The notes under the pieces: generated by a model
Seen by the model: only the letters and a program-made list of their open reading frames with translations
Databases searched by the model: none
Told to the model about the DNA's origin: nothing
In this document: positions 1-64,000 of the stretch, piece after piece
Numbering within the stretch: position 1 is the first letter of the stretch
Layout: each line of letters opens with the position of its first letter
NCBI GenBank assembly: GCA_043228905.1
Contig: JBHGNT010000007.1
Coordinates: forward strand, 11,470,001-11,534,000
Direction: 5' to 3'
DNA: 64,000 nucleotides
Source: Azolla caroliniana
Lineage: Eukaryota; Plantae; Polypodiophyta
Translations under genes and position numbers: made by a program

Positions 1-199
1 GTTGATCATCATTAAGTGTTTGAATCAGAATCCCGAAGGCTTCGAGGTGAGCTATGGCCAAGGAAAAGAAGTCGTTTGCCAACTCCTCTCGGATGTTGAC
101 AATAATTTCTTCATCCATCACTCCGCATCTAGTTGCTTGTGGTCCCGGTGCAGTTTATCGAAGTCTTACATTTGACGCAACCCAAGGTCATCCGAGAAA

Positions 200-2398
200 T
201 GCCGCAACTTGTCAAGACCAAGAGGCTTGGTGAAAATGTCGGCAACTTGTCAACCCGTCGGAACATACGCTAGTTTGACGTCACCTGAAAGGACCCGCTT
301 GCGGACAAAATGATAATGCACCTCAATGTGCTTGGTCCGGGCGTGGAATATAGGGTTTTTTTCAAGGTGGATACTGCTAAAGTTGTCACAATAGATCATC
401 GTCGGATCGGACACCTCCACATGCAGATCCTGTAACAGTCTTTTTAGCCAAATGACTTCCCATGTAGCGACAGCCGCCCCTCGATATTCGGGCTCCATGC
501 TCGATAGTGCTACTGTCGGCTGCTTCTTACTGCTCCATGCGATCGCCGCACTTCCTAATGAGAAGGCGTATCCAGATGAGGATCTACAATCACTGACGTT
601 TCCGGCCCAATCAACATCCGTATAGCCAACCATATGTTCGGCTACGCTGCCGAATACAACAACACCATGTCTTTCGTGCCGCTGACATATCGCAATATCC
701 TTTGCGCGCACTGAAAGTGTTCAACCATAAGCTACAACATAAACTAATTGATCAGTCCGACCAGGCAGTTGAGGTCCAGCCTGGTGATCGTCAAATATAT
801 CAGGCTTTCGACAATCTGTCGAAACCGTGTCAGGTCACATGCCTTTCCCAAATCTCAGCGAAACTTTGCATTTCTATCCAGAGGGTTCGAGATGGGCTTA
901 CAGTTGGCCATCCCGAACTTGAAGAGCATATTCAGCGCGTAATGACGTTGGCTGATCAATATGCCTTCCGGGGCGCGGATCACTTCGATCCCAAAGAAGT
1001 AATGAAGGTCTCCAAGATCCTTCATTTCGAATGATGCCGCAAGCTGAGACTTTACACGACGGATTTCATCCAGGTCGGCACCGGCGATGACTAAATCATC
1101 AACATACAGTAGAAGGCTAACCAGTCCATATTGACCTTGCCGAACAAATAGTGAAGAGTCTGATCTCGACGTCATAAACCCCATAGTACGCAACTGTTGT
1201 GTAATCTTCGCGTTCCAAGCTCATGGGGCTTGCTTAAGTCTGTAGAGTGACTTCTTCAGTCGGCAAACTGCTGAAGTGTTTCGTTCGGATAGAAATCCGG
1301 GGGGTTGTACCATGTACACCTATTCCTCAAGATCACCTTGTAGGAACGCGTTCTTTACATCCATCTGATGTAAGTGACACCCCTTTGCCGCAACTACGGC
1401 TAGCAGAACACGCACGGTAGTCATCTTCGCGACATGCACGAAGGTCTCGTCGTAGTCCACGTCGTGCTTTTGCGCGTAGCCTTCCACAACTAAACGGCCC
1501 TTGTATCGATTGACTGAGTCATTGGTATTGTATTTCACTTTATACACCCACCTACATCCGATCGGCTTTACACCCTTTGGTGCGTCAACCAGGTCCCAAG
1601 TCTCATTATCAGTCAAAGCATGCATCTCTTCCTCCATCGCGGCACACCGGTTTGCGTCTTTCGCCACTTCTGCGTAGCTCTCTGGCTCACACTTCCACCA
1701 CTTGTGTCATGTACGCGTAATGGTGCGCCATGTACTCATTATACCCGTATCTCTTTACGGGATTCTTCAGGCAGGTAGATCAGCGTAATTCGTGATTACC
1801 CGATTTCACGACCTTTTTGGCTAATGTCAACCTCTTCCGTGGAGGTTCCTTTTCAGTTTGCCCGTAGTCAGACTCAACATTGTGGAAATCGTACTACGAC
1901 ATCTTTTTCTTCCCTTTCTCCTTGTGCATAAACCGTCTCCTCGGTTCTTTACGCGAGGACATCACGGCCGAGTCTTCACTACTCGCCATCTCTTCATTTG
2001 GTTGCCCATTTCGGTCCAACCCCTCATTCGGCCCACTCAGTCCAAATGAGATCAGACTCTCTCTCAGAGCTCCGATGTCCTCATCATGCGGAGGCATCTC
2101 AGCCTTGCTGACTTCTTCTTCAGAATTCGGAATGGAGTCATGAGGTACTGGAGGGGAAGTACCACGAAGCGGACTCATCGAACACGACATCTCAACTTAC
2201 GCGCACTTCTTTCGTTCGGGGGTGATAACACTTATACCCCTTCTGCTTGTCTGGATAGCTGATTAAGATGCAATTTTCAGTTTTGGCGTCCAGCTTCCTC
2301 CTGTTTTCCTTCGGCACATGCACATATGCAATGCTACCGAAAATCCTCAAGTGTGCCAAGTTCAGCTTCTTCCTGAAATACAATTCATGTGGCGACAC
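200..2398 (-). mobile_element. Degenerate Ty1/copia (Bryco-like family) fragment: integrase C-terminus, RT, RNase H
   Basis: Broken ORFs 2192-2443 (LRIFGSIAYVHVPK..RRKLD), 1320-1667 (WDLV..KPIGCRWVYKVK..HQMDVKNAFL), 855-1193 (LLYVDD), 250-711 ([26 protein letters not shown]); many stops and frameshifts; same family as 39611-50557. Confidence 0.92.
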
Positions 2399-2540
2399 TC
2401 CTCCATTAGAGGTCCGATTTATGTCACCACAATTGTAACCCAATACATATATATTATGTCACCACAAGGTTTTATGTCTTCGTATTTGTCAATTATGAGA
2501 CTTTCATCGTATAAGCTACAACCTAAATCAGACTTGATGT

Positions 2541-2613
2541 TTCCATTGCCGGGACTTGAACCCAGGCCGCTCGGGTGAAAGCCGAGTATCCTAACCAACT
2601 AGACTACAATGGA
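2541..2613 (-). tRNA. tRNA-Glu (anticodon TTC), copy 1
   Basis: Reverse complement TCCATTGTAGTCTAGTTGGTTAGGATACTCGGCTTTCACCCGAGCGGCCTGGGTTCAAGTCCCGGCAATGGAA; 73 nt cloverleaf, A and B boxes, one U-G pair in the T stem, plant cytosolic tRNA-Glu-like body. Confidence 0.9.
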
Positions 2614-3247
2614 GTTGACAAAGTTGAAGTATTTTGTCTAAAATAAAAGAAAATGTCAATTAACAATAAATTGCGGAAACGCAAGACGACACATGATATC
2701 CTAGTGTTCCCTTCGGGGTTCTTGGTTTATTAAAGGAGAACTTCAAGTATGTTTCCTTTTAAATGAAATGCTATTTTATCCCCTTGAATGAATTATCAAG
2801 AAATGTAGTTACTTTAATTAAACAATATACCTCATACCTTTCATACGAGTGATATAAGTTCAATTGGCAATTATGTTAAGCTTGATGTTATAGAAGACTA
2901 TTTTTTTAACAAATTCAAACACCCATCGATGATTGGGAAAAGAGTGAATCATTATAACCCACTATAACATACAAGAGTTAATGAGATATTTATGGTAAGA
3001 CCTAATATTGAATGCGCAAGTCACATGATACGCTTTAGGTTTTCAAAGAAGGATTATACTTTCAAATTCGATAGGTTTTCAAAGAAGGATTATACTTTCA
3101 AATTCGATACGTATGGATATTTGGAATTAGAGGCCACAATTGTAACCCAATACATATATATTATGTCATCACAAGGTTTTATGTCTTCGTATTTGTCAAT
3201 TATGAGACTTTCATCGTATAAGCTACAACCTGAACCAGACTTGATGT

Positions 3248-3320
3248 TTCCATTGCCGGGACTTGAACCCGGGCCGCTCGGGTGAAAGCCGAGTATCCTA
3301 ACCAACTAGACTACAATGGA
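3248..3320 (-). tRNA. tRNA-Glu (anticodon TTC), copy 2
   Basis: As copy 1 but with a perfect T stem CCGGG-TTCAAGT-CCCGG; CAA motif shortly upstream. Confidence 0.93.
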
Positions 3321-3888
3321 GTTCACAAAGTTGAAGTATTTTCTCTAAAATAAAAGAAAATGTTAATTAACAATAAATTGCGGAAATGCAAGATGACACA
3401 AGATATCCTATTGTTCCATTCGTGGTTCTTGGTTTTAAGTGAAATGTGATTTTATCCCCTTGAATGAATTATCGAAAAATGTTGTTACTTTAATTAAACA
3501 ATATACCTCGTACCATTCAAACGAGGGAAAACATGTTCAATTGGTAATTATGTTAAGCTTTACGTTATAGAAGACAAAATTTTTATCAAATGCAAACACC
3601 CATCGATGATTGGGAATAGAGTGAATCATTCTAACCCACTATAACATACAAGATTTAATAAGATATTTATGGTTAGACCTAATTTTGAATGTGCAAGTCA
3701 CATGATATGCTTTAGGTTATTAAACACGTATTATACTTTCAAATTCGGTACTTATGGATATTTGGAATTAGAGGACACAATTGTAACCCAATACATGTAT
3801 ATTATGTCACCACAACGGTTTATATCTTACTATTTGTCAATTATGAGACGTTTTTCGTATAAGCTGCAACCTGAGCCAGACTTGATAT

Positions 3889-3961
3889 TTTCATTGTCGG
3901 GACTTCAAACCGGGTCAGTTGGGTAAAAACCGAGTATTCTAACCAACTAGACTACAATGGA
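3889..3961 (-). pseudogene. Decayed tRNA-Glu copy 3
   Basis: Same position in the repeat unit; mismatches in the acceptor, anticodon and T arms (TTGAAGT loop), anticodon loop changed to TTTTTAC. Confidence 0.85.
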
Positions 3962-4059
3962 GTGGACAAAGTTGAAATATTTTTCTCTAAAATAAAAGAA
4001 AATGTCAATTAACCATAAATTGGGGAAACGCAAGATGACACATGTGGCGACACTCCTCC

Positions 4060-7000
4060 GTTCTACGGCGGCGTGTATCTACGGCAGCCACTAAAGCAAC
4101 GGAAGATCTATTTGCGGCTTGTCCGGATGTGACGGTGAAGATCAGGGATGTCGAGATCAACCAAAATTTCTTCGTACAAGACGAGGTCTCACATTCCGTG
4201 ATCCTTGGGCAACCCTTTATCACGGTTTCACGGATGGAGACAAAGGTGCTCGATAGCAGTGCGGCTTTCGCACAAATTCGGAGCCAAAGCGGAGGGAAAT
4301 CAGTCCAATTCCTAACTGTGCCGACAAATCATGAAAGGAACAAGAGAGAGCTCTCGTCCCAAACAAGGATGTATTTTTAGAGCAGATTGTTGCAGAGTGG
4401 GGAAGTGATAGTCCGAGAAGCCCTGATACCCCACACAGAAAGAAAACTCTCGGGGCATCTACGTACACAGCCGTAACCAGAGGAAAGAAGAAAGAATACC
4501 AAAAAGTAGAGGATAAGTTGTGGTCAGCATCAATAATAAAAGAAGACGAAGAAATCGTGGGGGTAGTTGAAGAAGTGTTCTATGGGAGCACGCTACAACG
4601 GCTTGAAGAGCTTGTGGAGGATAAAAGCCAAGGAGACCGGGTAGTCCCGGTGGAATCAGTCTAGATGTACAAGATCATTGTGAAAATGGGGCCAAATGCG
4701 CTGCGCAAAGAAGAAGCAATGGTAAGTACGAAATACAAGACCATGGAGAAGAAAGTAAAACCGCCCGCGGGACCATTAACCGCCGATAGCGAGCAAAAGA
4801 GGAAAGAATTCTCGAGAGATTTGACACTTCGGAAGTCCGTGGATATCGGACATGCCTTCACGGATGAGACTCGGAAGAAACTTCGGATCGGTGGAGGTGG
4901 TTTCCTTTTACAAAATGAAAAAGAACGATTCCATGGGATGTTGGAACAACATGGGAAAGCATTTGCATTCCTATCGAAGGAGATAGGGTGCGTTGATCCG
5001 AAGATGGTGGAGCTGATGGTGATCTTCACGATTGACCATGTGTCGTGGAACCTGAAGCCGATTCTGGTGCTGTGGGCTCATATTCCCAAAATCATCGACT
5101 TGCTGAAGGAGAAGGTGGTGATGGGGATTCTAGAGCCATCAAACGCTCCGTACTTAAATCAATGGTTTACAATTCCGAAGAAGAATGGGTCACTCCGATT
5201 TATCCAAGACTTGCAACCGGTGAACAAGGTCACGATCCGGAACTCCGGAGTCGGTCCGATAGTGGACGAATTTGCGGAAGCATTTGCCAGCCGTGCGATA
5301 TACTCCATCGGAGACCTATACTCGGGGTATGACCAATTCCAACTAGCCGTGGAGAGCCGAGACATCACTACCATGCGGACACCGATAGGATTAGTCCGAA
5401 TGTGCACACTACCACAAGGAGCGACAAACTCGGTGGCACATATGATGAACGCGATGAACAAGGTGCTTCGAGATTGCATTCTGAAGATAACGATGCCGTT
5501 CCTAGATGACATTCCGATGAAAGGATGTGCGGTAGAACAAAAAGATGAAACTATGGATGATCGGGGATGCCGAAAGTTCGTAGTGGACCATATTCGTGAT
5601 TGCGAGAAAGTGCTTCGAAAGTTAGAAGATGTGCACCTAACACTTTCCAGGGAGAAATCGGCATTCGGGCAAGAAGACATTGGTAGTCAGACATCTACGT
5701 GGGCCCTACGGCCGAAGACTATCACCAACCAAGATCGATGCGATTCAAGCTATGAAAGAAGTATGCGAGTCACAATCCGAAGTCCGAAGGTTTCTTGGAG
5801 CTTGTGCATTTTATCACATATGGATTCCGCACTATGCACATATTGCGGACCCACTCTATCACTTATTGCGGAAGGGGAAGAAGTTCGAATGGAAATTGGA
5901 ACACACCAAAGCCATGAAGAAGCTCAAGAAAACACTATGGAGGGCTGAAGCACTTAAGAAGCCAAGCTATGAGCGGAGTTCACGGAAAGCTTTAGAACTG
6001 TCAAATCTACTCCGGAGTTTGACACCGAGATGAGTTACATCCGACATTCTCACCGACAATCAACTTCAAATGGATGGTCGACATTGTAGCCATGCCAACC
6101 GGTATCAGACAAAAGCAGTAATTGGTGTTAGCTCGGGAAGATCTCACAAACCAAGTAGAAGGTCGGGCGCTACGAAGGAAAACGTGTTCTGCGGTATGCT
6201 AATTTCTTTTGGAGGAGGTGTTTTGCAGGTACGGGTGCGTAGGACAAGTGACTACGGATCGGGGAGAACTCGACTCCGATAAAGGCAGGGAATTCTTCAC
6301 CAAACATGGAGTTCGGTTAACACTAACAACAGCATACAATCTGGAGGCCAACGGGAAAATTGAAGAGGACATAGTCTGATCGTCAAAGCACTTGCCAAAG
6401 CATGCGACAGAAGGGTGAAGGATTGGCCGCAGATGCTCCCGTATGCACTATGGGCATATCGGATGACGCATAGCTCCGTGACCGGTTTTATGCTGGCCGA
6501 ACTCATGACCGAACAAGCACCAGTAATGCCGATGGAAACCGCAAATGCGACATGGACAGTGTTGTCGTGGAATGAGGAGATGAGACGGGAAGAACTACTA
6601 GCGGTCCAGATACGACAACTAGAGGGAAGACCAGAAGACATAGCGGAAGCAACACGCTGACAACAGGAAGCGCGATTCCGGAACAAAAGCCGATTCGACA
6701 CAAAGCATCAACTACGTCCGCGGAAGATTGAAGAAGGAGATTGGGTGATTGTCTATGACAGTAGTATGGATAATCAACATACAACGATACGGAAGTTCGC
6801 AAAAAGGTGGTTCAGGCCATACGAGGTTCGAAAAGTTTTCGACAACGGAACTTACCGACTATGCGAGTTGGATGGAACAGTACTACGGGTGCCTATAGTG
6901 GGGAAATAGGTGAAGATTTTCAAGAAGCGGACTGACGAAAAACCCTATGTAACCCTAGACAAGACTGACATAAAGGAGCAATCGGACAAAGCTCGTGGTG

Positions 7001-7400
7001 ATGCAGAAAGCGAAGAAAGTGATCTACAATTGATAGTTGATATAAGGGAGGAATTGGGTAGTGCTACGGATGAGGACGAACAATAGGCATCGGGAACTTC
7101 AGCACATACCGGAGGATGTGCAGGTTTGGACGGTGTGAGTGTCGTAGTGTAATTCGCACACTACGTGAAAATTGTATTTTTGTCCCTCCGGATGGGACAA
7201 GGAGGAACCGGCAAGGAGGACCCAGTAAGGAGAATCAAATGAAGGAGAGACCGGCAAGGAGGACCCGGTAAGAACCGGATCAAGCAGAACCGGCAAGAGC
7301 CGGATAAAGAAGGCCGGTGAGAGTCTCTCAACGGATGAAGAGGCAAATTTGTAAATAGAAAAAAGATTCTTAAGTGCATAAGGTAAAATTTGAACCCTGT
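4060..7400 (+). mobile_element. Truncated Ty3/gypsy pol (protease end, RT, integrase; RNase H apparently deleted) with probable start of the 3' LTR at 7140 (TGTCGT); Phygy-like
   Basis: VILGQPF (4042-4380), RT 4665-5948 (DLYSGYDQF, LPQGATNS, PFLDDIP), integrase 6415-6660 (WPQMLPYALWAYR), GPY-like module near 6810-6920; right boundary approximate. Confidence 0.85.
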
Positions 7401-9201
7401 ACCTCCACGTAGACAAACCCCAACCTTACCATTGTACTAACTTATCCTAAGTATTTTAATTATAGATTTAATACATATAAGACCTTTATTTACGCCTACC
7501 TTTATTAAAAGGTAAGACATGCATCTTTAGAATGCGTGAATACTTTATTTATAAGAAAAATGTACACCAATAAAAAATTACTCATGCACATCTAGCGAGC
7601 ATGAGCACTATATTTAGGAAATAAAAGCATAGTGTAAAAAGCAACTCATGCACATTTAGTGTGCATGAACACTTTAGAAAAGGGATGAAGTTATGCTTAG
7701 CCTCTTCCATCCTTATATAAGGAGGAGAGAAAGATGTGTGGTGTTGTTGGTTATTTTTACAAGGATTGATCAATCTAATATATTCGTTGGATTCACGAGT
7801 TTATCATCAAAATTCGCTTTCTTACAATATAAATATTGATTAAATACACTAAAAACGTGGGATTCATAAGTTTTTATTTCTTACTTCTCTTTCTACCTAT
7901 TCATAACTAGCCTTATATTGTATTCTTCTTTCTCCTAGTCCAAAACCTCAATGGTTCCCACCCGACTCACGCAACGATCCGGAGCCAAAAGGCACGGCAC
8001 AAGTGGTGAACTCGACGTGAAACCGGGTGGCAAGGAGATGGAAAATAAACCGGGGGCTAACAACATGATGGCGTTGTTTGAGCGGATGCTACAAGACCAA
8101 CGCGCGATGTTAGAGATTGCGGCGGCAGTAGAGGTAGGGATAGTTTGGTAAATTTGGAACTTCCAGGGGCATTCTGGTAAACAGACGAACTTCCAGGGGT
8201 ATCTTGGTACTTTTTCCTATTTTAAAATCTTTGACTATGTTTTCAAATTTTGGAGTTTTGTTACAGAATGGTGTATCAAGTTTCTATCCTAAGCATTCTA
8301 TGTTGATGCTTACATAAAGAGAACTCCAAATGCATTTTCAAATTTGAGAATTTTGAATGTTGTAATCCCATTTTCTTTCCTACATTGATGTCCTTGCTCT
8401 CAAAACATTCCCGTTCCAAGTAGCTATAATTCCTGCCATTTATATTTATATCTTCAAGTTCGACATTTAGAAGTTGGCTTGTTTTATTGAAGTTGCCTTT
8501 AAAATCCATGTGTCTGTGGAAGCAATATTGTGATTGCACCACACATCATGCATACTTCAAGGGGATAAATACAATAGAGCATCTTTATGATGGTTATGCT
8601 TCATTGACTAAACTCTTGATTGAAAAATAGCACATTGTAGAATGTTGCATAAGGCTAATCTATATATGATTTCCATTATTTTGAATCAATGTTGGCGAAT
8701 TTACAAAAACATTCAATATGTTTGCATTAGAAGATCCACATCTTGTTAAATTTTAATTAACATTTAGATATTTGGCAAATTTGGGAAGAAATTGGTTGTC
8801 ATAGTGCAAAATCACTCAACCTCATCAATGATCCAAAATATCTACAATAGTCTAACCATTCAAGCCTCGATGAAGAACTGAATTTGGAACTCATTCATAT
8901 CACATTGTTTTAATTGGATGCATCCATGCCCCACTTGAGAAAAAACAAATAAACTTCCAAACCTACATCCATAGTCTATTTTGTTGTGTATCGTTCTCAA
9001 TTCAATGCTTATTTGATAATGGTGTCCAATGCCTTTTCCACCATAATTTGCTTTGGGGGCAATTCCACTCATTGAACTAAAAAAAATATTGATATGCCAA
9101 TATTCTAAAGCCATCTTTTAGGAGCAAACACCAATTTTGAAAAAGACCTCTTTGTGTGCATGATGTCAATCTTAAATTCTGAAGATTTAGTATGAAAAAC
9201 A

Positions 9202-10850
9202 TTTTCTTTTATTTTTTTTATAAAAGATTTTCTTCAATAGTATTAAGAACAAAACGCCTGAAGGCTACAACTTGAACCTAGCTACCAAGAAAGTTACCAC
9301 TTTCTTTGTACACTGATATAAAATACGAGGATGTTTACATTTGTTGATCTTCAAAGAGTTCATGGAAGTCGATATTGCCATTGAGGCTCTTGAGCTACCA
9401 TTGTAAACAGGGGCACCTTTTTCCATAAGTGAAGAAGCTTTTTCCTTTTCTTGATCATAGTATCTGGGGAACCTTGCATATTGTCATACTGACCACGGAC
9501 TACAACCAGCAAGTTCTCCCATAAATCAAACAACACATCTGAGACATGAATGTCTACCCCATCATAAAGTCGTTTACATCGATATTTCCATAATAGCCAT
9601 AATGTTATTGTGGACATAGTTTTCCAATTTTGGACGGATCGCACCTGCTTTCGAGGTTTCTGGAAAGGACTAACTAATATCAATCTTCCATTATGTATTG
9701 TCATTGCCTCATGAACATCGTTTGCCTCATACAACATTAAACCGGAGTGTAATACTCCCCACATCGTTGATCCCCATAAGAATAAGCAACCTACATTTAT
9801 TGTTAGGAATAAAGACTTTCTTCCATACTTGTTGAGCAAAAGAACAAGACCATAAGACATGCTTGGTAGTCTCTTGAGGTTCATGGCAAATGGCACATTG
9901 CCGCAAATTGGGTGTCACATTCCCTTTCAATGCATGACCAACTGGTAGAGCCATATGCACTAATAACCATCGAAAGAGAATAAATTTAGTTGGCCCCTTG
10001 AATGACCATATCCATTTCCAATAGGTTCTCAAATGCAAAGTGGAAACACCCCAATTGGTCCAATGTTTCTGAGCCGCTGGTATCTTTCCATTATGAGAGA
10101 GCAATAATGATCTTCCAAATTTTACCGAGTACTGAAAAAAGGGAACCTTTACGATCTTTTCCCCCAAGGAGTGTGACCAAAGCCAACCCCCTGGATCCCA
10201 TGTTAATCTTGCAACAGGATCTTTTGAATATAACCACATGATATCACACATATGAGTAATTGATGGATAAGGATCAAGGATCCATTTCTTTCCGGTTTTA
10301 GCAACCACTCTAACTGGTGCACTTCGTAAGTCCTATAGATAATTGCAATCAAAGGTATAAGATTGCAATCGATTGTTGTCTAGGACCTGAAAATAAGACA
10401 CATGCCCATTAGGTGAAACACCCTTAACAGCCATCAATCTATCATTTGCAAAGCATCCAAACCATAGATGTTCCTGGCTCGGTTGGAAGGTTGTTAAAAT
10501 GAAGAATATGTTACTGATAAGGTAACTGTCATTATCTTGGCACCATGAACTGATTGTAGATGTACAAGTCGATCTTCTTGTGACATTTGTTGAAACTGAG
10601 TCCACGTTCTTACAGATGCAGCTGGCCCATTATCTAATTTACCCCAAGCAAGGTGAGGACGTAGGCCCAATACTTTTCCTGCATTATCCCGAAATAGAGA
10701 ATTGGCAAGCATAGGTTGATTAAGTAATGCATCTCAGGTAGACGGTTTGTCCTTTAGCAAAAATGATTTAATTGCATCCCACACTCTTATGATTCCTAGC
10801 AAAAATCTATTGGATGCAAGATTTCTCCTTGGTGTTTTCATGTCATTCAA
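9202..10850 (-). mobile_element. 5'-truncated LINE ORF2 C-terminus (zf-RVT region) with A-rich tail
   Basis: ORF 9727-10308 WKWIW..PTKFILFRWLLVHMALPVG..CAICHEPQETTKHVLWSCSFAQQVW, continued by frameshift in 9360-9896 (LWLLWKYRCKRLYD); T-rich run at 9202-9219 on +; 5' boundary approximate. Confidence 0.8.
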
Positions 10851-11936
10851 GAACAACCACTTTAAAGATATTGATGATCATGTCATTCAAGTATGAAAAA
10901 CATATTGATGATCATGCTAGTTAAAACTTGAGCCCATGGCCTTAATTTTGCAAAACATAAGCTTACAGTTTATTTAAGTATCTCAAAATATTATATTGTG
11001 AAGTTATAAGGGCTCGTTTTTGGGGATGTCTACGTCTTTTATAATGTGTAAAAGCAATAATTACGTCTTACTTTTCTAGTATATATTAAAGGTTTTTTTG
11101 TTTTTTTCTTAAATAAAGGTTTTGTTTTGAGATATACCATGTTTATTTATGCCCGCAACATCATCATCGTATGTGGAGCCATTATTGTTACGGACCATGT
11201 GCAACAAAGATTTTCCCCTTTTCACGAAAGTGAGTGATATTACTATAATTTCTACTATATACATATAAATACATAACTTGCATGCCTAGACACGCTCCTT
11301 CAAAGAGTGTTTTGTAGTCAAGTGAACATTCCAAAACCACATATCCTTGAGACTAGTTAGAATTTTATATAGAAAAGGTAAATTGATGACATCTAATGAT
11401 ATATCCGAAGATGGGGAGAGCCTTGGGATAAAAAAGTTCACTTCTATTAAAAAATTTTGATGTGCAAATAAATTATTTTTCACTTATTTGTGGATTTATG
11501 CGTGATCCAATTAGGCTCTCCTATTGTTTAATGATGGCCAACTCCAAAAGATCAAGGAAGGACATCACAATATATTAGTGGTTGTTCAATAGAATAAAGG
11601 TTTGTAAAGAGACAAACCCTTGAAACTTACACTGAAAACTAGAATGTTATTAAAGTCTATTTCAAGAAATTGAAGGAGCAATATTCTCTTATTGTGCTCA
11701 TCGGATGCATGTTGTTATAATCCAGATCGTCCAAGGGAAGATTGCCCATCCTCCTCTATTCGTCCCTCTTGATGCGGTGATTATTAGCTTGCTTTTTGTT
11801 GATTCCTTTGTACATGTTGGTCTCTTTGTAGCCATGCAAGTTGGCCTGTAAGATGTGAGTTGTTGTATATTATCCAATGTACATTGACTTAACTAACGGA
11901 AGTAGTAAAGTTTTTAGCAAAAAAAAAAATTCTCTT

Positions 11937-12112
11937 CTTGTCCACTTTATTGTTATTGGTAGTTAGATAGTTAATGTCATTGCATGAAAGTTCTAATATA
12001 CATGAATAACTTTCTAATGATTCAAGAGTAGTATTGTCGTCTTGTCTGCTTTATTGTTATTGGTAGTTAGATAGGCAATGTCATTGCATGAAAGTTCTGA
12101 ATAGATGAATAA
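11937..12112. repeat. Imperfect ~72-bp direct repeat, 104-bp spacing
   Basis: ctttattgttattggtagttagatag..aatgtcattgcatgaaagttct occurs twice. Confidence 0.85.
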
Positions 12113-13144
12113 CCTTCATGAGAAATAAGGACACCACGCGATAGACAACATTTTTAATATGTCGTGGATATTGTCACCTTCTCTAATGAAAAAAGATCAT
12201 TCTTGTTTGCTTTTTGTAAGGTAGGAAGTATCTTTTGCATTCTCTTTATATTCGAGAGCATCATCTCCCCTAAACTAGAGAGTTCATAAAATAATTTCCT
12301 AAACTTGAGCATTCATAGAATGATTGTATTCTTTACTCCAATCAAATGATCTAGCGTGAGGAACATGTCACATTGTGATGTAAACAATCCATAACCATCT
12401 CACAATGAAGATTAATCGATGCAATGCCTCTCGACAACTTCTCCAAACTAAAGAACACACTTCAAGCACATATACATGTTCCTCTCTACTTAAACAAGAG
12501 CTTAAGTAATACTTGCATGATCTTTTTTGAAAAAAAGCCCCCTGCATGATCAACATGTAGCCATGCCCTTTGCATCATATCTAACTCACAAGGCTCTACT
12601 ATAGCCAGTTGTAATCAATTATCATCTCAAGAAGGCTAAAATATCGTCAACGACCATCATTATATCTCTCGGCATCCTAGAACTTTTTAGTTATTCTCTA
12701 GTCAAAGGATGATCCAAAGGTTGTCAAGACTCAAGACACAACAACATTATTGGAAAGTTGGTTTATTGGTCCTTGATCACATAATATGCCACATAAAAAT
12801 GCACACCAAAACAAGACAATGTGCAAATTGCAATATGTATGGTTTGTGGACTCATCATTTAAGTGTTTTACTACTTTTTTATTGTGGGATGAGTCATCGT
12901 CTAATGATACTAAAAGACAAGTAGCCATGAAAGAGCATTATATATGTGTGTAATTGATTTGCAACAGACTTTGAGAAACATTGGGGAAGGAAGCATTCAT
13001 TAAAATTGGAACAACTTAATCCCCTTGGGCCTGCCTGATGCATTAAAATTCTTCAAGGGTTTACATTACATGTATGTATTAACATTAGTGAAGACTCAAG
13101 AGACATATAATATAAGAATATAAGTGTAGTAGGTAGGAGGCATC

Positions 13145-13435
13145 ATGAATGGGAGCAGGGTTATGAAGACAAAGAAGGTTATGGTAAGGAGTGGGATATC
13201 ATCATCATCATCACTGTTATCCTGTACGCAACTCCTCCTCTCCTTCGTCTGGCTGGTGGTGGCGGTGGCGGCTCACCACGTGGCAAGTGTTGGCTTGTCC
13301 ACGACTTTCTATGAGGGTTCGTGCCATGCTGACGTGGCAGCTATCGTTACACGGAGCATGCAAGAGTCAAGTCAAAGATCCAACGTGGTGCCCCCCGCCG
13401 TCCTCCGCCTCTTCTTCCACGACGCCATGGTCCAC
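13145..13435 (+). CDS. Class III secretory peroxidase, exon 1 (signal peptide, distal Arg/His)
   Basis: Hydrophobic leader, LSTTFYEGSC, VLRLFFHDAMVH then GT donor at 13436 at the canonical phase-0 intron 1 position; start ATG could be 13145 or a nearby downstream ATG. Confidence 0.9.
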
Positions 13436-13737
13436 GTACGTACATTACTACGTTTACCTTCCTTCAATATACGTACCAGAACCACAAATACTTAATATAC
13501 ATATTATAATTATGTTCATCAATCACAACATCCAGCTAAGCTTAAGACTTCCCTTCAAATTTTGCTTTTAATCCTGTGTCTAATAAGTACATACATAAAG
13601 TAAATCATTCTCCATAATCGTTCGTTCATGACGAGATTCAATAACTGCCAAAAACATATGTAATTCTGTTCTTCTTAAACCAACCAAACAACCGTGGTTC
13701 ATGGATTCCTTCCTAAATTGCTGAACTTCATTGTTGT

Positions 13738-13739
<2 letters not shown>

Positions 13740-13770
<31 letters not shown>
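13740..13770. repeat. (TA)n microsatellite abutting the intron 1 acceptor
   Basis: About 15 TA units directly before tgcag|GGT. Confidence 0.95.
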
Positions 13771-13772
<2 letters not shown>

Positions 13773-13775
13773 CAG

Positions 13776-13970
13776 GGTTGTGATGCGTCCATATTGATAT
13801 CTTCGACTGACGAAAATGTTGCAGAGAGGGATTTCGAGGAGAACCAGAGCCTGCGACAAGAGGGGTTTGATGCGGTGGACAACGCAAAGCACGCAGTCGA
13901 GAGCGTATGCCCTTCAATCGTCTCATGCGCTGACATTCTCGCCCTTGCTGCCAGGGATGCTGTCGTCCTG
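13776..13970 (+). CDS. Class III peroxidase, exon 2
   Basis: AG acceptor 13774-13775; GCDASILI..VESVCPSIVSCADILALAARDAVVL; 195 nt; GT donor 13971. Confidence 0.95.
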
Positions 13971-14413
13971 GTAAATCATCATCATCATCATCTCTCTCTC
14001 TAACTCTGTCTTAACTTCATGTATGTATGTATGTATGTATATATAGTACATGCATGCATGCATGGATATATGTACAGCTCCTTCCACACCGCACCACATC
14101 CTCAGCAGAACTCTCTTTTAAAGCCAGAATAAACATGAAGTTTGGGTAACTCTTCACCCAAGGAACTGCTGCACTTTCTCCATCAGTTCATACAGTAGAG
14201 TAGTAAGTATCACAGCACACTTGTCCATACATATATATGTACTTGTTGTCATAATAGTGGCCATCTACGTGACTTGACGACAATGATTCATTCAACCCTA
14301 CATCCTTATATTTTGAATCAAAGTGCAATATGGGGCGTTAAAAAAAACCTTCTTGGTTTACAACCAATAACTTTGAGAAAGATAGAAATATATCTTAAAA
14401 CGTTTTCTAAGAC

Positions 14414-14414
<1 letters not shown>

Positions 14415-14448
<34 letters not shown>
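14415..14448. repeat. (AG)n microsatellite in intron 2
   Basis: 17 AG units. Confidence 0.95.
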
Positions 14449-14453
<5 letters not shown>

Positions 14454-14765
14454 GAACGGAAGGCCTTTGGATCATTGGATCGATACAACACAAACCTTTT
14501 GAATGTACTGCTGCCCCACCACGCAACCCCATGTCCAACGGGTACAGGTCTTCTTCCATTTTTTGATATCTCATTCTCAATTTAGGATCCTATAGTAAAT
14601 TAATGCTACACACACATCATTAATCCACCCACTAAGATTGCTTAATACATATTTAAAGCTTCATCCTTCATTTTTTGTTGTAAAACAAAGTTTCACACGC
14701 TTTTGTTATATATAGTCCACAATAGTAATATAATACGGCATGCCATTTCCAATTGAACAAGTAAA

Positions 14766-15586
14766 TGAAAGAGTTTCACTCCGATTCGAAATCAGAAATT
14801 AAACTTAGACGCAAACAGAAATAAGAAAGAACACACAATTTACGTGGAAAACCCTGATTTAGGGAAAAACCACGGAACAGAGATTTCACTATGAGAAATG
14901 ACAGAATACAATCACAGAACAATGAAACCTGATTTGGTATGAGCATATACTGAAACCACGATTTCAGTCAAGCTCTTCAAACTCTAGCACGCATGTGACT
15001 ATTCCTTTCGAAGCTTTCGAAGCTTCTCTGTCTTTTTCTCTTTTGCTTCACACTTCTTTTCTTCTTACTTAGCTTCTGAGTACGTATACTCTTGCACAGC
15101 CACTACTGTGCAGAAAACCAGTCGTTCTCAGGTTCACCACGCACACCCTACTCGTTTTTCTCTCGGATATATATATATATATATCTCACACCCTCACACA
15201 CGTTATGTAGGTTTTTCCCCTTTTCTCACTATTTCACTCTTAGTGAGTTATCCCACATACAGGCGCACTACCAGGCCTGTTAGCATATATATACTAAGTC
15301 ATTTTCTTCTTTGTATGTAGAAGACATATGTATATGTATATGTGTGTCAATTCGATTGAGTACGAATTTGACTCTCTCACCGAATTCGATCAGCTAACCC
15401 CCAATTCGGTTCTTCACAACTGACTATTCTTTTGCTTTCCGAATTTCGACCAAATTCGGTAAATCGGTTTTTCGGCCGATTTCAATAATTCGACTCTTTT
15501 CGGCTTTTCGGCCGATTTCGACCAGTCGACACTCAAGTCGACTTTTCGGCCGACTCCCCCGCAAGGAGGGACGCCTTTACACAACA
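14766..15586 (-). repeat. 3' LTR of intronic copia
   Basis: Appears identical to 19642-20462. Confidence 0.97.
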
Positions 15587-18500
15587 AACTCCCCCTTCAC
15601 TCCTGTAGGGGGAGAACCAATCAAGCCAATCTTATTCCTGCATGCAACAAGTTTTTCCATAGGCAAAACTTTTGTGAGCATGTCTGAGCCATTTTCTTCA
15701 GTGGGGATCTTAGATAGAACAAACTCATTTTCTTCCACTCTTTCTCTTAACCAATGGTACCTTCTTTGAATGTGCTTTGTACGAGAGTGGTAGGTAGCAT
15801 TTTTAGCTAGATGGATAGCACTTTGATTGTCACAATGAAGTAAGTACTTGTCTTGCTTCAATCCTAGTTCATTCAAGAACTCTCTCATCCAAATCAGTTC
15901 TTTTCCGGCTTCCACTGCAGCCATATACTCAGCCTCGGTGGTAGACAAAGCCACAACCTTTTGCAATCTTGATTGCCATGACACAGCTCCCCCTGAATAC
16001 ATCATCACATACCCTGATGTGGATCGGCTAGAATCTACATCACCCGACATGTCAGAATCTGTAAAACCTTCTAGTACAGGTTTCCCGGAGCCATATCTAA
16101 GACATACATTCGAAGTTCCCTTGAGGTATCTAAGAATCCATTTCACAGCTTCCCAATGCTCCCTTCCAGGGTTTCCCATGTATCTACTAACTGTCCCGAC
16201 AGCGAATGCAATGTCCGGCCTTGTGCAAACCATAGCATACATAAGGCTACCAACCGCAGAGGCATACGGCACTCTTCTCATCTCTGCCTTATCTTTCTCA
16301 GATTTCGGACATTGTCCTGAATTTAACTTACAGTCCATTGGCAATGGAGATCCGACTGATTTTGCATCGCGCATATTAAACCTTTGCAAAACTTTTGTCA
16401 CGTATTTCTCTTGTGACAGCCATAGCAAGTTTTCAGTCCTGTCCCGGACTATATGCATTCCCAAAATCTGTTTTGCCGGTCCTAAGTCTTTCATGGCAAA
16501 TGATTTGCTCAATGATTTCTTCAAGCTTGCAATCTTTTTGACATCCTGTCCAACAACCAACATATCATCCACATACAACAACAGAATAAGAAAGTCACCC
16601 TCATTATACCTTTTCACAAATACACAATGATCGGCTTGTGTTTTGTGGAATCCATGTTCCAACATGAAGGACTCAAATTTCTTATACCATTGTCGTGGAG
16701 CTTGCTTTAAACCATACAAGCTTTTCTTCAACCTACACACGAGATTTTCTTTTCCTTTTACCTCAAAGCCCTCCGGTTGTTGCATATAGATTTCCTCTTC
16801 TAGCTCACCATGCAAGAAGGCTGTTTTAACATCTAGTTGTTCGATTTCAAGATTCATACTAGCTGCCATACTCAAGACAGTCCGAATAGAGGTCATTTTT
16901 ACAACTGGGGCAAAAATCTCATCGAAGTCAACACCCTTTTTCTGTTGGAAACCCTTTACGACGATACGGGCCTTATACCTGGGTGTACTACCATCTTCAC
17001 CAGTCTTTAATTTGTAGACCCATTTGTTTCTAAGTGCCTTCTTACCATCAGGCAACTCCATCAACTCATAAGTTAGGTTCTCATGCAAGGAATCCATTTC
17101 TTCTTGCATGGCATTATACCATTTCTCCTTGTGTGCATCAGTCATGGCCTCTTCATAGCATTCTGGTTCCCCTTCATCAGTCAAGAGAACATATTGACTG
17201 GCTGGATATCTAGAAGAGACCTTCCTTTGTCTTCGTGGATATCTTCTCCCTTCAATAATTGGCTGATGGCCGTTTTCTTCCAGCAACTCATCTTCCGACT
17301 CAGACTCGTGTGTATCAGTCAGATGTTGGGTGTCGACCGACTCAGATTGTTGTTGGGTATCGACCGACTCAAATTCAATTTCATTAGCCGATTGTTGTGT
17401 GTGAGTCGGATCGACTAGTATTGACTCCATAGTAGTGATCGATTTGGGAGACGACTCTGGTCTTTGTTGCTCCCAGTCCTCGATTGTCTTGTCTTCCATG
17501 AATATGACATCTCGACTTCTTATCACTTTCTTGTCACGAAGATCCCACATTCTGTACCCGAACTCGTCTTCCGAGTACCCCAAGAATATACAAGGTTTGG
17601 ACTTGCTGTCCAGTTTTGACCTCTGATCTTTAGCAACATGTACATAGGCCAAACATCCAAACACCTTTAAGTGCTGATAAGACACATTTCTCCTTGTCCA
17701 CACTCTTTGTGGTACATCCCCCTTCAAAGGCACTGATGGAGACCTGTTTATGAGATAAACAGCAGTCAACATTGCTTCAGCCCAATATGATTTTGGCAAT
17801 TTTGCATGTGCCAACATGCTTCTTACCCTTTCCATTATGGTCCGATTCATTCTTTCTGCTAGACCATTTAGCTCAGGTGTCTTCGGCACCGTATACTCAA
17901 GTTTGATGCCTTGAGTCTTGCAATACATTTCAAATTGGCCTCTATATTCGCCACCGTTATCTGTCCGGACAGCCTTCAGCTTTTGTCCGGATTCTCTTTC
18001 TGCCCTGGCATGAAACTCTTTAAAGACCGACAACACTTGGTCTTTAGACACCAGCACATAAGCCCACACTTTCCTACTGAAGTCATCAATAAATGTGACA
18101 AAGTATTGTCCTCCACGATGAGATGGGGCATCAACATAACATACATCGGTGTGCACCAGCTCTAAGGCATGCTCTCTCCTCATTGGAGGCCTAGAGTGAA
18201 ACGCTGTTCTATTTTGCTTTCCAGCGAGGCAATCCACACACCTTTCCAAATGCACTCCTTTCACCTCTGGTAGGAAATCCTTTTCCGCAAGGATATGCAT
18301 TCCCCTTTCACTCATATGTCCGAGCCTTTTATGCCACAACTCACCATCTGAGCCAGCCACTACATTTGCTTCCTCTCGACACAACTTCCCATGCATTACA
18401 TACAGTGTGTTCTGTTTTTGGGCTCGAGCCACGATCAGGCTCCCTTTACAGAACTTCCATGAACCATTTTGGAAGCCACCGCTGTACCCTTCATCGTCTA

Positions 18501-19614
18501 GCCGTCCAGCCGATATCAAGTTCAACCTGACATCCGGAACATGACGTACATCCTTCAACATTAACCTGCAGCCTGTAGATGTTAGCAAGCACACAGTTCC
18601 TATGCCCACAATCTTGCATTCCCCGTCATTTCCCATCTTTACATGACCATAGTCACCCGCTGTGTAGGATGAGAAACATTCTCTTTTGGGAGTTAGGTGA
18701 AATGATGCACCGGAATCCACTACCCATGAGCTCTCAGCACTTGCAAGATTCACACTAGCTTGTTCACATATGAACAACATCTCTTCCTCACTAGTTACGA
18801 TGGCTGAGGTATTTTTATCATCGGAGATTTTTCTAGGTTCGGTCTCATCAGCCATGCCTTTGTCCTTCCTAAGATGTCGACAATTCTTTTGGAAGTGACC
18901 AGGCTTCCCACAATAAAAACATGTAGGTCTTCCTCTAGATTTCGACCTAAACCTATCCCCATTTTCTAGACTTCTATGTTCTCTTCTACCTCTACTAAAT
19001 TCTTGGGTCACATTAGCCTCCGATTGAGATAAAGTACTTTTATCCTTTCTTCTTGTCTCTTCATTTAGAATACTCGTTTTTACTACTTGTAAGGATAAGT
19101 TGTCTTCTTTACATGAAGTGCTGAGTGTTACTATTAGGTTTTCCCAACTATCGGGTAGAGTACATAATAAAAGTGTGGCCTGCATACAATCATCTAGTGG
19201 GAACTTTGATGATGCTAACTGATTCACTAGTCCCATAAACACACTAATGTGCTCTACTATACTCTCCCCATCTACATACTTCAGTCTCACTATCTTCCTC
19301 ATCAAGAAGGTCTTATTTAAGGCATTTTTCCTTTCATAGAGGGCGGAAAGCTTATGCCATAGCTCGAAAGCATTTGTGTCACTCGCTACATGTTGTAGGA
19401 CACTAATGTCTACACATTGTCTTATGGTCGCCACTGCCTTCCTATTTAGGATTCTCCACTCCGAATCTATTACCCCCTTTGGTATATCCTTGTTTTCTAT
19501 GGGCTCATACAAGTCTTTTACTATTAGGAGATCTTCCATTTTGATCTTCCAATCTGAATAGTTCTGTGCGTTCAAGACAATCATCCCAGGAAAACCACTC
19601 ACGCTCCCTTCCAT
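15577..19614 (-). CDS. Copia gag-pol polyprotein, 1345 aa, uninterrupted
   Basis: Zn knuckle CFYCGKPGHFQKNC, protease VVDSGAS, GAG-pre-integrase WHKRLGH, integrase HTDVC/RTDNGGEY/NGLAERMN, RT LLYVDD, RNase H DNQSAI..RTKHI. Confidence 0.98.
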   Translation of the reverse strand: MEGSVSGFPGMIVLNAQNYSDWKIKMEDLLIVKDLYEPIENKDIPKGVIDSEWRILNRKAVATIRQCVDISVLQHVASDTNAFELWHKLSALYERKNALNKTFLMRKIVRLKYVDGESIVEHISVFMGLVNQLASSKFPLDDCMQATLLLCTLPDSWENLIVTLSTSCKEDNLSLQVVKTSILNEETRRKDKSTLSQSEANVTQEFSRGRREHRSLENGDRFRSKSRGRPTCFYCGKPGHFQKNCRHLRKDKGMADETEPRKISDDKNTSAIVTSEEEMLFICEQASVNLASAESSWVVDSGASFHLTPKRECFSSYTAGDYGHVKMGNDGECKIVGIGTVCLLTSTGCRLMLKDVRHVPDVRLNLISAGRLDDEGYSGGFQNGSWKFCKGSLIVARAQKQNTLYVMHGKLCREEANVVAGSDGELWHKRLGHMSERGMHILAEKDFLPEVKGVHLERCVDCLAGKQNRTAFHSRPPMRREHALELVHTDVCYVDAPSHRGGQYFVTFIDDFSRKVWAYVLVSKDQVLSVFKEFHARAERESGQKLKAVRTDNGGEYRGQFEMYCKTQGIKLEYTVPKTPELNGLAERMNRTIMERVRSMLAHAKLPKSYWAEAMLTAVYLINRSPSVPLKGDVPQRVWTRRNVSYQHLKVFGCLAYVHVAKDQRSKLDSKSKPCIFLGYSEDEFGYRMWDLRDKKVIRSRDVIFMEDKTIEDWEQQRPESSPKSITTMESILVDPTHTQQSANEIEFESVDTQQQSESVDTQHLTDTHESESEDELLEENGHQPIIEGRRYPRRQRKVSSRYPASQYVLLTDEGEPECYEEAMTDAHKEKWYNAMQEEMDSLHENLTYELMELPDGKKALRNKWVYKLKTGEDGSTPRYKARIVVKGFQQKKGVDFDEIFAPVVKMTSIRTVLSMAASMNLEIEQLDVKTAFLHGELEEEIYMQQPEGFEVKGKENLVCRLKKSLYGLKQAPRQWYKKFESFMLEHGFHKTQADHCVFVKRYNEGDFLILLLYVDDMLVVGQDVKKIASLKKSLSKSFAMKDLGPAKQILGMHIVRDRTENLLWLSQEKYVTKVLQRFNMRDAKSVGSPLPMDCKLNSGQCPKSEKDKAEMRRVPYASAVGSLMYAMVCTRPDIAFAVGTVSRYMGNPGREHWEAVKWILRYLKGTSNVCLRYGSGKPVLEGFTDSDMSGDVDSSRSTSGYVMMYSGGAVSWQSRLQKVVALSTTEAEYMAAVEAGKELIWMREFLNELGLKQDKYLLHCDNQSAIHLAKNATYHSRTKHIQRRYHWLRERVEENEFVLSKIPTEENGSDMLTKVLPMEKLVACRNKIGLIGSPPTGVKGEFVV

Positions 19615-19641
19615 CTAGAACCTTCTGCTCTGATACCAGTT

Positions 19642-20462
19642 TGAAAGAGTTTCACTCCGATTCGAAATCAGAAATTAAACTTAGACGCAAACAGAAATAA
19701 GAAAGAACACACAATTTACGTGGAAAACCCTGATTTAGGGAAAAACCACGGAACAGAGATTTCACTATGAGAAATGACAGAATACAATCACAGAACAATG
19801 AAACCTGATTTGGTATGAGCATATACTGAAACCACGATTTCAGTCAAGCTCTTCAAACTCTAGCACGCATGTGACTATTCCTTTCGAAGCTTTCGAAGCT
19901 TCTCTGTCTTTTTCTCTTTTGCTTCACACTTCTTTTCTTCTTACTTAGCTTCTGAGTACGTATACTCTTGCACAGCCACTACTGTGCAGAAAACCAGTCG
20001 TTCTCAGGTTCACCACGCACACCCTACTCGTTTTTCTCTCGGATATATATATATATATATCTCACACCCTCACACACGTTATGTAGGTTTTTCCCCTTTT
20101 CTCACTATTTCACTCTTAGTGAGTTATCCCACATACAGGCGCACTACCAGGCCTGTTAGCATATATATACTAAGTCATTTTCTTCTTTGTATGTAGAAGA
20201 CATATGTATATGTATATGTGTGTCAATTCGATTGAGTACGAATTTGACTCTCTCACCGAATTCGATCAGCTAACCCCCAATTCGGTTCTTCACAACTGAC
20301 TATTCTTTTGCTTTCCGAATTTCGACCAAATTCGGTAAATCGGTTTTTCGGCCGATTTCAATAATTCGACTCTTTTCGGCTTTTCGGCCGATTTCGACCA
20401 GTCGACACTCAAGTCGACTTTTCGGCCGACTCCCCCGCAAGGAGGGACGCCTTTACACAACA
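19642..20462 (-). repeat. 5' LTR of intronic copia
   Basis: Followed on the minus strand by TGGTATCAGAGC PBS. Confidence 0.97.
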
Positions 20463-20552
20463 GTAAATTCCAATATTCATAATTACTAACATGTGTGACA
20501 TAATATGTATGTATGTATGGATGCATGCTAAACTAATTTAATCATTTTCTAG

Positions 20553-21122
20553 AGCGGTGGGCCAAGCTGGGAGGTCCAACTTGGGCGTCGTGACGGGCTA
20601 TCATCAAATATAGAGGCAGTCTCCGGGCGACTTCCGGGTGCAAATTTTGATGTCCCACAACTAATTGCATCGTTCGAGTCTGTGGGTCTGTCTGCGACAG
20701 ATCTAGTGCTTCTGTCAGGGGCGCACACAATTGGCTTTTCGCATTGCCGCCAGTTCACTGATAGGCTTTACAACTTCCAGGGTGTGGCAGGACAAACAGA
20801 CCCTAGTTTGGACGTGAGTTTGGCATCCTCATTAGAGGCCAAATGTCCAAATAGAACCACTGATGACATCGTGGGAATAGATGCCACCTCTCCATTCACT
20901 TTCGACACTCACTATTACAAAGGCTTAGTCTCCAATCGTGGTCTTCTGTTTTCTGATCAGACCTTAGCGGCCCACCCCATCACAGCTCATGCCATTAACC
21001 AACTCGCAACCTCCTCTCCTGACCTCTTCTTCCAAAACTTCGCTAATTCTATGATTAACCTAGGTAATGTCGTTTCTGACTCTCCCGGAAATGTTCGAAG
21101 AGTTTGCAATGCTTTCAATTGA
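20553..21122 (+). CDS. Class III peroxidase, exon 3 (proximal His); spliced protein about 351 aa
   Basis: AG at 20551-20552; SGGPSWEVQLGRRDG..DLVLLSGAHTIGFSHC..DATSPFTFDTHYY..GLLFSDQTL..NVRRVCNAFN stop; in frame with exons 1-2. Confidence 0.95.
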   Translation, partial: SGGPSWEVQLGRRDGLSSNIEAVSGRLPGANFDVPQLIASFESVGLSATDLVLLSGAHTIGFSHCRQFTDRLYNFQGVAGQTDPSLDVSLASSLEAKCPNRTTDDIVGIDATSPFTFDTHYYKGLVSNRGLLFSDQTLAAHPITAHAINQLATSSPDLFFQNFANSMINLGNVVSDSPGNVRRVCNAFN

Positions 21123-22299
21123 GCTCGTTTATCTCTAATTAGTTAATCAGTCATATTCTTGACTACTTATATTTGTAACTATCATCCCCTTGATTTTGAG
21201 AAGCAAGTGTGTGTGTGTGTGAAGTTCTGGATCTTAATCTCGTATATTACTACAAAATAAATTGTAGGATAGAAAGAAGCGGAATAAATGGGGAATAAAT
21301 GGGTTGATCCTTGATTGATATTTATATGATTATGAATGTTGATTACAAGCACCCCCCATACCATTGATGCAAGACCTTAACAATTCACCCAACCCGCCCA
21401 TGCCCCTTTGCAATCTCTCTCTCTCTCTCTCTCTCTCTCGTTGCGACTGTATATATAAATTCCTTATAGCCTATACTTGCTTTTTAGTGGAGATATTTGA
21501 GTCTACATGATATTCTTGGATAGTTTGGCTCGTCCACTTTGGAGTTTAGATGAAGAAGTGATGAACATTCTTATCTATCGTAGACTTCTTATCTACGGCT
21601 TCTGTTTTTCTACTTTTTGACTTTTTTTGATAAAACACTCTTATCATTATCTTAGATCTATCCAACTTTCTTCTTCCATTGATTGTTGTGGTCATTGGAT
21701 CCTCAATATTGGTAGCATTCAACATATTTCCCACTATGTTTTATTAAAAACAAAACTTAACTTCACAATTAGACCTGTCATTGCATGTTACGCGGCTAAC
21801 CTTAAATAAAAAGAAGAGAGAAATCCTCGTTTGCCTCATAATACGTTAGCAATAAAGAATGATTATAAATACTAAGAAAATCTACCAAATTATTGTGAAA
21901 TTAAACCCTTACTAATCACCAGGAAAAAAACCTCACTCCAAAAAAACAAAATACATGACAATCATATTATAATATTCCCCTTTCCAAACAAGGAATATTG
22001 TTTCAATCAAGATTTGAGTGGAGAATAAACTTGGAGAAGAAATCAATTATTTGTCCCTCCTTATCCATTTTAGCAATGAAAGGTATCTCTATGATCCAAA
22101 TACTTTAGGCACCTCCCTCTCACACATAGTTCATGATGAATGTCATCTATGATATTGGGTTGATAATTTCCATTGACAAAGCAATCATGCATCAAAACAC
22201 GTTTTTTCAAATGATTCATAATCTTTTTGTCAATTTATATTGTCAAAATGATTTTCATAATAAAGGTCCAAGTAAAGAATACGTGTGCGGAAGTGTATG

Positions 22300-22510
22300 T
22301 GTAACACACAGTGTAGAGTCGGTTATTCGAAAATACGACAATTAGGTAAACATAGAGAGAGAGAGAGAGAGAGTAGACAACAATAATCTTCTATTATAAA
22401 ATGTTCTCTGTGTACTCGTTTACAACGAATGTGCTCAAACAACACTTTATATACAAGCCCTCATGAGTGGGCGTCACAAGTATTGACAAGTACTTGAATG
22501 CTCATTAACT
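22300..22510 (-). repeat. Inverted LTR remnant of the Bryco-like family
   Basis: Reverse complement contains gagcattcaagtacttgtcaatacttgtg..cttgtatataaagtg and a CT run, matching LTR motifs at 30120-30260; boundaries approximate. Confidence 0.65.
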
Positions 22511-22525
22511 CAGCCTATAATATTC

Positions 22526-24510
22526 TATTGAGTGGATAAGCTCAACCGGATCCAGATCGGTTGAATAAGCCAGAGCCGGATTGGTATCCGGAAACCGGAG
22601 AACCAGATCATACTCTGGGATAGTGTCAACCAGTAGGCCGTTCAAGGCTTGCGGTCTAAGCCTAGTACGTAGGCATATTCCTTGGAGTTAGTGTAGAGGC
22701 TCATTTATGAGCATCCAAGTACTTATGGTACTTGTGTCAGTCCGTGTAAGGACTTTTATAAAAGTGCTCTCAGAGTGCATTCTATTGTATTATTTTTGAA
22801 ATCAACTTTGGTTCTGCTCTCTCTCTCTGTCTCTCCCACGTATGTATGTGTTTAAGGTTTCCATTAAACCTTCATCTATGTTTTCTGTGGTCTGTTGCTA
22901 TCAAGACGAGCCGGTTGTCATAGTTTTCGCACACTATCGATTTCACATGGTATCAGAGTGCGAGGGTTAGAAATCCTCTACTGCAAACAGAAACCATTAG
23001 GTAGAAGAAAACCTATTTTTTGGTAAAAGAAACAGAGAAGAAGGAGAGAATGGACCGAGGAATGGCTAGCTTGCTCCCAACGGAGAAGCTCGACAGATCC
23101 AACTACGCATCTTGGTCGTACAAGATGCACCAGTACCTGCTTGGGCATGGCCACTGGAGTTATGTCGACGAAGCGAATGATACAACACCTGATGCGGCAC
23201 ACAAGGACTTTTTGGTTTGGGAACAAGCGGCAACCAAGGTAATGTATTGCTTCGTATCAAGTGTCGGTGATCAACTGCTCAGGCATAGATGCCAAAGGAA
23301 GCTTGGGGAAACCTAAAAAGGTCTTTTCCGCGAGCACCATGACCTGGAAGCTACAACTCTGATTAGAGTTGAGTAATGTCCAGTAGAAGGACAAGTCGGT
23401 GGCCGACTACACGGCTTAGATTAAAGACATCTCCGACTCACTTGCCTCTATCAACGTGACCATCAAGGAAGATGAGATGGTGCAGGTCTGTCTCGGGGGC
23501 CTAACGTCAAAGTTCGGAGCATTCCAGATGGATGGATGTACAAGGGAGAATACACCTTCCTTTTTTTTAATTACAATGGATGCTCCTTGTAAAGGAGAAC
23601 CATGCAGGTGTGTCGACGACCACGCACACCGACATCAAGATGTTGTACACGGATGCAGATAGGCCCTGTCGACATGGAGGTCAAGGAAGATCAATGCGCA
23701 ATGCAGGCGGCCGACAAGAGCAGAATTGGAGGCACAACGATGGTGTTGACAGCAACATCGGACCCTCCAGAAGGAAGGGGAGTCAAGGCGGCAGAGCTAG
23801 GAGCAGGCAAGGGAAGATCACATCGGACAGCTGGTATTGTGGCCGGAAAGGCCACAAAGAAATCGTGTGCTGGAAGAAGAGGGCTGATTCGGACAAAGCT
23901 GGATAGAGGTGGAAAGACGCGGATAGGCGTCATCGATCGCATTTCGTCCGAAGCTTGGAGAGAGCCAAGTTGGGGCCGACCGTCGTAATGAATGATAAGG
24001 CCAATAGAATGGTTGCATCTGACTTAAAGCCGGAGGAAGTTTGGTATGTGAACTCTAGAGCTTCCAACCATATGTCGAACCACAAAGAATGGTTCTCCTT
24101 TCTCGAAAAGCCGGAGAAGCCAGGGGTGGTCGAAACCAAAGACAACACCTCACATCCCATCAAGCATACCGGGGATGTCCCTTTGAGCCATGTCAGCCAG
24201 AAGGGAATCATGAGGAACGTCCTGTATGTTCGGACAATCACCAAGAACTTCGTGTCAGTCAGTCAGATCGTGGAACAAGGAATGCAAGTACGATTCACTC
24301 ACCACAGATGCCTCATCGAGGAGAAAGGTCAAATCATCGTGCAAGGGCACCGGGATGGAAGGATGTTTATCCTTGAAACCAATTATGTGGGCATTGCAAT
24401 TATGTGCGCACCGGATTTTTATGGCCGAGGCAATTCAGACAACCGTATACATTCAGAATCGGATATCTACCTCGGGCACAAAGGTGTCACCGCACAAATT
24501 GTACTTTGAA
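22526..24510 (+). mobile_element. Bryco-like copia remnant: 5' LTR (~22526-22947), PBS 22948, decayed gag-protease, short integrase piece
   Basis: TGGTATCAGAG PBS; MDRGMASLLPTEKLDRSNY; WYCGRKGHKEIVC; WYVNSRASNHM. Confidence 0.88.
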
Positions 24511-26358
24511 TCTAGTCGGGTCGCATTGTAATCGGTAGGCTATTAGAGGTTTACGAATCTAGCCTAGTACGTAGCCATATGGGAGTCAATGTCAGTCGCT
24601 CGTATGAGCATTGAAGTACATGTCAGTACTTCAATCAATACATTTATGGACTTGTATAAAAGTGCCCATTGAGCACATTATATGTACAAAGTATTATTAT
24701 TTTGAAATTGGGTTTTATTTTCTGCTCTGTCATTTTCTCTCCCGTGTATTGTGTATTCTCAAGCTTCCATTATGCCTTCATTTCTGTTTACTGTTGTTAT
24801 CTAGCTAAGCCGGTTTGTCTATAAGCTTTCGCACACAATTCTTGACATGGTATTAGAGCGCGAGGGTTGAGAACCTCTATTGTCGACAACTACTTGAAAT
24901 AGACAAAGCCTAATAACCAGTAAAGAACAGAAGAGAGAAGAAACATATGGACAGAAGCATGGCGAACTCGATTCCTACAAAAAACCTAGACTAGAGCGAC
25001 TATGCGTCCTGGTCGTATAAAAAGCACGAGTACCTGCTTGGGCATGGATATTGGTGCTATGTGGAAGGAGCAAATGTAGCAGCGCCGGATTCGACACATA
25101 AGGACTTCCCGGCATGGTAGCAAAGCGCGAGTAGTGTGTTGTATTGCCTTGCTTCCTGTGTAAATGACCAGATGCTCGGCTACATCAGAGGTGCAAAGTT
25201 GCTGAAGGAGGCCTGGGAAAATCCCTAGAAGGTTTTCTCTACAAGTACCACGCCTCAGAAGTTGCAGCTCCTCCAAGAGCTCAACAATATCCGGCAATGA
25301 AACATGATGGTTACTGATTGCACCACCAATTTCAAGGAGATCTGTGAGGTGCTCGGGTTCATCAACGTGATAGTGGATGAAGACGAGATGGTTCAGATCT
25401 GCCTCGGTCTGGCACATCGGTACGGGCCAATCTAGATAGTGATTTGAACCTAGGAGAAGCCACCATCCTTCGACCTGCTATCAATATTGATCGTCCAAGA
25501 AAACCACGCGAGTGGGTCGATGACCACTCAATTGGATAGTGGAATGTTGTAGACGGAGGCGGATCAACCCCAGCAGTTCCGGATCCTCCACGAGCAGGAG
25601 GAGTCAAAATGGTGCCGAAAATTGGCAATTGAAGGCCAAAACAAAATGTTGGTATTGTGGCAAAAAAGGTCACCGAGAAAGCGAGTGCTCGAAGAAGTGT
25701 GCTGATTCGGATAAATCTGGATTCAGCATTACCGAACAAGGAAGCCGACAAAGCTCACACAATGTAGAAGGACGGAAGGATCCGGAACCGGAAAGACTGG
25801 AAAAGGGCCAGCCTTTGTGATGAGACACAAGGCAAACTCGATGAAAAAGACCACTTCTAGATCAGAGGAAGTGTGGTACGTTGACTCCGGAGCATCAAAC
25901 CACATGACGAGCTATGAAGAGTGGTTCCGTTTCTATAGAAGCCGGAGCAACCAGGAGTTGTCGAAACCACACTCCTTACCCGATCGTGCATGTCGGAGAA
26001 TTCCCCTTGAGTCATGTCCGACAAAAAGGGAAGCTTATGAAAGTGCTTCACATCTCGACAATCATGAAGAACCTAGTGATGGTCAGACAGATTGTCGACC
26101 AGGGGATGCAATTGCGATTTACGCATCTCTGGTGCTTCATTGAGGAAGAGGGACGTACCATTGCACAAGGACGTTGGGATGAGAGGATGTTCATCATCGA
26201 CACCAATGATGTCGGCACTGATTTGTTCACAAAAGGACAGAAGGTTTCAAAACCTACAGACGAAACAATTTGTGTTCGGACTTCCGAAATTTAGTGGCCG
26301 GAAGGCCCAAATTTTTGAAGCTTGCCAACTTGGGAAGCAACATTGGCTTCCGTTCCCC
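24511..26358 (+). mobile_element. Second Bryco-like remnant: partial LTR to 24847, PBS 24848, decayed gag-protease-pre-integrase
   Basis: TGGTATTAGAGC; CWYCGKKGHRESEC; WYVDSGASNHM; EACQLGKQH; many stops. Confidence 0.88.
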
Positions 26359-26504
26359 TGAGCGTACCAACCAAAATTTGGAGCAATATATTCGTTGTTT
26401 CGTAACCTACCAACATTGGGTTGATTTTTTGCACTTGGCTGAATTCGCTTACAGCAACTCAGTCCATTCTTTTATAGGATATTCCCCATTTTTCACAAAT
26501 ACGG
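26359..26504 (+). mobile_element. Short chromovirus-like gypsy integrase fragment
   Basis: [39 protein letters not shown]. Confidence 0.75.
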
Positions 26505-28655
26505 TGTCGTGGAGATTCACTGCCACAGTGAGAAAACCGGGTGGAATGAGCAAAGTCGGCAATGCGCACCGTGTGCACATGTACATTAGAAAATGTGTAT
26601 AAAATAACAAGGGGATATTTATCCCACATTGTAACGTCCTTCCCTCCTTGGACTATAAAAGGAGAGGAATGGGGTCTTATGAGGGATTGCCCATTTTGAA
26701 TTAGGAGGGTATACCACTTAGGTCGAAGGTATGTTAGTTTTCTATTCTTCTTACTTTACGGTTTCTGTTAGGTCTTCTTCGTGTCTGTTTAGGGTTTAGT
26801 CTAGTTGAGAGCTCGCATGTACTAGTGGTTTCGTTTTTGCTCTATCACCTATGCAAGATCCCACTCGGCACAACGAGCCTGAGAGCTCCCCGACTGGCGG
26901 CTTCGCAGCAGGCAACTGTTGTAACCCAATCTAACTAGGTCTGGCTCGGAGTTGGAGATGTATCTTGTTGTCTTGTAAATACATATATAAAAGGTTGTGC
27001 ATATTTGTGTCTCTGTTGGTGTCGGGTGCGTTTCTTTCTTTCCGTTTCCTGTACATAAGAGGCATGTGTTGAGTCGGTGTTGCGCGCGTATTCTTCTGGC
27101 GGGTCCTAGTGAACCAGAGGTATGTGGAAGTAAAGGGGCTTCGAGAAGCTCATAATTCGTGGGAGGCCTTCGAAGGGGCGATCCAGCAGGCGTACGGATG
27201 ATGACCAAAAAACAGGGGGCAACACGACTTCGACCAATGGGTAACATTGACAAAGACCCACCGGGGCGCAAGGATGGCGTTCCAAGAGTTTGAGCGGGAA
27301 CAAAGACTGGTGGGGGTGGACAAAGTCCTGTTGTTCGTCAAGTCGATCGATTGAGCAGAACTGGAGGCGATGGGAATCGAGCTCAAAGATGACGACGGAG
27401 CGAAGGATCTTACCGAGGACCAGTCGAAAGTCGAACGAGTATGCCGACGGTTGGATGAGGAGCAGTTCGCGAAAGCAAAAGTGAAGATGACGCGTGACGA
27501 CACATCATCACAACAGGGAAAGGGCACGCATCGAGACGGAACGACGAATATTGATGTCGAGGCCTTGGTCCAGGAAGCGTATTAGGCTCTGAAGGTGATG
27601 GTCGAGGAAGAGGAGAGATCTGGCCGACGGTCGGATTCCGGAGACCCACAACTAGTCGGCCTTCCGGATGAGATGGACGTGGTCCATGTGGAGGCCGAAG
27701 GACGACACAACAGTACCACGGGAGAGGATGTGGAGCACGGAACCTTCTCGACCTGCGGATAAAGACCGATCAAGGATAAGGTCGGATTCGGGGAGATAAC
27801 GATTGCGGGTTTGGTAAGAGACCGACGGTTTTGGGCACCACTACCCGAAACTCCAGACACTAGAGAAGCAAGCCCAAGCGAGGCTTGCACGATCAAAGGA
27901 GAGATAACTTCCACCTACCCCACCAAGGAGTCGGTGGCTATGGACAAGTCGTAGGAGGGCGAACCCACATCCTTTCCAGAGACATCAACAGTTCCGCCAA
28001 CGTGGCAACGTGAGACCAGAGAGATGGAGGATGGTTGTGAGAATGCCCAAGACAATGACGACGACGAGTCGGAGGTCGAATGGAGAGATCTGTCCACACC
28101 GTTTTCGGAGACTTCGGCTAACATGGCAATGTGAGACGGGAGAGAAGGAGGGTGGCGTCGAGGCGACTCGGTTTGAGAGAAGTAAAAAAGGAAGACATGA
28201 AATGAAGGTCAGTCCTATGGGTCTCCTCACACAACCCAGAGACTATGACAGGCGACCCCGAGAGTCGACGTGAGACCGGAGAGATGGAAGGTGGTGGCAG
28301 GTGAACGGGATTCGACAATGCGTAGGAGTGTGGACAGAGCACTCCCTCCACACCGTATCCGGAGAGTTCGACAGTTCGGCCAATGTGGCAATGTAAGACC
28401 AGAGAAAAGGAAGGTGGTAGTGAGAGGACATGGCCCGAGGCCAGCGTGCGTGAATGGGAGGATGAGGCCGGCGATGCAGCCAAAGACAAAATCGGCTAAG
28501 ACCGATCCGAGCAAGTGACAAGTCGGCCTAGTCGGAGGTGGATGCAACAAGGGCTTTTAAGCCCAGACAAAGACGGATGCGGAGAAGAGCCCTCCACACC
28601 GATTCCGAAGACTTCGGTATTCAGGCCCGTGTGCCGATGTGAGACCAGAGAGATG
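26505..28655 (+). mobile_element. Gypsy-type LTR (TGTCGTG.., ~26505-27090) followed by decayed gag-like and repetitive internal sequence
   Basis: LTR core aggggatattt..ctataaaaggagag..ggtatacca is homologous to the reverse complement of solo LTR 59193-59879; degenerate ~125-bp repeats (gtgagaccagagagatgg) at 28010-28655. Confidence 0.7.
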
Positions 28656-28990
28656 GCCATATCACTCAAAAACCCAAACCCTAATTTTTCTTATCTAAGC
28701 CATATCACTCAAAAACCCAAACCCTAATTTTTCTTATCTAAGCCATATCACTCAAAAACCCAAACCCTAATTTTTCTTATTGAAGCCATATAACTAAAAA
28801 TCCCTAACCTCAATTTTCATTATCGAAGCCATATCACTAAAAGTCCCTAACCCTAATTTTCCTTATCAATTCCATATCACTAAAAATCTTTAACCCTAAT
28901 TTTTCTTATTGAAGCCATATCACTAAAATACCCTAACCCTAATTTTTCTTTTCCAAGCCATATCTCATAAACCCTAACCCAAATTTCTAA
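28656..28990. repeat. 43-bp minisatellite, about 8 units, each with a telomere-like ACCCTAA motif
   Basis: gccatatcactcaaaaacccaaaccctaatttttcttatctaa units start at 28656, 28699, 28742, 28785, 28828, 28871, 28914, 28957. Confidence 0.95.
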
Positions 28991-29319
28991 AAATATAAAT
29001 AAATCCACAAAACCCTATTTTGTTAATCTGTTAATCTTTGTAAGCCTAAAACTTCTATAATCCCAATCTTGGGATAGATTATAATTTTTCATTTCTTTGC
29101 TAATGAAAATTACCAAACTTTCTAATTTCGGTTAATTCATAGAACATAAATGCACGAATCTGGTATTCTCTAGTCGGAGGCCCCATGGTCCTGCCTCAAG
29201 TTCACGTATCTTTGTCGTATTTTCGCAACATCGTTCCCAAATTTTGGCGAATCTTCACATTTTTGTACAGAGGGGTTGAGACAGACTTACAATCCGCCAA
29301 AATTAAAACTTAAAGACCA

Positions 29320-29704
29320 TATTCAACACATAATGACGTTGACTGATCGATATGCCTACAGGGGTTCAAATCACTTCGATCCTAAGGATGTAATGAAGGC
29401 TCCCCAGATCCTTCATTTCGAATGATGCTGAAAGCTGAGACTTTACTTGGCCAATTTCTTTGAGGTCGGCGTCAGCGATGACTAGATCATCGACATATAG
29501 CAGAATGCTAATTGGCCTGGTCCGACTCGTCTGAAGGAGCAATGAAGATTCCGATTTTGACGAAGCAAACCCCATCTTACCTAATTGTTGCATGATCTTT
29601 GCGTTCCAAGAATGTGGGGTTTTCTTGAGTCCATACAATGAGTTCTTCAATCGGCAAACTGCTTATGTGTTCTGTTCAGATAGAAATTCGGGGAGTTGTA
29701 CCAT
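29320..29704 (-). mobile_element. Bryco-like RT fragment
   Basis: ORF 29366-29650 SLYGLKK..ILLYVDDLVI..FEMKDLG. Confidence 0.88.
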
Positions 29705-29914
29705 TGTTGACATACAAGCTCAACATTGGGTGTGTAAACCAGTGTGTAGACTGGGTGCATAAACCGGGTGCGCAACGAGAGGTCGTAGCGGTGCGTAAAC
29801 CGGGAGGCTGTTGGATAGATATTCCGCGGAGGAATATATTTTGGGAGTTAATGTAGGGTCTCATTGATAAGCATTGAAGTACGAGTCAGTACTTCTGTTA
29901 GTCCATATGGACTT
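29705..29914 (+). repeat. 5' part of a Bryco-like LTR, interrupted by another LTR of the same family
   Basis: TGTTGACATACAAGCTCAAC start; gatattccgcggaggaatatatt..gagcattgaagtac-like motifs shared with 39611-39996. Confidence 0.8.
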
Positions 29915-31128
29915 TGTTGAGCGAGCAAGCTCAATCGGATCTGGATCGGCTGAATAAGCCAGAGCTGGATCGGTATCCGGAACGGAGAACCGGATCGGTG
30001 TCCGGATGAGATCCGAAACCAGGAGCCAGGTTGGATTGAAACCGGTAAGCCATTAGAGACATACGGATCCAGTCTAGTACGTAGGCATATTTCTGGGAGT
30101 CAGTGACAGTCGTTCATGTGTGCATTGAAGTACTTGTCAATACTTGTGTTAGTCCTTTATGGACTTGTATAAAAGTGCTCTCTCAACACATTCTATGTAT
30201 AGAACATAGAGTAGTATTTTTTGAATAGAGTTGATGTTCTGCTCTGTCTGTCTCTCCCGTGCATATTCTCTGTGTTTAGCTTCCATTGAACCTTTCTCTC
30301 TACTGTTGCTATCTGGTACAACCGGTTTGTGATACGTTTCCACACGATTACATTCACATGGTATCAGAGCGCGAGGGTTGAGAACCTCTACAGCCAACGG
30401 GCAACTAGTGAAGACAAACCTTAACACCCGGTGAAGAACATAAGAGAACCTAAGATGGATAGAGGAATGGCAAGTTCACTTCCGACGGAAAACCTTGACC
30501 GGAGCAACTATGCATCTTGGTCATATAAAATGCACTAGTACCTACCGAGGCATGGATATTGGAGCTATGTGGAAGGAATCAACGAGGTAGCACTGGAGCT
30601 GGCACACAAAGACATCTTGGCATGGGAGCAAGGAGTGAGTCGAGTATTGTACTGCCTCACGTCCGGTGTGTACAATCATATGCTCGGCTACATTAAGGAT
30701 GCAAAAACGCCAAAAGAGGCGTGGGAAAATCTTTGGAAATTTTTTGCCGTGAGTACCACAACCTGTAAGTTGCAGCTCCGACATGAGTTGAACAACATCC
30801 GGCAAAGAGATATGTCAATTACAGACTACACCACTAAGATAAAGGAGATTTGTGACACGCTCGGGTCCATTAATGTGATGATGGACGAAGAGAAGATGGT
30901 CCAGATCTATCTCAGTGGTCTCGCACAACGGTATGGGCCAATTCGGACGGTAATTTGCACCCGAGAGAAACCACCATCCTTCTTCTACTTACAATCAATG
31001 TTGATGATCGAAAAAAACCACGGGAGTGGGTCGAGGACCACTCAATCGGACAGTTGGATGCTGTACACGGAGGCGGATCGACCCCGTGGGCATGGAGGAC
31101 GAGGTGGGTCGGCACGCAATGGAGGTAA

Positions 31129-32351
31129 CGGACAACAGAAGAACTATTGTCCGCTACCGGCGGTCCGTCGCTAACGTCTGTAAGGTTTGTAGCGACACTC
31201 ACCGCGGGTATGCTTGTCACCCATTCTTCCATGGTTTGGCGGAAGCATGTGACTAGCTGCAGTAGTTTCTCCATTGTTAACGTTATCTCACAACCCCCTA
31301 ACACCTGCCAAATGGGGTCCGGGACCGGTCTTTCGTCCTCTGCTCGCTCCATTGTGTTCGCGGACTCCTTCCGCATGTGTTCCGTATTTGTCGCGTTTGG
31401 TTTTTCCACCCATGCTTGGGCTTGTCAGTGTATCTCGTCTTGCGTAGCCCAATCAGCCCTTTTTGTTTGCTGGCGTGTCGTGACTTGCTGCACTTCCGCC
31501 GTAATCGTATTGACAACGGGCCCCTTTCCCTTGCATGTTGGGCATTGCGTGGCATAATGTCTGGGCTGCTGACAAATAAAACAATGGATGCTTGATTCAC
31601 CTTTCTCAGCTCCTGGTGGTGTGTGCTGCACCCCTGGTGCTACTTGCTCCTCGCGGTCCGGCCTCGTTTGTCGGAACGTACGCGGTGGTTGCTGTTGGTC
31701 CCGTCGTTGTTCCTGGTGTCGCTCATCTCCCGAGCTTTCGTCGTAACGCCGGTGATCTCGATATTGCCGTGGCTTACCACGATAACCATTGAAGCCGCCC
31801 TGTTTGTTTGTCGGCCGGTGATTCTCGTAGCACCGACCCCCTTTAGCATAACTCGGATATCCACGATAATCCTTGTCCTCTGGTTCGTCCTCCTCGGAAT
31901 CGTTGTGATTTCGGCGATTCCGGTGGTGCCGGTTATCTTGTGGGTTGCGATCCCTATACCGTGGTCGGTCTTCTTGCCTCCTTTGTTCAGTCTGGTGTGG
32001 TGGATGCTGGGTGTCCATGCTGCGGACTGCAGGAGTGGCTCTGTTCAACATATTGTATTCGCATTGGTCGACTGTGTGAGCCTTCGAGTGGCAGATTGGG
32101 CAGTGGATTCGCATATTGCACTCCACTGCGGAATGCCCCGAGTTCAAGAAAATCGTGCACTAGATTGCTTGACGAAATTGGCGTTCCTCGTCCTGGGGTA
32201 ACACTTGTCATAAGGAGGACATAGAAAACCTTTCCTCCTCGTCGTCCAACTCGAGTTGTAACGCTCGTTCAATGACCATATCCGCCGTTTCCCCTTTCAC
32301 GCTATTGTTGGTGAGCGTTGCCCAGATGGGTCGGCGTAATGCTGCTAGAAA
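31129..32351 (-). pseudogene. Gypsy gag C-terminal part with Zn knuckles
   Basis: CPICHSKAHTVDQC and CFICQQPRHYATQC in ORF 31425-32147; continues in 30912-31409 up to just before the protease. Confidence 0.85.
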
Positions 32352-33917
32352 TGTTTCTCCATTCTCGAGTCTGCTCAAAAAATCAGCCACTGCATATTGC
32401 GTCCTTAGTCGGTGCTGGATTACGAAATCGAATTCCTGGAGTAGCAGCATCCACTGCACCAATTTCCCTGTTAGGGCTTGTTTCTGCACCAAATACAACA
32501 GCGCCTAATGATCCACGTGGAATGTGAATTTCCTTCCTAATAAATAATGCCGGAATTTATTGATGCTATAGAACCTCCCACTCCGTTGTGGAATAGTTAC
32601 GCTCTGTTGTTGATAATTTGCGACTAGCGTAGTATACTACCCGGTACCACTTTGGTTCGGTGAGCTGCATTAGTGCACTTCTTGTTGCTATGTCCAAGGC
32701 GTTGACGAACACGTGGAATGGCTTCGCCCAAACTGGTGGTTGTACAACGGGAGCCTGTGTAAGCATTATCTTAAGTGCCTCATAGGCCTTATCCTCCGTT
32801 GCAGTCCATTAGAAAGGAGTCCGATGTACGACAGCATGTAACGGCATGGCGAAGTCCGCCAAATACCGTATCATCCGACTATGCCACCATATTTGTCCTA
32901 AAAATTGGCTGAGCGATTTGGCATTTGTCAGAGTTTTGGCTGGCGTAATCGCGGAGATCTTGTTCGGATCAACCGCTATTCCCTCCTTGCTGACTATATA
33001 GCCCAGGAGAGTCCCGCTGATCACGCCGAAAGCACATTTCGCGGGATTCAGGCTTAAGCGTGCGGTGCGGCAACGTTCCAGGCACAGTTGTAAGTGCGTA
33101 AAATGGTCTATTGTTCTCCCATATACCGCAAACTCATCTAAAAAAACTTGCATGAACGCCGGAATGTATTCCCCAAAGATCTCTGTAATTGTTCGTTCAA
33201 ATGTTGCCGGCGTTGTCTTTAGCCCGAACATCATGACGACTGCCACATATACTCCCCAGTCCATGACAAATGCCGTCTTTTCTTGGTCCTCGGGATGCAT
33301 GCGTACCTGGTTATAGCCACTGAAGCCATCTAAAAAACTATACATCTCATGACCTACGATGGCTTCCAATATGCTATCGGTGAAGGGTAAGGGAAATGTG
33401 TCTGTAATGGTTACGACGTTTAATTTTCGGTAATCTATGCATACCTGTAATTTGCCGTTTTTCTTTGAAACGACCACTATCGGGCTTAACCATGTCGCTT
33501 GTTTAACTGGTCGTATGAAACCCGCCTTTAGGAGCTTGTCAATTTCTTCTTTCACGCGGGTCGCGTAGTTCGGGTTCATGCGGTAGCGGCGTTGCTGGAC
33601 GGGTTTGGCGTCGGTTGCTAAATTGATCTTATGCTGATAGAACTTGGGATCTAACCCCTTAATGTCCTCGTGAGCCTAAGTAAACACATCCTTATATTCC
33701 GTGAGTAGTGCGATCATTGTGTTTCGCTGGTCCGGCCTTAATTCCTTTGCGATGGAGAGGAAACGGAGCTCCGATTCCGTATCAACATTTACTTCTTCCA
33801 GGGCGGAAGCGGTGACTCGTCGTGAAATCTCCATTTCCCTTTCGAATGCCGCCCGTGCTCTGCTGAGTTCCAATATGGACTCTGGGTTTGGTTCGTAAGC
33901 CTCGTCGTGGAGAAACA
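32352..33917 (-). pseudogene. Gypsy RT and RNase H (inverted relative to integrase)
   Basis: EEIDKLLKAGFI, CIDYRKLN, FLDGFSGYNQ, MMFGLK, VFLDEF; YYASRKLS..ERNYSTTE; WMLLLQEFDF..ADFLSRL. Confidence 0.93.
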
Positions 33918-35318
33918 GTACAAAAAGATGACGACGATTTTCCGGACGTTGATATCCTGCGGGTAGTAGCACTAGTAGAAAGAACGGAATCGACCTTTCC
34001 GGACCAGTGGCTTATGAAAATGACGTACTTTTTGACTATGGGACTGCCTCCACCACAATTACACACGGACAAGAAGAAACGACTAGCCGTCCGAAGCCGT
34101 CACTTCTGCCTCGTCGAAGGCGTTTTATATCACAAAGGAAGTGACGACATTTGGCGACGTGGGGTACGTCAAGATGAGAAGGAAGCAGTTTTACGGGAGG
34201 CACACTGCGGCATGGCAAGCGGCCATTACGCGGGTGATGTTACAGCCCGGGAAGTATGGCAGGCCGGCTTATGGTGGCCAACAACGCAGAAGGACGCATA
34301 CGAGTATTCTAGAAAGTGTGATTTGTGTCAACGGATGGGCCAACCCGCGGAGGGCGAAAGGATGCCACACCAGCCCGTATTACCGCTAGACGCCTTCCAA
34401 AAGTGGGGATTGGATTTTGTGGGCCCCTTCACACCGGCGGCAGCCCATACAGGCAATAAATACATATTGGTAGCCACGGATTATTGCACCAAGTGGGTAG
34501 AAGCAAAGGCACTACGGGAAAATACGGTGGCCGTCACAGCCAGATTCCTTTACGAGCACATATGGTGCCGGTTCGGCTGTCCGATATCACTCATCAGTGA
34601 CCAGGGGAGTCACTTTCTCAATACGGTTGTTCGGGAACTAACACATCATTACGCCGTAGTCCATAAGAAGAGTACGCCATATTATCCGCAGGCGAATGGA
34701 TTAGCAGAATCCATCAACAAGATGTTGCAGAGCATTTTGAAGAAAATTGTCAATAAAAATAGAACGGACTGGGATACTAAATTACAGAGTGCATTATGGG
34801 CGTACAGAACCAGCTACAGAACAAGCATACAGTCAACACCGTTTCGACTAGCGTTTGGGCTGGAGGCTGTGATGTTAGTCGAATTTCAGGTACCCAGTTT
34901 GCGAATTCAGGTACGAAACCGACTATCAAAAGCCAAGTCGGAGGAGGTACAACTCCACCAACTCCTCGAACTCGGGGAAAAATGCGTACATAGCATGGCT
35001 GTGTGAGAGCAGGAACAACGACGACGTAAAGCGTTTGTGGATCGACATCGGAACGTAAGGGAAAAGGAGTTCGCCGTGGGTCAAGTGGTGCTGGTTTTCC
35101 AAACTCGCATGGGCCATATGCCAGGGAAGTTACGATTCCGCTGGACCGGCCCATACTGGATAATTGGAGCGGAACAAGGCAAGTTCCAACTAGGTGCGCT
35201 GGCCAGGGAAGTAATACGGCAAAAGGTGAATGGGTTTCGGCTCAAACCTTACCTGGGCCCTATGCCACCTAACCCATTCACCGTCGAACAAGACAGAGCC
35301 GGAGAACCTGCAACGTAA
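33908..35318 (+). pseudogene. Gypsy integrase with one in-frame stop (35004-35006)
   Basis: HHCC (EAHCG..GHYAG..CDLCQR), KWGLDFVGP, SDQGSHF, YPQANGLAE, GPY module (RWTGPY). Confidence 0.93.
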
Positions 35319-35645
35319 ATGGACGACCCCACTTGTACCATAATGTAAAAATAGGTTGTAGAAAAAAAAAAGAAACAAAAAGAAGGAGAAGATATCGACT
35401 ATTAAAACGACTAAAGGCATGCACAAACTCCTAGTTCAAGAACACGCGACACCACGATGGCTCACCGCCCAATGAACCCTAAGCCACAAAAGGAAGGAAA
35501 TAGAAGATTTTCTGCACAAAACAGAAACCCATCTTCTAGCTATCAGCGCTCCCATCGCTCCTCCCCCTCACCTTCTCCTCCATCCTATCACAGAGCTTCA
35601 GCCCACCGCAACCACCAGTCTCCTTCCCATGAACCTCCTCTGGCG

Positions 35646-38370
35646 ATGCCGATCTTCATCTCTACTGCCTTACGCCGATGGCTCCTAGAGAAACGCCTGG
35701 ATGGGTACATCCGGGTCGTAGAAGCATCCCCACACCCGGATGCCATGGACATCGCCAGGAAGCTTAACATCGACATGGTCACCAACTCCTCCATCCGGAA
35801 GAAGTTGGACTTGTCATCGCTAGGTGAAAGGCATTTCGAAATCCCTCCTGCAGAGGCGCTGCAGCGATATTTCGGGCCCTATTCCTCCTCCGCCAAGGCC
35901 CATAGAACGAAGCAGATTCTGGATCCCTTCTTCCGTGAAGTTGCCAAGTTCTTGCTAGAAGTCGCTTGCGTACATGTCAACGCATATGGGATGCCCAAGC
36001 CGAAGGCGTGCGGTCTATTGGGGGGTCATCACAGGGCCGACGTTAAGGGAAGGCCTGCATGCGCATCGAGCAAGCAAAAAGCTCAGGCCGATCATACAAC
36101 AATACCTTACGGTACTATTCCCACCCCAAGGCCTGCCGGCACCGCAGCCTAGCTGACCCACGCCCCCGCCCCGATTTGCGAAACGCAAGTTAGCGGAGTT
36201 AGCGGCCCCAGAGTGGGAAGAGGAACCCCAACCTGCCCAACCAGACCTGAGGACAACAACTACCGACCAGTCGGACACACGAACAACACAGGAGGAATAG
36301 CTGGCACGTTCCGTGGAAGCAGCCCCAGAACCAGACACCGAAACACGGCAGGATAGCCTCAGACCGAAACAACATAGATTGGATAGGAAAGATGGGCGGG
36401 GGTTGGTCAAAGACGTCCCCACGACGACAGAGACACCGACCGAAGGCGATGGCTCCGCAACTACGGAACCCAATACCACCTTCAAAATCATCCGGGAGCC
36501 ATGGCCTATCATTATGACCCAGTCCCAACGAGGGAAAGTTGTATTGATGGCGGAAAGCGAGGTTTTGGCATATCCAGATATCCTAGATACGGCCCATGAG
36601 TTTAGCGCCCTCTTACAATTCGGAACTTCTTTCGAGCTCATGGAATTCCTGGCAACACAATAGGTCAAAGCCTCCCAATGAATGGCCGAAGAGCACGCGG
36701 AACGCCAGATGATCAAGTGCGCCCTAACACAAACGGCGGAGAGCAACGATGACGATCGGTTAGCCAGGGTCGGCAGACAGAGGAACGCCGGGGTATGCCG
36801 AGTGGGGATGGAGATACCCCCATTAAACACGGCCCCAGTCGAAGTCCATAGGGAATTGGCAAAGGTCAGCACGGGCACCAAGGAGATGGCCATTAAAAAT
36901 AAGAATGTCTAGAAGAAGGTGAAACTGACCCAAGCCGAACTGGAAAAAGTCAACGAACGCATCGCGGAGTTGGAAGCTAACGCAACTACGGTGCAACACA
37001 CAACTCTGCCACGAAACCACGCCATCGACGCTTTAAAGGAAGAAATTGAGGCTTAGACCGCCATCGCCTCAAAAGCGAAAAGGGTCGTGCAACTAGCGGA
37101 ATCAGAAATTGACCGCCTTCGAGCTGAACTACGCCAATCCTCAGACAGAGAAAAGGAGATATGGGCTAACGACCGGAAGGCAGTAAAAACCCTTGAAGAG
37201 AAACTCGCTATGGAGGTAGCTCAGCACATCCGGACAAAAGACGAAAACACTCAATTACGGGAGGACGCAAAGAAATCAGAGGCGGCAATCGCGGGACTCT
37301 GGGCCTTATTAGAGAAAAAGAAGGTATGGTTCGACGAGCAGCTGATGGTAGAACAAGAAAGAAGGCATCAGCTAGAAATCCGCCTAAACAATGAAATGGG
37401 GAAATTAGAAGAACAACATGCAAAGGAAGCCCAGCTGTGGGCGGGCCTGAAGGCCACGTACGAAGAAGCAGCGGCGGTTAAACAACAAGAAATTGCAAAC
37501 CTCCAGAAGTTGATGGAGGACACACCAGGCCATCACAGATAACGTGTGTATCCTTCTCCAAACAAATCGGGAGAGGTTCACAACGCAATTGGAAACGGCG
37601 TTGGACAAAGGATGGATGGCATGGGCAACCCAAGTAGCGGAATTGCACGCGTATCGTGCAGACTGGGAGAACCGGCGAAAAGATGGCCAAGGGTTCTATA
37701 AACTAAATGAGGACAACATTGCGGCCGTACAAGAGGACCTAGCAGAAGACTATCATGCGCTAGCGGACCAACACTCTGAAGAACTCGCACAACTCTTAGA
37801 TGATTTTGGTGAAAGCCAGGAGGGGCTATTTCACCAGATCACACAAGCCGGCAACACGCGAACAAACGAGTAATCCAACGCAACACCAATTCCGGGCACG
37901 GCAGAAGAAGAGGAACCTCAGGCCCGATCACCAGAATTACAACGACGGTGAACAACAATGACCGATGAGTGGAGTCCCCCACAACACCAGACAACGAAAC
38001 CACGGCCCAAGAGGAGGTTCATCCGCATGAACCCACGCTATCATCGGACCACACGGAGAACGGTGCGGGCCAGGCAGAATCGCCGCCCCACTCCCCGGAA
38101 CGTACAAAGACAGCCGACACCACGGAGGAAGTAACGATTGAGACAGAGCCGCGGACGATTGCAAGCATGACGACGACGGAGCCCAACCCACTAGTTCAAG
38201 AGGAGACCACTGTACCCGGACTGCCCACACACGACGACTGCGACACCGGGAGAAACCAGTCCGACCAAATAGGAGAGCCACACCACGATGCACCTATGAG
38301 CCCTACGTCGCGTCTGGATGTGGACGCCGCAGTAGAGCCAAACATCCGGGCCATTTTGGAAGAGGATTAA
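35646..38370 (+). pseudogene. Extra 3' ORF of the gypsy element, fragmented; coiled-coil and acidic regions, function unknown
   Basis: Consecutive + ORFs 35457-36152, 36313-36663, 36682-36912, 37087-37542 (E/K/Q-rich heptads), 37544-37873, 37969-38370. Confidence 0.7.
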
Positions 38371-40186
38371 CGGGATGGGTCCGACGTGCCAGGGCACTGT
38401 CCCACAGGCGTGCCAGGTGTTGTCCGCCGGAATAGTAACCGACGGACAAGAGCGTAGGAATAAGAAATAATATAAGATCATAACGCATGTAATGGTTCAC
38501 GCAAGAAGCGTGAATGGCTAGATAGACCCTGTGTATATAAAGGGCAGAAAACCTCTGATAGAGGGCGCGTGTAATTTTGGAATGTAAGGAAATGTATCAT
38601 AATAGAATTCCATCTTCTCTGAAAGTCTGTGTATAGCTACGGCTAATCCATTGTGTGTTTGGAATACCTGAGCGTGTAAGAACGTAAGTGTAACCCTTGC
38701 TAAGGAGTCAGTTGTAGCCGTCTCCCTTATACGCTAATAGATTACAGGGAACATTCTCCTACACATCACGCATAAACACCTATTTGTTGTTCCACAACCA
38801 CTTGGATGTCTAGGTAGAAGGACTGACCGCAGACCTTGTTCCTAATCGGCAACAAGAACCGAGGCACAAACATAGTGTCGGCAACAGTTCCGGACCTCTA
38901 CAAGCAAGAGGAGTCAAGCCAGTGCTGGAAACCAGAAAGGAAAGGCCGACACGGAATGTTGGTAAGAAAGGCCATAGAGAAAGCCATTGTTGGATGAAGC
39001 GCGCTGATTCGGATAAATCCGGATCCGGCTCGCACTACGCAGATGGATCGGAAGGATCCGGAACTGGGAAGACCGGAAAAGGGCTAGTCTTCGTGATGAA
39101 GCACAAGGCAAACTCCATGAAGAAGAACACTTCCAGATCGGAGGAAGTATGATATGTTGATTTCGGAGCGTCAAACCACATGACGATCCACAAAGAGTGG
39201 TTCTCGTTTTTCGAGAAACCGGAACAACCGGGTATCGTCGAAACCGGAGACGACACCCCTCACCCGATTGTGCATGTCAGAGAAGTCCCTTTAAGCCATG
39301 TTGGACAAAATGAAAACTGATGAACGTATTACACATTCCTACTCTCACAAAGAACCTGGTATCGGTCGGACAAATCATCAACTAGGGTATGCAGTTGCGG
39401 TTTACGCACCTCGGGTGCTTCATTGAGGAAGAAGGCCGGATAATCGCGCAAGGGCGTAGGGAAGGGAGGATGTTCATCCTCAACACAAATGACGTCGGCA
39501 CCGCCATGTTTGCCAAAGGACAGAAGATTGAATCGGACATCGATCTCTAGCATAAGCGGATCGGCCACCTCAACTACTGGAGGCTTCAAGATCTGCAATC
39601 AAAAAAAGTTTGTTGAGAGACAAGCTCAACATCGGCCGGATCGGCTGAAGAAGCCGAGGACCGGATCGGTTGGGACCGATCGGTTAGGCCGAGTGCATAA
39701 ACTGGGAGGCCGTTAGGAAAGATATTCCGTGAGGAATATATTTGGGAGTTAGTGTAGGAGCTCTTGATGAGCATTGAAGTACTGTCAGTACTTCGGTCAG
39801 TCCTTCTAGGACTTGTATAAAAGTGCTCACTGAGCACGTCTTATGTATAGATTGAGTATTATTGTTGAATATAGTTTTTTGAGTTTCTCTCTCTGTCTCT
39901 CCCGAGTATATTGCGTAAGCTCAAGCTCTCCATTGAACCTGAGTTTCCTTCCTTCTGTTTGGTCTTCATACTTGTTTCCGCACGTTACTTTCTCCATGGT
40001 ATCAAAGCGCGAGGGTTGAGAACCTCTCTGCAGCCGACACAGCTTGATGAAGAAGAACAAGAAGAACGATGGATAGAGGCATGGCGAGCTCGCTTCCAAC
40101 AGAGAAGCTCGACAGAACCAACTACGCGTCTTGGTTCTACAAGATGCACCAATACCTGCTCGGGCACGGCTACTGGAGTTATGTCG

Positions 40187-43100
40187 TGTTGGGATTACGG
40201 TCCCTTTCGGATGGGATGGTCGGATGTCGGAGATGAATGACGACAAGCCCGGTTTCGGTTTCGGAACCGGATGATGAAGATCCCGGTTACGGAGCCGGAT
40301 GACGAATGTACCCGGAGAGAGATCCGGATGCGGGGATATATTCGTGAATATGTTTGCCAAGAGCCCTTGAGGCTATAGTTGTAAATAGCCCGAAAGTCAT
40401 ATGTGTATAAATATGACTTAGGGCAAACAGTTTTAATGTTGCTACTCATTTTTCTGTTTTTCCACTCAAGAGGAGTGAAGAGAGAGCAACCGTGAGAGAG
40501 ATAGAGCGTGAGAGAGGAAGAGGTCGACGCCTCTGTGTATTTCCGCCGCCTGTGGCGAGGACAGCGAGCTCAAGGTCGTCGCCTTGTAGCTCGCCATTGT
40601 ATACTTCTCTGTGCATAGTTTTGCTTCGGAGTCTTGTACTCCCGTGGTTTTTCCCATACAGGGTTTTCCACGTTAAATCGTGTGTCCACTGCATTTCCCA
40701 TTTTCTGCAACAACGATTCGTGTGTTTTCCTTGGTTGTGGCCGAGAGGTGAAGTTTGGAAAATTTCGATTATTTCCATCAATTTGGTATCAGAGCGAGTT
40801 GCTGCAGAAAATGGAAGGCGGCGGCAGCGGGCAGCCGGGGATGATGGTGCTGAATGCGCAGAATTACGCCGACTGGAAGATCAAGATGGAGGATCTTCTG
40901 ATTGTTCGGGACCTGTACGAACCGATTGACAGGTCGGAAATACCGAAGGGGGTACTTGAGTCGGAATGGAGGCTTCTGAACCGGAAAGCCGTTGCAACCA
41001 TTCGGCAATACGTAGACGTGAGCGTTCTACAACATGTGGCGAACGACACCAACGCATATGAGATGTGGCGGAAGCTGTCGGGCCTCTATGAGAGGAAGAA
41101 TGCGTTGAACCGGACCTCCCTGATGAGGAAGATAGTGAACCTCAAGTACCGGGACGGCGAGAGTATGGTGGAACACGTAAGCACGTTCATGGGATTCGTG
41201 AACCAGCTTGCGGCGATCAAGTTCCCGCTGGAGGATGCAATGCAAGCCATCATTCTGATGTGTACATTGCCGGAAAGCTGGGAGAACTTGGTGGTGACTC
41301 TCAGCACCTCCTGCACCGAAGATAACTTGTCCCTACAAACGGTAAAGACAAGTATTTTGAACGAAGAAGCGCGTCGGAGAGATAAAGAACCGGCCTCCGA
41401 CTCGAAGGCGCTGCTTACCGAATCGGATCGGGGAAGACAATGGAACCGGAGTCCGCAAAGACGGGAGAAGTCGGGGACACGGTCGCAGTCAAGAGGAAGG
41501 CCCACATGCTTCCACTGTGGGAAGCCGGGGCACTTCCGAAAGAATTGTCGGCATTACCGAAAAGACAACAGAGCCGACGACACCGATTCGAAGAAGTCTT
41601 CGGAACGGAACGGTGCTTACCGGGGAGCCACGGACCGGAATGGTTCGGATCGGCGAGGGCAGGACCGGAAAGGAACGACGGCACTCGCGGCAAGTGAAGA
41701 GGAGGTCATGCTCATCACCGAAGAAGGTGAACTAAACATTGCCGGCGATGAGACTACCTGGGTGGTCGATTCCGGAGCGTCGTTCCACCTGACCCCGGAA
41801 AGAAGATACTTCTCATCCTACACAGTCGGTGAGCATGGCTGTGTTCGGATGGGAAATGAAGGTACGTGCCGGATTGCCGGCATAGGAGACGTGTGGTTGA
41901 CAACCCCGACCGGATGCAAAATGCTGCTGAAGGATGTCCGACACGTTCCGGAGGTTCGATTGAACCTGATTTCGACCGGGAGGCTAGACGATGAAGGCTA
42001 CACAGGTAGCATCCGGAACGGCGTAATGAAGTTCAGCAAGGGAAGCCTGATAGTGGCTCGGGCCCGGAAAGTCAACACATTGTACCTTATGAATGCCTGG
42101 TTGTGTCCGGAAGAGTTGAACGTGGCAGCCGACACTGCCGGTGAGCTGTGGCACAAGAGACTGTGCCACATGAGTGAGAAGGGGATGAAGAGGCTTGCAG
42201 AAGACAACCTTATTCCAGTGAAGCATGTGCACCTGGAGAAGTGCACCGATTGCCTGGCCGGTAAGCAGAACCGAACCTCCTTCCACTCAAGGCCACCGAC
42301 GAGACGTAGCGCACCATTGGAGTTGGTGCATACTGATGTGTGTCAGGTAGAAACGAAGTCACATGGCGGAGCCCAGTACTTCGTGACATTCATTGATGAT
42401 CACAGCCGGAAGCTATGGACGGCACCGTTGAAGACAAAGGACCAAGTGTTGTCCGTCTTCAAAGAACTCCACGCAAGAGTGGAAAGGGAATCCGGCAAGA
42501 AGCTGAAAGCGATACGAGCGGATAACGGAGGGGAATACCGGGGGCAGTTCGCGGAGTACTGTCGCTCGAAGGGAATCCGGCTCGAGTTTACTGTGCCGAA
42601 GACGCCGGAACTAAACGGGTTGGCCGAGAGGATGAACCGGACCATAATGGACAGGGTCCGGAGTATGCTGGCGCATGCGGAATTACCCAAGGGGTTTTGG
42701 GCTGAGGCGATGTCGACGGCGACATACGTGATAAACAGATCACCCTCAGTACCTTTGGACGGAGACACGCCGCAGAGAGTGTGGACCGGTAGGGAAGTAT
42801 CCTACCGGCATATGAAGGTGTTCGGGTGTCTCGCATATGTGCATGTGGCTAAGGACCGGAGAGGAAAGCTAGATCCAAAGACCCGGCCATGCATATTCCT
42901 CGGTTACGGCGATGACGAGTTCGGCTACCGAGTATGGGACCCGGTCGACAAGAAGATATTCCGGAGTCGTGATATCATCTTCATGGAGAACAAGACACTC
43001 GCCGACTGGGAGTCGGAGAAGAAGATGAAGAGCTCCAAGTCGACCGGTGAGGATCAACTCTACGAGGAGCAGTCCCGACCGGCAAGGGACCGGTTAGCAC

Positions 43101-45488
43101 TCGAGGATCCGGCCGAAGACGGTGAAGAAACAGAACCGGTCGAGGAAGATGAAACTGATACCGGAACCGGCCCCGATCCCGAAATGGGTTCGGATGAAGA
43201 GGAAACGGAGGAGCCGGTCACCGAAGCTCCGGAACGGAGATATCCTCTAAGAGAGAGAAGGGCCCCCCGGAGATTTCCGGAACCAGAGCACGTGCTGCTA
43301 ACCGACGAAGGGGAGCCGGAGAGCTTTGAAGAAGCAAAGCATGACACCCAGAGCCGCAGGTGGTTGAGTGCCATGCAGGATGAGATGGATTCCCTGCATG
43401 AGAACCACACATATGAACTTGTGGAGTTGCCGAAAGGAAAGCGGGCACTTCGAAACAAGTGGGTGTTCAAGCTGAAACCGGGAGATGCCGGAAACCCCCC
43501 GAGATACAAAGCCAGGATCGTGGTGAAGGGGTTTCAGCAAAAGAAGGGCGTCGACTTCGACGAGATATTTGCCCCGGTAGTGAAGATGACCTCCATCCGG
43601 ACGGTGCTGAGCATAGCGGCAAGCATGGACCTCGAGGTAGAACAGATGGACGTGAAGACGACATTCCTTCACGGTGACCTCGAAGAAGAGATCTACATGC
43701 AGCAACCGGAAGGATTCGAGAAGAAAGGGAAGGAGCACCTGGTATGCCGGTTGAAGAAGAGCCTTTACGGACTGAAGCAGGCTCCCCGGCAATGGTACCG
43801 GAAGTTCGACTCTTTCATGACCGACGAAGGGTACCTCAAAACGCAGTCCGACCACTGCGTGTTTGTGAAGAAGTTCGAAGGAGGAGACTTTCTAATACTC
43901 CTCCTGTACGTGGACGACATGTTGATCGTCGGACGAGACCAGGTCAAGATACGGATGCTGAAGAAGGCTCTTCACCGAACCTTCTCAATGAAGGACTTGG
44001 GTCCGGCGAGACAAATAGTAGGGATGCACATCATCCGGGACCGGAGCAAGAAGCAGTTGTGACTGTCACAGGAGAAGTACGTGACAAAGGTGCTTAAACG
44101 GTTCAACATGTCGGAAGCAAGACCGGTCGGGTCAACCCTCCCGACAAACTGCAAGCTGTCCAGCAAGCAAAGCCCCAAGACAAAGGCTGAGAAGGAGGAC
44201 ATGATGAAAGTGCCATATGCCTCTGCCGTCGGAAGCTTGATGTACGCAATGGTGTGTACCCGACCGGACATCGGATATGCAGTCGGAGTGGTGAGCCGGT
44301 ACATGAGCAATCCCGGCAAAGAGCATTGGAACGCGGCCAAGTGGATACTCCGATACCTGAAGGGCACGGCAAACGTGTACCTCCGATTCGGCTCCGGTAA
44401 GCCCGAACTTGACGGTTTTACCGATTCGGATATGTCGGCTGATGCAGATACCTGTCGGCCCACATCCGGGTATGTGATGACCTATGCAGGGGGAGCCGTT
44501 TCGTGGCAGTCGAGGCTGCAGAAGACGGTTGCGTTGTCAACCACGGAGGCGGAGTACATGGCAGCTGTTGAAGCCGGCAAGGAAATAATATGGATGAAGG
44601 ACTTCATTAGAGAGCTCGGGATCCGGCAGGAGGAGTACCGACTCTACTGCGATAGTCAGAGTGCCATCCACCTTGCAAAGAACGCGGCCTACCATTCCCG
44701 AACGAAACACATCCAGCGTAGATACCACTCGATCCGGGAAAGGAAGGAAGACAAGGAGTTCGTGCTGACGAAGATCCACACGGACGAGAACGGGTCGGAT
44801 ATGCTGACCAAGGTGCTCACACCCGACAAGCTGGAAGCATGCCGGAAGAGGATCGGATTGGAGAGACATCCCATGCCGAAGTGAAGGGGGAGTTTGTTGG
44901 GATTACGGTCCCTTTCGGATGGGATGGTCGGATGTCAGAGATGAATGACGACAAGCCCGGTTTCGGTTTCGGAACCGGATGATGAAGATCCCGGTTACGG
45001 AGCCGGATGACGAATGTACCCGGAGAGAGATCCGGATGCGGGGATATATTCGTGAATATGTTTGCCAAGAGCCCTTGAGGCTATAGTTGTAAATAGCCCG
45101 AAAGTCATATGTGTATAAATATGACTTAGGGCAAACAGTTTTAATGTTGCTACTCATTTTTCTGTTTTTCCACTCAAGAGGAGTGAAGAGAGAGCAGCCA
45201 TGAGAGAGATAGAGCGTGAGAGAGGAAGAGGTCGACGCCTCTGTGTATTTCCGCCGCCTGCGGCGAGGACAGCGAGCTCAAGGTTGTCGCCTTGCAGCTC
45301 GCCATTGTATACTTCTCTGTGCATAGTTTTGCTTCGGAGTCTTATACTCCCGTGGTTTTTCCCGTACAGGGTTTTCCACGTTAAATCGTGTGTCCACTGC
45401 ATTTCCCATTTTCTGCAACAACGATTCGTGTGTTTTCCTTGGTTGTGGCCGAGAGGTGAAGTTTGGAAAATTTCGATTATTTCCATCA
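40187..45488 (+). mobile_element. Full-length Tork-like copia nested in Bryco-like gag
   Basis: 594-bp LTRs 40187-40780 and 44895-45488 (about 8 transitions by eye), TSD TGTCG (40182-40186, 45489-45493), PBS 40784-40795, PPT ~44878-44892. Confidence 0.98.
40811..44884 (+). pseudogene. Copia gag-pol with a single nonsense codon (TGA 44060-44062 at a conserved Trp)
   Basis: Colinear with the 1345-aa protein at 15577-19614 (LLWLSQEKY there, QL*LSQEKY here). Confidence 0.95.
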
Positions 45489-48400
45489 TGTCGAAGGAGC
45501 TAATGATGCGGCACCCGAATCGACACACAGAGACTTTCCGTCGTGGGAGCAATCGGCGAGCAGGGTATTATACTGCTTCGTGTCGTGTGTGGGCGAACAA
45601 CTATTGAGCTATGTTCAGGATGTAAAGACGCCGAAGGGTGCGTGGGAAAATCTGAAGAAGATCTTCGCTGCGAGCACCACAGCCAGGAAGCTTCAGCTCC
45701 GACAGGAGTTGAGCAACCTACGACAACACGACTTGTCGGTGGCAGACTATACCTCGAAGATCAAGGATATCTGCGACTCCTTCGCCTCCATAGAGGTGAA
45801 CATCGAGGAGAGCGAGATGGTCCAGATCTGTCTCGGAGGTTTGGCGTTGACGTTCGGAGCATTCCGAATGGCTGTGTGTACCCGGGAGAATACGCCGTCC
45901 TTTTTCGACTTACAGTCGATGCTCCTGGTAGAGGAGAACCACGCGGGTGCGTCTACAAGCACGCACACCGACAACAGAATGTTGTACACAAAGGGAGATA
46001 GGCCCCGTGGACGTGGAGGACGAGGCGAGTCGGCACGCAATGGAGGCAGCTGACGAGATCAAGAAAGAAGGCACCGAAGTGATGCCAACAACAACTCCGG
46101 ACCCTCTGGAAACAGGGGGAGTTGAAGCGATGAGAACCGGCAAGGGAAGTCCATCGCGGAGTGCTGGTACTGTGGCAAGAAAGGCCACAAGGAAAGTGAG
46201 TGTTGGAAGAAGCGCACCGATTCGGAGAGAACTGGTTCCGGGAACGGCTCCAAACATACCGACAAGGGAAATCGGCAGCGATTGCACTACGCCGAAGACT
46301 CCGGGAGAGCCGGAGAAGGGACTGCCTTCGTGACGAGACACGAAGCAAACTCAATGAAGCAGACCACCCCGATTTCGGACGAGGTGTGGTACGTAGACTC
46401 CGGCGCGTCAAACCACATGATGAGCCATAAGGAGTGGTTCTCGTACCTTGAAAAACCGATACAACCTGGAGTAGTTGCAACAGGGGACGACACTCCGCAT
46501 CCGATCGCGAATGTCGAAGAAGTTCCCCTTAGCCATGTCGGGCAGAAAGGGAAACTCATGAACGTGCTGCACGTTCCGACAATCACAAAAAACTTGGTCT
46601 CGGTCGGACAAATCGTCGACCAAGGGATGGAGGTTCGGTTTACACACCTCGGGTGCTTCATTGAGGAAGAAGGCCGTGTGATTGCGCAAGGGCGTAGAGA
46701 CGGGAGGATGTTCATCCTCGACTCCACTGACGGCGGCACCGCAATGTTTGCGAAGGGACAAAAGACCGAGTCGGACATCGACTTGTGGCACAAGCAGATA
46801 AGCCACGTCAACCACCAACGGCTTCAAGATCTGCAATCGAAACAGGTAGTGTTCGGATTGCCCAAATTTAGTGGCCGAAAGGCACAAATTTGTGAAGCCT
46901 GCCAGCTCGGGAAGCAACACCGACTTCCCTTCCCCAACGAGCGAAACCGGAGCCGGAACAAACTCGACCTTATACACTCTGATGTGTGGGGGCCAACACA
47001 AAACATTAGTCTTGGCGAGAGCCGATATTTCTTCTCCTTCATCGACGACCACACGCGGCACACGTGGATCTACCTCATTGAGAGGAAGAGCGAAGTCTTC
47101 GACTGTTTCCGGGACCTCAAAGGGTTCGTGGAAGCCGAAACAGGATGGAAGATCAAGTGCCTGCGGTCGGATGGCGGAAAAGAGTACTTTTCCGGTCAAT
47201 TCAACGGTTATCTACAACAAATGGGAATTCGGCGCGAATTCGGTTGTAGATACACGCCAGAGCAGAACGGCGTGGCCAAGAGGAAGAATCGGTCAGTTGT
47301 GGAATCAGCACGGGCAATGCTGGAGGAAAAGAGCTTGCCTAAGTTCTACTGGGCCGAGGCGGTAAGGACCGCGGTATACATCCAAAACCGGATCGTAGAC
47401 AAAGTGTCGGCGCACGAGGTGTATTTCGGAACGAAGCCGAACTTGCGACACTTGAGGGTGTTCGGTAGCATTGCGTATGTGCATATACCGAAGGAGAAAA
47501 GGAGGAAGCTGGACGCAAAGGCCGAGAAATGCATCTTGGTCGGTTACTCGGACGAGCAGAAGGGTTATAAGTGCTATATCCCTTGCACCAAACAAGCGCG
47601 TGTCAGCTGCGACGTGGTGTTTGACGAGTCCGCATCCTGGTACCTGCCCCCGACTACGAACCTCGACTCCAATCCGAGTTCTGACGATGAGGTCAGCGAG
47701 GCCGAGATGCCTCCGAATGAGCCCGAAATCGAGACCCGCGAAGAGAGTCCGATTTCACTCCGGTTAAGTAGACCGATTGGACGACTAAGTCGGTACGACC
47801 GGTTCGATGAAGAGTCGGCGAGTAGTGGAGACTTGGTCGTGCATTCCCCGCGTAGGAAGCCGAGGAGACGGCTTACGCGCAAAGAGAAAGGGAAGAAGAA
47901 GGTGTCGGATTCCGGCACGGATAGGAGCGAGTCCGACTCCGAGGGAACCAGTGACAAGTCTTTAAAGATGAAGACCGCGTCGACCGAGAAGGCCTCGACA
48001 TCGGCTAATGTGAGATTATGCCGATCTACCCGCCAGAAGAACCCAGTTGTGCGGTTCGGATACAACGAGTACATGGCACATCATTATGCATACATGACCC
48101 GTGTAGCGGAAGTGCGTGAGCCGGAGAGCTACGCAGAAGCGGCTAAAGATGCGAATTGGCGTGCCGCGATGGAGGAAGAGATGCACGCATTGGCGGAGAA
48201 CGAGACCTGGGACCTGGTTGACGCACCAACAAGGGTAAAACCGATCGGGTGTACGGGGGTGTACAAGGTCAAGTACAACATTGATGGCTCGGTCAACCGG
48301 TACAAGGCTCGGCTAGTGGCAAAGGGCTATGCGCAGAAACACGACATCGACTACGATGAGACGTTTGCGTCGGTCGCGAAAATGACGACCGTTCGTGTTT

Positions 48401-50177
48401 TGCTCGCAGTAGCCGCGGCCAAGGGGTGGCACCTATATCAAATGGATGTAAAGAATGCGTTCCTGCAAGGTGACCTTGAGGAACAAGTGTACATGGTACA
48501 ACCCCCCGGATTTCACTCCGGAATGAACTCCTCGGCAGTATGCCGACTGAATAAGTCCCTTTACGGACTGAAGCAAGCCCCGCGTGCCTGGAATGCGAAG
48601 ATCACGCAACAACTGCGTCGGATGGGTTTCGTCACGTCAAAGTCGGACTCTTCCCTGTTCATCCGGAAAGGTCGACTCGGCCCGTTTAGTATTCTACTAT
48701 ATGTCGATGACTTGGTCATCACCGGCGCCGACCTAGGTGAAATCGACTGCGTGAAGCTCCAGCTTGCGGCATCGTTCGACATGAAGAATCTGGGAGACCT
48801 TCATTACTTGGGATCGAAGTGATCCGTACCCCCGAAGGCATATTGATCAGCGAACGTCATTACGTGCTGAGTATGCTCTTTAAATTCGGGATGGCCGACT
48901 GTAAGTCCATCTCGACTCCTCTGGACAGAACCGTCAAGCTTCGTCCCGATACGGGAAAGGTATGCAACCCGACGAGGTTCCGACAAATTGTCGGAAGCCT
49001 TATATACTTGACCATCACCCGACCCGACCTCAGTTATCCGGTCGGGGTGATCAGTCAGTTCATGGCGCGACCTACCGAGGAGCACCTTCAGTGTGCGCAA
49101 CGCATACTTCGGTATGTCAACGGCACTAAGGACCGGGGACTGCTATATCGCACCGGTGCAACCACGCGGTTAGTCGGCTACACCGATGCTGATTGGGCTG
49201 GCAACGCCGCCGATCGCCGATCCACGTCTGGATACGCGTTCTCCCTCGGGAGTGCCGCGATCGCGTGGAGCAGTAAGAAGCAGCCGACAGTTGCATTGTC
49301 GAGCACCGAAGCTGAGTTCCGAGGAGCGGCTGTCGCGACATGCGAAGCCATATGGTTGAAGCGGCTACTTAAGGACCTGCGAGAGGAGGTGTCCGATCCA
49401 ACGACGATCTACTGCGACAACCTCAGCAACATCCAACTCGCGAAGAACCCCATCTTCCACGCACGGACCAAGCACATTGAGGTGCACTACCATTTCGTCC
49501 GTGAGCGTGTCCTTTCCCATGAAGTCGAACTTCAGTACGTTCCGACGGATCGGCAGACTGCCAACATCGTCACCAAGCCTCTTGGTCTGGACAAGTTGCG
49601 GCAATTCTCAGGTGCGCTCGGATTGCGTCACCTCGACGTGCCAAACTTGAGGGGGAGAACAGTCCCGAACGACCAAGCAAAGCAGCAGGAAAGGAGCGGA
49701 GACCGCGACACCGAGTCGGTTGTCGACTTCGACTTCGGATCGGCTGAAGAAGCCGAGGGCGGACCCACCGAAAAGTTCGGAAGCGGACAGAAGGGGAGCA
49801 ACCGAAGGAGAGAGCTGAAGCCAACCACGCATGAGGAGGATGACGCCATCGAGGGCGAGAAGACCGAAGACGAGTTAGAGACAGCCAACTCGGACAAGAG
49901 CGAAGACCGATCGGAGGTAGCCGAGTCGGTTCGGATGTTTGATTCAGACACGATGAAGCAACTGAGGCCCAAGCGGAAGAAAAGGCAGCAGAAGAAGCGT
50001 CAACACCGCAACAACAGAAGAGCTGATGAGGGCCACATGAGTAGACAAGCCGACCAGAAGGGTCAAAGCGCGCGGAGTCAAACAGGTCGAGGAGCGCGAG
50101 CGAGGCAAGAAGCCAGGAGGAACCGGTGTTTTGAAGATCCCGAAGAGCCTCAAGTTGAGCTTGAGGAGGAGTGTTGA
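45489..50177 (+). pseudogene. Bryco-like gag-pol remainder; in-frame stop at 46051-46053, frameshift near 48810, charged C-terminal extension
   Basis: ORFs 45463-46053, 46282-48822 (DSGAS, HSDVWGP, RSDGGKEY, LLYVDD), 48819-50177 ([19 protein letters not shown]). Confidence 0.95.
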
Positions 50178-51174
50178 GAGACAAGCTCAACATCGGCCGG
50201 ATCGGCTGAAGAAGCCAAGGACCGGATCGGTTGGGACTGATCGGTTAGGCCGAGTGCATAAACCGGGAGGCCGTTAGGGAAGATATTCCGTGAGGAATAT
50301 ATTTGGGAGTTAGTGTAGGAGCTCTTGATTAGGATTGAAGTACTGTCAGTACTTCGGTCAGTCCTTCTAGGACTTGTATAAAAGTGCTCACTGAGCACGT
50401 CTTATGTACAGATTGAGTATTATTGTTGAATATAGTTTTTTGAGTTTCTCTCTCTGTCTCTCCCGAGTATACTACGTAAGCTCAAGCTCTCCATTGAACC
50501 TGAGTTTCCTTCCTTCTATTCGGTCTTCATACTTGCTTCCGCACGTTACTTTCTACAGTATATAAGTTATTACGTGATTTCAATATGGAATGTTTTCCTT
50601 TTCGAGGAAAGGATCTTGGTGGCCGTCCTCACATTTTTGTGAGAATGGCGTTGTCACCATCCCTTTTTCAACAAATTTTTATTGTTGACATCCCTGTTGG
50701 TGACTTTGATTTCGTTACGTAATGAAACAATCTTAGCCACAATGGTGTTGAGAACGTAGGGTTTGACCCACTTGATGTGGCGTCACTCTTATGACACACA
50801 TATCCAAACACGTTCGCGTTCACAAGTGGAAGGATCGTGTATAAATGGAAGGATAAGGAAAATTTTGGTTGATTTTAGGGTTTTTTCAATGATTTTACAA
50901 AACACATTGATACCTGTATCATACATGTTCAAACATACTATGAAAAAGGTTAAAAATTCACTATTTCCGTGATTTAGAAGTAACTAATAAAAGAGGAATT
51001 TCAAAAAGTTACATTCTCAATTTATATCACAAACTTTACAACCAATGTTATTTTATATGAAACGATTTTTTAGAAATCATAAGAAATCAAAACACATGCT
51101 TTTATATTACTCGATTTGTTACAAGCGGAATGTATTTACACTTAATAGCCAAAAATACATTCATGATCATTCCT

Positions 51175-54100
51175 TTACGGAGAATCACTACTATAACTAA
51201 TATACAATGACGATTCCTCCTCGTCATCCTCGAATGTACCAATCAGTGCATTATCTTCGTCATAAACCAAATGGTTTGACTCTAGATTATATGTAGCAGA
51301 TCTCGTTTGCCTTTGACTCGAGCCACCTTGTAGACCTAGTAATTTTTCTTTTATTATATCTATTGTTGACTTCCTTAATCGTCTGGATTTTATAAGTGTG
51401 GATTGGTACACGATGATATCCACATCAGAGATATCAAGGGTAGAGGTGTTATGAATGTTTCGCTTCCTCTTCCTACCTGCCCTTCTTGTTGGGCATTCAA
51501 TCATCTCCAATGTATACTTACCTGTAAAAGCATTTGCACTTCTAGTGTTGTACCAATGAATGTTTATAGACTTGATAGTGTTTTCTATTTCATGCATTAG
51601 CACTTCTAGAATTTTACCAACCCAAAATTGGTGGCCATGTGAATTCTCATCAGCCAGCGTTGCAATCAACATCCCCGCCGTGAGCTCTTGCAAATTGCCT
51701 TGCCATCTAGCTTTGGTTGCTTTGGTCATCCTTGGTCCCACATAAATGTCTCTTTGTTGTGGATGGACCAACCTGTCATTTATCGCATTTGTTGGTTGCT
51801 TTCTATTTACACGATCGTGTTGCGACGACCATGTGAATGGCGTTTCCAAATTCCAATTATCACCAAATACACAATTGTCTATAATTTCTTTCTGATCACT
51901 ATAAAATACATCCCACCATGATGTGTCTTGTTGTGCGGCATATTTCTTGGTGGCCTCAATATGCTTTCTTTTTTCTTCTAAGGCTTGGAGCCATAACCGT
52001 TTTTGTTCTGATACCAAGTCACTGTGCAACTGTCCTTTCTTCTCAATTGGCATTTGCTTAGCTCCATGGACAATTGTACTCGGCATACAAAGTAATAATT
52101 GGCAACCACCTTCAGGTTCCCATGTTGTAGAAGATGAATATTGTTTAGCATACAAAAATGTAGTCTAACCACTTATTTCATTTTTCTTTATCATAAAAAT
52201 GTGATTGAAGCTTATATTTTTTAACTGGGCAAGCACTTTAACATTCCCAACACCCCCATCTAATATATATCTCTTAAAGTCATATACCTCCTTCAAGTGT
52301 AACACTTTTGGGCGTGGTGTATATGCATCACAAATGATATCAAATAGTTTAGGTAATGTGAAAGCATCATGCCGAGACAACTGTCTAGAGAATGTGCTAA
52401 ACATCTGATCTATATGATCATGTGTGTGGCCAACCAAAAGAAAATTGACTTTCACTTTCCTAAAAAATCCTTAGTTGACCAACATACTTAGATAGCCAAA
52501 CACAGTTGAATTTTTGTTCTCTCTAGCAGTATTGTCCAATTGAATGTAAAGAACAGGGGGGAAAGGTTGGCCCCAAGACATCAAAACTCGGTGAATCACT
52601 ATAACTGTTAGGTTAGGGTCATTGTGAACATTGGGGTATGTAATGAAGACGTGAGGTCCAATAGACCTATTATAAGCTAAGCATCCCACCAAGTGCATTT
52701 GAACAAGGCGCTCATCATTGACGTCTTTGGGGAGCCTCCGCATATGCGGCAAGCACGTCTTCTTCTGGTCCATGCCATCTATCATTAAGCACATGTATTG
52801 TTCGGGCCTCTTCAAACACTTCTCTCTATGATGCATCGCCTTCTTTCGTTCTAACGGTTGTGCCTCACGATGCTCTTGTAGTAACTTCTTACTCATATAT
52901 TTTTCCATTGATGTCTTTGCACCTTTAGCCAAACTTTTAAGATTTGCACAAATGCAGCAATACCCCATGCGTACTTTACATGGAATGATAACATTTGAAA
53001 ACTGAGCTCTCCATAATCTTGTGAATTGGCTATATGTGATAGACTTATTAAAGTCATATACCTCCTTCAAGTGTAACACTTTTGGGCGTGGTGTATATGC
53101 ATCACAAATGATATCAAATAGTTTAGGTAATGTGAAAGCATCATGCCGAGACAACTGTCTAGAGAATGTGCTAAACATCTGATCTATATGATCATGTGTG
53201 TGGCCAACCAAAAGAAAATTGACTTTCACTTTCCTAAAAAATCCTTAGTTGACCAACATACTTAGATAGCCAAACACAGTTGAATTTTTGTTCTCTCTAG
53301 CAGTATTGTCCAATTGAATGTAAAGAACAGGGGGGAAAGGTTGGCCCCAAGACATCAAAACTCGGTGAATCACTATAACTGTTAGGTTAGGGTCATTGTG
53401 AACATTGGGGTATGTAATGAAGACGTGAGGTCCAATAGACCTATTATAAGCTAAGCATCCCACCAAGTGCATTTGAACAAGGCGCTCATCATTGACGTCT
53501 TTGGGGAGCCTCCGCATATGCGGCAAGCACGTCTTCTTCTGGTCCATGCCATCTATCATTAAGCACATGTATTGTTCGGGCCTCTTCAAACACTTCTCTC
53601 TATGATGCATCGCCTTCTTTCGTTCTAACGGTTGTGCCTCACGATGCTCTTGTAGTAACTTCTTACTCATATATTTTTCCATTGATGTCTTTGCACCTTT
53701 AGCCAAACTTTTAAGATTTGCACAAATGCAGCAATACCCCATGCGTACTTTACATGGAATGATAACATTTGAAAACTGAGCTCTCCATAATCTTGTGAAT
53801 TGGCTATATGTGATAGACTTATTACGTGAGCCCACCATATTAGATCGATAGACATTATAAACTTCCCGACATGTGTAATTATCAGAAAGGTGCATCCTAC
53901 CTGTAGTGGGCATTACTTCACAATTTAACTGAAACTAAGTTTTCATCCAACCAATAGCATGTTTTCCAATTGCACCTTTCATACTTGGAACCTCTTTACA
54001 ATTGAGCATCTGATCCCCGCTAAGTAGACGTTGTTGTACTCTATGTAGCCGCATGTTACTAACACATAACGCAATTTTGAATGCAACTCTACATATATGT

Positions 54101-54750
54101 TGCGCATGGAAGATATAATACTCGAATGATACTTTGATCCCCGTACATTTGTCAGACACTAGTTGCATATGTGACCCAAGGTAAGTGTCTTGCTCATCAC
54201 CAGTCATCGAAAAATAGTATCGCCTTAATTCTCACAACTTTGATTTTCTAATCACAGACATACAACCACGAGCACAACATATTTTTTTGACATCAAATCC
54301 AATCTGTTTATCTGATGTCACCAAGTTAAATCTAGACAGATGAATTCTTCGTGGGATTCTTCTAATATGCATAGGGCTTCCAAATTTCTCTTCCTGCATA
54401 GAAGTTGGTGTAACCTTGTTACTATCCAATTCTTTGTTGTGACCATCGCCCATGATATTCGATGTTTCATTGGCACTACCTTCATTGTCCGTATCTTTAT
54501 TAATATCGTATTCTTCAATAGAGAACTCTTCACATGTGTCATTATTCACATTCGTTGTAGGTGAAGATGAGCTCAGACAATACTCTTCGATAGAATATGG
54601 TAAGTCTGTCAACAGACAATATTCTTCAATAGAATATGGTCAATCTGTTGACAAACAATATTCTTCGGTAGAAAATGAAGAGTCTGATGACAAACAATAT
54701 TCTCAGTCATATTTAATATAGAACTTCTCAGTCATTGGTTCATTAATGGC
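51175..54750 (-). pseudogene. DDE-type transposase pseudogene (Sola-like / DUF7869-like)
   Basis: ORFs 54232-54612, 53935-54207, 53245-53913, 52471-53229, 52165-52455, 51175-52155 share one frame, separated only by in-frame stops; motifs CCARGC, CCICANL, IDGMDQKKT, IQLDNTARENKN, FLLVGHTHDHIDQMFS; start uncertain. Confidence 0.8.
52274..53824. repeat. 774-bp in-frame tandem duplication inside the transposase
   Basis: 52274-53047 matches 53048-53821; TTA microhomology at the junction. Confidence 0.96.
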
Positions 54751-54870
54751 ACCATTTTAAATATAAGACTTTTCAATCATTGGTTCATTCATGCCCACAT
54801 CTTTAATACAAAGCAATTAAGAGTCATAAAAATGTTGATTTTAGTAATCAATCATTGGTTCATTCATGAA
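54575..54870. repeat. Degenerate 39-bp coding repeats (YSIEEYCL) and tcattggttcatt repeats at the transposase 5' end
   Basis: acaata(c/t)tcttc recurs every 39 bp from 54577; tcattggttcatt three times in 54730-54870. Confidence 0.75.
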
Positions 54871-55080
54871 CCTCTATCATTGTTTCCTTCATGACCTTCA
54901 AAGTCATTGTAAGTTATTTTGACTATAAAATATTCATCAATATGTTAGTTTGACTTTGTAATCATGAATGCAATCATAATTTACTCAAGTTAATGTGACT
55001 GTGGTTACTAACCAACTAACCTCATGCTTGCCAACCCTGGTTAAGCTGACTCTGGTTACTTTAACCACTGTGGTCAATCC

Positions 55081-55090
55081 CTATAAATAG
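55081..55090 (+). promoter_or_regulatory. TATA box candidate for the + strand companion gene
   Basis: CTATAAATAG about 190 bp upstream of ATG 55273. Confidence 0.55.
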
Positions 55091-55120
55091 GAAGACCTCG
55101 TCATATTTCACTCACACGAA

Positions 55121-55223
55121 ACACAAGAGCACACAAGAGCACACAAGAGCACACAAGAGTACACAGAGCACACAGAGCACACAGAGCACACAAAGCAAAC
55201 AGAGCAAACAGAGCACACAGAGC
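55121..55223. repeat. (ACACAAGAGC)n / (ACACAGAGC)n short tandem repeat in the putative 5' UTR
   Basis: About 11 units of 9-10 bp. Confidence 0.9.
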
Positions 55224-55272
55224 AGGAAGTACCATTGCGAGATCTCCGCCTAATAATCGACGAATATCAACC

Positions 55273-57660
55273 ATGTCTTCAAAGAAAATCGAGCGCCAGG
55301 GCTCCAGGTAAGCCTCTGGCACTGTGGACATTTTTGTAAATAAGTTTTAGCATCAGGAACTCGATACGGCGTATTGAGTTCTTGTATAAAACACAAAGAA
55401 TATGCATGAACTCGATACGGCGTATCTAGTTCTTGTGTGATGTTTAGGTTTTATACAGGAACTCGATACCGCATATCGAGTTCCTCTTCAAAGTTTTTGA
55501 TTTAAACAGGAACTCGATACGCCGTATCGAGTTCCTCTATTTCGTTTGCATTTTAAACAGGAACTCGATACGCCGTATCGAGTTCGTGTATAATATGTGT
55601 GTTTTATACAAGAACTTGATACGGCGTATCGAGTTCCTGTATTATGTTTGCGTTTTATACAGGAACTCGATACACTGTATCGAATTCCTCTATTTTGCTT
55701 GTGTTTTAAACAGGAACTCGAGGTGCCGTATCGAGTTCCTGTATAATATGTGTGTTTTATACAGGAACTCGATACGCTATCAAGTTGTTGTATTATGTTA
55801 GCGTTTTAAACAGGAACTCGATACGCCATATCAAGTTCCTGTTTAAAACACAAACGTTATACAGGAACTCGATACGGCGTATCGAGGTCCTATACATAGT
55901 TTATATTTTCCTATGTATAGTGTGCGTTTTAAACATTTATAGAGGAACTCGATATGCCATATCGAGTTCTTGTTTAAAACACAAACGTTATACAGGAACT
56001 CCATACGGCGTATCGAGGTCCTATACACAGTTTATATTTTCCTGTGTATAGTGTGTGTTTTAAACAGGAACTCGATACGCCGTATCGAGTTCCTATGTTA
56101 TGTAACTCTTTTACAGAGGAACTCGATACAGCGTATCGAGCTCCTGGATTATGTTTGTGTTTTATACAAGAACTCGATATGACGTATTGAGTCCCTGTAT
56201 AAAACAAGAACTTGAAAGAGGAATACTGTGTCTTTGGGGCAACAACTTAGTATTGTGTGAAAAGATATCAAACTTTCTATCAAAATCAGTCTTTTTTTAG
56301 GGTGATTTGCCTTATTTTGTAAAAAATAGGGGCCTTAATAATAGAGGTTTTATGACCTAGTATAGCTTAAAATAGTACAAAATAAGCCACAAATTACCTT
56401 TACGATACCAAATTCAAGTCTATCATATGCAAATTCTCTACAACATGGATATGGAATCAATAGAAGCCATACCTACCCTTCAAAACAATATATATCCTTG
56501 TATACTTATTAAGATATATATTTTCTAAGTTGAATATCCCTTACTACAATAGATTTCTGAATATAGGACTCCCATGTACACTCAATGCATGATTGATATT
56601 TATAGTTTACCACAAATCACCCACTACTTTATTTATTGATCTAATTATTTGTATTTTAATATACAATCTTAATCTACGTGACCACCTAACCTATGTTTGT
56701 GCATGTCCTTTCTTAAATAGGTCGTTTGAGAACTTGTCAGACCGACCTGGGAAGAAGATAAAGCTCTGCATACAGGGTTCTCCAATTGAAACATAGACCC
56801 TAATAGCTCCAGAGACCATGAAGAGAGGACAAAATCTCAATCACACATTGAGGTTAACCAGAAGAAAGTGTAGTAGCTACTGGAGGTGAAGACCTTCCTG
56901 ACCGTGATCTAACGGACAAGGAATGGTGTATGCAATACGTCGACACCGAGAAAAAGTCGTATTGTATACAACAAAGAAGAAGGGCGAGGGGCAGCTTGAA
57001 AATGAAACCCCATTTATGTATGGTCGTATTCTACGATTTGACTACGAAGATGTAGATTCGGCCAACATACTTGTAATGATAGAGTGCTCTAAAGGGGTAC
57101 GTAAAGTGTTCCTTTCTGAAGATCTTCTAGTAAAGGAATCTTGTGGGCCATAAGCTTTCAAAAAAGATCTTGAAAGCTCACAAAACCTTATTGTTACCTT
57201 GAGGCCTTATATACAAGGCCATGTAACTCTAAGGGAGCCATTGCCCTCCCCAATGAAGGCTAGAAAAAGGGCATCTAAAGTACAATCAAGACCACCAAAA
57301 AAGAAGACCACCAAAATGTCGGACTCTGACTCATCAAGTGAAAACGAAGATGACGACACTAAGGGGACACCAGGAGCTGATCTGGCATCGGGTTTGTTGT
57401 CATCCGAGAAGAATAAGATACGAAGAGAGTTAATGCAGCGTAAATTGGTCAGGAAAGGGCAAGTGTTTAATTTGCCTATAACACACATCCATCGTTCCCC
57501 AATTGATGAAAAAACAAGACGAAGACCACTGGAGATTAGAGAGCCACACCCCATGCATGTTCAAAATCTCAAGAAAAAAATGAAAATTAATCCTCATGCC
57601 ACTATGGTGTCTTTTATTGTTATGGTGGATCTTGAAGAATGTGAAACCATTGAAGATTTT
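55273..57660 (+). pseudogene. Spliced companion gene of the transposon (exon 55273-55307, intron 55308-56720, exon from 56721), decayed and interrupted by a copia at 57661; possible ParB-like domain start
   Basis: MSSKKIERQGS-AG|gtaagc...ttcttaaatag|G gives in-frame RSFENLSDRPGKKIK; further ORFs 56923-57153 and 57199-57663. Confidence 0.6.
55355..56196. repeat. Array of 16 palindromic 29-bp repeats (AGGAACTCGATAC-GSC-GTATCGAGTTCCT) with mostly 22-bp spacers, 51-bp period
   Basis: Unit starts 55355, 55406, 55457, 55508, 55559, 55610, 55661, 55712, 55763, 55812, 55863, 55943, 55994, 56066, 56117, 56168. Confidence 0.96.
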
Positions 57661-60600
57661 TGAAAACGATTACTTGCGGAAGCGTTAGAAAACAGAGGAA
57701 GCAAAGAATACACAGAGTACACGGGAGAGACAGAGAGAGCAGAACGTAAAAGCTATATTCAAAAAAACAATAAAAACATTATCTCTAGTTTCAACTGTGC
57801 TCAGTAGCACTATTCATACAAGTCCTCATGGGACTGATAGAAGTACCGCGTACTTCAATGCTCACACGAGTATCTGACACTTACTACGAGACTATAACTA
57901 CCTAGTAGTCTAAACTAATAGTAGGCTTCCGGTTACCGATTGGATCTGACTAACCGGCTCCCTAGCTCACCGGCTCGGTTGCTCACCAGCTTACCGATCC
58001 GTCTCGCTCACCGGCTCAGGCTTATCTAGCCTATCCGGCTCCAGTTGAGCTTGCTGCTCAACACTCCCCCTCAAGCTCAACTTGAGGTTGGATCCTAGTG
58101 TCAGCCTCTATGGCAGTCAGTTCTTCCAACCGACTTCTCCTGGCGTCACTCGGCTTGCTCGCGCTCCTCGTCCGGTCCGGTTCTGTTTGCCGCGACCCCT
58201 CTTGTTCTGCGCACCTCGACCTCCTCGGTCGGCTTGTCTGCTCAACAGGCCCAATTCAGCTCCCTTGCTGCTGTGACTTCGGCGCGTTCCGGTTCGTTGA
58301 TTCCATCGTGTTGGCGTCGACTTTCACTGCCTTCTCATCCTCTTGGCCTTGAATTGATCCGGTTCTTCCGAGTCTGTCTGTTGAACCGAACTAACTGTCT
58401 CTGATTCGTTCCAGCTCTTGTCCGAATCAGTTGCTCCCGATTCCTCTTTTGGTTCCAAGCCCTTCACCACATCGGACCATGTCTGGGTCTTGGCCTTCTT
58501 CCTTCGGTAGGCTTTGTCCTTCTTGACTCTGCCGTCGCTGCCTCTTGTTCCGACTTGTTCGGACGTGTCGACTTCCCTTCTCGACTAGGCTTCTTTCTTC
58601 TTCTTGACTCTCCCTTCGTCGGTTCTTCCCTCACCGGCGCAATCGGCAGTCTCTTTGCCTTTGCCCGTTCCGGTGTCTTTGCCCGTTCTCCCCCTCAAGT
58701 GTGGCACGTTGATATGATGAACACCAAGCATTTCGGTGGAGTGTTGCAACTTGTCCGAACCGAGTGGTTTGGTGAAGATGTTGGCAACTTGCCGATCCGT
58801 GTGAACATACCGAAGTTCGACCTCTCCGCTCAGGACACGCTCACGCACGAAGTGATAGTGCACTTCTATGTGCTTTGTGCGAGCATGGAATATGGGGTTC
58901 TTGGCGAGTTGCATGCTGCTTATGTTGTTGCAGTAGACCAGAATCGGGGTCGGTACCTCGATCCGTAGATCTTGCAGTAGTCGCCGAAGCCAAATGGCCT
59001 CATAGGTGGCAATGGTAGCGCCTCGATACTCAGCCTCAATGCTCGACAGAGCAACTGTTGGCTGCTTTTTGCTGCTCCACGCAACAACCGCGCTACCTAG
59101 GGAAAACATGTAACCAGAGGTTGATCGGCGATCTGATGCATCGCCGGCCCAGTCGGCATCTGTGTAACCGACCAGCTCTTCGGGTATACCGTTGTCGCGT
59201 TATTATGCGCGTGCGTGTGGAAGGGGCGGGACCACGGGGGTCTTGGACGAGGGAGAAGAGGAGAAAGGTTAAGACAACGAATGGAAGATTAGCTCATAGC
59301 TCGAGAAGAGAAGAGAACGAATATGACATTATGATAGAAGAAGACGAAGAAGATGGAGTCAAGATACTCAACAAGAAGTTCGATTAAGAAAACATAAATG
59401 CTTTACAATGGTGGCCGCCATGGCCGTACCAAACGACTATAAGAAAACCCTAAAGGAAAACCCAAGAAGAAACCCTAACCGAACCCTAACGCTCGACCTA
59501 TATGGTATACCTCGCACACTCAAAATAGGCAACCCCCACAATGGTGCCTTCTCTCTCCTTTTATAGCACAAGAAGGGAAGACCGTTTACAAAAGTGAGAC
59601 GAAAATATCCCCTTTCATTCAAAGGGGATATTTGCCTTGATTTGGGGGAGGGTGAGATTGATGGCCCCTTAACTCCCACCTCCTCACAAACAACTAGGTA
59701 CCTATGTACCGCATAGTACCTCTCTCTCTCTCTCTCTCTCGTGTGGATGTGCGTACAACCACATCACCTTTATACCTTTATTACTATTACAAATACATTA
59801 TGTACGTGTGTAACGTTGCACATCTCTCTTTGGCTCTCGTTGCTCGGGTTTCCGCTTGTGGACGAAAATCTTCACGACACCGTGCCGGTATAACAGGCCC
59901 CAGTCCTTCGTGCCGCTTACATATCGCAGTATCCGTTGCGCGCATTGAAGGTGCTCCACGTTCGGCTTCTGCATGAACTGACTTATCATTCCGACCGGAT
60001 AGCTGATGTCAGGTCGCGTGATAGTCAAGTAAATAAGACTCCCGACAATTGGTCGGAACTGTTTCTCGTTGCAAGCTGGTCCGGAGTTGGGACGAAGCTT
60101 CGGGTTCCGGTCCAAGGGTGTGGATATAGGTCGGCATTCTGTCATGCCGAACTTGTACAACATATTCAAGACGTGATGTCGTTGTGAGAGCAATACATCG
60201 TCGGGGGTTCGGATCACCTCGATCCCAAGAAAATAATGAAGGTTCCCCAGGTCCTTCATCTCAAATGCGTCCGACAACTGGGACTTGACGCGGTTGACTT
60301 CTGGAAGACCCGGTTCGGTGATGACTAAATCCTCAACATACAACAAGATACATACCGGACCGGTTGAGCCTTGCTGGATGAACAACGAAGAGTCGGACTT
60401 CGAGGCCGCAAATCCCATCTTACGCAACTGGTGCGTGATCTTCGCATTCAAAGCTCGAGGGGTTTGCTTCAGGCCGTACAACGACTTCTTTAGTCGGCAT
60501 ACCGCCGACTTGTTCATCTCCGATTGAAAACCGAGGGGCTGAGTCATAAAGACTTCTTCTTCAAGATCACCCTGAAGAAACACATTCTTCACATCCATCT

Positions 60601-63600
60601 GGTGAAGAAGCCACCCCCTTGCAACAGCAATCGCTAGCACCACATGAACCTTCGTCATCTTGGCTACAGGAGCGAAGGTCTCGTCGTAGTCGATTTCGTG
60701 GGTTTGCTCGTATCCCTTCACCACTAACCGGGCCTTGTAGTGGTTAACTGAACCGTCGGCGTTGTGCTTTACCTTGTACACCCACTTGCATCTTATCGGT
60801 TTACAGTGACGAGGAGGGTCAACTAGGTCCCATGTCTCGTTGACATTAAGTGCCCACATTTCTTCCTCCATAGCGGCACGCCAATTTGCGTCTTTTGCCG
60901 CTTCTGCATAGCTCTCTGGCTCACGTACTTCCACCACTTTAGTCATGTACGCATAGTGATGCACCATGTACTCATTGTACCCGTACCGCATGACGGGATC
61001 CTTCTGGCAGGTGGACCGGCGTAACTCACCGTTACCCGGTTTAAGGGCTTTCTTGGCCGGTTCGGTCTTCGTTGCCGAAGATACACCTTTCTCCTTGCCG
61101 GAGTTGGATGCACACTGATCCAACTCATCGTTGCCGGTTTCGAATGCCGACATCTTTTTCTTCCCTTTCTCTTTGCACGTGAAACGTCTCCTCGGTTCCT
61201 TGCGCGGGGAGAGCACGGTAGAGTCTCCACTACTCGCCGGTTCCTCATCGGATTGGTCAGATTGATTCAGTCTCTCGTTCGGCCCGCTCAACCGAAACGA
61301 TTCCGGACTCTCATCCTGAGTCCACGCTTCATCATCATCTACCTGGGCCGGTTCAGGCTCACTAGCCTCATCCTCCGGCATCGGGTCGGATTCGGAAGTC
61401 GGAGCCGGTAAGGAGTACCATGATGCCAATTCATCGAACTCGACATCTCGACTAACTCGGACCTGCTTTATCCGGGGGTTATAACACTTATAACCCTTTT
61501 TCTCTTGAGCATAGCCGATTAGGATGCATTTTTCCGATTTTGCATCTAGCTTCCTCCGCTTCTCATCCGGTACATGCACATATGCAATGCTACCGAAGAT
61601 GTTAAGGTGTCTCAAATTCGGCTTGTGCCCGAAATACAGCTCGTGAGCTGACACCTTCTCACCGATCCGGTTTTGGATGTAGACAGTCGTTCGAACTGCC
61701 TCCGCCCAGTACAATTTGGGCATGCTCTTCTCCTCCAGCATTGCCCTTGCCGCATCAATAAGCGATCAGTTCTTCCTTTCGGCAACACCATTCTGTTGCG
61801 GTGTGTATCTATAGCTGAACTCTCGCCGAATTCCCTTTTGTTGTAGATAACTGTTGAATTGGCCGGAAAAGTATTCTTTTTCGCCATCCGACCGCAGGCA
61901 TTTGATCTTCCTCTCCGATTCCCGTTCCACCATGCTTTGGACACTCCGGAAACACTCGAAGACTTCACTCTTCCGCTCAATGAGGTAGATCCATGTGTGC
62001 CGCATATAGTCGTCGATGAAGGAGACGAAATATCGACTCCCGCCAAGACTAACATTCTATGCCTGATGAAGGTCGAGCTTGTTACGGCTCCGGTTACGTT
62101 CGTTGGGGAATGGAAGCCGGTGTTGCTTCCCGAGTTGACAGGCTTCACATACTTGGGCCTTCCGGCTGCTGAACTTCGGCAAACCGAAAACAACTTGTTT
62201 CGCTTGCAGGTCTTGAAGCCTCCGGTAATTGACGTGGCCTATCTGCTTGTGCCATAGGTTGATGTCTGATTCGACATTCTGTCCATTTGCAAACAGAGCG
62301 GTGCCGACATCATTGGTGCCGAGGATAAACATCCTCTCGTCTCTGCGCCCTTGCGCAATAATCTGGCCCTCTTCCTCGATGAAGCACCCGAGGTGCGTAA
62401 ACCGCACCTGCATCCCTTGGTCAACGATCTATCTGACTGACACCAGGTTCTTCGTGATTGTCAGAATATGTAATACGTTCATCAGCTTCCCCTTCTGTCT
62501 GACGTGGCTCAAAGGGACTTCTCTGACGTGCACGATTGGGTGAGGAGTGTCGTCTCCGGTTTCGACTACTCCTAGTTGATCCGGTTTTTCCAAAAAGGAG
62601 AACCACTCTTTGTGGCTCGTCATGTGGTTCGACACACCGGAATCAACATACCACACTTTCTCCGATTTGAAAGTGGTCTTCTTCATCGAGTTCGCCTCGT
62701 GCTTCATCACCAAGGCTGGCCCGTTACTGTTCTTGGATACTCCTGATCCCTTCACGTAGTGCGAGCTTTGCTGGCCATCCTTGCCGGCCTTGCCGGATCC
62801 GGATTTGTCCGAATCGGCGCGTTTTCTCCAACACTCGCTTTCTCTGTGGCCCTTTTTGCCACAGTACCAGCATTCCGTTGCAGTCTTCTCTTGCCATCTT
62901 CCGATGCCACCATGACTCCCCCTACTCCCGGAGGGTCTGGAACTGTTGTCAGCACGTTCTCTGAGCCTTTGTTCCTGGTCTTGCTGGCCGCCTCCATTGC
63001 GTGCCGACCCGCCTCGTCCACCACGCCCACGGGACCGATCCGCTTCCGTGTACAGCATCCGGTTGTCAATGGGTGCGCTAGTTGACACACCGGCGTGGTT
63101 CTCCTCTACAAGGAGCATCGACTATAAGTCGAAAAACGACGGCGTATTCTCCCTTGTACATACCGCCATTCGGAACGCTCTGAACTTAGACGCCAGGCCC
63201 CCAAGACAGACCTGTACCATCTCGTCTTCCTCTACGGTAACGTTGATAGAGGCAAGCGAGTCACATATCTCTTTGATCCGGGCCGTGTAATCTGCCACCG
63301 ACATGTCCTTCTGTTGGACATTGCTCAACTACTGTCGGAGTTGCAACTTCCGGGATGTAGTACTCGTGGCGAAAACCTTCTTCAGGTTTCCCCAAGCCTC
63401 CTTCGGCGTCTTGGCGTCTTGGATGTGGCTCAGCAGTTGGTCTCCGACACTGGACGCGTAGCAGTACATCACTCTGCTTGCCGATTGTTCCCACACTGGG
63501 AAATCCTTATGTGTTGCATCAGGTGCTATTTCGTTGGCTCCTTCGACGAAACTCTAGTAGCCATGCCCAAGCAGGTACTGGTGCATCTTGTACAACCAAG

Positions 63601-64000
63601 ATGCGTAGTTGGATCTGTCGAGTTTCTCCACAAGGAGTGAGCTAGCCATTCCTCTATCCATCACTTCTCTGTCTGTTGTTCTTACGACCTGTTAGGGTTT
63701 GCTTTCAAGCGTTTGTCGGCTACAGAGGTTCTCAACCCTCGCGCTCTGATACCATGAAAATGATTACTTGTGGAAGCGTTAGAAAACAGAGGAAGCAGAG
63801 AATACACAAAGTACACAGGAGAGACAGAGAGAGCAGAACGTAAACACTATATTCAAAAAAACAATTAAAACATTCTCTCTACTTACAACTGTGCTCAGTA
63901 GCACTATTCATACAAGTCCTCGTGGGACTAACAGAAGTACCGCGTACTTCAATGCTCACACGAGTATCTGACAATTACTACGAGACTATAACTACCTAGT
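57661..64000 (-). mobile_element. Near-complete degenerate Bryco-like copia (5' LTR runs off the window)
   Basis: 3' LTR 57661-58063, PPT 58064-58075, PBS 63743-63754, 5' LTR from 63755; gag start 63661; ORFs 62429-63118, 59798-61741, 58585-59109. Confidence 0.95.
59193..59879 (-). mobile_element. Solo LTR (687 bp) inserted between RT and RNase H of the copia
   Basis: TGTCG..CGACA termini, 4-bp TSD CCGT (59189-59192, 59880-59883); removing it restores [15 protein letters not shown]. Confidence 0.93.

Follow-up and report, generated by a model that had tools for sequence, protein, structure and literature searches.

The 64-kb Azolla window, by which we mean the whole stretch of DNA that was analyzed, carries a broken, dead copy of a many-copy, Sola1-like cut-and-paste DNA transposon family whose elements, judged from their sequences, span ~9 kb. 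In intact relatives, a companion gene is predicted to encode a ParB-like part fused to a C-terminal beta-class N6/N4 DNA methyltransferase, and an array of palindromes lies in its predicted first intron. Since this ParB-methyltransferase is combined with an array that is kept even where the genes are gone, we propose, with moderate confidence, that the companion protein binds the intronic array and would methylate its own element, likely at N6-adenine.

Structure of the element and linkage of its parts

The minus-strand gene had been described in an earlier note on this DNA as a single-frame, decayed, Sola-like transposase, and this description held. It is read in one frame from 54703 to a stop codon at 51175-51177, and DUF7869 was matched with E values of 1e-19 to 1e-43. 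The family-consensus transposase has ~926 aa, and a 923-codon open transposase frame matched DUF7869 with an E value of 9.5e-50. Transposases of the Sola superfamily are RNase H-like proteins encoded by a single ORF and have an acidic triad (DDD); three conserved aspartate motifs were picked out by eye in the transposase sequence. Two lesions had been overlooked. A ~358-bp deletion past 54703 takes away the start codon, and a 777-nt segment is exactly duplicated (52274-53050 equals 53048-53824). This duplication has no counterpart in sibling copies, and is either very recent or an assembly artefact.

The divergent plus-strand gene proposed earlier was likewise recovered, with its TATA box, ATG, and predicted frame-keeping GT-AG intron (Table 1). 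It comprises six exons by predicted splice sites, and the intact protein has 969-974 aa. In the window, exon 2 carries frameshifts and stops; its final open stretch is 57154-57660, and the ParB/Srx domain starts near 57445. Five intron positions are shared by families A and B despite saturated synonymous divergence (pS 0.87-0.95). Between these families, pN was 0.16 for the ParB part, 0.13 for the helical domain, and 0.24 for the methyltransferase, a pattern of purifying selection on the companion gene. No RNA dataset was listed as containing a family-B copy, and contigs of two presumed-RNA runs contained no joint across intron 1, which speaks neither for nor against expression.

The companion gene is split by a copia element, whose two LTRs share 378 of 403 aligned bases. 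Its expected ATTTT target duplication was found, although its far end had been placed near 64157, 16 bp short of the actual LTR end. The GGxH motif anticipated after copia removal is present as GGSH directly past the insertion. Behind it come the remainder of exon 2, a deletion of 1447 bp that has taken out the methyltransferase exons, and the right TIR. The window copy is dead, with its companion gene split and its methyltransferase lost to the ~1.45-kb deletion. A downstream methyltransferase, also suggested earlier, exists in relatives but not in this copy; because it is deleted here, splicing out the copia would not reveal it. Three young copies in the family have both genes open, and an intact family-B copy lies at G000:C1:22634422-22643394. 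Of 21 family A copies in which both ends are present, 18 have an exact 4-bp TSD and the other three a TSD with one mismatched base. TIRs of ~30 bp, with AACAC...GTGTT termini, are common to families A, B, and C, and their likeness to Sola1-type ends consists of the first three bases (AAC).

Table 1. Features of the transposon copy (window coordinates; "extended" positions continue the numbering beyond the window)
Feature	Position	Strand	Remarks
TSD TCCA, 4 bp	50803..50806	+	partner copy after right end at extended 66073, beyond window
Left TIR, starts AACACG	50807..50835	+	right TIR of element ends at G000:C7:11536073
Decayed Sola-like DUF7869 transposase	51175..54703	-	one frame, 6 in-frame stops, start codon deleted
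Exact in-frame tandem duplication over catalytic core of transposase	52274..53824	.	period 774
TATA box of companion gene (predicted)	55082..55089	+	family B has one too
Exon 1 of companion gene (predicted), 35 nt	55273..55307	+	ATG at 55273
Intron 1 (predicted), GT-AG, phase 2, frame-keeping	55308..56720	+	position common to families A and B
16 palindromes, core CGATRC-N3-GYATCG, mostly 51-bp period	55357..56194	.	candidate companion-protein sites, predicted intron 1
Exon 2, 5' part, broken	56721..57660	+	copia cut just ahead of GGSH motif
Copia LTR retrotransposon in exon 2 of companion gene	57661..64000	-	ends at extended 64173, ATTTT TSD

The three parts, whose co-occurrence in other copies the earlier note proposed to check, were found to occur together. 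Among 40 copies picked by a methyltransferase exon, all contained the ParB exon, 36 had at least three array units, and 33 had the transposase core. Every one of the 14 elements with both genes showed the divergent arrangement. Transposase and ParB trees of 14 elements agreed on three clades (Mantel rho 0.67, 0/5000 permutations); these trees omit three of the 14 metagenome loci with a transposase match, namely two fragments (L171 and L196) and L161. In the latter, a transposase sits downstream with the same orientation, which counts against the proposal. In Riccia sorocarpa, a transposase homologue (R1sor_010795) and a ParB-methylase homologue (R1sor_010796) bear neighbouring locus tags. That a transposase, a captured gene, and a neutral minisatellite came to lie side by side by chance would fit the variation in array length, copies having between 0 and 16 units. 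TIRs and TSDs are shared, the trees agree, and both the location in the intron and the core persist through saturated divergence, which makes it a very improbable account; for the gene pair it is refuted by the linkage in exon-picked copies and the tree congruence.

The companion protein

Modelling predicts that the N-terminal part adopts a ParB/Srx fold, as had been suspected, and that a helical domain comes next, in the position of ParB's HTH. The model of the ParB part reached a pLDDT of 90.6, and Foldseek matched it to Noc/ParB (E 5.6e-5); there were 11 matches at E<=0.001, and the ten listed were all ParB/Noc. VIA aligned 96 residues of this model with PadC (Z 10.1, rmsd 2.6). An earlier fold from a shallow alignment had a pLDDT of 58 and a best Foldseek E value of 0.11, with ParB in the top rows. 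The four helices of the helical domain aligned along ParB/Spo0J (1vz0; VIA Z 4.2, rmsd 5.8, 130 aligned); the domain by itself gave a best VIA Z of 4.4 and no clear HTH match. The putative recognition helix was almost invariant across 71 loci. A homodimer prediction of the ParB part scored 0.01 and gave no answer. Searches by sequence gave less: Pfam returned no ParB match, phmmer against PDB reached sulfiredoxin at E 1.2 and missed ParB, a profile search found nothing, and a whole-exon query found no longer homologues. Fungal DUF3723 clusters were observed in the ESM Atlas and are taken as leads only.

The earlier note had likened the element to a parS-like cis system. Binding of the array by the protein is likely, whereas the CTP-dependent clamp that the note mentioned does not fit well. 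A true parS/ParB system, in which a clamp gated by CTP would be loaded onto the palindromes and then travel along the element with the methyltransferase attached, would account for the top structural matches (ParB, Noc, PadC, and KorB), for the palindromic sites, and for the Box I arginine, which is R in 36 of 42 among the rows listed. The family motif is GGxH[ST]xxA. In the 71-row alignment, the position of the GxxR arginine is occupied by S in 39 rows, G in 6, T in 5, C in 4, and L in 2, with R outside the five commonest residues. Because this arginine is replaced by S/G/T, a parS-type clamp is unsupported; with the Pfam result also against it, the clamp reading is weak, and we regard it as improbable. 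The element carries no ParA gene.

The methyltransferase part was assigned by an N6_N4_Mtase (PF01555) match over the curated cut-off (E 3.7e-7) and by motifs in the order IV-X-I (DIPY, NPYQKP, and DLFSGTG), with motif IV being DIPY in 45 of 48 matches. Its closest relatives with solved structures include the adenine enzymes M.RsrI, M.MboIIA, CcrM, and DpnA-type, and 6mA is probably a likelier product than 4mC. Against such a product prediction counts that the N6_N4_Mtase domain has switched repeatedly between 6mA and 4mC, as described in the available text of PMC8885841. Homologues from Chara, Ginkgo, and Riccia have the same ParB-methyltransferase fusion. Kinship with Marchantia DN4MT1 was rejected by motif and architecture, as DN4MT1 has SPPY and no ParB domain.

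The palindrome array and its proposed role

The earlier count of 16 units in the predicted intron was confirmed: 15 units match the pattern, and the sixteenth bears a deletion of 2 bp at 55765. The pattern was absent from the rest of the 64-kb window. Across arrays, the unit spacing is near 51 or 41 bp. The core is kept in three element clades, each with its own site variant. Flanks vary on both sides of the palindrome while the core is constant and its central three bases are free, an invariance that is partly by construction because the site pattern was derived from the same loci as were counted. Of 29 related metagenome loci with sufficient upstream DNA, 26 contained the site; the intron zone held 174 sites in 44 kb, compared to 16 in 288 kb elsewhere.

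The intron stretch with the array also has a very stable predicted RNA fold (z -33.5), and the flanking positions co-vary so that symmetry is preserved. Both would be expected if the palindromes acted as RNA hairpins or DNA cruciforms (a small-RNA source or decoy, or splicing control) rather than as protein sites. Nevertheless, any palindrome array would fold; a six-base core is conserved, in contrast to the three central bases, which vary freely and often do not pair, the spacing stays near 51 or 41 bp, and the array persists in derivatives without an intact gene. We thus hold a hairpin or cruciform role to be scarcely probable.

Two amplified gene-less families, with distinct TSDs, keep the TIRs and the array in 6/7 and 12/12 copies checked (18/19), suggesting a cis requirement. 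In one derivative family, the left end, the array region, and the right end were retained across two separate deletions. Short TIR pairs found by TIR alone carried sites in 4/4 cases, although these four come from no more than two families and promoter-side DNA lies in the array region as well. The array was missing in one full-ended autonomous-type copy (L064) and in one derivative (L259).

In the reading that we favour, a protein dimer would read the two CGATRC half-sites, and the ~51-bp spacing, about five helical turns, would put the sites on one face of the DNA. The array would then direct the enzyme, in cis or in trans, to any carrier element. Through the mark, or through the bound protein itself, the element may stay transposition-competent in the face of host 5mC silencing, much as VANDAL does through VANC. 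CpG decay inside the half-site was 16/572 (0.028), compared to 0.051 for TCGA elsewhere and 52/572 (0.091) for inner CpGs; this is a weak hint in favour of our reading, the counts not being independent because copies share ancestry. Family A showed a CG/CHG transition load of 0.05-0.09 in coding regions and the tail, compared to about 0.01 at other sites. This full load of host-5mC transitions indicates that most copies were unprotected.

Such heavy 5mC decay would also suit an array that serves as a protein-bound operator or transposition enhancer (autoregulation of the two divergent genes, or end-pairing), with methylation secondary or aimed at host DNA, RNA, or rival elements. The subterminal repeats of CACTA elements are a precedent for end-pairing. 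Similarly, the array lies between the two genes, directly downstream of the companion ATG, and is retained by gene-less derivatives. What weighs against this account is that binding domain and methyltransferase form one protein, that purifying selection acts on the latter and its motifs are intact, and that the same fusion occurs in the Chara, Ginkgo, and Riccia homologues; we consider it rather unlikely. More broadly and only tentatively, we suggest that seed-free land plants, together with Ginkgo, host address-and-write transposons in which a ParB-HTH-methyltransferase would read the phased array and place a bacterial-type amino-methyl mark on any carrier element. The array would join the two ends as a third component needed in cis for mobility, which would explain why derivatives delete both genes yet keep it.

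Comparison with known systems

The companion protein resembles bacterial ParB/parS, Noc, PadC, and KorB in its predicted ParB/Srx fold, its helical domain, and its clustered palindromic candidate sites. It differs in lacking the GxxR arginine, in its C-terminal methyltransferase, and in the missing ParA partner. Beta-class, bacterial-type amino-methyltransferases occur in eukaryotes as Marchantia DN4MT1 and rotifer N4CMT (bioRxiv 10.1101/2021.02.12.428880, PMC8885841). As far as these sources were available, both are host genes with SPPY that make 4mC and have no ParB domain, in contrast to DIPY in the Azolla family. In the anti-silencing VANDAL/VANC MULEs of Arabidopsis, a transposon-encoded protein recognises short motifs in noncoding tandem repeats of its own family (PMC5735166, in part). 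Those motifs are 8-9 bp and non-palindromic, and VANC causes 5mC loss, as was shown experimentally, whereas the Azolla family has a palindromic site and a predicted methyl writer, known here from sequence and models.

The closest parallels are algal. In the red alga Bostrychia, the Plavaka (EnSpm) elements PAG2/PAG3 are described, in the accessible part of bioRxiv 10.1101/2025.02.11.637652, as having a ParB-like gene beside inverted-repeat tandem arrays proposed to be its binding sites. They share with the Azolla family a ParB-like accessory gene, adjacent arrays, and the presence of an N6 methylase gene; in contrast, they have a transposase from another superfamily, their ParB part is joined to a 2OG oxygenase, and the methylase, which has a SET domain, is encoded separately. 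In Ectocarpus, Sola1-1_Ec32 carries a gene for a ParB-like and N4/N6 methyltransferase protein opposite the transposase, and self-binding and self-modification were proposed; the portion of PMC12477816 available to us mentions no array or binding site for this element. Compared by description, the two share the opposite-strand ParB-methyltransferase gene, a 4-bp TSD, and AAC termini (AACCG-CGGTT in Ectocarpus Sola1-1; GGCGG in Sola2-1). They differ in size, Sola1-1_Ec32 having 21.5 kb, 282-bp TIRs, and an 1104-aa protein, compared to ~9 kb, ~30-bp TIRs, and 969-974 aa in the Azolla family.

Our literature search found no land-plant description of a ParB-methyltransferase Sola1 transposon. The design itself was already proposed, without test, for algal transposons in two 2025 papers, and the Azolla family makes that self-modification proposal testable through its conserved candidate site, young open copies, and site-keeping gene-less derivatives. 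If the proposal is true, a plant transposon would be writing a DNA mark not normally used by its host, which would be a new route past silencing and would offer a site-directed 6mA/4mC writer for plants. Under the address-and-write reading, the Azolla family, compared to its algal counterparts, would be the first land-plant case of a transposon-encoded 6mA/4mC writer with a defined target.

Anatomy of the window copy

The earlier note had located a decayed transposase, a divergent companion gene and a palindrome array in this stretch, and the location of all three parts matched the window sequence. The element is a Sola1-like DNA transposon, of which the window holds a decayed copy of family A, one of the families A, B and C.

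Features of the window copy (positions above 64000 carry the window numbering past its end)
Feature	Position	Strand	Remark
Decayed transposase frame	54703 to stop 51175-51177	minus	single frame, 6 in-frame stops
Companion gene TATA box	55082	plus	
Companion gene ATG	55273	plus	opens 35-nt exon
Companion gene predicted intron, GT-AG	55308-56720	plus	contains palindrome array
Copia	57661 to extended position 64173		ATTTT duplication
Whole window copy	50807 to extended position 66073		bounded by TIRs that begin AACACG; TSD TCCA

The transposase matched DUF7869 in three segments (E 1e-19 to 1e-43), carried an exact in-frame tandem duplication with a period of 774, and was short of approximately 358 bp, including the start codon. 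At its N-terminus, a 13-residue acidic repeat was encoded by a 39-bp tandem repeat (window 54577-54703). By eye, its C-terminal region (window 51250-51700, minus strand) resembled a BAH/Tudor-type beta-barrel; a Pfam scan gave no match there.

The array consisted of 16 palindromes, mostly spaced at 51 bp, of which 15 fit the pattern and one had a 2-bp deletion. No palindrome of this pattern was found outside the array when the whole window was scanned. Beyond the copia, the companion frame picked up again with GGSH, which was the ParB motif predicted there by the earlier note, and the methyltransferase domain was gone through a 1447-bp deletion. A 9-10 bp ACACAGAGC repeat, differing in length between copies, was observed in the predicted 5′ UTR (window 55121-55224) and showed a loose likeness to part of the copia LTR. 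To the left of the transposon, a second copia-like element (window 48016-49660) was 72-79% alike to the inserted one (58685-61024) in opposite orientation. Elsewhere in the window, a 43-bp tandem repeat of 7.7 copies (28656-28986) included the telomere-like stretch CCCTAACCCTAA. Outside it, a same-family copy (L050, G000:C7:11460001-11470000) ended approximately 1.2 kb before the window start.

Family size and the companion gene

Exon 2 matched at 86-100% in 40/40 scored out of 643 candidates and a downstream exon at ≥90% in 150/150 scored out of 1164 candidates, while the exact TIR 20-mer occurred 673 times compared to 0 for the control. Among 40 of the top 42 downstream-exon matches, the ParB exon was present in 40, at least three array units in 36, and the transposase core, sought within 9.6 kb, in 33; the missing parts may have been displaced by insertions. 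One locus, L064, had both ends without an array. The TSD was exactly 4 bp in 18 of the 21 copies having both ends. Therefore, chance juxtaposition of the parts was excluded. As side observations, the flanks of a family B copy on C11 (L221/L222) read as a 5-bp, not 4-bp, duplication, and a near-intact family B element preceded a run of 1083-bp units arranged head to tail (L254/L255, G000:C2:19313395-19343738), each with the right TIR and last exon (at least 28 TIR matches listed). At L161:4033-5946, the ParB gene was followed on its own strand by a transposase, in place of the usual divergent layout, reflecting either a neighbouring element or another arrangement.

In the family A consensus and family B, the companion gene had six exons, five GT-AG introns in matching places and 969-974 codons. 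Six of nine young family B copies, 98-99.9% alike, were sampled; the gene was open with canonical splice sites in four, three of which also had an open 923-codon transposase frame. Among the 19 full-ended copies of family A, the companion gene was open in 1 of the 12 cuttable ones and the transposase frame was full in 1/19, with both together in none. Between the two families, synonymous sites were saturated, and pN was 0.13-0.24 across the ParB, helical and methyltransferase parts.

A model of the ParB part from a 71-row alignment reached a pLDDT of 90.6; Foldseek returned Noc and ParB as best matches (E 5.6e-5), and VIA returned PadC, KorB and sulfiredoxin (Z 10.1-8.2). The rival explanation that the companion protein is a CTP-dependent clamp was unsupported because the GxxR arginine is replaced in the companion family, where the motif is GGxH[ST]. 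The C-terminal exons were predicted to encode a beta-class amino-methyltransferase (PF01555, E 3.7e-7) with the motif DIPY in 45/48 matches, and its closest solved relatives were mostly N6-adenine enzymes. Homologues were named in Ceratopteris (70%), Calypogeia, Riccia, Chara and Ginkgo, and PF01555 was above cut-off in 6 of 29 scanned. The closeness of the Ceratopteris proteins makes a fern the likely host. In Riccia, transposase and ParB-methylase homologues are known from consecutive locus tags. ESM Atlas features tied the ParB part (L026:2241-3140) to fungal DUF3723 clusters (score 0.96), which suggests that fungi may have related accessory proteins.

Conservation and retention of the array

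Same-intron arrays of families B and C kept the core CGATRC-N3-GYATCG constant with different flanks. Paired sites numbered 1711 genome-wide compared to 0 for the control. From 150 metagenome loci found, 80 were kept, and the site occurred in 26 of the 29 having ≥1.4 kb upstream, with 174 sites in 44 kb of intron zone against 16 in 288 kb elsewhere; the pattern was drawn from the same loci, so that core invariance is partly built in, but site location is not. Across 82 distinct 25-mers, the flanks co-changed on both arms and the three central bases were free. A rival explanation is that the array works as an RNA or cruciform structure. A predicted helix positioned like ParB's recognition helix was near-invariant in 71 loci, and transposase and ParB trees of 14 two-gene elements (L161, L171 and L196 left out) agreed on three clades, each marked by a distinct site variant.

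Nine fetched array loci had no known gene nearby, and three of these were short TIR-bounded elements without most of both genes. A TIR-only search covered the first 100 matches of each type: it gave four pairs <6 kb apart, all with sites, for the B/C type (422 matches in all) and no such pair for the A type (673 in all). The first derivative family consisted of both ends of family C with the array region between them; therefore, separate deletions took both genes and spared the middle. Seven of its copies shared a common junction, with sites in 6/7. The second, of 4 kb, had at least 40 matches, and all 12 fetched copies had 5-8 sites, nine with both TIRs and their own exact TSD. These 19 copies represent two events, not nineteen, and the retained region also has promoter-side DNA. 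Alternatively, the array may be an operator or transposition enhancer.

Most likely, the companion protein would bind the palindrome half-sites as a dimer. The array would steer the fused methyltransferase to array-bearing elements, in cis or trans, for putative methylation of a putative target base, and elements so targeted would presumably benefit by staying able to move. CpG decay was 0.028 at half-sites, whereas CpGs of like context elsewhere reached 0.051 and inner CpGs 0.091; the lower value is weakly consistent with occupancy, a blocking mark or selection. Family A showed CG and CHG decay in full, which speaks against long-term protection.

Comparison with known systems

Sola elements are abundant in Azolla according to the available text of PMC6786969, and a table row lists moss among Sola1 hosts (PMC9033089). 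As far as the available part of its description goes, the Ectocarpus element Sola1-1_Ec32 carries this gene pair in the same orientation, has AAC termini and a TSD of 4 bp, and matches a moss Sola1 best (PMC12477816). The available text of PMC4738411 mentions ParB-linked methylases of algae and phages, and the present element is absent from it. No land-plant description of such an element was found in the literature searched, where coverage was thin for subscription papers and Repbase reports. The window element belongs to a recently described kind and is, as far as the literature searched shows, a new member from land plants. In the accessible part of the report on red-algal Bostrychia Plavaka elements, a ParB gene adjoins inverted-repeat arrays, proposed there as binding sites (bioRxiv 10.1101/2025.02.11.637652). 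VANC, the Arabidopsis VANDAL anti-silencing protein, is a functional analogue that, in the available text, was tested by experiment (PMC5735166), whereas we infer the role of the fern element. The defined candidate site, the intact copies and the evidence for retention in cis make the published self-binding hypothesis testable.

Follow-up and report, generated by a model that had tools for sequence, protein, structure and literature searches.

The Arabidopsis VANDAL elements encode VANC, a protein which binds short motifs tandemly amplified in introns and intergenic stretches of the element encoding it and which lifts silencing, as experimentally shown in the passages of PMC5735166 that deal with it. 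According to the text portion of bioRxiv 10.1101/2025.02.11.637652 that treats this question, only VANC is known to bind and modify its own elements; for the algae Ectocarpus and Bostrychia, the binding and modifying of their own elements by ParB-domain proteins is presented as a hypothesis in the corresponding portions of PMC12477816 and bioRxiv 10.1101/2025.02.11.637652. The Ectocarpus element Sola1-1_Ec32 has, opposite the transposase strand, a gene for a ParB-like plus N4C/N6A methyltransferase protein, for which binding and modification of the element itself have been proposed; the main text of that paper (PMC12477816) makes no mention of palindromes, so it describes no array, core, or phasing. 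The PAG3/PAG2 cassette of the Bostrychia Plavaka elements has tandem inverted-repeat arrays beside ParB-domain genes (bioRxiv 10.1101/2025.02.11.637652). As described in the text passages on them, these elements belong to the EnSpm/Plavaka superfamily, they have ParB joined to a 2OG oxygenase, and their methylase is encoded by a gene of its own that has a SET domain; an analysis of core, phasing, and orientation is absent from the same passages. Prokaryote-type amino-methyltransferases in which the catalytic motif precedes the AdoMet motif are also described in eukaryotes, i.e., MpDN4MT1 and the bdelloid N4CMT (relevant passages of bioRxiv 10.1101/2021.02.12.428880 and PMC8885841).

Here, we report a DNA transposon of Azolla caroliniana which carries an array of palindromes in a predicted intron of its second gene, ORF2. 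Like Sola1-1_Ec32, it is a transposon read as Sola-type, whose predicted ParB-like plus methyltransferase gene and transposase gene lie on opposite strands, a likeness drawn from the published description; unlike that brown-algal element of 21.5 kb, the present one has a length of about 9.5 kb. MpDN4MT1 (motif TSPPY) and N4CMT (tied to transposon silencing) are described as host genes, whereas ORF2 is transposon-borne, has a DIPY motif, and is fused to a ParB-like domain. The element is not a member of VANDAL/VANC, in that it has a DUF7869 transposase with a 4-bp TSD and an ORF2 of the ParB-like/PF01555 type; it may be alike in working. The VANC motifs are described as asymmetric 8-9-mers that diverge between families, whereas the present core is palindromic, phased, and conserved; ORF2 carries a predicted methyltransferase domain, and its anti-silencing role, unlike that of VANC, is a proposal. 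In a search of the open-access literature, we found no land-plant description of such an array, core, or phasing rule, and the supplements of the algal papers may bear on this point. The ParB-methylase passages of a 2016 review of adenine methylation contain nothing on the present element.

The transposon and its array in a predicted intron

The window, i.e., the whole 64-kb stretch of DNA analyzed here, contains a copy of this transposon that extends beyond the window's end. The element is about 9.5 kb long (range 8.7-10.2 kb, from ten 20-kb stretches) and has TIRs of about 36 bp. When the own genome (523 Mb) was searched at the DNA level and 40 of 610 candidates were scored, all 30 fetched loci had flanking DNA in common with the window. 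The 4-bp TSD is perfect in eight of nine distinct two-ended elements and has one mismatch in the ninth (TCGG, CTTG, AACA, AATG twice, TTAT, TTAG, CTAA, and, for the window copy, TCCA). TIRs combined with a 4-bp TSD, which characterize the Sola superfamily, are thus both present, and ORF1 is read as a Sola-like transposase from its DUF7869 motifs, which we take to be those of a Sola-type transposase. The target preference of Sola1 is given as AWWT in the part of PMC3845634 that deals with it, and none of the TSDs listed above has this form.

In the window copy, the left TSD TCCA is at 50803..50806 (no strand assigned), and the identical four bases follow the right TIR, 2,073 bp beyond the window end. 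The left TIR (50807..50842, plus strand, about 36 bp) starts with AACACGTTCGCG and has no palindrome core inside. ORF1, the DUF7869 (Sola-like) transposase (PF25273, E 1e-43), occupies 51175..54703 on the minus strand and is broken by stops and by a 774-bp tandem duplication (53000/53774); about 330 bp present in other copies are missing at 54703/54708. ORF2 lies on the plus strand. Its predicted TATA-like box (55081..55091, plus strand) has an equivalent at the matching place in other lineages. Predicted exon 1 (55273..55307, plus strand) consists of an ATG and 35 nt in all encoding a basic peptide, and is followed by a GT donor at 55308; about 20 nt past the donor is a CTGTACGGAC-like motif (CTGTGGACA in the window; 55322..55330, plus strand), which is conserved in several lineages. 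Predicted exon 2 (56721..57660, plus strand; AG acceptor at 56719-56720) extends to the start of the ParB-like domain and contains stops and a frameshift in this copy. An LTR-retrotransposon inserted on the minus strand (57661..64000) splits ORF2, the transposon resuming 174 bp beyond the window end, and about 1.46 kb with most of the methyltransferase exons is deleted. The window copy is therefore dead, having lost the transposase start and most methylase exons and having stops in ORF2 and the LTR insertion at 57661. The layout of ATG exon, GT, array, and AG is found in 11 of the 12 loci compared (the twelfth has no exon-1 stretch at that place), and the array is accordingly predicted from sequence to sit in intron 1 of ORF2. 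No RNA data set is listed as carrying an intact copy; two runs that may be RNA gave 0 contigs, and one run of unknown kind gave 13 with no splice joint, which speaks neither for nor against expression.

The array itself (55354..56196, no strand assigned) has 16 units of the core AACTCGATAC-NNN-GTATCGAGTT with a 51-bp period. Fifteen palindromes were found by pattern search, their 27-bp cores starting from 55356 to 56169, and a sixteenth, carrying a 2-bp deletion, is at 55764; at up to seven mismatches, a pattern scan of the 64 kb found no palindrome matches outside the array. Twelve of the 15 intervals are 51 bp and the remaining three are 49, 80, and 72 bp, so the nearly strict period given in a preliminary description of this DNA holds. 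The array stands far above chance expectation, both in its folding (z = -21.7) and in the number of exact 23-mer sites in the genome (2,120 against none for the control). Inverted repeats also form the ends of the spacers (TGTWTAA...TTAWACA), and a unit is composed of a palindrome of about 41 bp and a 10-bp asymmetric linker. The phased array has A/T-tract spacers. Forty sub-threshold Rfam hairpin matches (39 to miRNA families and one to a bacterial sRNA) were dismissed as generic.

Some of the earlier readings have to be modified. Spacers after units 1, 10, and 12 had been described as reversed, and this orientation is confirmed; those after units 10 and 12, however, are the two copies within one 131-bp tandem duplication (55805-56066, plus strand, 93% matches) and record one flip, not two. 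The loops do not alternate between GGC and GCC but are mixed (GCC in six, GGC in five, and other triplets in four of 15 units). The array was also called CRISPR-like, a comparison we do not retain: CRISPR spacers are unique and unrelated, those of the array resemble one another at 70% and belong to types that recur from locus to locus, the flanking ORFs encode the DUF7869 transposase and the ParB-like/methylase protein with no cas gene, and the host genome is eukaryotic with introns and LTR elements (Pfam on four window ORFs). The transposon and the ParB-methylase gene were missing from that reading.

Conserved core and helical spacing

A metagenome scan gave 80 loci, 32 of them with at least two sites upstream of exon 2; the other 48 have fewer than two, many because the contig starts too near the match. 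Together with the own-genome copies, the 32 loci form 21 groups at 88% nucleotide identity, 20 of which have usable gaps (the remaining one, L085, has no gap below 110 bp and was excluded from the spacing and core set). The symmetrised majority core of the 20 groups is AA.YCGATRC-NNN-GYATCGR.TT, and the half-site positions A-11, A-10, C-7, G-6, A-5, T-4, and C-2 are identical in all 20. The loops vary between groups (GCC, ATT, TGA, CTG, GGG, TAG, AGT), and the flanks vary too. The synonymous sites of ORF2 are near saturation for most lineages, while the core is nearly invariant. Core variation set against the putative recognition helix tracks the tree, so we make no claim of co-evolution between the two.

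Neighboring sites are spaced in classes of 30-33, 39-43, and 49-54 bp, i.e., three, four, and five helical turns, with two values at 56 bp. In the 19 lineages besides the window's family, phasing is seen for 40 of the 49 gap values of at most 60 bp (39% expected), and none falls at 34-38 or 44-48 bp. In 19 of 20 lineages, the modal gap deviates by no more than 2 bp from a multiple of 10.3 bp (39% expected); the value of 10.3 bp was picked after data inspection (scan optimum 10.5), and the phasing counts are partly dependent on one another because the lineages are related. Over 70 distinct lineage-gap values, R is 0.64 at a period of 10.5, which none of 2,000 uniform and none of 2,000 jittered nulls reaches, and the signal remains after the class of about 51 bp is dropped (0 of 5,000 null draws). 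On a 17-row tree, the turn class switches nine times. The window's family serves as a control, in which shared gaps are phased (5/5) and private gaps are not (13/31, R = 0.11); the private gaps are probably post-insertion damage. Please note that long gaps are possibly sums across missed units and that repeats may collapse in assemblies. The array accompanies the ORF2 intron in all lineages examined, yet it is not obligatory since one lineage, represented by two contigs (L089 and L092), has a single intronic site. A protein on one face of the helix had been suggested from the phasing in the window, and the conserved spacing in whole turns across lineages fits binding of this kind.

The predicted ORF2 protein

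ORF2 of intact copies is predicted to combine a ParB-like fold with an N6/N4 DNA methyltransferase. The AlphaFold model of its middle domain (278 residues, from the intact copy L045, 67-row alignment) has a pLDDT of 88. The 14 best-ranked Foldseek rows for this model are all ParB/Spo0J/Noc/KorB, with a modest best E of 5e-3. Structural re-scoring, which covered Foldseek's 285 chains, gave Z scores of 6.7-6.9 for the N-domain versus the ParB family (rmsd 2.6 over 82 residues) and of 3.5-5.2 for residues 118-278 versus ParB DNA-binding domains. The predicted model has, at these modest scores, the N-domain and helical DNA-binding domain expected of the ParB/parS type. At the sequence level, the ParB domain has no match in Pfam, PDB-profile, or PHROG searches, and the leads from the Atlas are to DUF3723 or unnamed eukaryotic clusters only. 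The usual ParB nucleotide motif is GxxR; for ORF2, 65 of about 90 alignments have GGSHSAEARR instead, without the arginine of GxxR. As in bacterial ParB-parS (7bnk, 6sdk, 7bm8, 6s6h), there are a predicted N-terminal ParB/Srx fold and a helical DNA-binding domain with clustered palindromes adjacent; unlike the bacterial systems, no ParA is seen, the identity is 11-19%, the nucleotide motif is altered, and a methyltransferase is fused. The site differs as well, being a gapped 23-bp palindrome. Bacterial parS has 16 bp.

For the methyltransferase part, PF01555 matches ORF2 on one exon (E 3e-8), and the motif order DIPY ... QKP ... DLFSGT is kept across lineages, the catalytic motif preceding the AdoMet motif; PF01555 and this order are the features of the beta-class N6A/N4C enzymes. 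The canonical forms of motif IV are DPPY/SPPY, i.e., (D/N/S)PP(Y/F). In ORF2 it is DIPY with one proline replaced (ADIPYG in 44/51 metagenome and 20/20 own loci), which makes the activity and the target base uncertain. Judged from substitutions between L134 and 16 representatives (pS 0.58-0.97, pN 0.04-0.18), ORF2 is under strong purifying selection. Homologues are found in Ceratopteris richardii and Chara braunii, and the Chara braunii protein is also fused to PF01555. The transposase is as conserved as ORF2 and as tightly linked to the array, which counts against singling out ORF2 as its binder.

Candidate functions of the array

From sequence and structure prediction, we consider it on balance probable that the palindromes serve the ORF2 protein of the same element as a phased set of parS-like binding sites, and we favor ORF2 with moderate confidence as the binder, rather than the transposase or a host factor. 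We infer that ORF2 would act as a dimer on the symmetric half-sites. The protein would assemble on the array along one helix face and, once bound, methylate the element's own DNA, countering host silencing; marking against silencing as the purpose of the array is a tentative proposal. The broadest form of this reading, in which land-plant transposons would have a self-contained parS/ParB-like system, the ParB-methylase loading cooperatively on the intronic array, spreading, and writing 6mA/4mC that shields autonomous and gene-less copies from 5mC silencing, we regard as possible but doubtful.

A search of the genome and of the transposon ends, as envisaged in the preliminary description, found 2,120 exact 23-mer sites, compared with none when the control pattern (the reversed one) was used; neither the TIRs nor the remainder of the reference element contain the core. 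Thirteen consecutive 23-mer clusters on one contig (C1) comprise 11 in the two-gene element at the array position and two in a derivative. This derivative is a 3.5-4.2-kb element with the same TIRs as the two-gene element and a 4-bp TSD, and it is multi-copy (40 of 3,355 candidates scored). In two copies examined by tblastn, there was no match to the ParB part, the exon-2 start, or the first 577 transposase residues, and these copies retain 10 and 14 palindromes. Ten of 12 derivative loci have 10-16 palindromes, and the other two, whose sequence is only partly covered, have 4 and 9. Close pairs are mostly 49-51 bp apart, and the long gaps (110-114, 122, 129, 255-260 bp) show no clear phasing. 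That a gene-less derivative retains the palindromes suggests a site acted on in trans at the DNA level and not an intron RNA.

A derivative that needs mobilisation in trans and keeps the array would also suit an enhancer inside the element, to which the transposase (or ORF2, in the role of architectural helper) would bind so as to bend the DNA and promote transpososome assembly, with no role in methylation; a phased array with A/T-tract spacers is in line with this. We nevertheless think it unlikely, because the core is found neither in the TIRs nor elsewhere in the reference element, some 4 kb separate the array from the nearer element end, the array follows the ORF2 intron in all lineages examined, and similar arrays adjoin ParB-domain genes in an unrelated transposon superfamily, as far as the Bostrychia passages describe. 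An intronic enhancer or operator for a host dimeric factor, which would drive or limit the transcription of ORF2 and of the transposase gene from divergent promoters close by, is less probable again: the array is about 270 bp downstream of the predicted ORF2 TATA box and phased symmetric sites suit dimeric factors, but the derivative keeps the array with no genes to transcribe, and a predicted palindrome-binding fold is encoded directly beside it.

That the array would act as RNA, i.e., as a multi-hairpin intron giving small RNAs or affecting splicing, had been among the earlier suggestions. The predicted intronic location stands, is conserved in position, and the fold is very stable (z = -21.7 versus 100 shuffles, folded as DNA); both-arm changes are observed between lineages. 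An RNA role is disfavored, and we consider it quite improbable: the helical-turn spacing and the free loop sequence point to duplex DNA, since RNA stems need no 10.3-bp phasing, none of the 40 Rfam matches reaches the gathering score, and the gene-less derivative retains the sites. Both-arm changes are also produced by template switching, and compensatory double changes within arms show no excess (14 versus 11.4 expected, 494 units).

Comparison of genomic copies confirmed that spacers occur in both orientations. Over 44 own-genome loci (L017, a duplicate of L016, was kept in this count and dropped from the tree, core/spacing, and divergence sets; L146, having no anchor, was omitted), 75 of 365 51-bp spacers are reversed, and 11 spacer types occur both ways. 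Most copies have the first spacer reversed, which marks this reversal as inherited; of the internal spacers, 49 of 324 are in reverse orientation. The loop center of unit 1 makes seven purine/pyrimidine switches on a 35-copy tree, compared with at most one at the other 28 palindrome positions and a mean of 0.73 (maximum 6) in 1,253 flank columns. Loop states are inherited and not reset, since shuffled labels give a mean of 11.2 changes against the seven seen, and their coupling to the orientation of the neighboring spacer is weak. Replacement of unit 1 by a neighbor fits the loop data equally. For single hairpins, the relevant parts of PMC8794818 and PMC8604942 describe how replication template switching from one inverted arm to the other turns loops and spacers round and leaves the arms unaltered, whereas in the present array inverted arms are supplied by every unit pair. 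The flips are likely due to such template switching or to exchange between palindromes: any two units are both direct and inverted repeats of each other, and the same events would alter the unit number with core and spacing left intact, which would make orientation invisible to selection. We are thus rather confident that the flips of spacers and loops are passive, tolerated noise.

Turnover is very fast (16, 10, 10, and 2 units among copies with flanks 98.6-99.1% identical), and the arms of dead copies decay as fast as or faster than the spacers, mainly by CpG/CHG transitions. In seven orthologous blocks, the arms changed by 4.9-7.1% and non-methylable spacer sites by 1.4%, the arm figure being inflated by the truncated ends of two blocks. 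The earlier statement that repeats are better conserved than spacers is therefore true within the window array (arms 88% similar, orientation-normalised spacers 70%) and across lineages, but not between decaying genomic copies. The heavy CpG/CHG decay means that the palindromes are host-methylated, at least after copy death, and the decay of arms in dead copies means that the core is conserved by selection acting on active lineages and not by protecting each copy. Both the turnover and the decay would suit a neutral, self-perpetuating palindromic minisatellite, symmetrical by template switching. We regard this as very improbable and largely refuted, as self-repair preserves symmetry but not sequence or phase, the core outlasts saturated synonymous divergence, and the phasing is confined to inherited gaps. 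A shufflon-like switch, with a recombinase flipping spacers to set a functional state, would account for types in both orientations and reversed internal spacers, but it is hardly credible given that the spacers are close to palindromic and non-coding, the loop state follows descent on the tree, and Pfam scans of four window ORFs and four ORF2 pieces of L045 found no tyrosine or serine recombinase; of the recombination proposed earlier, the flipping stands, and a programmed form of it is not supported.

With binding by ORF2 as the favored reading, the family provides a candidate site (CGATRC-N3-GYATCG), a rule of spacing in whole helical turns, and natural controls, i.e., dead copies, the gene-less derivative, and 20 lineages, and the proposal made for algal elements that such proteins bind and modify their own DNA is directly testable with it. 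If true, a bacterial-type loading-and-marking system would be at work in plant chromatin, DNA marks other than 5mC would have a source in plants, and the family would offer an epigenetic writer that is compact and sequence-specific.

Repeats and motifs in the two genes

Within the transposase gene (ORF1), a 39-bp coding tandem repeat lies at window 54574-54703, at the N-terminus of the transposase, where it gives SIEEYCLS-like peptide repeats, and the number of these repeats differs between copies of the element. The transposase gene of the window copy also contains a 774-bp tandem duplication (window 53000-53824). On the ORF2 side, a 9-10-bp ACACAGAGC microsatellite (window 55121-55224) is located in the predicted 5' UTR and varies among copies, and a CTGTACGGAC-like motif at window 55322-55330, about 20 nt past the donor of predicted intron 1, is conserved in several lineages.

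Other features of the window

A separate 43-bp tandem array of 7.7 copies at window 28656-28986 holds AACCCT telomere-like hexamers. A Copia-type LTR retrotransposon, recognised by eye, occupies window 15577-19614 with a 1,345-aa frame free of interruption, and two further Copia-type elements are found at about 40600-44900 and 45400-50200. The open frame at 20553-21122 resembles, by eye, the exon encoding the C-terminal part of plant class III peroxidases; no other host-like gene was recognised among the window's long ORFs.

A non-autonomous derivative family

The loci L162, L163 and L164-L175 form a multi-copy non-autonomous family of 3.5-4.2 kb (for example, G000:C1:17158676-17162158 in the same genome), with the same TIRs as the two-gene element; three ORF1/ORF2 queries found no match in the two copies searched. 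Its palindromes with ATT/AAT loops are near both ends in mirror arrangement, and those with GCC/GGC loops sit within internal repeats of ~258 bp.

Second lineages, clusters and modules

The locus L146 (G000:C8:4528400-4538399) represents a second element lineage within the same genome, 74% identical, whose palindromes have a different core variant, TCCGATGC, at a spacing of 51 bp. On the metagenome contig L065, a second palindrome cluster (4755-5649) is located downstream of the ParB match, with gaps of 74, 96, 231, 52, 63, 72, 63, 124, 39, and 80 bp, most of them close to whole helical turns. The Chara braunii homologue (P0021) appears to combine two ParB-like plus methylase modules within one 1,609-aa predicted protein.
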